Shown here in pieces: positions 1 through 64,000 of a stretch of DNA of 64,000 nt (positions are counted from its first letter, which is position 1; every line of letters begins with the position of its first letter). Where the stretch lies: the NCBI GenBank assembly GCA_051362555.1, contig CM120645.1:16492001-16556000 (forward strand), read 5' to 3'. Source of the stretch: Lingula anatina. Lineage: Eukaryota; Animalia; Brachiopoda. The translations under genes and the position numbers were made by a program. Under the pieces are notes generated by a model. It made no database searches. It saw nothing but the letters and a program-made list of their open reading frames with translations, and was not told the origin of the DNA.

Positions 1-1666
1 TCTTGTGATCGCTGCTGTGCAGCTTAAATGGGCTTCCGGTAGGATCTTTTTGCCAAGGAGAAGGTTCAAAAGCGTGCTCTTCCCCGAAGAAGTTTCGCCT
101 AGAATGTGAAAAGCCTTGTAAGTGAAAATAACATGATAAAGCCTTCATAACACATTGGTAACAATGCCTTGACGAAGTACTTTTTGCATTTCATTATATA
201 TATATATACAATAAGGCCAAAGTAATAAACAAACAATCAAATACATATGTAAAAAGCAATGTTTGATACATAAATGAATGAACCGATAATGCAAAATAAT
301 GTGAATAGAATTGATTGAATAAAAAAATTAAAAATCAATGACCCAATCTAGAAATATCATATGGATAAAATACATGTATTTTTTATTAAGTATGCGTATG
401 CGTGCTTGTGTAATCATCGGATATTGTGATTGTGTTCCCTTTTACAACTGCACATGTTGTAAAAGGTTGAGCTCAGAAAAACGCTCCAGGTTGTTATCCG
501 GCCGTTCACTTGTTAACAGCAATAATTATAAGGTATTAGAGCTGACACGTCTGGGGGTAACACCCCATGCTCCAATGGGTAGCTCAACGACTGGCTAACG
601 ATAACACAGTGAGCAAACATGTATTGTGTTCATGTAATACAATCAATTCATAAATGAAAAAAATATCACTACCAGTTGAGTTATAAAAAACTGTTACTTT
701 TGTTAACATCTAATTTATTATGAGCTCAATAGTATATATAATTTGAATGACATATTAACAGAGGAAGAGTATTTTGATAAAACTGCCCAGTAATTTGATT
801 ATAAACAGTGACTTGTTTGGTTAATAACTCCTACCTGCTACAAGTATTGGGCAGTTACCAGTTTCGAGCATGGTGATCCTTTTACGCACGTTTGTGTCTG
901 CGCTCTCAGATACAACATTCTCAGCTTCCAGTCTCTTTAAGATGCTCAAGTCAAGTAATGGTAGGGACTCCTTAATGGTTTTAAAGATCGACTGAAGTGC
1001 ATTTCTTCTTTGCGTATCATTCTCTCGTAGTTCAGCGAAAACATCAGCGGCCTAAAATTATATATATTTAGATAAACATACAGTAACTTTTGTACCCTGG
1101 CTCCCAACAACATATTCAATATACCCAACTGATATAAGGAAAACGAGGATCAACTGCTCCACGTATAAAATATGGAGAACCCTGCATGAAAGAAGACCAG
1201 ACAAATCCGCAGATGGGCTCCCCACCTCCACACGCGCCATTAAGCGGATTGAATCACTAGCCCAAGGTTTAATTGCTGGACCTCTGCAATGACAGAGCGT
1301 GTGAAACGGAGAAACCATTAGCAGATTAGTCGGGTCTTCTTTCAGGTAGAGTCCGCCATACTTGATCCGTGGATCAGAAGACCCTCGGGTTTTTTATTCT
1401 GATTGGCCTCTATGTTTACAAAACAAACGCAAAAAAAAGTAAACGTGAGTATATTTGAATAAAAAGAAAGACATAGACTATACCCTTTCCAATCTGGGAA
1501 CTTGAGAGTGTTCTGCCTCGAAATGTAAGCGAAGCCTTTCTTTTAGATCCTGTAGATCTTCAATGTCGTCAGTGTATATCTCAAAACGATCGCAAATATC
1601 AAAGGCCTCCACGGAGTCGTTCAAAGACTCGATGGTGTCTAGAGTTATGTCAATTATATTTGCCAT
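1..1666 (-). CDS. Bacterial-dynamin-like (Dynamin_N/BDLP-type) GTPase, paralog A; 5' part only, continues beyond the left edge
   Basis: Coding exons 1666-1484 (MANIIDITLD...PRLER, phase 0), 1051-835 (AADVFAELREND...GNCPILVA-G, phase 1) and 98-<1 (GETSSGKSTLLNLLLGKKILPEAHLSCTAAITR). All splice sites are GT-AG and in frame. P-loop G1 and the G2 Thr are present. Exon boundaries and phases match the gene at 6007. Probable non-coding first exon ends at 3511 (AAG|GTAAGT), with the acceptor ahead of the coding exon at 1709. Confidence 0.9.
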
Positions 1667-3025
1667 TGCTGCTACCGCCTCTTATTTCCAAGTATTTTGT
1701 GTTTTTAACCTAAAAATGATAAAGATGTGAATGGGTCGGTGTTTTTAAAAGAGAGAAAATGCACTATTATCTGTGTCAAAATTAGATTAAAAGATTACTG
1801 GCCTTGAGAGTAATACAAAAATGCTGGTGATTATGGTGATTATAATAATACTAATTATCATAATAATAATAATAATAGTTTATTAGGTAAAATTGGAAAC
1901 CTACGGTTGAAGTTGTACAAAGTATATGTTTAAAAGAAAATCGACAATAAACTTTAAATTATAAAGCAATATATGTGGTGTTTCGCCGAATTTGCAAATT
2001 TCGTAAATGGAAGTATCATCAACATCTGGACAACACGATTTTCAGGTCATTGATCATTGCAAGGAAAAGAGTTAGGCCTAATTTAGTACCCTGAAGCACT
2101 CCTCCAACCAATCAGAATTAAAGCTACTGCATTTTACTCGCAAAGAAAGGAATAAATCCATCGTCTTTGAAAGTCTGGTATCACTTGAATTTCTAATTTT
2201 TTTCATTTAGATATTGTGATCAATCCTTTTGAAAGCCTTAACAAAATTTAAGAATAACACCTGACCATAAGACTTTGTTGTGGGGGATGATTCAAGTCCT
2301 CCTATAGTAATTTATGTGTCAATTTAACTAGGGCATGGGAAGTTGAACGAGCACGCTGGAAACAAGATATCAAAATCGTCAAATAGGGGCGTTAAGGCAT
2401 TAATTTCTAAAGAGGCTCTGTGTTGTATTCAGATCCATTGACCCATCAAGGTAACAGCCGAGTCTGTCTCTTTGTCACCTTGGTTATCACTATGGCAATG
2501 CAGTCGAGGTCAATCGATTATACGACAAGCGTTGTGCATTGAAAAGAGGAGTTATATGGCGTCATATCATATATCTGGGACCCAACAAGCATATACACTT
2601 GTATTTGTGAATCTTAGCATACATGTGACTGACTTAAATCGCAGATAGGACTATTCTAGTTCTGCTGAGGGTGAAGATATAGCCTACTAGTTCACTAACA
2701 CCCCCTGGTGGTTTTGTTGTTGTTATGCGTTTTGTTGAGACCCTCACTTTACAGAAGGGAGCAAATAGGCTGGGGGCTTAAACAATGATTCAATTTCGAC
2801 GTGAACATTATTCGCCATTCTGCTGCAAAACTTCAAAAGGCATGTGCCAATGCATTACGATCACGTGGTATAAGTGTAATGTACATCTAGATTACCACGC
2901 GATCTGTTGGGCAACATCATTTGTTCAAAGAAAAAGCAATGATTCTCCCCCAGAAACTGAGGTCGGCGAAAAAAAAGAGATTGAATCCAGAACAGCAATA
3001 TCTGAGTATATTGCAATAAAAGTAA

Positions 3026-3281
3026 GACCCCGTTTCTTAACCAAGATCGACATAGCAAGATCGACCCATCTCCGAAGGGTTTCTCGTTTAATTGCATTCC
3101 GCTTAAGCGGCTCTGATATCTGACACACCTACTGAAGCTATTAGGGGGTAAACAACTATCGTTAAACAACTTCAGTAGGCGTGCTAGACATCTAAATGAC
3201 TGAAGCTGAATGCAATTTAGCGAGAAACCTGTTGGATCTGGGTGGATCTTGCTAGATCGATCTATGTATTGTAACGGGGTC
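3026..3281. mobile_element. Palindromic PIF/Harbinger-type (Tourist-like) MITE
   Basis: TAA|GACCCCGTT...AACGGGGTC|TAA with long imperfect inverted arms (e.g. aattgcattc / gaatgcaatt). Related copies at ~41145-41330 and 50569-50794. Confidence 0.7.
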
Positions 3282-3510
3282 TAAAATACGTTTTGTAGGC
3301 ATTTGTCATGCACTTTATATCATTATGACCACTTGATAGAATCCCGTCATTTTAATATGTATTAAAAAACACAATATGAATTACATGACGTGACTTTAAC
3401 CGAAAAACCTGCTTATGTCCATTGTGTTGTCAGACTGCGTTATCCACGTGCAAATAGGGTCACTGGTTAATTTGTACGTCAGTAAATACAGAATCAGGTA
3501 TAAAACTTAC

Positions 3511-3864
3511 CTTTGCTGGACATAACGTGGATTCAAACGAAGGATAAAGAAACTCCACGATTTAATTCTTTTCGGCGAAGCAACTCTCTTCCAAGAATGT
3601 GCGACTTCCATTAAATCGACCCCCAGATCAGCTGCCATCATTTGTATAACAATCGCGTAGGTCAAAGTTGTTTTTGCAACGGCACATCCAGGTATGATTT
3701 AAAAAGTGATTTATATACCTATTTTTTACTCTGGGCGTTGTCGTTTTCGAGAAAGAGGTATCTCAGGTGGGGACGACACTTATGGTTAGTTGACGTATCT
3801 GCAGTACTTTGTATTAGCGTTTGAAAAACAGGATACTGCTTTTGTTTTTGTTACTAACAGGCAG
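3511..3864. promoter_or_regulatory. Putative bidirectional promoter and non-coding first exons of the dynamin-like gene pair
   Basis: Outward-facing consensus donors: minus AAG|GTAAGT at 3511/3510 and plus CAG|GTGAGT at 3864/3865. TATATAAA on minus at 3717-3710. TTCN3GAA sites at 3571-3579 and 3589-3597. TGACG half-site near 3791. Confidence 0.5.
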
Positions 3865-4610
3865 GTGAGTGTATACGCTTCATGCATCAAAATGGCACTG
3901 ATTTTAGAAGGGTGGGTAGACATTTTGGTCGATTATATATGTCACAGGCCAGATCACAGTATAGTCCCCTTCCTAAGTGGACCAGACCACATCTCAATTA
4001 GAAGCTCATGGTATCAGGTGGGCTTCATGTCTGACATAAATTATCTCTATGTCAAACATTTTCTGATCATGTCAGACATTTGAAAGGCATTTTTCATGTA
4101 TTAATTATAAAGATAAGTCCGGTAATAACAGCAGCACAAAAGAGTGCTTACATCAGGTACACTGTGAAATAGTGGCCTCATTTTTCAACATGTCACAGTT
4201 TGTGACGTAAACTTTTCCGTTTTCTGACATTCGGAACATCAATTTCTTAAAATTTACTGGTGCGACTTAAAATTCACTGGTCGGAAAATAAAAATTCCAG
4301 CAGACTGGATAGTTACCACTCTTTCATCTATACAAGTAAGAACAAGACCTTGGTTTGTCAAATATTTTTATTTAGAATTTTAGATTTCAGAAAAATATTA
4401 ATCAAATTGAAATTGTTTTGTGAAAACTTTTAGTTTCATGATAATTGTTTTGGTGGAATAATTGTACTGTCTTATTTCTTATTTTGTATCTAAAAGTAAA
4501 TAAATTTGCTGGGTATTTATGTAATACAAACATTAAATTCTACCATGTCCTCCACACATAATACGGAGACAAAGAACTGCGCCAATATGTCTGCACCATG
4601 CTTCTAAAAC

Positions 4611-4829
4611 CCCCTTTACACTGAAGGGCGTCCTTTCTGCGTCCCTTGTGCAACCGTGAAACAGGCAGCGCTGAGGTCGTGAAAAGGATGCACAAGCAAA
4701 AAAAAAATGCTCAGTGAACAGCCAGTTGTCGGCACGTGAAGTATTATTATCCTTTTACTCTCAAACAGGATTGCACTACGGGACACAGAAAGGACTCCGC
4801 CCAGGCCAGAACCGGTTCAGTGATAGGCC
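4611..4829. mobile_element. Degenerate palindromic MITE
   Basis: Inverted arms gtcctttctgcgtccc..tgcaa (~4629-4652) / ttgca..gggacacagaaaggac (~4771-4796), plus terminal cactgaa / ttcagtg. Confidence 0.45.
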
Positions 4830-5919
4830 AAAATTTAGTAGTAAGGAATACGCATTGGTGTCATTTTCATTACACGTTTGAGAGAATCTGATTTAGAGTC
4901 CAAGCGTGGATATTCTATTTTAGTTCCAACCAGTTAAGTAATTGTCAGTAGACTATGAATTTGCTTTAAATTACTAAAAGTTGTAAAAATAAATCCCAGA
5001 ATTTTGCGAGGAGACTAGAAAATGTTCATTAAAAATTCTCGTTAGTATCAATGCGCTGGAGCACTTCATGCAGTGGCAAAAAGCGCTGATAACTGGACAG
5101 GGGATTTTTAATGCCCTGTCATCCGATAGTACGGATATTGTGACTGACATGCTGACGTTACATGTCGGACATTTTCAGTTCATGGCGCACATGTCCGGCT
5201 ATCCAACTAGGTAAAGCAGAAATATGAGAAATCGATTTTCCAGTTTTTACCCCAAATCGCAATTTTGACGTCACCTATAAGGTAACATATGTGTAAATGT
5301 TACTTAATTTAGTCACTAACACTGAAGATTAATCTATCATCCACCGTGCAGAAATATCCACAAACAAATCATATAAATCAAAATAAATCCTCCTGAAGAT
5401 AGTGATGGATTAGTCGGGGTTAAATGCTTTCTGTTCTCTTTGTTGGTTGTTCCTTTATAAACTTATGCAGATCATATAATTTGCAACTATTAAACTCTCA
5501 TTCACTACTTCCGTCCACTACTCTCAGCCACTGTTGATTGGTCTCGTTTCTTGACCTTCGATTGGCCCAGTACAATTAACAATTGGATATCATAATTTCA
5601 TGGCCTCCGACTGATCAGTTGTTGTTTTGATGTTGAATGTCGCGTAAAATGACACCTGCAACTATCAAAGTTATCTCGTTGTAAATTTACCTTCACTCCG
5701 TTTGATAAAATGTTTAAATATTCTAAAATATTTTACTGGTAGAGGTGTTAAATGATTTTTGTATAATCTATGAACCTATTATATACGAATAATTTTAAAC
5801 ATGCTGATCGTGCGAATAAATCTAAAGGCCTAAATGAATATTAGTCAGAAAAGTCGATAATTGACTTTCCTTCATACATGTACATTGGTGGACAATGGAA
5901 AAAGTAAAAAACATGTTTG

Positions 5920-5922
<3 letters not shown>

Positions 5923-5960
<38 letters not shown>
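5923..5960. repeat. (GA)n microsatellite
   Basis: About 19 GA units just upstream of the acceptor at 6001. It explains the spurious ERERER start of ORF 5917. Confidence 0.95.
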
Positions 5961-5962
<2 letters not shown>

Positions 5963-6006
5963 AAAATGTAAGTTTCCCTTCCTTTTCTTTCATTCCTTCA
6001 GAAAAA

Positions 6007-9000
6007 ATGGCTGATAAATACTCACCCCCAATTTCGTTAGATGAAATAGATGCTATATCTAATTTGAAAGAAGGCATAAAGAAGTTACGAGAATTAGGGA
6101 TAGACCACGCTGAAGTGAAGAACAAGGACGACGTCGTCCTCAGATTGAGGAAATACCTAAAAGAACATGGTGTAGGTGTGGCTGAGGAACCACTTGATGT
6201 AAGTTTTAAATGGGTAATAATTCCTGATATCCGCGCTCACTTCGCTTTTTGTTTATTTAATCAGGCCCACAGCTTAATATATGCTATATATTAATTTAGT
6301 TTTAATTCACTACAATATCGAAATGAAAAGACAAACACAGTGGATATTTAGAGGCAGTCCGTAGTCAATTTTTTTTTAAAAGAAGTGGACTAGAAGTGGA
6401 CTAGAAGTGGACTAGAAGTCAAATTTTGTAAATGGTAGCTTTTTGTTTCATTTCAGGCCGCTGAACTAATGGCAGATGCCTTGGAGGAAGATAAAGAGAC
6501 AAGAAAACAGCTACAGCAATTATACAAAGACACGATTGAGTATATTGCTGGTTTACCAGAAAAAAGACGTGATGACCTAAATCAAAACATTCCGCGAGTG
6601 GTAGAAAGATTACGTGAAAGCATTGACGAACTCTCTAAAAGCGAAAGTGGGAATTTAGTAGCAGGTATATCTGAATGATTAAAGAGGGCTTTAAGCTTTT
6701 TAACATGATTGATCAGAACAATATCTGCCATAGTGGCCCCTTTAATTTTCAAGTTCTTAGTCGAGAGTTAGACTTAGCCCTGCCATGATGAGACAACAGT
6801 AGGCCTACATGTATTTTTAATCTAAAACATCTTAAATTTAGGTTTTAACTATATGAAGTCTATATGAAAAAAATCAGTTCGTTGACTTGTGCCATGACTT
6901 GCGATATTCTGCTTTTTAGGTATGCCAGCCCATTCTCCTACGATCTGTCAACTGGCATTTGTTTACATTAGCACACGACTGTGTAAATTCGCGATCATGC
7001 ATTAATATTGATTTTGCATAATAATCGGACTCTTTGCTATAGCATTTCAGTATTTGCCATATTTCATTCATATATATTCAGGTGAGACCGGTGCTGGCAA
7101 GAGTTGCCTGTTGAATCTACTCCTTGGGGAAGATCTTCTTCCAACGGATTTCTTCAGTTGTACCGCCGTGCTGTGTGAATTAAGGTACGGTGACCAAAGG
7201 AGGGCTGTTGCACATTTCTGGGACACCAGTATACAACCTGTTACTTTGGACCTGGAAGTGCCAGATCCTCTTAAGGTTTTGAAGCCTTACATATTCCAGG
7301 AAGAAGGACGAGGGAAGAAGGAATTTCCGTACAACAGAGTCCAGTTATTTTGGCCTATCCCTCTGTTACAGGTAACAAAAGCTACGCGTTGGCAAATTTT
7401 GGGAGACCCTGAACCAATATTATATCTCAAAGAATGACATATCGTTAAATTAGTTCCATAAAAAGTATGAATCGTACCCACATATCTCTGAAAATTAAGA
7501 TTTCGTGGTGAAATGACCGTCACATTAAATATTTTCCTTCTTAATCAGTATAATGAAACAAGACATATTTCAATGCAAATTTAGCATCCATTTCTTAGAA
7601 ACAGGCTATCAGTTAAATGATGTTGCAATGGCTTAAGAAGTTCACAATTTATTCACATATGTAAAATATATTTCATATTAAAGGCATCTAAAAACATTTA
7701 TTTACAGGGAGGTGTCTATATCATGGACAGCCCGGGTATAGGAGAGAGTGAAATGATGACAAAACTTACGAAGAGTTACTTGGCCAAGGCATTTTCCTTC
7801 ATCTACGTCATCAACAGCATGGTGGCCGGAGGAGTGCAAGAAGATAGGGTAACGCTTATTGCAATTTTCACCTCTTTCCTCAAACATTTTATGTTGATGA
7901 ATAATAGTCGGTAGGAGGGCATGGTTGCAACTTCATGTCCCTCATGGGATGAAGGGGTTAAATCAGTACATGTAAGTTAGGAAGTAAGTGATATCGTCCG
8001 TTTAGATAAATAAGGTTCTCTCTTCACTATTTTACTTTTTAAGAGATTAGTATGACTGGGCAGCGTCCAGATCAGTTGTAGAATTCAATAAGTTTAGTGC
8101 TAATTTCATTTCTGCAAAGGTTAAAACTTTGAAAGAAGAGAAAGGCGAAACCCACCGCTTGTAGTTCTCGCATCTTCGCATAACTCCCTTTGGAGGTGAA
8201 AAGGATAATTATTGTTTGTTTCGATTTTCATGGGACAAACGCTGATTTCTTCACACTAATCAATGGTTAATGAATCCATTCAGTCATTCAACTTAAGTCA
8301 ATTTTTTTGTACTAATCTCTTAAGAGATTATAGCTGAGGTATAGTCATCTATGAAGATCCACGTGGTCTGATGGCAGGCACACATTCAGGAATAATTGTG
8401 TTAACCTCTTTTTGGTGGTAAAATTGAATTTATTTTATTTTTCTGAGTTGTTTACGTATGACTTGTGAAATATGAATATCATACGAACAGGCCTAATACA
8501 GTAGCTTTGAGGCAACAGTAAGTAGTGGTTTTTTAAACTGGCAGGACAAGACGCCAATGCAAATATTCTGTCAATTTCAGTGGTGAAGTTAGTACGTATA
8601 TAAGTATCGATGCGTTGTCTCTTCTTTGTAGCTTCAGGATCTCCTTAGCGATGTAGTGAGGGGTAAATTCGAGACAGAAGACAAAAATAGTGGCACAGAA
8701 AAACTTGCTTCTGGAGTTCGTCTGTTCAATCCTTCAACAGCCATCTTTGTTCTCAACAAATGGGACCAGGTGCCAGAAAAAGAGAAGGATGATGTTTTCA
8801 AAGACACTCTTCGCAAGCTGCAAAACATCTGTGACGGCTTTACTGCAGACCAGCTTTTCCCTATGTCGGTGACAAAGGTGAGTTTTTTCACTTTATTGGA
8901 CGTTCTATACCTAGTACATGTAAATCCAGTTATGGATCAGAAGGTCTGTTAACAACAGGCTTCTGATTCGGACATAGCTCAACAGTAGACACTGTTTGAA

Positions 9001-12000
9001 CCAAAATAGACGACGCCATCTGTTTCGTGTCGAAAACGCGGAAATTCTGTGTCATTAGATTGTTAATTCTACAACACTGTCTTTTGTATTCTTCTCAGAT
9101 CCAGGCTTTTTTGAACATGGCATATGCCCTCACTATAAATTGCCGGTAATTTAACATTTTTATAATTGTCGCCAGGATAAACACAAACAAAAACAAACCC
9201 CAAGCAGAACATGGAATAATACTCAACTAAAACTGGTTGAATTATACTTCTATATTTGAATTTAGTTTGAACTTACTGAAGTCGCAGATGCAATATCCTT
9301 TGGAGTATTCCATCATTTAAGCAAGAGAACTTAAAGCCTTGCACTTTGGTTTTCGGGACGTTATAACATATGGTTTTGCAATTCTGTATCCCCTTTCATC
9401 TCCTTCAAATAAAACAGAACTTATTCGAAAATGGTTCCAATCAAACTATTATCTTGGAAGTATAGAGAAATTCTAATCTTCCTCGAGGCGCGATAACTTA
9501 AGATTTAAATGCAGGATCTGCACTGCCCTGAGCATATTTATAGCTGTTAAGTTCAGGTCAAGTTCGAAAATGGACCGTTACAGACCTTATCCCTATATTT
9601 AGTAATTGTAGTGATTTTCTCTTTTTTCTGGGATATTTCTAAAGTCAAACAATTCTGATAATATTTTTGATTATATAAAAAACCTTTCTACGAAATGTTT
9701 GATCAAAATGCTATTTAATATATCTGGTACCACAAAACGTCTCTTGAAATGCTTTTAAAATATTCGCGAAAGGTGTTTTTGTTGTAATAGTGTTTCTATT
9801 TTCTTATCTTTTCATAATTCATTATGCATACATCAGGCTCAAAGTGCACTAAAACAAGGCTGTGCAACACCCGAGTTCTCAAACTTCCTTGTTGGGCTGA
9901 AGAAACTTTTTCCTAAGACCCTAAAATCAAATCAGGAGACTAAATACAGGTAACAAAATGTTTATTTGACTGTTTCCTTTACTATGGTCACCATAAAATA
10001 TATCATTCAGTGTGTCATTTAGTGAACGGTTTATAAGGATGAGCATGTATGAACTCTGTACATTTTATTTTATAACATAATACCAATAACCTTTTTACCA
10101 GAAAATTTTTTTAAACCCAATTTAGATTAGTAGTTCACATTCTGCGAAGATCCGCGTTTCATCTAAAGTCAGCTTTGAACATCTTTGAAAGATCTGAGGA
10201 AGAACGTAAGAAGAAAGCTGCTGAAATCATGCGACAGATTGGAAAGATAAAGAACAGTTTTGAAGGGAAGCGTTTTAAATTGCTAGGGCTTTTAAAGACA
10301 AAGGCTCAACAAGCTGCACAACAAATCCAAGATTACCTGCATAAGAATAAAGAGCGTGTCCTGAAATGGAAAGATGACGATTGTCCAAGGCCAACTGACC
10401 ATTGGGATGATCTTTACACACAAGCTAGAACCCTCATCCTAGGGAGAATCCGCGAACTACTGGAGGAATGGAACACAAACACTGAGTTCTTCACAAATGC
10501 ACAGAAGGAGCTTATAGGAAAGTTCCACGTAGAGTTCAACATCATGGAGAACCAAGTTGCTCTTTTGGAAGGTCAGTTAACCAGCAACGATATGCTTGTA
10601 GTCGAGGACGCAAACCCCACAGGCTTAAGAGACGTGGAGGACACTTCTACTTTCACCACCACTGAGAAAGTCATCATTGGCGTCACTTCTCCAATTTGGA
10701 TTCCAATAGGCCTCGTAGCTGCACTTTTCGTTGTCCCTGTTGCCCTTGGGGTAGCACTAAAAGAGCGTCTGAACGAGAAGAAACAAATCAAAGAGTATAC
10801 AAAACACAAAGCGGCAGTCATGGAAACTATTGCAGCAAAAGTACTCGAACATTTTATGTCCGAAGAAAACCTGTCGAAAGAGGTGATGCGGTACTTGAAC
10901 TCTGCGGTTGCCACACTGAATAACCTACTCAGTGCTATTCCAAAACTCCTAGATGATGACCTTCAGCTCATAAAAGGGTTGCTAAGTGAAAGTCAGACAG
11001 CGAAATCAGAGTTGCAACTGTACCAGAAAAAGCTCCAGTGGAATGATACCTTAGAGGGATGCCTAGGGTTGTTGTACGTGACAAAAATCCGGGAAGACAT
11101 CAACGCAAATACAGAAATTAAATGGATCTTGCCTGCTTTTGCCACTGGCACGTTTGGTGAAGTTTATACCGTGACCCTTCTATCAAGAAACAACATGATG
11201 GCAGCGGCAAAGGTGATGAAGCAGTTTGCAACAGCAGAGAACGTGGGTGAGGCTATACTAGAAGAGGAAAGTTTAAGGTGAGATGTCCAGATTAGGATAG
11301 ATGTTTACATCTTATTTAATTATTTTACTAGTGGCGAAAAAGGTTCTTTTAATGTGGTACTTGTTTAGAAACGGGTGGGTATATTAATATTAATTATGTC
11401 TGTTAATGCGGTAAAGAGGAAATAATTTTGCTACATTTGGCATGATCAGTTTGACTATTTTTGTTGATACAGGAGACTTAACAGAACCCCTAACATCATC
11501 AAGTTCATAGGAACCAGCGCCATCATAGAGCCAGATGGTAACAGGCGCCTTGTCATTCTAATGGAGTATTGCCCCAAAACCCTTGCAAATCGTATGTTAA
11601 ATGCAGATGCGACAAGTCCCAAAGGACAACGGGAGATCATAAACCCTGGTTTGAAGCAACGGTTAGATCCTGGCCTCGTGCGTTCTGTCGCTTACTTTGG
11701 TAAGCAAATATGCACTGGATTAAGGTGCATGCATGCTCAAGGATACATTCACAGAGACTTGAAACCGGAAAACATATTGGTAAGTCTGAAGTTGGATGGA
11801 AGTTATTCCTAAGATACAAGTTTTAGTGACTCAGATCTTATCAGTTATAAAAAAAATTGCATTTCATATACTACATATACTTCTCATGGTATTATTAAAT
11901 TTGCGTATTGACTCAATACTTTGTGTATAACGCTTTGCTGCCGTTCAGTACAAATGTGATTATCCAAATACGAAACATTTGTGTACATAACCAATTTATG

Positions 12001-13090
12001 ATGCTATGCGCTTTTTCAAATACTCCTTTGATGCCATCAGGTAACTGATAGAGATGAAGTTCGACTTGCTGATGTGGGACTGACAAAACCGCAGTGTGAC
12101 ATCACTGGTACACTATGTGGAACACTGGTTTACATGGCACCAGAAATTCTGAAGAAGGAAAAGTACGGAGCACCTGCAGATATGTTTGCAATTGGGGTCA
12201 TGCTTTGGGAAATGTGGTATGGGAAACGTGCCTACAATCTGCCTTGCTTTGAGAACTTCGAAAATATATCAGATTTTTTGAAGGTGAGTTATACTTCATT
12301 GAATGAGTTACTGTTAAATCGGTGCGCACTGAATATGCTTCAGAGAAGTATATCGTCTCTGGCATATTTCATCATAAAATTCATTTGACAAAAGGGGAAA
12401 TTGGTCTCACTCGAGTTTAAGAATCGGGAACTACTGCAAATAACTTTTACACATTTATTTGGTGGGCATTGGTAGAGATGGTAAATTGTACGTATTCTGA
12501 AGCCCACGGTGATTAACATAAATGTAGCCATTTATATTACATGAGTGAAAGTTTCTAGGAATATACCTGATTTCGGGATTTTTGGTTTTCATTTGATAGA
12601 TTATTTCATATGGTCTAAATAAGGATGAGAAGTAAGCGTTAAGAAATTGCAAGTTACGTTTTCAGGATTTTCAGTGTCTTCAACTTTCACACGTGATTTA
12701 AATATCTGTGTTTCAAAAAACAGATTTACCCTCCTTAATCTCCCTATAACACCAGTTTAAACCGAATACTGATTTACTCTCAAAAACTTTGACTAAACTC
12801 AAACAAAAAACAATTAAACGGGAGAGATTGTAAACCATTAAGATTTAACACTTTTCCCTGTTGTGAATACATATACTTCATATTGTGAGAAAGGGGCTTT
12901 AACATTTGACTTTAATTTCCAGCTTGACTGGACATCACTTATTATCCTTAAGGGTTTTACACCGCCGCCGTCCATGTGGTGCGAGAAGTTAGGAAAGCTG
13001 CTTTCCCCCACACCATCTGAAAGACCAACAGCAAGCCAAATAGAGAGATTTCTTGCAGAAGAAACCCACAAAAGATATCGTCATAATTAA
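6007..13090 (+). CDS. Dynamin-like GTPase / membrane hairpin / protein kinase fusion (DSTYK-like architecture), paralog B, ~1019 aa
   Basis: Exons 6007-6198, 6457-6664, 7082-7371, 7708-7848, 8632-8877, 9837-9949, 10126-11277, 11473-11779, 12041-12283, 12923-13090; all GT-AG, phases consistent, total 3060 nt. GTPase motifs: G1 GETGAGKS, G2 LLPTDFFSCTA, G3 DSPG, G4 NKWD. Helical stalk followed by hydrophobic VIIGVTSPIWIPIGLVAALFVVPVALGVAL. Kinase motifs: ATGTFGEVY, AAAK, HRDLKPEN, DVG, GTLVYMAPE, DMFAIG, ERPTA. Confidence 0.92.
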
Positions 13091-14234
13091 TTTCCAGAAT
13101 ATTGTGGATAGCAACACAATCTCAATATGGACACCTTCTTTCTAGACATAGACTGATAAAGATTAATGAATTTTGAGGGGGATATGTTGGCCCAGGCTCT
13201 GAAGACACTTTGGATTAGAGCATTTCTGGTAAAGGGGAGATCCTTTGCCACTTGATTTCCAATATCTTGCCACAGGTTTTCAATGGGGTTTTGCATCTGA
13301 TGATTGGGCAGGCCAGTCCACCCTGTTGATACCACTCTTGCACTGCCCTGGCCCTGTTTGGTGTAGCGTTATCATCTTGAAATATGTAAGGGGGTTCCTG
13401 TCCAATAAGATTTTTCAGACCTACGAACCTTCAGACTATCGAGATGCCTCTGTCCGGGCAATGGTTCTTGTAGCCCATGTCACTCCTCTGCATCTGTTTA
13501 CCAAGTGATGGGTGGCTACCTCCTGTCAATCCTGCTGTGAAAACCTGAAGCATGGAGCCTTCTTTGTACAGTTATTGTGCTAATTACAACCTGCAAACTG
13601 CGCGACCATTGCAATGTTAATTTCCTGCAGGGCTTAAACCTCCTAAGCCTTGACAGCATAAAAAGGCGCCTGTCGTCTCTGGTATTAGTCATCCTTGGGC
13701 TGCGACTTCGATGTAATTTATGGGCATCACCAGTGTCCTCCATCCTTCTGTAAACCCTATACACAGGCTGATGAGATACACCATATCTGGCAGCTGACTG
13801 GGTAACATTGATACTCTCCTCCCTCAGAGAAACAATGTCATTTCTCTCATTTGTGAGCTCCCGTACCGTCAACATGGTTGCAACGTGCAGGGCCGTAGCC
13901 TGAGCAAAATGCCAGAGGGGGCAGTAAGCGGACACAAGGGGGTGAAGCCCCTGAGGGGGGAGGGGGTGTCCCCCTACCAGTGTGGAAAATTCTAAATCCC
14001 AGGGGGGGGGGGCAGCTGCCCCCCCCCCCTGCCCCCCCTGGAGGCTATGGCCCTGATGTGACAGCTAGCAGGACCATTTTACCTTCCGAGGCACCTTTAG
14101 TAGAACACATGGATGAAAACTCATCACTGGTAAAGCAAGCATTAAACAAAAAAAAAACTTGTTGAACAAACAGGTCCCCCATGTCACATAGAGCACTATT
14201 CACACAGGGGGTGCAATACTTATGTCACCCTCTG
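13087..14234 (-). mobile_element. Decayed Tc1/mariner (Tc1-type DDE) transposon with frameshifted transposase
   Basis: ATG at 13875. Paired-like HTH region with RSRSPRMTNTRDDRRL and ISTITVQRRLH. Catalytic remnants FQDDNA and WPAQSSD..NPIENLW across frameshifts, with an internal deletion. One TIR-like end CAGAGGGTGACATAAGTATTGCACC at 14234-14210; no second TIR found. Confidence 0.88.
13888..14055. mobile_element. GC-rich hAT-like MITE nested in the Tc1 5' region
   Basis: TIR CAGGGCCGTAGCC / GGCTATGGCCCTG; 5-bp flanks ACGTG / ATGTG; internal G-run/C-run hairpin. Confidence 0.75.
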
Positions 14235-15655
14235 TGCATTCTAATCACCATGTCCATTTGGCGTTTTCTGGGCAGGTAATGATTAAATGTTGAATCATAT
14301 ATCGTTTTTTTAATGAATAGAAATTCATAACCAGTAGGTCACTGTTGCACAATATAATTTTTTTTTTCAAAAATAATTTGTCATGTTTTCTATGAAATTT
14401 GATTAATTTGATTTTTTTTAATTTTAATTTTTCTTTTACTATTCAACTAACCTAGTCTTTTTTTCTGTTCCTTTGAATAATTTTTTTTTTAGTCAATGCA
14501 CATATAACTTGTTATCTTTGATACCTAGTATTGCCAGCTTTTGAAAACAATTATATGCATGTGGTTATGTAAAAAAATGTGTCAAGTAGCCATGATCATC
14601 GACAGAAGTAGTGTAGTCGCAGTTTGTCATAACTTAAATATTTATAGCTGGCTGTTTGGGCACTTCCTACTTTTAACAACATTGGTATAGAGGTGTTTTT
14701 TATATTTTTAATTTTATTTAACCTGAAGTAATCACGCTGTGAACTTTTTTTTTAAAATAAATGTAATGCTTCTGTGTGATGTTGTCTTTGTTTTACAACA
14801 CTGTGACCACGAAATCAAATTACTTAGAATTAATGTTTTAAAAAGTGCAGTTATGCCATGATGATTCTGTTTAACCAATGGGCAGACCTGACAAAAGTGG
14901 TATAACATAACAAATGCATGAAAACTGGTATTATGCAGATTGGATTTCAAAACACGACTTTAAGTAGTCAAAAAGTGCAATGTGTACCATCATTTTATAC
15001 CTCATTTAATGTGTGCACCGGGTAATCTGAATATTAGGTTGCATATGACAGAGGCCATTAGTATTGTGAGGGAATAATAGAGGCATTGTATTCTTTCAAC
15101 ACATATTTTCCCAGGCATTCTTAGGTTTCTGAGTGCACTACCATTAATTTGCCCCATTGTTATGGTCAGTGCAAATGTTTTGCTCATATTAAAAAAATTC
15201 CAGGTGCATATTAAGTGCAAAATTTTGAATGACATTCAAAGTGTATTCCTACTGCATTTTAAATATTCCCATTATATTCCACTAGCATTCGAAGCATTCA
15301 GAGGCATTGAAGGATTACTGAAATATTTGGGTCAATTTAAATTCAGATAAATTTAAAATATCCAGGAATATCATCATTTTAGCACTCCAAATCATTCCAT
15401 CTCATGTGACTTGGATATAAGGTCAATATAAAATCCTGAATGTGGCACAAATTTTGAATATTGTTCATTCCAGCTTTCTGCTTGATTCCTTCAGCCTCTT
15501 GATTTCAGGTAAGTGTGATAGGGGTATTACTTAAACAATTGACATTCCTTCCTTAAACCAATACTTTTGTGTAACCCTAGCCTGTACTAACCAACAGGAC
15601 CCTGTTCTCCCATGATTTCCATAACTACCATCCATGCCTCACCAATGTAAAGGTT

Positions 15656-17522
15656 AACAAGGCAGCAAAGCTGTCAAATGTACAGACAAAAAACAGAAAA
15701 TAAAGATGCAAATAAGTGAAAAATTAAATTTTCACAAAAAACTGTTAAATTGCCAGAAAAATTTACCAAACAGACTGCATTGCCTATTGAAGCTGTATGT
15801 TAGACCCATGTTTCTTTCCTGTAAGTTTGAGAACAGTAAGTGACATGATTTCCCTTAAATGGTCATCATAGGAGCAGTGCCCAAAATAGGGGTTTCTTCA
15901 AATTTTGATGCAACATTACATAATGTTGAACAGCATGATGACAATCAAATGTTATTAATAAAATATTAGTAACATGGACATTCAGAAAATGTGACAAGCA
16001 AAAGTCTTCAGGATCATGGAACTTTAAAGTCACACCTTGTAAATGCCAATATGTGAAAAATTAAATTTTCACAAAAAAACTGTTTAACTGCCAAAAAAAA
16101 AAAGAAAGAAAAAAAAAACCAAACAGACTGCATTGCCTACTGAAGCTGTATTTTAGTCCCAGGTTTCTTCCCTGTAAGTTTGAGAACAGTAAGTGACATA
16201 ATTTTCCTTAAATGGTCATTATGGAAGCAGTGCCCAAAATAGGGGTTTCTTCAAATTTTGATAATGTTTAATGACCATCGATTTTTAATTATAAAATATT
16301 TGTATCACAGATATTCAGAAAATGTGACTAGCAAAGGTCTTCAGGCCCATGGAACTTCAAAGTCACACCTTGAAAATGCCAAAATGTAAACAAGACAGCA
16401 CTGTTCTGAAATGGGTTTATTTCCATTTTTAACACTTTTTTAACATAAAACAAAATAAACATTTTACTGCCATTTTTATATGATCAACTAAGAAAATTGA
16501 TGAGATGGGAAAACTATCAATAGAACAGTGTTAAATGTCCAATTTCCTCCATTCTGAGATTCTGAACATAGTGGATGATTGAATCTGACAAACTGCAATG
16601 ATATGAGTTTATTTCCATTTTTGACACTTTATTACACAATACATGATAACAAGTTTACCATGTTTTTTACATAATCAACTAACAATGTTGTAAAGATGCA
16701 GGAAATATCAAACAAACACTTTTAGGCATCTTATTAGTTAAATAATGAGACTGTTAACATGCCTAATAATTGAATCTGAAGACGTGAAAAAACAGTATAA
16801 CTTCTAAAATAATGGCCCGATTATGCTGATTTTGGAACTCAACCTGCGTTTTAGTAAGATTGACCACTCCTGTGAGTATAATTACAATTGGCCAATCTGT
16901 TTTTCTTATATTGTGTTATCAGTGTTGCATTTATATTGAAAATAGTGAAAAAACAGCATAAATTCCCTAAAAGTGACCCAATCATGCTGATTTTCGAACT
17001 CGACCTGCGTATTATGAATATTCATCAGTTCTGTAAGTTTCAAGTCAAAAGGTAAAATGGTTTTCCACTTATCGTGTTATCGGTGCTGCATATATGCTGA
17101 AAAAAGTGAAAAAACAGCATAAATTCCCTAAAAGTGACCCGATCATGCTGATTTTCGAACTTGACCTGCGTATTATGAATATTCATCAGTTCTGTAAGTT
17201 TCAAGTCAAAAGGTAAAATGGTTTTCCACTTATCGTGTTATCGGTGCTGCATATATGCTGAAAAAAGTGAAAAAACAGCATAAATTCCCTAAAAGTGACC
17301 CGATCATGCTGATTTTCGAACTTGACCTGCGTATTATGAATATTCATCAGTTCTGCAAGTTTCAAGTCAAAAGGTAAAATGGTTTTCCACTTATCGTGTT
17401 ATCGGTAAAAGTGCACGGCGACGACAGCGACGACGGCGACGACAGCGATGACAGCGACGACGGCGACGACAGACGCAGGTGATGGCTATATGTACAGACA
17501 CAGATGTGTCTGTACATAAAAA
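15656..17522 (-). mobile_element. Helentron-associated non-autonomous element (HINE/DINE-1/pearl-like) with internal tandem arrays
   Basis: End AACAAGGCAGCAAAGCTGTC (short stem-loop). SubTIR ATGTACAGACA (15678-15688) / TGTCTGTACAT (17507-17517). Terminal 14-bp hairpin 17489-17518. GACGAC(A/G)GC microsatellite ~17419-17476. Internal tandem repeats. A shorter relative lies at 59068-59810. Confidence 0.75.
16784..17406. repeat. 161-bp tandem repeat, ~4 copies
   Basis: Units start GTGAAAAAACAG at 16784, 16945, 17106 and 17267. The last three are nearly identical and the first is diverged. Confidence 0.92.
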
Positions 17523-18463
17523 TGAAGATGAGTTATCTGCACATTTGACAGTTGTAGCCGACTTGCATCCTAGTTACAGTTTACAAGAAACATCTTGTTT
17601 GTCAAGCAGTTGTCGTTAGTTATTCTACGTAAAATGGGTCCCAGGCCATGAACAAATTCAGTATAAACATGTTAAAGTTAAAGCTTAAACTACATTTTAG
17701 GACTCATTCACCCAACATCCATATCATTTTAAAGAAACATACAACTTTTCTACTAGTATCATCCCCTCCTTCAAGAAGCAATACTGATAAGTGCCAGTTT
17801 CCTCCCCAAGTTGAACTGACATTATGGCTGCAGCATTCACAGTTATAACAATCCTGTGTAATCAATTCAAAAACAAAAAAACTATTATTTTTTAAACCGC
17901 AAAGTGCACTAAATAATTTCCTTGTAGCAAAAATATAAACAATAGTATACTTGTGCACTTTAGACTACTTGGCATCTTCCATTTCATCAAGTCACATGCT
18001 TCAGTAGGGATCAGAGATTTTGATATTTTATTTCTAACATCGTGTACAGCAACAGGAATCACTGCTTAACTTCCATTATTAAATAAAACAATTCTGACCC
18101 AGTTTTTCTTTCAAATTTCATTTATTGACAGCAAAACATAACAGGGTAAAAATCACAAACAGGGTACGTATAATGCCCTAAGGAAACCAATAAAACGTTT
18201 TTGTCCTCTTTGAAACAAACATCACAAAAGCAGTAGAAAACACTGTGAACTTTCACACTTAAACAGAAATATGTACGAAACCATGAGCACTTTCACCTGT
18301 GCACTGAAATGATTTCCATACCCTTGCTCAGATCTGTTGGATACCATGTAACCTTATAAGATACCATTCATCATCTTCTGAAAAACATGTTTAATTCTTA
18401 GTCATTTTACTTGAACTAAATTTAATACTGTCTCACTTAATCGGACACTCAAAACTATCTAGC

Positions 18464-18625
18464 CAGGGGCGGATCCAGATATATTTTCTAACAGTCTTCC
18501 AAATTATAAAATCCGTCCCCATTTTTGACTGTCTTCCACGAGAAGAAATAAGATACCCGTCAGTATAAACTTGAAAATCTGACAGACTTCCAGAAGACCC
18601 AGAAGATGTCCTAAATCCGCCCCTG
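18464..18625 (+). mobile_element. hAT-like MITE, CAGGGGCGGAT family, copy 1
   Basis: TIR CAGGGGCGGAT / ATCCGCCCCTG; flanks CTAGC / CAAGC; internal sequence matches copies at 48764 and 56901 in reverse orientation. Confidence 0.85.
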
Positions 18626-18935
18626 CAAGCAATCATGTCAGCAGTGCCAGTTTCCATTTTGTACCTAGGACTGCTTGAGGATAACAAATGCCCTAAATCT
18701 GGAGCTTATTATCCATCCAAAAACCCTCAAGATAAGCATAGCCCAACTATAAGTAAAAGGTCTAGCCCCTGTTTCACACAACATCTTCTAAAATATTGAA
18801 AGTTGGTGTAAGGTTTCTGGCCAAGATTTTTAATTTGACCCCCAAGTTAAAATAAGTAGTAGTCAAATGAATGAAATATTTTTATCTGATAGACAAGCAA
18901 TTGTACACCAACACAAATAGTATCCATAGTATTTC

Positions 18936-21900
18936 TTATACAACTGGTGACTGTATATCAATCTGCAAAGCTTCCAGCAATGCTTCTTTCTCAGCTAGTT
19001 TATCTTTAAGATTTGCAATCTCGTCAATTTGCTTTGTGATTGTATTCCTCAGTGACTTGATAATCTGATCTTTGCTCAGGAAAAGTTCGCTCTGCAGTAC
19101 ATCAGTGGCAGATGGGCGCCTGACAGGAGTCGGGTCTGTCAGCAGATCTATTGTTTGAGCCTAAAGAAAATAAATTCAAACATATGTATTTATATAAGTC
19201 CATAATCTATAAAATTGAAAATAATAATGTTTCAGCAAAGTGATGAAATGATTTGTTGGCATACTTAAATAAATCACAAAGTTTGATTTTGAAATTATTC
19301 TTAACATTTTAGCAGATTTGAATCGATTAGTACATAGTGAAATGGAGTAATAAACCTACATAACAAATAAATGTCTAGACTGGCAAACCCAATTTTAAAT
19401 TCTACTTCTGCTACTGTACACTAGTACTTCCATGCATCTCATAATATTAGTTATCAATACTCACAACGATTGGCCAGTTTGTCCTGATCACCTGGGGAAT
19501 GACTTCAGTGCTGCCACCTTTCAGAGCCATCAGACACTGTATTCTCTCCATCTCTGTCCCAAATGGATGAAACAGTTCAAACAATATCACCCCTAGGCTG
19601 TACATATCACTCTGAAAAGAGATTGGTGGTGTTATCTAATCAATAATTCTACACATACTTAATATTTCTTTTTTCCAATATAGCCTCCATTAATCCTGAA
19701 TTCAATTTGACACTTCTACCTCTGTGACCTGTTAATATTTTTATTTCAAAATATTGATTAAATGCATTTGATAAATCAAGATGAGACACCAACACTAATT
19801 ATTCAGCCAAAGTTTTTTTTTTTTTTTTTTTTTTTTTTTTGCATGATTTATACTCTATAAGACCATAATCATTCTTGTTCACACATATATTGAACAGTAA
19901 TGAATTCAGAAATTTCTCTGGTTTTCATTCACTTTCTCTTTCTTAGTGTTCATAGATACAATTCATGTTCAAATAGTCACCTTGGAAACTATGGAAAATG
20001 AAAAAGGCTCGAGCTTGTTTTAGGAAAAAATCTAGTTTTTATTGACTATTCAAAGTCCATTCCACCCTGTAGCAGGTTGAGGTCAAGTTTCTTAGTGTAA
20101 ACACTCACCTTGCTATCATAACATGATCCAGCTAGTTGCTCAGGTGCAGCATAAATACTGGTCCCTATCCCTGAGGTGTAAGGGGTCTCATTGCAGGAAC
20201 TCCATGCAGCTGACACTAAAATCAAACACAGTGTGATTCATTAAAATAATACCACAATTGATTTTATTGAATTTTTCACTACATGCATTATTTTACCATT
20301 TTGCTAAAACCATTCCCTTCAATTCCAAGCTAATTATATAAATCATATTTTACATTTTTAGTAATTATGAATGATAACCCCAAGTGTTGGTCAAACAAAA
20401 TAAAATATATTTTTTTAACTTTTTAAGATTACAGTCATATTGTGGAGAGACCAGGGGAAGGTAATAAGTCTGGCACCTGTTAATTATAATTCATAGCCCC
20501 ACACATGTAGCAGCTAGAGTTTTATACTCTCCATGGAGGTGAAATCTATTTATGACCAGGCAAATCCATAAGGACCAGGCATAAATTGCTGGCTGATCAT
20601 TGGATCATCAGGTTTAAAGACCAATTTCTTTACTTTTATCTATATTTTAGATTTTACCCAACCTGTCAAAATAATTTGAATTTTCAGATAAATAAATTAA
20701 GTCCACTGTATAAACATGAGGTCAGTAAATTTGGTGTTTTCTGTTCAGAACTAACAAACTGTATACTTTTAGATACAAAGAGATAAAACATAAGAAATAT
20801 TTTTCTCTCACTTGTATTTTTTCCAAAAGGACTGAGTGGGAACACGGTAGGGCTCTCCAGTAGGACATCTTCCCTCGTCAAACCAAAGTCTCCAATCTTC
20901 ACCTGAAGCTTGTCCCCATGGAGGAATATATTCCTTGGCTAAAACAATTCATATGAAAAGATATGGTCATAAATAATAACTAAAATATATGATGGTAGTG
21001 AAAGTTTTCAATCAAGAAAAGTAAGAAAAGCTGGCCAAGTCATGTTGACAGAGACACAGGTCTTTCATATTCAAGTTGGTTCAGTCATAGCTGGGGAGCC
21101 TGCAGGAGAACCTGTCTTGAGTGATGAAGGTTGACAATGATTTAACAAGAAAATAATGCTAAGCACTCTGAGTTTCAGAGGTGACTGCTAATACATGCAA
21201 GTCTCCAGTAACCACTGAATTCTAGGGTGGCTAGAAATATCAAGGAATTGGGGGGGGGGGATGTCCAAGGGTTCAGTCAGAATCAAAATTTATATTAAAA
21301 AAAATTCCCTTTTTTTGGAATTGCTGGCAACAGGTATGTACAGTACATATAAAGAATCTAAAACACACCTTGAGGTCTCTGTGTATCAATCCCTGTGAAT
21401 GTATGTACTCCGCCCCTTTAAATATCTGCTTGGCAATCCACATCAGTTCCTCCACCTTCACAACAGAGAATGGATCTGAAAACAAACAAAAAAAAGAGCA
21501 AATGTAGAGGGTTTTTAGATCATCAGTCTGAAAATAAAAGTTACATATTTACTTTACTGCACAAAATCTTTTCATCCAATTCTCGATTTTTTATGCAAGG
21601 TTGTTGGAACCTTTCTGTCACCTAGTCCAGTTTTGTATATATATATTGGATGCATAAATGTGTGTGTCTGTGAGTGCAGGTGTATGTGTGTGTGCATAAA
21701 AACATTTAAATTATATTATATGTTTAATTCAAATCACCATAGTCCTACCCTGTCCAGTCTGTAAACAACCGTTCCTCTCACTGAGCCACTCCCCCAGTGT
21801 GTGGGAGCAGAGCTGCATCTGGATATACAGAGTCACTTTATTTGTCACAAAAGTTTCACAGGGCACTGCAGTGTGCATAATACTGTGTATCTCACTGTCT

Positions 21901-24900
21901 ATCAACCCATCCCCTGCTAGAGATGGCTCATGGCTTTGGCTCCTCCTGGGAAGATGGTGCCGCTGCCATAATCTATTAGTTCTACTGCTGGGTATATCAG
22001 CCATTGCTCCAATGGGAAAAGTCCTGGGAGATTTATTATCACCCCAGTTTTTTAATCTGGGTTCATTGCTCTCTGCGTTTGTGGAAGAACTTTTAGGATC
22101 AGAGGACAAGAAAACAGCATCATCCTCTTCATGAGAGTCTACAGTCATATGCTTGGTTCTCTCAACTAATCTTTGCATTTCTGGTACAAATAAAGCATTC
22201 AAATTTGGCACCAAAGGACTATAAGGTAGGAGACTTCTGCACTTTACAGACTCCACTTTTTTGCTAGTCTCAGTTGTTTTATTTGGACTCCTTGAGTATT
22301 TATATTTTAGTTTAGTGGTAACTTGTCTGCGCATTGACGTCTCAGTGTTAGTCTCAATTCTAAGGTTCTCCTCTTGCACTGAGGTGACCTTGATGCTGTC
22401 TTCAAACACAATACTAGTTCCACTGTACTCTTCCCCATAACCCCCAGGGTCTGCATCCTGGGGCGAGGCTGAGAAAGATTCTTGGTCAAAGTTATTACTG
22501 TCGCTGCTTTCTTCTGAATCGGACATACTTGAAAGTAGAATAATAAATAGCTAGCTCCTTCACAATTCCAATTTGGGTTGTCAACTGAGAGTAAATTTAA
22601 TTCATATATTTATCTGATTTGCTACTGTGGAATTCACATTTTTCAAACTATATTTCACAAAGAAAGCATAATTAAGGCAGTGTCTTCATATTCTCAATTC
22701 TTAATTTACAGCAACAGCTCTAAATATAATATTGCTGATATCAAAAGCAATTTTAAACACATAATAGAGTATACAAAAAGAAAAAAAAACACTTACTCAT
22801 CCAGATCTCTGATTGGTGTGCTTGGTAAAGGACCCTGGGGTGGTTTGGCTGACATTGTGGGGGTCTGTTCCAGCCAGGCAGCATTATAACCCACTATGTA
22901 CTGGTGACTCAAGTTGGCTAAAACTTTCACCTCTCTGAGAATCTGTAAACGAACACTGCAAGGTAACTGATGTTTCTAACTACAAAACAAGTGATATACT
23001 ATTTCAAAAAATAAAATCTTTATGAGTCACATTTGCTGTACTGTAAAAGAGCAGCAACCCGGCTACCAGAGCCAAGTGGAAACTCATCCATACTACCCTT
23101 TAACACAGGAATAGAATTGGAAAAAAATCAAATAAGCATTTGTGAAAATTTGATCATGGCAAAACTCTCCTGGATGTCATGCACACAAAGAGATTTCAAA
23201 ATGAAGAAGCTGGTACACATCAGTTCAGGCTATTCATTGTATACTGGCCACTTTTCTTTATCACAGTGAAAAACTTGAGATGTTACAACTCACCTTCACC
23301 CACCCCTCTGGCTGATTGGGTTTCAATCTAATTTTCTTCACTGCATACTCACACCCATCTAACTTGTGCTTGACCTGCAGTACAGCAAAAATAAAGTTTA
23401 AGTATAAATCATAATTAATATCTTACTAACAAATTATACACAATGTGTCTACAAAATTTATTTGAATTCTAACATCAGCCTCAAGTACATAAAACACACA
23501 TGTAATATTTTTAGTCCAGAAATTAACTCAAGAAAATGTGTGCGTGTATATATTATTCTTTAATTCAATGCCCAATAATGTAATGTACTTGTGAGAATAG
23601 GGTTATGTAACACTACACAGGCCTACAGGCAAGGGGGCTTTGGGTTGGTCCAAGTAAACTTATAACTAGGAAATGGTCCACTCTGAGTCAATATTCTGCC
23701 CAGGTTTTGGTTGCTCATCCATTGAAATCAATGAGGTTAAGCTTGGTTTTTGTGGTTAGGAGATAAGGTGATCAATTTAATTTCAACACCATAGGTTCTA
23801 TCATGACAGAATTGAAAATTGAAGCATGTGTCAGTTCTGCAGCCACATGGATCACTTTTCAACCAACCCCCCCCCCCCCCCCCCCCACCTCCAGTTGAAA
23901 TTTTTGGCTATAGACCTGATGCATAAGCAATGCATACTAACCCTATATACACTTCCAAACCCTCCTCTGCCCAGTTTCTCCTGCTCCACAAACTCCTCTG
24001 TGTACCTTGATGTGTGCATGTGCATCAGATCGTCAAAGCTCGCATTACGTATGAGACTAAAAAGAAAACAGTTGCTGCATGAAAACTGATGGTTACATTC
24101 AGAGGTATCCTATTTGGGATTGTTGCTCTAAATCAAATTTTTGAGAATTATATTCTCAAACTCACGAGTCATGTACAGACACGTCCCTGCACTTAAATCT
24201 TGTTTTATACCATTTCTAATAACTTTATTACTAAATCATTTACTATGTATTAATGTACCTGTACCCTCGTGAGTTTAAGACCCCTCTACTGGGGGTCACA
24301 CACTGACTAAAGTGACCAAGACTTACAAGTACTGTCAGTGAAATATTGAATCTGGTAAACATTCAACCTTTATACCAATCTGAAGTTTGCCACCAACACA
24401 ATAACTTTTCAGTCATATTTGTTATTTATTGCTGCCATGGTACAAGGACAACCATAACTGACTATATTTTCAATTTTTTTAATTCAAATATTTGGGACTA
24501 GTGAGTATTCATCAAAATTAGGTACTGATGTAACTAAGTTTGGAAATGTTATTTATAATTTTTAAAAATAATAAATTTTTCTTTCAAAGTGTTTATATGT
24601 GTGTGCAACAGCATGTTACCATGAGCAAAAGGGTGTGCCCTCGTGAGCACACATACATTCTCATGCATGAAAGAATGCATGCATTATTGCATACACGTAC
24701 ATGTCTGTGTGAACACGTGTAGTAACTAGTGGATATACATGCAATTGCTTTACCTTTCCTGTGGATTTACTGTTGGGAACATCTCGGAGGAGGGCAAAGC
24801 CTTTGGTGGACCAAATTCCTGCAAATATCAAAATTAACCATTAGAGCTGTTAGTGTACTGGTATTATACCTATAATGGACTTCACATATAATAGTCAAAA

Positions 24901-27229
24901 ATAACTTATTATAAGGAGGTCTACTGTACACAGTACAATACTTAAAAAATTTCAACAACTTTAAAATGTACAAATCCTTCAATAACTGGACATCACTCAC
25001 ACTGTTGACATGCCTCCTGGCAGCTCTCAGCAGGTTTGGCAGCTGTTTTCTATACTGTGACCGGATCATACTAAGCTCATCCAGGTAAACAAGTGGGGAC
25101 ATCACCTTCAGGCTGGCTAGGTAACTGCACAGTACTGGCAGTTTTTAAAAAAGACATATATGAGTTCTGTAAATGACTTAGGATATGACAGGATACAGAA
25201 CTGTCCCAACTGTGAATATTTCATTCAATACATATTGAAATGTAATATAAAAAGAAAAAAAAGAAAAGAAAGAACTCAGGTGTTACTAGTACATGTTTCT
25301 TATAAATACAAAATATTAAATTTCATCAATTATGACAGGATGTGTGGAGATACTCAGTCACTCATTTTGAACTTTTTTCTTCTAATTTATAGATTTGATC
25401 CGTTTCGATTTTCTCCCTTAAAAGCCAATCTCTACCTCACATCCAATCATAACAATGAGTTAACACTGCAAAGGATGTTTTTGCCATCTATCACCACAGA
25501 AGAAGTTTTATCTTGTACCTAAAAACCTATTGTCACTATTTACTATATCATACATGAATGTTTCCAAAACTTCAGCCACATCATAAATGATTCAAAATTA
25601 TCAAATATCGAAAAATTATTCTAATGCAAAAGAGAAATTTCTCCAAAATGCACCTTTGAATATCTCATAGCTTTTCCTTGGCTCTGGCTCATATATGCTG
25701 CAGATGAGCTCCAGTAAAGACACAGTTAGAAGGTGGTTTGGAACATGTGGCTGTGGTACTGCAATAGCACTGGTGTCATGACTCACTGCAATGGGTGCCT
25801 GATTCAAGTCTGAATCTGAAAATACACAAAAATGGGGGAAAATAAGAGCTTAGCCCGCAATTCGTTCAGCCATCATTTGCACGACCATTTCAAGAAGAAG
25901 AAAGTCTGTTTTATGTTTTTCTAATTAGTTTTTTTTTATTCATGCATTATAAAATTTCAGCACTTTTGCAGGAACCCCCCACACATAACATATAGCTCTG
26001 TGATTATCAATATCTTTTCAAAATGAATTTGTGTGGTGACTTTGAGTAATCTCGGATGTCACTGAATAGCTCAATACAGCACAATACAGTGCAACACAGC
26101 ACAACACACTTGAAAAAACGAGTCCAGTGGCAAGGTAATATGTGGGAAAACTTTCATTCCCAACATAATAGGGTTATATACAAGTAAAATATATTACTAT
26201 TATATAATCAATATTGTTGATACAACTTAACAAATCTGCACAATTTGTTTATGTGCACTTCTCAAATTCATTGGTTTAGCAAAAAAAAAAAAAAAAGACC
26301 AATATGTATAATTAGGTATATCACAATCCGCTAAGGGCGCCAGAGTAGAAACTGTCCAGCTGCAGTGCTGGGCAAAGCTGTGACCGGCCTGCTGACAGGT
26401 CACGAAGGACATCCCTTTTGAAATCTCTCTTTTAGCGCTGTGTAAATATACCAATACAACCCACCTACTAACTAAGCTGTCAATCAAAGGTTAAATTCTG
26501 GTCACATGACCTTCCCATGTTGGTATCTTTGAGAACATTAATTAGCCAATGTTTTAAAGTTTTGCCACAACGAAAATTTTCAAAAAGTTGGAAATTTTCA
26601 AGTAAGGACTGCATCATTATTTTTGTAGTTTATACCATTTAAAATTTCACAAAATTTGCAATCTAATGGAAAAAGTCCCATGAAAATTGAACGTTGCGAA
26701 GTATAGTTTATTTGATTCCTTTTGTAAAAGAGATAAAAAAAAAACCTAGATAGATGTATAAATTACCCTATGACCACAGGGAGATAGGGTTGCCCTGATT
26801 GGTCACAGGCTATGTGAGCCAGACAATAGGCTCTGTACACAAAGCCCCACACACAGGGTGCTCTGCTGCAGCTGATAATCACTGCTGGTCAGTGGTCACA
26901 GGTTTTTGGCTGAGAAGTGAGGACACTTTGGGTGTAATATATATAGCAGTTTAAAACTTCAAAATCTTTGTTGCTTGTAGGAATATTTTTAAAAATTCCA
27001 TTAGAATTGCAATCTGTTTTGCATTAATTTTCAGAAGATATAGATATTATGTTTTTCTGATCAGTTTGAATTTTTTTCTGATATACCTAACATAATCATC
27101 TCGATTTCTTCCCATCATAAAACGCAGGAATAAAAAGATTCCATCTTGCCACTCACCGTCAAACTCATTAATGGTCCGAGTTCTCCGTTTCAGTTTGGTT
27201 TGAGTTCCACGAGGCTCTTTAGATTGCAT
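18936..27229 (-). CDS. EIF2AK1: eIF2-alpha kinase 1 (HRI), ~755 aa
   Basis: Exons 27229-27157, 25815-25654, 25134-25001, 24818-24754, 24056-23942, 23374-23294, 22942-22797, 22527-21749, 21475-21369, 20938-20812, 20215-20109, 19611-19465, 19160-18936 (2268 nt, in frame). HRI-type N-terminus ([20 protein letters not shown]), [31 protein letters not shown], large kinase insert, [41 protein letters not shown] and a C-terminal coiled coil. Confidence 0.93.
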
Positions 27230-27629
27230 TATTGCTGTTCAGATACTCATCGGCCTTTGAGTTTCATTTTCAAAATTGAATTCTGTGACGCTGTTCTGTC
27301 AGAAGTGGTTTATGAAGCCACATCTTTTCAACATAGATATTGGAACAGTTGAAATGTGTACAAGATCAACACATCTTTTACCGCTTACGTGCCATAAGAC
27401 CTTGGATGTGTTCTAGAAAAACCATATCATCAAAAAAAGCACCGACAAGCAAAAAATGATGAAACCGCCGTGAAAATGGCAAAACGCTTGCATCCGATCC
27501 AAGCGGAGTAGATTTCCGGTTCCGCTCCTTCAGCAGCATGTGTATTCTCCCTGATTAGGCTAGAAGGTCTACTGAGTAGATGCATTGGTTTTAGACATAG
27601 TCACAGCGTAATCACGAATTTGTGTGAAC
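27230..27629. promoter_or_regulatory. Bidirectional promoter region between EIF2AK1 and PRMT6
   Basis: Divergent ATGs 400 bp apart; locally CpG-richer; ETS motif ACCGGAAAT on minus (27520-27512); ATTGG (CCAAT) at 27583-27587. Confidence 0.6.
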
Positions 27630-33817
<6,188 letters not shown>

Positions 33818-35355
33818 GAAGCACCTTTTCAACACAAAATTTCTGATTCTGAATGGAACTGGCACGTACCAAACCCTTTTGTGGTGCTACCAGAGTCGCG
33901 GGAGGAGATCCAGCATTGGTGATATATTTTTCCATCATACGAATATGCGATTGCACTTACTAGACTTAAAGGCACACAAACCAGGTTTTCCGTGCCAAAA
34001 TTCGTATTTAACAAATTATCCTGGGGTAAACAGCATTTTCCCCCTATTTGCCAACATTTAATGTCTTTCCTGATACTCGCCATGATACTTTTGCCATGAT
34101 TAGTGCTGTTATCAAACTGTATGAAGATAGACAGGGGGCAGTGATTATAATTATTTTTTTGTGCTATTTATTAAGGCCATTTATCTGACATATTTCTTTC
34201 AAAAGTTTTAATTGTCCTTAGAAAAGTTTAACAAGAAGCCATCCATGTACTCACTATGCATTTTAAATCCTACATTGTGTGCCTTTAAGTCTAAGAACAG
34301 TGTTGAATCAGTTATCTTCCAAGAATGCAACAGTGGAGTGTCCTCCCCAAACTTACAAATGAGGACTTTTGCTGGTGCCTGACATCACACCTAGACGATG
34401 GTGTGCATGACCCGACAGAGAGAGCCACAACAGGAGAACAAACCCAAGCCAAGTGTCCATTCTCACACCAACACTGATGTTTGTTATGATGGAGAATATA
34501 CAAGTTAACATAGATTTAATATTAAATAGAACAAAAAAAAATGTTATGTAATAAATGTTTTAAGAAAGGAGTTTATGTGGTTTTATGTAAAATTGAGTGT
34601 TTTAGTATTTTTTTTTTGTCTTCTCAAGGTACTACCAAATGTTAAGGATTGATAAACTTGGTATTCCTACTAAAATTTTGGCTTGTTCACAATATTTTTT
34701 CAAATCTATTTTTTAAATTTATTTTTAAGGATCAAATATGCCTACTTATATTAATTAAGGTGTAAATACTTTAGCATTTCTTCTGGCTTAAAAAATTCTT
34801 ATCACTTAATTATATACAATTGCAGGTGTTTGTAATATGTATGCCTATCAGCCTGAAAAATAGTGAAACAAAGGAAAGACCAACACTTAAATTAAAAATT
34901 TATTTCATGACCAGGAACAGTCACAGCCAGATGTAGCAGTTACAAAGTGGACGTCCAATTACATTTGCTTTACTAAGCCACAATACTTAACTTCAGTTTT
35001 GCAGTATGCTGAAGGATCTGTTTGAGACACACAAAAAGACAAAAAAATAATATAACATTCCTAAAATTGTTTTTAAAAAAATATGATCAAGGTAAAAATT
35101 GTGCCTCTTTTTGTTTCTTGTTATTTCATCTGAATATGTTTGACTAAGACGTGTTAATTGCTGTTTGCTGTGAAATACACCTACAACTTTAAGATGGCAA
35201 TTTGGATAAATAATGATTTCCTTTTTTTTCTCTGGGTGCATCATTATCCACAGAATCAAAATTGCTTGCACTAATGAGCCCCAGATAATGCAAGCATGTC
35301 TTTTCAAGCTTTTTTTTTTTTGGCTTTGTTCACTTTTCATATCCATCAGCCAGTG

Positions 35356-41607
<6,252 letters not shown>

Positions 41608-41828
41608 GTTTACCCTGGAACAATTTACTCATGATATGATTTTTCAAAACTCTAATTCAATAATTGTAATGTATGCAAGGGGAATGGATTTTGTGATTGT
41701 ATTCAAGAATGTAGGGGTTATTTTCTAATTTATAAGAGGAAATGAACTTTTCTGTTGGCTAAATAATCAATTTCATTCAATGAGCGAAGTCGTGGCATGT
41801 TTCTTCACACAACGCCCTTACTACTTAC

Positions 41829-42078
41829 CCAACAGAATCAATCAAATGCGAAACCGGCGGCAATGGAAGAAACTGAAGACTGAACAGCCGCGCACTTGGG
41901 AGCATTTGTACGTAAATAAGTCTTTTAAATTTATGTATAATATTACACTACATATTTTTCCAACTATTAAAAAAATGCGTTTATTATAATGTATTTAAAT
42001 AACAAATGATGGGACTTTAAATGCGAAGAAAAATACATATGCTGTGAAAACTGTCCCGCAGAGCACAGTTATTTCAAG
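41829..42078. promoter_or_regulatory. Bidirectional promoter region TMEM209/LSM3
   Basis: The TMEM209 first-exon donor (41828) and the LSM3 ATG (42079) are 250 bp apart and divergent. A YY1-type CAAGATGGCGG overlaps the LSM3 start codon. Confidence 0.6.
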
Positions 42079-44225
42079 ATGGCGGACGACCAAGAGCAGG
42101 TGCGTGTTTTATGCGTCAATTTGGTGGTGTATTTCTACTCACGTAGGGCATTTTTGACCACGAAGTACATGGGCCTAAATGAAAAAAATGTATCAAGGGT
42201 ATAGAGAACAATTGTCAGCCGAATTACCTGACGTTAAATCCTAAAATAACCATACCGGCTCTTACCCCCTCCCCCTCGGCCTCGTGTTTTGTTTATATCA
42301 TTTGCAACAAATCAACGTGCGTCTCTCGTTTGGTTGCTACTTAAATGCGTGTTATTTTTAGATGCCTTTTTTGCCAGTAGACCCACTTTCGCTATGAACA
42401 AAGTTAAGTGTAAAGTAGCCCCTTGTTAAATCAAACCCCCTTTTAATGGTGAAAACAAAGTTGAAATCAGTATAATTGTAGGACACACATGCATGTACTA
42501 GTATCATCATGATGGCATCATGGCCGTAAATGGATTATTACGTACTGGGTACTTTGCATATTCCGAAAGCTTTATATTGCGAGTGGTTATAATAAAAGAT
42601 TACAATGTCAATGGTTTTACTGATTTCCTATGTCAGTGCATCTTGACATATTGTTGAATACTTTACACTTTTGGCATTTGGAACGATAGTTTGTTGGAAT
42701 TTTGTTCATACTTGATTCTATTATTATTATTATTAAATTTGCAATCTGAGGGTTGGATAAATACATTCTTTGCACCACTTACGTCAGAATTTTATATTCT
42801 TTATCACCTACTGCATTTCAGCAAGCCCCAGCCAACACTGTGGAAGAGCCCTTGGATCTGATAAGACTCAGTTTAGATGAGAGGATTTATGTTAAGATGA
42901 GAAATGATCGTGAACTCAGAGGAAGGCTACATGTGAGTCTTATCATGTTAAACTTAGATTGAAAAATAAGTAATACGCCCGTAGAAAAAAGAATGTTTTA
43001 TCTTCAGTTTTTTTATGTGTAATATCCGAAAAAAAGTGTATTGACAACAAAACAACAGAGTTAATTAAAGACAAAAAGAAATTATGATTTTATTGCTATG
43101 CTTATTTCAAGTGATTGTGTTGAATAAGAATAATTGTAGCATTAGTAAAGTTTTTTTTTTTTTTTTTTTTTGGACAGTTTTCATTCATTTCTCGATTGCC
43201 AGTAATTGATAGCTGCCATTTTTAAATTTATAAATAATTTGCAATCACTTTCAGGCATATGACCAACATTTAAACATGATCCTTGGAGAGGTGGAAGAAA
43301 CCGTGACAACAGTTGAGATAGACGAGGAAACATATGAAGAAATTTATAAGGTACAATCAGAAGATAATTGAATTATGCTGTATAGTCTAACTACAGTTAC
43401 AGCATTATGAACTTTCTATTTTTAATTGTTTTTTCCTTTGGCTGTTACTACTATTTAAGTATAATGGGAGAGAGTCATTTATAGGCAGAAATGAAAATTT
43501 TTAAAAATTTTACTGATAACATGCTACTCTAAGAACTTGGTTGGGAAGCAGTTCTGTCAATAAATTCAAATAATGTTTCTATATATTTTGTCTAAAAGTC
43601 GGCTCATGAATGCAAAATAGAGGAATTTTTCTGCCATTTGGTGTTTTTCTTCCTAGAGGTCATTCATAGCATTTGTTCAGATTTTAGCTCACATTGGCTA
43701 TGGTTTAAAGGGATAATAACTCTTCGTATGAAATCTGTATTTCACAATAAAAACATAGTGAGTGACTCATAAAGATATTATATATTCTGTTTTCCCACAA
43801 AAACGGCTGTTATAGCTATTATTCTGATATCTGAGCTTGTCTTTAGACCACGTGACCTCCATTGATGGCTATACTCTGTTAAAACCTCTTAAGAGATTTT
43901 AACAAAAAACCAAACTTTTTAGAAAAAAACCAGGGACTAACTTTGAATGTAAAAATGGATTCATTAACCATTGGTTAGTATGGGAAAATTGTTGTTTACT
44001 CCAGGAAAATTCATTTTTTGGCCAAAACGAAGAGTTATTATCACTTTAAGTAAAATTTGTTCTTTTTATGTACTGTTCTTTGCATCCTTGCTGCTACTTA
44101 ATTGAGATAGATTAATTACATAATTGACCGTTTCTGTTTTTTAGTCCACAAAGAGAAATATCCCTATGCTGTTTGTAAGAGGAGATGGAGTGATACTGGT
44201 CTCACCTCCACTCAGAACAGGATAA
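42079..44225 (+). CDS. LSM3: U6 snRNA-associated Sm-like protein LSm3, 102 aa
   Basis: Exons 42079-42099, 42822-42932, 43255-43350, 44145-44225 give [108 protein letters not shown] at 44899. Confidence 0.98.
43709..44045. mobile_element. Non-autonomous DNA transposon with TTAA TSD (Kolobok-like), LSM3 intron 3
   Basis: TTAA|AGGGATAATAACTCTTCG ... CGAAGAGTTATTATCACT|TTAA: 18-bp TIR with one mismatch and purine-purine termini. Confidence 0.8.
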
Positions 44226-45428
44226 CATAGAACTAAGACTTTCTAATATGAGACATTACTGTTATTGTGGGCTTCATTGATGAAATCAGTGAGTGCATTA
44301 GTGAAGCTAATCTTGATGTCAGCAGGGATGCCAAAGCAATGTTATATGAGACATAAGGACATATTTTGCTGGTCATCAGTGATTTTGGTTTAAAAAAAAA
44401 AAAGATTTCGGGATTAATTAAGACAGCACGTTGCTGCTTGTCATTGCAAGTTGATAACTTTTTCCAGCCATTGGGCTTTTCCCAACACGTCAGGCTTTCA
44501 ACAGATTCCAGGACAGAAATCAGACAAGCGCAACAGTTACTGTTCTGAATAAGATGTATTATGTGTTTTTCCCAAATTTCAATGAAATGTTGAATCAGTG
44601 AAAAGGTAATAGCATATTGGCTCAGAGTTAGAAGTATTGCACAGGTTAGTTTTACTAACTTATATCCATTATAAAGCCTGACTATTGTCCTTGCCCTTTT
44701 TTTTTTTTTTTTTTACATTTAGTGACTGAATTCTTAAATGTAGACCTATTTCTGTTTAAGAAAATTATTACAATTCTTAAGATGTCATTTTTTGGTCTTG
44801 AAAATGGCAACAAGATCATGTTGTTAATGGTGTTACTTAGCCATGATACTTGGTGGCTTTAAATAGCTGTATTATAGAAACAATATTTTTTACTTTGTAA
44901 TAAACAATATTATATTTAGTTTTATGTCAGTATTTATATAAACCTTTAAAAGTTATGTTAAAAATTGCTGTTAACTTGGTTAACAATGTATAAAATGGTG
45001 TTACTTAAAAGAAATATAGAGAGTGGGGTAGAAGAAAAGCATTTTTTAAAAGTGCCCCCATTTAAATTTGTAAATTCAGAAAATAAGCGTATTATGAAAA
45101 TTTACTTTAAAATTAATAGATCAAAAATAATAATAGTTATTATCAAAAGAGCAGTAAGAAACCAACAAAAAGAAAAGTAAAAGTCTTTATTAACTGTTGC
45201 AGAAATACGAAGTTGAGAGAAGATGACATGTATACTGTCTTAAGTACAGCGATTCATTTGTCTGTGCAAAAATCTTGTCGACGGGGTTTGTAAATAAATG
45301 CAGAAACTTCTCCAACTACAATTCAAAACAATTAACAAACGGATAAGTATCTTCATGAAATCTTTCACTTTTGTGAGTCATTTTCACGTATTTTGATGCA
45401 TCATTTACTTTCAATTTTGAGAAAGTTT

Positions 45429-48400
45429 TTACTGCAGCACCACTTGTTGTGTCTGTACATCATAAAGTGGGTTGTCAAAGTTTTCACTAACGTGGCTGCT
45501 GGAAGTCTGAGGTTCCTCTTCGCTGAGGTGGGTAAATCTCTCGAAGAAAAGGCCGCCTTCCTGAATGATATATCATATTGAATATACTTCAGTAGATTAT
45601 TGTCATCCTGATGTTGAAAATAATACCTCATTAAAATTACAGTTAATGATGCACTATGATAATGGATAATCTTGTTGTTGAAAAACAAATTATTAGAAGC
45701 AATTAAGCACTGGGTGTTTAACCAAAGTTTTTTTTTTTTTTTATGAGAAAAAGACTCAAAAAGATACTGACATTTTGTTCAAAAGGATTTTGACTGAACC
45801 ATTGCACATTTTGAAGAAAATTTCAAGGTGTTTTTTTTTCTAAAAGAAAGTTAATTGTGTGTGTGTAAATAATATTACCTTTCTGAATCTCATTAAGATG
45901 TCCACCTTTCCACTTTTTTTCCACCAGAATTTGTACACCAAAACAAGTACTGCCAGTACTAGTATGCTTGCCACAATAATTCCAATTAATTCTGCTATCA
46001 GTGTGGTACTCTGGTGAAACGATACAGTAACTCATCTATATGTGTATACATGGCAAAGTTGTAGTTTAAGAAGGATATGTGTTCAGATGAACCAAAACTT
46101 TTAATTATTAAAATATGAAATGGAACGAATGATGCACCCCATTTTACAAAGGTCGAATATAAAGCCAATGAAGTTAAGCATTTCTTAATGACTTTAACAT
46201 AACTTTAAATAAAAAATTACATTTTAAAAAATCAGTTACCGAAATGGACCATTTACCACATTTTCAATATACAGCAATTATAATCTATGACATATGGCAC
46301 ATACATTACAGATGACCATTCCCAGATTCTGAATTTGAATACAATATGCTAAGAAAAGAGTCACAGCACATTTTACTAATTTTTCTGAATTTTTGTAGGT
46401 TTTCTTAAAGTTATGCTCTAGGTCAACTAAACTTCTACTTACTGATCCTGCAGTAGGAAGCTCTCCTCCAGGTACCTGACAATGTAAGATAGATGAATTG
46501 ATTAGTCAAAGTATTAATTTACCCTCTCTGCTCTCCTTTTTATTACACAATCACGTTACAAATCTATGTAAAAATTTTAATTGAAATAGATCTTTTGTCA
46601 TAATTAATACACATATAACAGTTGATAAATGTACCTGTAATAATGGACCGCTCTGGGAATACTAATTTAATTACTTGTCAACCACAAAAATGTAGCGGTC
46701 ATGCATTTACATGGGTCTACAATAGTTTTATTCACATTTTGCCAATTATCTGAATGAAATTTAATTTGTGTAATGCAGCAAGATCATCCAAGATAACCAA
46801 AAATTTTGTGACTTAAAATCAGAGCAAGATTTCACAGGATATGGAGGAGGGTGGGGTCAGAAATAATCATAATGGTAGACTGGCCAATGCACTGTGTTGA
46901 CAAATAGGTAAAAGCTGAGAGAATATATCCACAAAATTAATATTTTCTGATAGCTATGTTATACAAAAGTACAAATTCACCATATTTTGCGAGCCACTCT
47001 TGTATTGCCTTCTAAAAAGACATCACAGATGTTTTTACTGTAGCACTACTTGCTGTGTGCATGAAGTTTCACATGCATTGCTAAAAAGGTGGACACTTAC
47101 ATTCTTCTAGCCTCATGCGACAAAGCTACATAGTGTTGCTAGCTTCATTTCAGGCTTTCTTGGATGATCTTAACTTTATCAATATCTTTCTTATCATTTG
47201 AACAAAATATTATTGATAAAATTTCCTATATTAAGGATACAAAAGACCTTTTTACCTTTTGAGTTGAAATATGTGCCAGCTCTAGTGGTTGTTTTATTAT
47301 GTGTATAATCCCATTGGTTGCTGGTATATTTGCCTCAACCACCCTAATACCATCTACATAGAAACCCTGTTTAAAAGAAATAATCTAAATCAGGACATAA
47401 AATTGAAATTATAAAATTATAAAATTATAAAATTTCAGTTGGGACTGGCATAAATAAAAGAGGCCTCAACGTGCTGACTACCTATCAATGAATCCACCAA
47501 TACACTGTTTGTCATTTATTTTGGGAATCGCCTATTATAATGATGGCATCTTGCCTATCTTGGGATGGAGGAGATATAAATGCATATTTATCTACTACAT
47601 TGAAACATATAGTCCATGATTTTAAGCTCCCCAACTTTTCACACAGATGTTCAGAGAGGAGGTCATCTCTTGAGTATGTACCACCAATATGGCACGTGCT
47701 TGAAAGGTGCACCACATTAAAAAGTGAGCTGGGAACATTACTGTGGACATTCTAACAAAGATTTCTAGGTGTAAAGACCACTAAAATTTTAACATCTTAG
47801 AATTTTGGTTAACAAAAATTAAGTACTATTAAAGTGAAAATGCATCAGTCATCCCCCAAATAAAATAGATAGATAGATAAACTCATTCACCTGTTTCTTA
47901 AACTGTACTTTCAGCTGCTGGCCAATCAAAGACACTAGGGTTGTATTGTTAAATTGGTCAGCATCCAAATTCACTGCTCCAGTCACAAAGTGGTTTCTTA
48001 ATGCAGCAGTAGACAGAGCCTTTGAAAAATGTATCAAGCATTTACTAGTGATTTTTTAAATTCAAACATTTCAGTCTTAAAATTTTTTTTATCTCCGTAT
48101 GCATACCTAGAAAAAAAATGGGGGGGGAGGGGAGGGGAAGAGGGAATATTTTCGATTAGGAAATTCAAACATTTCTTTTCATCTTTACATACATACTTGT
48201 GTATTCACTAGATATAATGACATACCGTCACATCTTTGAGCCAAAAATGATGTAAATAGTACTTTTTTTCTCTTACAAATATGCTTGCCAATAACACCTT
48301 GATAAATTATGTGAAAAATATTGCAATATCATATTATCGTAAAATACATATTATTGTAATGAACAAATCTGGTGTAATTCTTGTACAATAAAGGATATGA

Positions 48401-51400
48401 ACTTTTTGTGTGTATGAAAAATTCCATCATATATTTTTTTAAAGTGTGTTTCTTCCCAATGTCAACTGATTAAAAGATTAAAAACCCCATATCCCAAAAA
48501 ATATTGGGGCTGTCTGTTGTAGAAAAAAAAGCATTACCATCTGTTGTCATAATTACTGTCTATGCAAATTAAATCAAAATTATGAAATTGATTATTTTAT
48601 TATTTATTCGTTAGCATTTTTTGGGGGGAGGGTTACTATCAAGATTTTGAAGTTTTGAAATTGGTATATTTGAATACCATTATTTGATCTCCAACAAAAT
48701 TAGTTTCACAGTGGTATAAAAAATTCACTTCTCTGCCTTTAATTCCATTTCAATATTCTCTAACAGGGGCGGATTTTTAAGTTTACATAGACGGGTATCT
48801 ATTTTTTCTGTCGGAAGATGGTCAAAAATAGAGGATGGATCAACAAAGATAATTTGGAAGACTGTCAGAAAATATATCTGGAACGGCCCCTGTCTAATGT
48901 TACAAAATGTTTTCTTTAAATTAATGTAAACATGCACAGCAATGAAGAGTGAGTATCCTAACAAAAACCAGTATTCTCTAAAATGTCCAGAATTTTATGT
49001 TTGTGCATACTAGTATGCTGGAAATTTGACAATGACCTCAAATTAGGATAAAACTAATAATAGCATCCTACTGATAAATTAAATGCATTAGCAAGCACTC
49101 GCTCATTTCCATGCAATTTACCTTTTGGCTAAAGTTTCCCTCTGATATGCGATAAGGTACAAATACTGTTGTATTACCCACTCCAGTTTTTAGGGAGTTC
49201 ACCATTTCCTGTAATTCTTGTGATGTACTTGATGCAGTTAATAGTACCTTAAAATGATTATCAACATATTAAATTATACCAACTCTAGCAAATTCATTAC
49301 AATAACTTCTGATGGTTCTAGATGTTCCAATTCAGTAACTAATTTCCTGTCATTTTAGGGAACCATTTGATTCCATGCCTGTCAATGAGGCTTTCATTGC
49401 AGTTACTTGTAATATACTACATTGTACATTTATTTAAGTGGACACATGCCAGCAGATGTTGCCATAGATATGTTTCAGTGCTTTGAACCATGATACAGAA
49501 GAATATTTCAAGGAATGAAGTAAAATACAAGGAAGGTAATCATTTAGATACAGAATAAGCTCAAGGTAGGTTTTATTTTAAAAAAATAAGTAGAAGTGTA
49601 ATAAGTTTGATAAAATAGAACTATTCTTTACTTAGAGACAAATAACTGCTATCAACTTCTGTTTTTTTCAGTCCACCACTGAAATGCAATGTTTGACAAA
49701 TGTTATTTGTCTGTAAGTAAGTCAAAAGAATAATTTTATGTTATCATCCTATGTAGAGACCAAGAAAAAAACACTTTCATAGTGTAACAAGTTTATTAAG
49801 AATGACTAACTTAACACTGGTATAAATATGATAATCATGTTATTATCTCTCTAGAAGTTATGGTCAGTGCCCATGGTCAATAGCCAACCTTACAGTGACC
49901 AATCTTGGCAGAATGACCATCACTGTCTCATAAGTTAATCAATTATTTAATGCATTCTACTAAAACAGTATAGGTCTATCCATATACTGCTTGATTAAAA
50001 GTTCAGTTGTTCAACCAAAGGTGAGGGGAAATTGGGTAAATGTTTCAGGATTTACTTCAACATGCAAGCCACACAGGCCCCACAAAACATCAGGATTAGC
50101 ATCCCAGCAAAACTTCAAAGGGTAATTGGATTAGCTGAGCACAGTGACCACACTGCAGAAGTTCCCTGTCACACAGTTTTCAAGAGTAGCTGATACCAAG
50201 TTTGTACATTGGGAACTCAAGGTAGTGAAAAACACATTTTTTCAAATATTTAAAAGTGCATTCAAAACAGATGATCGGCAGACTTACGTACTGATCCGCG
50301 GACTTAATATGGCCCACCCATCATAGAAGAAAGCTGCTGAATCCATGATATTCTCACTGCCTCCACACACACTATTGAATTGAGCAGATTAAACCTCAGC
50401 TCCGAGGTGTAATTACTAGTTGGCTGCAGGGACAGCACATGTGGAGGCCAGGAGACCATCAGTGGATTATGAGCGGCTACCTTTTATGTGGGGTTGGCCC
50501 TATTTAATCCATGGATCAAAAAGTCTGTGGCTCATCTGTTCTGAATAAGCTGTAAGTTATTACTCTAAGGGTGCATTCCCAGAGATTTAGATCAATCCAG
50601 AGATTTAGATTTAGATCAACCTAACTCCCTGGGGGTTCACGCTAAATTGCAGTCAGCCGAGCGCGCACCACAGTTAATTACCCCCTAACAGCTTTTAGTA
50701 GGCAGGACAGACGCTTAAGCCGGCTAAGCTGACAGTAATCTAGTGAGACTCCCCACAGGGATAGATCGACCTAAAATCTATGGGAATGGGGTCGTAAACT
50801 GTAAGTGCAGAAGAGACAACTCACAGCCTTATTGTAGATAATTTTTGATAGAAATGCTTTGCAACTAATTAAAATTAATATTTCAAGCGTGCCTATATAC
50901 CTTTGCTGAATTCATATTTGCAATATGGTGGTAAACTATGAGTTTGTAGACCATAGGTTATTTTAGATTTTCTAATACGTCGGCTTTTATATTATTGGTC
51001 AGTAGGTAATGAGAAGTTTATGGGGAATTCAGATAGAAACATTGAAAATTATGCACTGTACTAGGCATGTTATACATAAAGTATGATAAAACTGAATTTC
51101 CATGACAATGCAACTAAATAATAAGCTGTAATTGACTGTTGGGAATTCAGTGAGAATTTAGCAAACGAAGCTGTAAAATTTTTTGAATAACTTGGCATTT
51201 CAGCAAAACATATAAAAAGAAGTCTTTTTCTTTTCCTTCAGTGACAGCATTTCCAACATCTTACCGTTTAGTCTTACTTTATTTCCTTCAGTGACAGTCC
51301 CTAGACGAGTATTATATGCAGTACAGATAAACATGTATTGTCACTGTAGGCCTTAAACCTCTTTCCACACACCCATCCAAGTATTTTTCTCAGCCTAAAT

Positions 51401-54400
51401 CCAACCCCACCCTGGATCAACATCCACACGTCAACACTTTCTAGGTTAACAAACCTTGTAAAATGCCTGTGTCTCATTCAGTCTGTTTAATGTGTCCAGG
51501 ATATCCCCATTGCAGATAGTGCCATTTCCAACAAAGTCATCTTTACAAGTACACTGCACATGTCCAGTTGTCAAGGCTCCATCTAAAATAAGACCATCAA
51601 CTCATAATTATTACAGTGGGTATGTTTAGGGTACATTAATTAGTATGGGGCTTTGTATCAACCTAATTAAGTTTTGAAGGATAAACATAATTTCAAGTCT
51701 GGACTGATCCATCATCATAAAATTTTATAAACATATCTATAACATCTGTATTTTGTACAAGCTGGTCCATTAGATTTAATTTTAAAGAAGTTGTAATTTG
51801 AAATAGTGTCAGGAATATTCTCTCAATTGTAGATAGTTTTTCACCTATACTCAATGCCACTGAACAAGAAGCCCCAGGTGGGCAACCCCCATTCTGTTGT
51901 AAGCATTTATCTTCCACACAGTAGGTTACTCCATCTCCAGTCAGATTTGTTGGGCATTTACACCTGTAGCTTTGTTTCTGTATTCAAAGAACATGTTGGT
52001 TATTACAATTTTTAAATTGCAATTAAAATCATACCATGTACTGGTAACAGCCATGAACTATATACTTAATATAAAGAATAAAAGAAAAAAACTTGTAAAA
52101 TAATAAAAATTAATTGTATCCTTATACCTTTATTGCTAAAAACTTCATTGTGTTGGCATTTTATTTAACCAATAAAATTCCAAAATAACTTTTCAAACTA
52201 CATAACTTATTTTTCTTACAATTCACTAAAATCTATAAGCACTTTACATTTAGCATTAATGGCTTAAATGAAATTCAGTTAAGTTAATTTAAATATTTGT
52301 CACTGACCTGCTGATCAAAACTACATTTTGCTTCAGGTAGGCAAGTGTGATTGTTGATTTCACATGGCGAGTAACAGTTGTAGCCACTTCCATAGTAACC
52401 AGGTAAACAAACACATGACACGAAGTCATTTGTTATGCTGCACTTGGCATATTTATGACAACCACCATTAAACACCACACAAGGAGACATACACTTATAT
52501 CCATCTCCATGGTACCCAGGATAGCAAGTGCATTTGACTCCATCTGGTGTTGCCTGGCAACTTGCATCTGCATGGCAACCACCATTCTTAATATCGCATA
52601 CTGACTTACAGTTATAGCCATCTCCAATGTAATTACTAATGCAACTGCAGTTAACAGAGCTATTGCTGTAACTGCATGTAGCCATAACATGACATCCTCC
52701 ATTAAGAATCTCACAGGGGGTGTTGCATGTATATCCATCACCATGGTAACCAGGTAAACAAGAGCAAGTTACGCTTCCACTTTTATCCATGCACTCAGCA
52801 TTGGAATGGCAGCCACCATTGTTATAAGTGCAAAGGTCAAAACAGGTTTTTGTAACTGGGCAAGCACACACGACGTGTCCGTCCTGAACTACACAATCTG
52901 CATCACCATGGCAACCTCCATTGTCAATTTCACAAGGGTTATGGCAAAAGTGATAGCCATCACCAAGGAAACCAGGTAAACATGAGCACTTGACTCTGTT
53001 GTCAGGTCCTGTGAATGCATAAATCTTTTAGTATAGTCATTTATCTTTTATGAAACCAATGAAGTACTCTAGGAGGATACAATTTAAACAACATCAAGAT
53101 TAAACCCAGTAAAGCCTACTTAATTAAGAAGTACTCACAGTAACAAAAATTAAGTAACACTTCATGTACTCTCTGGTTCCTGGTGCCTTTTTTAAGCAAT
53201 AGCATAAACAAGAAGGAAGGGAAAGCTGCTATGAAGCACATGCAACAATTTATGTTACTACTGCCTATTATCTCCACTATTATCTCATATGCCAAATCCA
53301 AAGCACAAACGGCAGTGCTAAGATGATACACACTGGTGGGAGGAGCTTTTCCAAAACCAATGTCTTACTTCCAATTTATACAAGTCCCTCAAATCAAGCA
53401 TATTTGTATCCCCCATTCTTGCAGTGGATTTTCTATGCCCACCAGTGGATATTCATGGTAATCGAGCCAATACTGAAAGCCTACATACCCTCTGAATGAC
53501 AAGTGGCATTCTCATGGCAATTCTGATTTTCAAAATGGCATGCAGAAACGCAGTCATCACCAAGTGGTAGATACCCTGACATGCAAGTACATGTGACTTC
53601 TCCGTTTTCATGGTTACATGTAGCATTACTATGACAACCTCCATTGGCAACATCACAGGGACTTAGGCAAAAATGGATGCCGTCTCCATGGAAACCAGGC
53701 AAGCAGATGCATGTGATTTCATTACCAGGACCTAAGAAAATGTTATCATTAAGCTGAGAAGAAAAATTGCAATTTTTTTATCATGCATAGTATCCATAAA
53801 CAATTAATTAATTAATTAAGCAAATGCTATTATGCTGAATCTCATTCTTAAAATATTTTGAGTTTTAACAGCTAAATTAGTTTGAATTGTGAAAGCATGT
53901 GAACTGACTCCATTCTGTTAGCTTACAGGTTATACCCTAATATTCCTATATCAACATGCAATTAAGCCTAGATTGAATCTTTAGTACACTCCACATGCAT
54001 TGCTGTCTGTTTCAAAAAAGATATATAGCAACAGGCTCTACAAAACGATAACTATTTGTTCTCATGTTTTTGCATCACACTTTATGGATAATCTGTATAT
54101 CAACCTGAGTATAAATAACTAAAAATGTTTGTGACTTGATAGCTGCCATGAACCATCTCTAAATTTCAAATAAATTTATCCAATCCAAGAATCACAAAGT
54201 CAGCCGTACCTTTCAAACTGCAAGTTGCATTCTCATGGCAGCCGCCATTTTGGATTTGACAACGATGTTGACACTTGGATCCGTTTCCATAGAAGCCAGG
54301 CATACAAGTGCATGTTAGTTTGCCACCTTCATCTAAACAGGTGGCGTTAGCATGACAACCACCATTTTCTATCAAACATTTGTTTATGTCTGAAATTGAT

Positions 54401-57400
54401 ATTATTAATAATACATTTGTCTGAAGAAAATAGCTAAAAGTGTATATCAAACTTGAATGCCGAAATAATGTACAGCATTAAAACAATTAAGTTATAATAG
54501 AATCAATCTTTATTTAGACACAACTTTTTCTATTTGAAAAAAAAAATAAATTTAGTAAATTTTCTAATTGGTCTTCTCTCTTTTCAGTAAATATTGCATG
54601 ATTAATCATTATCTTTCAAGCCAATAAAACAAATAGTATACTTATGCAAAAATATATCCCTTTTCCAACAACAATCTCATTCAGCAAGTCTACCTTTACT
54701 ACAAAGATCTCCAGTCTTTCCCATCACACAATGATCACATGATTTTCCAGTAAAATTTTCATCACATGTGCAATGTCCAGTGCCATTTCTGCCATCAAAA
54801 CAGGTGCCATGTCCAGAGCATGGCTCCCTGGCTCCCCCTGGACACTCTGAAACAACATTGTGTTAGGTGTGAAACTAGAGTGTGTTTGATGCAATCACAA
54901 CCAAATGCATCCAATGATAGTATTTCTTCCAGACCAAAAGAAACATTGGTTTGGGGTATGAATTACTTTTTTTTCAAGGTTATTTTCCAGTTTTCATACA
55001 GCTTACAGTGTCATGAATAAATCCGTAGTTCGGAATCTATATATTTCTTTTACTCAGTAAACTCATTTAAACGATGCAAATTTAAGTCATATTTAAAGAA
55101 TATACCGCATCCTTTTTATTGTACCTTCACAAAGCCTGCCATAATAACCAGGGGCACAATTGCTACATGTTGGTCCACTGAACTGAATCATACACCCACC
55201 ATGTCCATCGTCAACACTTGTGTTCACTCCTTGTCCACTTCCAGTGTTTGTGTCCACACTTTGGTTACCTCGGGTGTCGTTATTATTTGACTCTCTACAG
55301 TTTGGGTGGTCAATAGGGTCAGCTGGACAGGCTGTTTAAAGAAATATAACCTATTCATGATGATCACATTTTGTCTACTTAATCTGTCCATAGAAGTATA
55401 TCTTGATCTAGTCTATGATATATTTCCATGATCTGTCATTATGATACTAAATAGCACACAATATGTCATTTTCAAAACACACTTGTCAAATGAACAACTA
55501 CCCAGTAGAACCATTAAAAAAGTCATCAATGCTCCCAATTAAGGTACTGGTACTGCTTTGTCAGGTATTGAAACAGGCCTGTGATATACTGCTATGAAAT
55601 ATGATTATGTTTGAATGTTAATATCTTGGACAAATATGTCTTTTGGTTATCATATTTAAAACTCACATGGTTCAAAACATCTATCTTTACCAAGCAAATA
55701 ATTCAAAAAGTACTCACGATCACAAAGTAAACCGTAATATCCTTTGCAACAGGCTGGAACCTATGTACAATAAAAATAAATTTTAGGTTTGAATTTATGA
55801 GTGTTTATCTAAGATATTGGCATGTTATCAAATGTACTGCAAAGGATTTAAAAAAAAACAACATATAAGCAATTTTTGTTTTGCACTGAAAAAGGTTCAC
55901 CCCATTTGAAATTGATCTTACTGTTCTATCATGGCACCCCATATCTCACTATGGCATTCTTGAACTTACCTGCACTTTGGTAACCTCTACAGGACATCTG
56001 TGAACATCAGGCCATATCATACCACCTATCCCATGAACCACGCCACCATATGTCATTAGATCTGGCTCAATGACAGGGACCCCATTCACAAATATCTGTG
56101 AAGATTATTTTGACGGTTATGAAAAATAATCATTCTGCACATGGCTGGTTATTCAGTATGTCTGATTTTTAGAATAACAATTATATATAATCATCAATCA
56201 ATTATACCTGAGAAAAAACAGACGGAAAAACATGGACAAAAATAAGTAGATAAGACGCATGTAAATGTACACAAAGAAAGGCAACAGCATTGTTTTCATG
56301 TTTTGTGTAAAAAGCCATTGGTAATATGATTTTCATTTTTTTTTTTTTTTCAATTTGTTCATCCATAAAAAAACTATAAGACATGCCTGGTACCTGTAGA
56401 ATTCAATCCTATATAGAAAATCAATTTTCAAATAAGTTTAAGGTATTTTTTCACCTGGTCAAATATACTTGTTCACTGGAAGACGTTTGGGCCTTAACTT
56501 CCTAATACACCTTAGCAGTGTTATATTTCCATACTTACCTGAGAGGACTGGAGAGAGATATTTATATAGTACTGGTCACCAAGTAGAGTTTCAGCTACCA
56601 TTCCATCCTCTATGGAGTTAGTAGTAAGCACAGTAGGGACAACATAGAATGACAGCAATCTGGATGTCTGTAAATAAACATAATTACAGCATAATGAAAG
56701 CAGTGTATTTAGGGACATATGTCAGATAATAGGTTTTTATATTTTAATACTGATGGCAACTTTATTTATTATTTTTTGTGATAACTTCTTTATAGGAATA
56801 GTAAATCAATAGGTAAACCGCTACATGCAATTATCAATAGGCTTCAGGAACTCTGGAACTCACTCAACATGATTTCTTATAATAAAAAAGAATGGATATG
56901 CAGGGGCGGATTTAAACCGTCTTCTGGGTCTTCCGGAAGACGGTCAGATTTTCAAGTTTACATTGACGGGTTACTAAAGACGGTCAAAATTGGAGAATGA
57001 ATCAACAATGATAATTTGGAAGACTGTCAGTAAATAGCTCTGGATCTGCCCCTGATATGAATACCCATTAAGAAAACACAAATTCAGAGACAGGAAATGG
57101 TTAGATATCTACTATTATGAGTTATTAATTCAATCCTTAGATGTAATAGTAATGAAAAATGGTTACTATTTTTGAGAAGATGCATTATATAGATTCTTGC
57201 TTCTGTAAACCAATTTTTATTTACATTTTTTATTTATCATATCCATCTTACCATCTTGTGTCCAAATCTATTCAGCACTGTATTGGTAGGAACAAACACT
57301 GTGTAACTATCCAAGGAACTTATGTTACTCAACAGCTTAGATATCTGGGAGAGAATTTTAAATTATACCTTTTATTTGGTTTCTACTTGATACAAAGCAT

Positions 57401-60400
57401 TATTAACATGTGAAAATGAATGACAAACTTTAAAAAAAACATAAATTGTTTTATACTGGCACATTAATACAGGTCCTAAAAGATGCTACTACTACTACTA
57501 CCAATAATAATGATAATAATTAAATCAAAAACAAAATTAAGTTAATTTCAACTTAATCATTACATCATTGTGACAGAATATATTTAGGTAGTTTAAATAT
57601 CATTAAAAATATATATCAAACTGTAAAATTACCATTAAGTAACTCTGGAATATGGAATACTTTGATCTGTCTTCTAATAGATTTAGCAGGTAAGGTTGTG
57701 TTGGCTGAGGCACTGGATATGGCTCCAATACCTTATCAAGTCAAAAGGAACATTCAAGGCAGAAAACAGAACGAAAGAAAAAATAATTATTTGCAGATAC
57801 CATGATTCTACTCAGCCCTTACCCTGTGTTGAGACAACAGAAACATAATTTTTATTTAACTTCAACTGGAAATGAAATCTGTTGAAATTCTTGACCATAA
57901 TCTCTATAACAGTCCCATTAAGACAAGACTGAAAATCTTAAGGCAATATCATCCTTATACTAGGCATACCTTATCAATTATGTGGATTACACCATTCAGT
58001 GCAGGGATGTTGGCTTTGATCACTTTGGCATCATTGACATACAGATCCTATAATTAGCAATTAAATAGAACATTTTAGCAGAAAATCAGGTGGTATGCAG
58101 TATTTTTTTTAATGTAATTGCATTCAATTTGACTAATTGATTTTTGTGAAAAAAGGCTGGAAAGTGACTTAACATAACTGATTAAAAAGCAATATTTACA
58201 CAAAAAAATTGAGGCCATTCAGAATGAGAAGAGCCAAGTGCTAGCTAGGCCCACAACGACTGGTTGAACTGAGCCGAGATTTAATTACTGTGCTCCTGCA
58301 GGTCATGGCCTAGCTAACCCTCAGCTCTTATCATTCTGGATGGCCTTTGTAATATTTATACAGTGACAGAAGTTCAGCATAAATGACAAACTGTCTCCTG
58401 TCAGTTTAGAACTTGGTTCAGTGGCCCTGTCCCCATGAGTATTATCTAATAAGTAGATGTGATACTTGGCCAACAGATAAAAGTAGTCATCAATGCAAGA
58501 CTATCAGTGAAAACTCAAATTTTATCAAAATACTAAAAAAGGCAGGGGGAAGATTTAAACATTCTCCAGAGCATTCAGGAAGACAGACAGAATCTTCTTA
58601 TCATTAAGCTGGTAATAAGGATGTTCCTACTTTCCGACTGATCTTGGAACACTTTCAGTCTGGAGAACTGTTTCAACTTTTCCCCTTGTGAATTAAGCAA
58701 ACCTCTTTTGGTAATTCCACCTACCTTTCCCACATGTGTGATATTCAGCCACATATTATCAGCCAAAGTCTGGAAATAATCCAGGAGAAAGGTCATCATC
58801 TTCAGCTTGAGAAAAGAATGGTTTCCTGGCACTGTGTGATACCTGTACATTATCAGAAAGAAACATCAGTAATTTCCTCTCCAGACATTTACACCAGCGG
58901 TCAAGGTCACTTCTTTGGTTTCAGGCTTTGATAACTCATGTTAATTTTTTTTTTTTTTAATGTTCTGATTATACTTTTTTTCAAATTTGGCCTGCATTTA
59001 AACCACAATGAAGCTCCTAAAATTCACTGACAACAATAGATTGTTATTTGTTCATGGTGGGATATACACAAGGCAGCAAAGCTGTCAAATGTGCATAGCA
59101 ATAGCACCTAATTTGCAACTCCACACTTTGAAATAGGTGCACAATAAATTTACAAATAATAATAATCATCATGTATTTTTTATTTTTTTGCCTACTCATT
59201 AAAAATTATTAATATTCAATATTCAAATTTGTTAAATTTTATTGTGAACCTAACTTCCACATCCAGTTTCATGAGAATTTCATTAAACAGTGGGACATAT
59301 AAGAAATGCACCTTTATTGGCCAAATTTTGAATATTATTTCTGTGTTTGTTCTTATTGCTAATATTCATCAGAATAGTTGACAGCTATGAAATTAGATCA
59401 AAGAGACATAAATGAGTCAAATAAGCTGTTATTCAAAATTTACCTATATTGTAGTATTATGAATCAGTCCAGTAAGTTATAGGGAAATAATATTAACCAA
59501 TTTTAGTGCTATGTGTCACTCTTGACTATTACGTTTAAGGATAAAAAGTCACACAGTTTTCCATTTAATGTATTTACAGGGCTTACATGCAATATAATTT
59601 TTTCTGAAAAACACAGGATAATTTTTGCAAATGGTCCAATAAAACTGAGCTCGGCCTGTATTTTAGTGCTTAAAAAAACTCCTTTGAGGATAGTGAGTCA
59701 CATGATCATTCTTTTACTGCATTGACAGTGAAAAGTACACAGTGATGACGTGGACTATGACGGATGCAGGTGAAGGCTGTATTAACAGACACACTGTGTC
59801 TGCACATAATTAAAGATTACAGGCAAAGATATGAAAAGGCAAATGGGAAATTAAATAACACATAATTAAATATTACAGGCATATGTCAAGATATGAAAAG
59901 GCAAAGAAGAGAACAAATAACAGACTAATTACGTACCCTATGAGAGATATCACATTTGTTGGATGCTGCCAGTAAGAAAAGCTGGCAAGCTTTCTGAATG
60001 CACTCACAGCAGGATCAACTGGGGCAAAGAATGTGTAGTTCTGAGTAAGATCATTCAGAATGTTATCTTCCTCTTCAAGGACCTGCAGAGACAATAATGC
60101 ACTAGACAGATTCAGGGGAAAACATGAAAAATGTGATCCTCCCAAAAAAAATCAATTTACTTTGATGGCTTATTAATTTACACATAAAAATTGTTGTGTT
60201 TTTTTTACTGATATAAATCTCACTTTGTATATAACATGCTATCGGGGGTTTTTTATATAAAACACTGTACAATGTTTTTTAATAAAACTTTCTACTAACA
60301 AAGAACCACCAATGCATATTGTAAATTAAATGTAGGCCCTTGGACAGGGAGGTTTGGTGGTTACAAAGAACTTCTCATTTGGCCAGAAAAAGTCTGTTCT

Positions 60401-60971
60401 TATTCAAAATTTGATCTTGGTTCTTTGCAATTTCTCAAGTTGGGTCAATTTAAGGGGTAAAAAGGTCCATCATTTAAAAAAAAAACTCCTTTCTTTAAAA
60501 TGGCAACAGGCCTTTTATAATCGATTATCATAGCTCTTTTCACATCCAAACACAATCAAACATTCCAATGCATGACAAATCTCTACAAACACATTTCAAT
60601 TTTCACGTAATTACAATGATACTGAACATGAGAATAACATGATTGCAATTCATAAGCAAACAATAAAGCATGACTAAAGGACCTAATACCTTTTGTATGA
60701 CCCAACTTCTGCCATAATTTTGTGCTTCATGTTTTCTAATGATGCACATTATTAACACTCAAAACATCAAGTGTTCAAAGGAGACAGCAAAATTCAAAGT
60801 CAATACAAAATCAAAACCAGCATGTACCTCCAGGATCTCAGTTAACTGTGTTAGGTTTTGTTGCACTGCCAATTCTGCATTAATGGAACCAAGACATGTC
60901 AGCCCATCACCACTGTATCCCATGGCACAGGTACAGTTCCTAGTCCCTATCCCAGTGGAGATACACATTGC
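45429..60971 (-). CDS. Stabilin-like FAS1/EGF type I membrane scavenger receptor; 3' part only, 5' exons apparently beyond the right edge
   Basis: Exons 60971-60828, 60082-59937, 58842-58725, 58047-57970, 57731-57633, 57344-57252, 56667-56539, 56095-55970, 55760-55718, 55331-55125, 54846-54694, 54389-54210, 53731-53489, 53008-52308, 51977-51845, 51582-51455, 49247-49122, 48019-47891, 47366-47256, 46475-46443, 46010-45879, 45560-45429; phases consistent. Three FAS1 domains (YTFFAP, YTVFVPTN, ANIPALNGVIHII, ANIPATNGIIHII), a long NGGCH EGF array, TM LIGIIVASILVLAVLVLVY and cytoplasmic FDNPLY. Confidence 0.9.
48764..48892 (-). mobile_element. hAT-like MITE, CAGGGGCGGAT family, copy 2 (internal deletion)
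   Basis: CAGGGGCGGAT...GGCCCCTG with a perfect 5-bp TSD TCTAA on both sides. Confidence 0.85.
50569..50794. mobile_element. Harbinger-type palindromic MITE
   Basis: TAA flanks on both sides; arms cattcccagagatttag / ctaaaatctatgggaatg; interior homologous to 3026-3281 and 41145-41330. Confidence 0.65.
56901..57054 (-). mobile_element. hAT-like MITE, CAGGGGCGGAT family, copy 3
   Basis: CAGGGGCGGAT...ATCTGCCCCTG with a perfect 5-bp TSD ATATG on both sides. Confidence 0.88.
58212..58346. mobile_element. Short palindromic MITE-like element
   Basis: aggccattcagaatgagaagagc / gctcttatcattctggatggcct inverted termini and inner tagctaggcc / ggcctagcta. Confidence 0.6.
59068..59810 (-). mobile_element. 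Second HINE-like element (short, diverged)
   Basis: Same end ACAAGGCAGCAAAGCTGTCAAATGT as 15657. The other end gacggatgcaggtgaaggct..acagacacactgtgtctg.acataa matches 17468-17520. Confidence 0.7.
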
Positions 60972-63900
60972 CTGGAAAGAGTAAGTGAGTGGTATATCTG
61001 TTCATAAGTTAACTCACTTATTTCATACAAATGAAATTTAATCAAATTATTTTCTCCATATCAAAATGTCTTCATAAGTTAACTCTGGTTATTTCATCCA
61101 ATTGTCTAATGAGAGTTAAAAATGCCTGATTTTCTCCACGTCTCCCAGAAATATAGATAAATAAATAGGCCTTAGTAAAGAATAAACATTTCATGCTGGT
61201 GGATTATAGATTTGCAGTCAACACATACACACAAACATAAAAATTGGGGAGAATAAGGTGACGTCTTCGCAAAACTTTTTTTGCAAACTTGTAGAGTCAA
61301 ACTGGCACGGCAAGGGCAGCAGATTAAAAAAAACCTATAAATTTTAAGTCACATGTTAACAAGTCTAGCCATCCATGGACGTCATTCCAGTCAATGACCA
61401 GTGTTTGGTCAATAAGATTATTTCCTGTTAAATGGGTATGGATTTGGAGATAGACACTCTCTTGTGTTAATGAACATAAATTGAATTTGTTAGTCTAAAT
61501 TAAGATTAAAATTGTTTTGACTCTTGGCATGGCATAGAGTTTTAAGACGCAGCACTCTTTGAAATTATTGTTTACTCTTTTTTGGCATGGCAATGTGATT
61601 TAAGAACTATATTGTCTATTTATTATCATCCTTCTAAAATTACATAGTCAAGACATGGCTCATCTAATAAATGTTTTGCTCCTCTCTTTCCCTCCATCAC
61701 TTTATTATGAAAAGTGTCTAAAAAGATCTGTCGCTGTGATGTATAAGACAAGAGCTATTTTCCTGATTCCCTTTGTGGCCACACAAAGGTTGTACTTCAC
61801 GCTCTATGTTTTAAGTCATCTGCTGGAGTGAGTGACCGAGGCTTGACAGATAGCATAGAGGATCAAAAATACTGTACTGGTGTGACCTATTCACCTGGCT
61901 TGAGAAATATTTCTGTGTCATCCAACTGGATAAACAGCTTCCTGTTTAAACACTGAGCCAAAAGTCACTTTGGGCCAAGTACTAATTATTGCATGGTATC
62001 ATAACTGCATGGTATCATCTCCAGGCTGGTGACTATAATAACACTTAATACAAGATAACATTTGCAACCAAACTAATTGCATAAAAATTGATTGAAACAG
62101 GGTTACTGAGTAATCTTCAGAGATCGCAGGAATTAACAGCAAGCATATTAGAATAATGATTGGTTTTTAAGTCTGATTAAAGGAACCGTGTATAGTAGGT
62201 GGCCAAAAAGGACACCTTTTTAATGCTGTGCTTATTTAAAACTGAGTAGATAATAAAATTACTTGTAAACGATCAGTCCCAAAATCTTCACCTGCAGCAA
62301 GGCGATTTTTTACCACTGCAGTAATTTTAGTAGTTAAAAAAGCATTTGGGAGAAAACCTTTTAATTGCTTCATTTATCCTTGATTAAAAATGCGATCTAG
62401 GTTCTTAGTAAATTTTATTAAGTATAACATACCCAATAAACAAAATACTGAATAAAAATGATAGATAAAATGTTTAGGTTAAGTATTGCAGATTAAAGCA
62501 TAGGAACACCTGCTTTCTGAACTCTCAAAGGTTATAATTAATCCTTTTTCCTCAGATCCCTCATATATTGTATTGATATGCTGTGTGTACTGCCTGACTT
62601 CAAAGCTATTTTAAGAACTCAAGCAGCCAAGTCAGACTTGCTATTACTGGTACAAAAAATGAAATATATCCTGGCTGAAGGCCACTTGGTGAAGTATGTA
62701 CTCTTCCTGACATACAGGACATCATAGTATCACACCACTGACCACATGTGAGACCAGATGAAGGATGGAAATAAATTGTAAGTATAATAGAAATCACTCT
62801 GATACTGTCCATGCAAACGATGGGCAACCACTCTCTAGCATATGATAATATTCTGAGAGTTATGACTGGTAAAACGTGGTATATTGGTGTAAGTTGGTCA
62901 CTTATTATTGGTGCCCCGCATGTGTTAAGCAATTGTCCAGGTGGAGAACCATTCATGAGGGACGTTGACACTTGTGTCCCTACATAGCTTTTGCACTAAT
63001 AGTATGGACCAAGTTTGCACTTTTATGTATGTATGTATGGATGACAAAATTTCATAAATTCAAGTGAATAATGTCATATATCAGCGGACAAAAGGACAAA
63101 ATTGAATACACCTTTATTTTTCATTTGTATATTTAATCATTTATTTATTATTTGAGACTTAAAACCTCCCAGCGTAAGGGAAATATACAGTGCTCAGCAC
63201 TTTTAGTAGGGGAACACTTTTTTTGTATATTTTCATTGTACTACTCAGGCCCATTGGCAGCAGGGGCTTCTCTTGGCCAAGAAATTCTGCAATGAATCTT
63301 AATCTGATCTAGGTTCTAGAATAGGTATTGTATTAAAAATGCCCACTTTTTCAGAATAAGAACTTCAATTTCAAATTGATGGCTACAGCTCATAATATTG
63401 CTACTCGGTACCTTTTATACATATGCAAGTTTGACTTTTACTAAAAGGTGTGTCATCTAAAGGTTCAAGTCAATTATTGCAAGTGCAATGGCAAGGAAAT
63501 ATGATCTGAATATCATAATTATAATACTGACTTCACTAAAATGGGTGATACATATGTACAAAATTTCAAATAAATGATAATTTTCTCTTTGCACTTGAAA
63601 TGTGCATGGTAGCTATTCGTCTGTTTTAAATAAATAGTAATCCACAGTAAGAACATCAGCTTAATAAACTATCTGCAAAGTCTGTTAAGGTTCATCCCCA
63701 GGATCATTATCAATTACTGAAAAGCCTCTACATTCAGGAATGGGAGACAGAGAGCCTTGTCCCTCTCCCTTATCTGGTTTACTCAAAACAGACGTACGTG
63801 TCTGCACGTAATCCTCTCATATTTCATGACATAAACTCACAGAAACCACCATCTAGAAAGGCACTGTTCACACCCTCATTGGACTTTTATTGATCTGTGT

Positions 63901-64000
63901 TTTTGAAGGCTAATTTTGCTGCCAGGATATTGCAACTTACCATAATTCACATGATAGCCCAGCACCCCACCCAACTATGAGTTATTTTTTCAAGAATTCC

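Follow-up and report, generated by a model that had tools for sequence, protein, structure and literature searches.

Among described proteins, Nostoc BDLP (PDB 2j68/2j69) and mycobacterial IniA (6j72) gave the top sequence and fold matches to the two genes analyzed here, with which they have in common a GTPase, a neck, a trunk and a hydrophobic tip. Campylobacter DLP1 and DLP2 resemble our locus in being encoded by two paralogous dynamin-like protein (DLP) genes side by side. In animals the same fold class includes the mitofusins MFN1 and MFN2, which form heterotypic pairs, and the Dusty kinase DSTYK has a long N-terminal region followed by a C-terminal kinase and, to our knowledge, no pseudokinase twin. 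GTPase-gated kinases are found among the ROCO proteins (LRRK2, DAPK), allosteric pseudokinase partners act in HER3/EGFR, JAK JH2/JH1, STRAD/LKB1 and RIPK3/MLKL, and head-to-head plant receptor pairs follow a sensor/executor (sensor/helper) logic. In the excerpt available of PMC6104087, paired bacterial DLPs form a heterotetramer and relatives need heteromers, and the available part of a preprint gives a two-gene, LeoABC-like dynamin system an anti-phage role (10.1101/2022.05.11.491447). DSTYK acts at late endosomes (PMC11933320), and the accessible portion of another study has Dstyk regulating vacuole fusion in zebrafish (PMC7012607). We found no description of a dynamin-kinase family like the present one in the openly accessible main texts searched: in the available text of PMC11789081 neither "kinase" nor "BDLP" occurs, "dynamin" is absent from that of PMC8195603 and PMC12373286, and the accessible part of an amphioxus interferon preprint mentions only Mx.

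The window, a 64,000-nucleotide stretch from the brachiopod Lingula anatina, carries two head-to-head genes, A on the minus strand and B on the plus strand. Gene B (6007-13090) is open over 10 coding exons (6007-6198, 6457-6664, 7082-7371, 7708-7848, 8632-8877, 9837-9949, 10126-11277, 11473-11779, 12041-12283 and 12923-13090), with 1019 codons, no internal stop, nine of nine introns of the GT-AG type and its stop codon at 13088-13090. It is preceded by a non-coding leader exon (3751-3864, upstream edge uncertain), whose donor at 3864, where loose read ends also fall, is confirmed by 14 RNA reads spliced to 6002. Its product comprises, in this order, a BDLP/mitofusin-type GTPase, a stalk, a hydrophobic hairpin and a kinase with intact motifs. 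Exons 1-2 (6002-6664, made up of 6002-6198, with the ATG at 6007, and 6457-6664) encode an N-terminal module and neck helices; exons 3-6 (7082-9949) the GTPase domain and the start of the stalk (Dynamin_N 1.4e-8, motif table and model); exon 7 (10126-11277) the helical trunk, the hairpin (residues 578-612), the return helices and the beginning of the kinase N-lobe; and exons 8-10 (11473-13090) the protein kinase (Pkinase 2.1e-11 and 5.4e-14, read joints). The kinase reads HRDLKPEN, DVG and APE, and the beta3 Lys, alphaC Glu, HRD, catalytic-loop Lys/Asn, DxG and APE are all present, so that by its motifs it is active-type. The first-pass annotation had proposed a kinase on at least one of two open genes, and both points hold.

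Gene A runs leftwards out of the window. The coding part of its exon 1 (1484-1666, minus strand, phase 0) encodes a helical N-terminal module of about 55 residues, exon 2 (835-1051) the N-terminal neck helices, ending in phase 1, and exon 3 (1-98) the P-loop and G2 (Dynamin_N 4.4e-8), continuing past the window's left edge. The joint 97-834 is crossed by 9, 12 and 2 reads in RNA runs X18, X19 and X20, and the 432-base joint behind exon 1 by 5, 17 and 7. A probable non-coding leader exon lies at 3511-3750 on the same strand, with a full consensus donor at 3511 and an uncertain upstream edge; reads at 3451-3750 and none at 3301-3450 fit a leader ending at this donor, although the libraries look unstranded. 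The partner acceptor is probably 1709, a sequence candidate, as the joint 3511 to 1709 is absent from the read-joint tables. All 166 of 166 residues are identical to a 1027-residue database protein (P0012), from which we read the kinase region, those exons falling beyond the window. This protein has the same layout as the gene B product but ends in a pseudokinase, with CLDLSMDT and NIS where gene B has HRDLKPEN and DVG. Counting as a pseudokinase any domain that has lost at least one of the VAIK Lys, HRD Asp and DFG Asp, we place gene A in this class: its DxG Asp is replaced by Asn and the catalytic-loop Lys and Asn are lost, and the beta3 Lys and HRD Asp are kept. As to the first-pass question about a hairpin and a kinase in gene A, the hairpin and a kinase fold are present but the set of catalytic motifs is not intact, which makes the A/B module asymmetric.

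The two genes had been described as paralogous, and their full-length proteins bear this out, with 27% identity (933 residues aligned, E 2e-73). At matching positions the introns have the same phases, 0 and 1, as claimed; the exons carrying the P-loop reach Dynamin_N scores of 35.4 and 33.8 bits against a curated cut-off of 27, their P-loops agree with those quoted in the first reading, and the G1, G2 Thr, G3 and G4 motifs are intact in both. The stronger claim, of homology in every visible exon, stands for phases and P-loops and not for single-exon comparisons, which are weak for exon 1 (E 0.007) and gave no pairwise alignment for exon 2. The N-terminal module of about 55 residues matches no Pfam family and no Atlas entry; judged by eye alone, it looks like a helix-loop-helix (SAP/LEM-like). 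First exons within about 350 bp had also been predicted, and the leader donors of A (3511, probable) and B (3864, confirmed) are 353 bp apart. This interval, 3511-3864, likely contains the start sites of both genes and a promoter common to the two. A motif scan of the promoter (3400-4000) found no ISRE, NF-kB-like or AP-1 site. Two GAS-like palindromes occur at 3571 and 3589, against 0.2 expected (21 palindromic sites per 64 kb), a weak lead that is not significant, this being one of eight motifs tried. No third family member was found in the 64-kb window by tblastn.

AlphaFold models of A and B (pLDDT 79 and 78) predict a BDLP fold for both, with a neck bundle of N- and C-terminal helices and a helical trunk. 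In Foldseek searches Nostoc BDLP ranks first for either model (E 1.0e-19 for A, 5.6e-19 for B), and residues 65-721 of gene B superpose on MFN2 with Z 28.0 (rmsd 6.6, 358 aligned). Hydropathy peaks at the trunk tip, at 2.14 in A (585-616) and 2.49 in B (578-612); model confidence is below 50 at this hydrophobic paddle in both, and a paddle was found in 32 of 47 active-type and 26 of 51 pseudokinase-type family members. Motifs, predicted fold and paddle together point to BDLP/mitofusin-class DLPs. Unlike Nostoc BDLP and IniA, A and B come from an animal, contain introns and add to the shared architecture a module at the N-terminus and a kinase or pseudokinase at the C-terminus; bacterial DLP pairs are tandem operons or fusions without a kinase, whereas A and B are divergent. 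CjDLP2 (E 5.2e-5), B. subtilis DynA (E 1.7e-9) and LeoBC (E 1.2e-7; 29.2 and 24.4 bits) match weakly, far below family cut-offs. We rejected membership of Eleos/LeoABC, since A and B are spliced animal genes and not a prokaryotic operon. We also rejected mitofusin orthology: the records of A and B list Dynamin_N, MMR_HSR1 and kinase families only, the precomputed domains include no Pfam family specific to mitofusins, a kinase comes after the last neck (return) helix and the genes are multi-copy. Nor are they Mx proteins, having no dynamin middle or GED Pfam on record; MxB ranks 33 for the gene A model, well below BDLP and mitofusins. ROCO membership fails because the GTPase is Dynamin_N, with a membrane hairpin and with no Roc or COR family listed, in place of ROC-COR. 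What sets A and B apart from kinase/pseudokinase pairs of the HER3/EGFR type is that both partners are paralogues over their full length, with their genes head to head. The family's next look-alikes are DSTYK clusters (feature score 0.91); they show no Dynamin_N family, while the A/B family keeps intact G motifs, and a DSTYK-like motif occurs in no protein of the family. Automatic annotation names some coral members DSTYK-like.

Across the family, compared as 47 active-type and 51 pseudokinase-type proteins, both types retain the core residues of G1, G3 and G4 at 92-100%; the catalytic-loop Lys/Asn and DxG Asp are present in 100% of the active type and are not among the top residues of the pseudokinase type. 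A kinase tree with the motif columns removed splits the 51 from the 47 rows (SH-aLRT 97), and in the non-kinase tree, whose values come from a quick tree method, A falls among mollusc and amphioxus pseudokinases (support 97-98) and B among active-type mollusc proteins (94-97). Placing the five Lingula rows in one clade is rejected (p-AU 1.5e-6). The separate clades suggested for A and B are thus recovered, and the two genes belong to two old subfamilies. Outside the kinase domain pseudokinase monophyly is weakly supported (72) and not rejected (p 0.38), and long branches may draw pseudokinases together. All trees omit 9 rows that were near-duplicates or off-family, as well as proteins shorter than 800 or longer than 1250 residues; the kinase tree also omits 6 "other" kinase rows, and the remaining trees used 40 or 26 of 120 rows.

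RNA reads from three studies and six runs (X12, X13, X15, X18, X19 and X20) splice both A-type and B-type genes. Most are 90-95% alike to the window copies, so they perhaps come from sister copies rather than from these exact ones. Run X18 covers A and B well, X19 and X20 cover gene A and the gene B leader, and X12, X13 and X15 give 0-2 reads per listed site for both: A and B expression moves together across runs. Gene A is spliced, and 10 of the 11 differing codons in its reads are silent (among the best 40 differences listed), which speaks against the pseudogene or unexpressed gene that had been held up as a possibility.

The pairing recurs. In the Lingula reference assembly five of six close A copies share a scaffold (one of the same length) with a B copy, five of six close B copies likewise lie on scaffolds of equal length, and an older pair, LOC106163463/LOC106163465, with 34-36% identity to A and B, is on one scaffold. 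Three of the nine A-type records and two of the eight B-type records lack a partner on their scaffold. Close copies are 90-98% identical, some may be haplotype duplicates, and truncated, degenerate and chimeric models occur among them; copy number in Lingula turns over fast. In Branchiostoma lanceolatum consecutive accessions place pseudokinase XP_066272436-438 before active XP_066272439 in one annotation, and active CAH1253244 before pseudokinase CAH1253245-247 in another. In B. belcheri two short scaffolds (296,652 and 328,927 bases) each carry both types, and a B. floridae x belcheri assembly has both on one chromosome, 459 accessions apart. Co-location outside the window is read from equal scaffold lengths and consecutive accessions, and the head-to-head layout was read in the window; with this in mind, amphioxus, like the brachiopod, appears to have the two types next to each other. 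The first-pass expectation of an old, maintained, divergent pair is borne out, and the pairing is not species-specific. Lingula A has a closer amphioxus relative than the paired pseudokinase P0031, so the amphioxus pair may have been re-formed. All 13 of 13 named full-length stony-coral matches fall in the active lineage, and 12 of them have the complete motif; a metagenome scan gave 45 loci, mostly coral-type and short; on the 22 of at least 3 kb with matches, no second family gene was found on either strand. B-type proteins can therefore apparently exist without A. One metagenome locus, L039, has two intronless tandem GTPase matches. Named animal matches are aquatic invertebrates, with no vertebrate, insect or nematode among those listed.

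As the same two types adjoin in a brachiopod and apparently in amphioxus, they likely work together as an ancient signalling switch that is membrane-bound and may serve in defence. Our leading reading is tentative, its chances falling a little short of even: A and B would be co-transcribed hairpin GTPases that co-assemble on a membrane, the A pseudokinase controlling the B kinase. Both genes are likely transcribed from one short shared promoter, and their products would likely meet on a membrane. By analogy with BDLP and Campylobacter DLP1/2, GTP binding would open the molecule, the hairpin would enter the bilayer and the G domains would pair. In the model the kinase is attached behind the final neck helix; as this helix runs back alongside the GTPase domain, pairing of the A and B G domains would bring kinase and pseudokinase together, and the latter would control the former. 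The output would probably be a cell-autonomous defence or membrane-damage switch; the defence role is suggested by copy turnover, the restriction of named animal matches to aquatic invertebrates and the bacterial dynamin-pair analogy. A bolder version, which we consider doubtful, would make this an undescribed innate immune system of two components, dating back at least to the split between protostomes and deuterostomes. It would sense foreign or damaged membranes by GTP-driven A:B hetero-assembly and turn this into phosphorylation by way of a pseudokinase-kinase switch; it would correspond, in animals, to the paired dynamins of anti-phage systems and to paired plant receptors, and would be the ancestral setting of DSTYK.

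Linkage and co-regulation could instead be the relic of an old inverted duplication sharing a promoter, each protein acting alone. Coral members that appear to work without a pseudokinase partner and the unpaired Lingula copies agree with this, and sharing a promoter would be enough for the two genes to duplicate together; we nevertheless think it rather unlikely, because A keeps its GTPase motifs and a dead-kinase signature conserved across phyla, suggesting that it acts non-catalytically on a partner, amphioxus shows the adjacency too, and bacterial relatives need heteromers in the excerpt cited above (PMC6104087). It is unlikely, too, that the same A:B complex serves routine membrane traffic (endolysosome/vacuole tethering or fusion) in a DSTYK-like manner without a special defence role: fast turnover with degenerate copies, near-silence in three of six runs and the absence of vertebrates, insects and nematodes from the named matches listed speak against it, despite the fold of fusogenic BDLP/mitofusin, the housekeeping neighbours and the closeness of DSTYK, whose control of vacuole fusion is noted above. 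The head-to-head layout with its asymmetric catalytic state would also suit a decoy or brake, the pseudokinase of A binding pathogen factors aimed at B-like kinases or restraining B, with release triggering B. The pseudokinase N-lobe is indeed less conserved than the active one (0.35 vs 0.46), and amphioxus holds several pseudokinase lineages. However, low conservation is expected of any pseudokinase, the mostly silent change in A reads is not diversifying selection, and there is no known ligand, making this improbable. That the repeated Lingula pairs are assembly duplicates with A decaying is hardly credible, for while close copies are 90-98% identical and several models truncated, the older pair at 34-36% identity already contradicts it for the family, A is spliced with mostly silent changes, and depth in an independent DNA run is 219-294 on A exons against 46-48 on nearby unique pieces (by the tool's own warning, no measure of copy number).

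If the switch proposed here for A and B is real, a membrane-remodelling GTPase would be wired directly to a kinase switch, catalytic and non-catalytic partners would have been kept side by side for more than 500 million years, and the bacterial rule of paired DLPs would extend into animals. With A and B, reconstitution could be tried simply, on two defined proteins. They would also supply a hypothesis, open to test, for the so far unexplained N-terminal region of human DSTYK, a protein placed at late endosomes (PMC11933320) and, in the available part of PMC7012607, in vacuole fusion.

Gene B occupies ten coding exons on the plus strand, from 6007 to 13090, with 1019 open codons and nine introns, all GT-AG. 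Its large exon matches Lingula anatina LOC106174710 (95% identity), and the close database copy P0005 is 97.8% identical to gene B. Gene A, head-to-head with gene B, extends from 1666 towards the left edge over three exons, giving 166 codons inside the window before it passes the edge, and these are 100% identical to the N-terminal start of the 1027-residue database protein P0012. Because the contigs of the P0012 and P0005 records are equal in size (256,735), we took P0012 as the putative full-length form of gene A, and all statements on this gene past residue 166 depend on that record. The two proteins share 27% identity over 933 residues, and their structure models (pLDDT 79.1 for A and 78.3 for B) present the same order of a small N-terminal helical module, neck helices, a GTPase domain, a long trunk, a hairpin, return helices and a kinase fold. 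BDLP was the top sequence match (E 8.8e-12) and the top fold match for both models; residues 65–721 of gene B superposed on MFN2 with a Z of 28.0. GTPase motifs are intact in both proteins. The kinase of gene B has all its catalytic motifs, including HRDLKPEN, DVG and APE, whereas the equivalents in P0012 are CLDLSMDT, NIS and LPY. A retains the beta3 Lys and the catalytic-loop Asp and has lost the metal-binding Asp and Asn, and is therefore, judged by motif, a pseudokinase. As to whether A would carry a hairpin and a kinase, raised in the first-pass annotation, both were modelled for P0012, the kinase being a pseudokinase by motif. The hydrophobic hairpin, a low-confidence region in both models, is missing in several mollusc members of both subtypes (P0100, P0103, P0072, P0061), so membrane anchoring appears to differ between family members.

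Searching with a profile of A and B returned 82 hits, and 245 representatives reached an E of 1e-30 or lower; the named animal matches came from amphioxus, hemichordates, corals and molluscs. In the Atlas, cnidarian and mollusc clusters scored 0.97 and DSTYK clusters 0.91. Among 120 aligned rows, 47 carry the active motif and 51 a common dead-kinase signature, and the two sets still separate in a kinase tree built without the motif columns (SH-aLRT 97), a split to which long-branch warnings attach. Whether A and B form separate clades, a check proposed in the first-pass annotation, was answered in favour by the non-kinase trees, where A groups with the A member of a second Lingula pair and with mollusc and amphioxus pseudokinases (support 97 and 98), and B with its counterpart in that second pair and with active mollusc forms (94 and 97). 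A clade of Lingula rows alone was rejected (p-AU 1.5e-6), while a single pseudokinase clade is compatible with the data (p 0.38), with weak support (72). Taken together, the kinase split, these groupings and the rejected Lingula-only clade suggest that the active and pseudokinase types likely separated before the protostome-deuterostome divergence. Coral loci share the early exon layout, and the named stony-coral matches all belong to the active lineage.

Pairing outside the window was deduced from scaffolds and accession order, and the head-to-head orientation was read in the window alone; of the conserved divergent pairs that the first-pass annotation proposed to look for, it is the co-location that recurs. 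The Lingula reference holds six close A and six close B records, with five scaffold sizes common to both sets, and LOC106164176 and LOC106164177 have consecutive locus numbers. The second Lingula pair (LOC106163463 and LOC106163465, at 34–36% identity to B and A) lies on one scaffold; no partner was seen for three A-type and two B-type Lingula records. In each of two separate annotations of B. lanceolatum, an active and a pseudokinase member bear accession numbers that follow one another, and on each of two short B. belcheri scaffolds the two types occur together. Haliotis cracherodii and a hybrid amphioxus assembly each have both types on one chromosome, a linkage at chromosome level. Within amphioxus, the nearest relative of A is a protein other than the paired pseudokinase, so the pair there counts as a candidate strict orthologue of A and B. 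P0002 (LOC106164177) is B-type up to the catalytic loop, with an A-type C-lobe after the B exon 8/9 boundary; it may be a real chimera or a fused gene model, and the switch implies that pieces of A and B lie on one strand of that scaffold.

RNA reads were mostly 90–95% alike to the window; sister copies or a different population may be their source. Among the junctions listed, at least seven of the nine coding introns of gene B were spliced in run X18, where 14 reads also joined its non-coding leader to the coding part (3864–6002); both gene A introns inside the window were spliced in X18, X19 and X20. Runs X12, X13 and X15, of similar depth, gave 0–2 reads per listed site for either gene. Read cover is present at 3451–3750 and absent at 3301–3450, which, with a consensus donor at 3511, fits a gene A leader ending there; no junction from this donor was among those listed. 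This putative donor lies 353 bp from that of gene B (3864), so a common promoter is likely. Between the leaders (3571–3597) lies a pair of GAS-like palindromes of STAT type, spaced by 18 bp, a weak lead. Among the codon differences from reads that were listed, 10 of 11 were silent in gene A and 5 of 14 in gene B; the gene B differences fall mainly in the exons for the N-terminus, the part in which the window copy is unlike the other copies. Exons 1–2 of gene B (6007–6664, plus strand) show mostly amino-acid changes against database copies and reads, including a polar residue directly preceding the P-loop; relaxed or positive selection, or conversion, may explain this.

Right past gene B sits a Tc1/mariner-type transposase relic (13519–14064, minus strand; HTH_Tnp_Tc3_2, E 1.7e-6), which may mark a cassette edge, and tail to tail with gene B is an HRI/EIF2AK1-like heme-regulated eIF2-alpha kinase gene (18433–25144, minus strand; HRI2_3H, E 4.7e-12, plus kinase exons). 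At 4605–4765 and 17037–17398 are two repeat features: a dispersed, transcribed repeat whose ends are inverted and which dominates read depth, and a 161-bp direct duplication visible in the ORF list. Other features we take to be an arginine methyltransferase exon (33581–33814, plus strand), TMEM209-like exons (CytochromB561_N; 36728–41656, minus strand), an LSM gene (42750–43368, plus strand) and an EGF-repeat gene, perhaps stabilin-like (51449–61001, minus strand).

This domain combination is already in databases under automatic names; our literature searches turned up no account of the family, of either subtype or of the way they pair. In established work, GTP binding opens BDLP, which inserts its paddle and polymerises via contacts between G domains (PMC2862293); bacterial DLP genes are mostly paired, and Campylobacter DLP1 and DLP2, monomers when alone, acquire GTPase activity and lipid binding when they form a 2:2 heteromer (PMC6104087); and the protection against phage given by a dynamin system of two genes requires both P-loops (10.1101/2022.05.11.491447). 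We consider it probable that A and B form a physical module; adding a defence or membrane-damage role gives a reading that we hold tentatively, with slightly less than even confidence. The main functional rival is a routine role of the module in membrane trafficking, favored by the action of Dstyk in vacuole fusion (PMC7012607). At late endosomes, STING is a further phosphorylation target of DSTYK (PMC11933320), so trafficking and defence roles may be compatible. Membership of A and B among mitofusins, Mx, ROCO or Eleos proteins was rejected. In the A:B module, the two proteins would be produced together and co-assemble on membrane, and G-domain pairing would set the A pseudokinase against the B kinase and control it. 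The pair would work like paired bacterial DLPs, with a kinase switch in addition.
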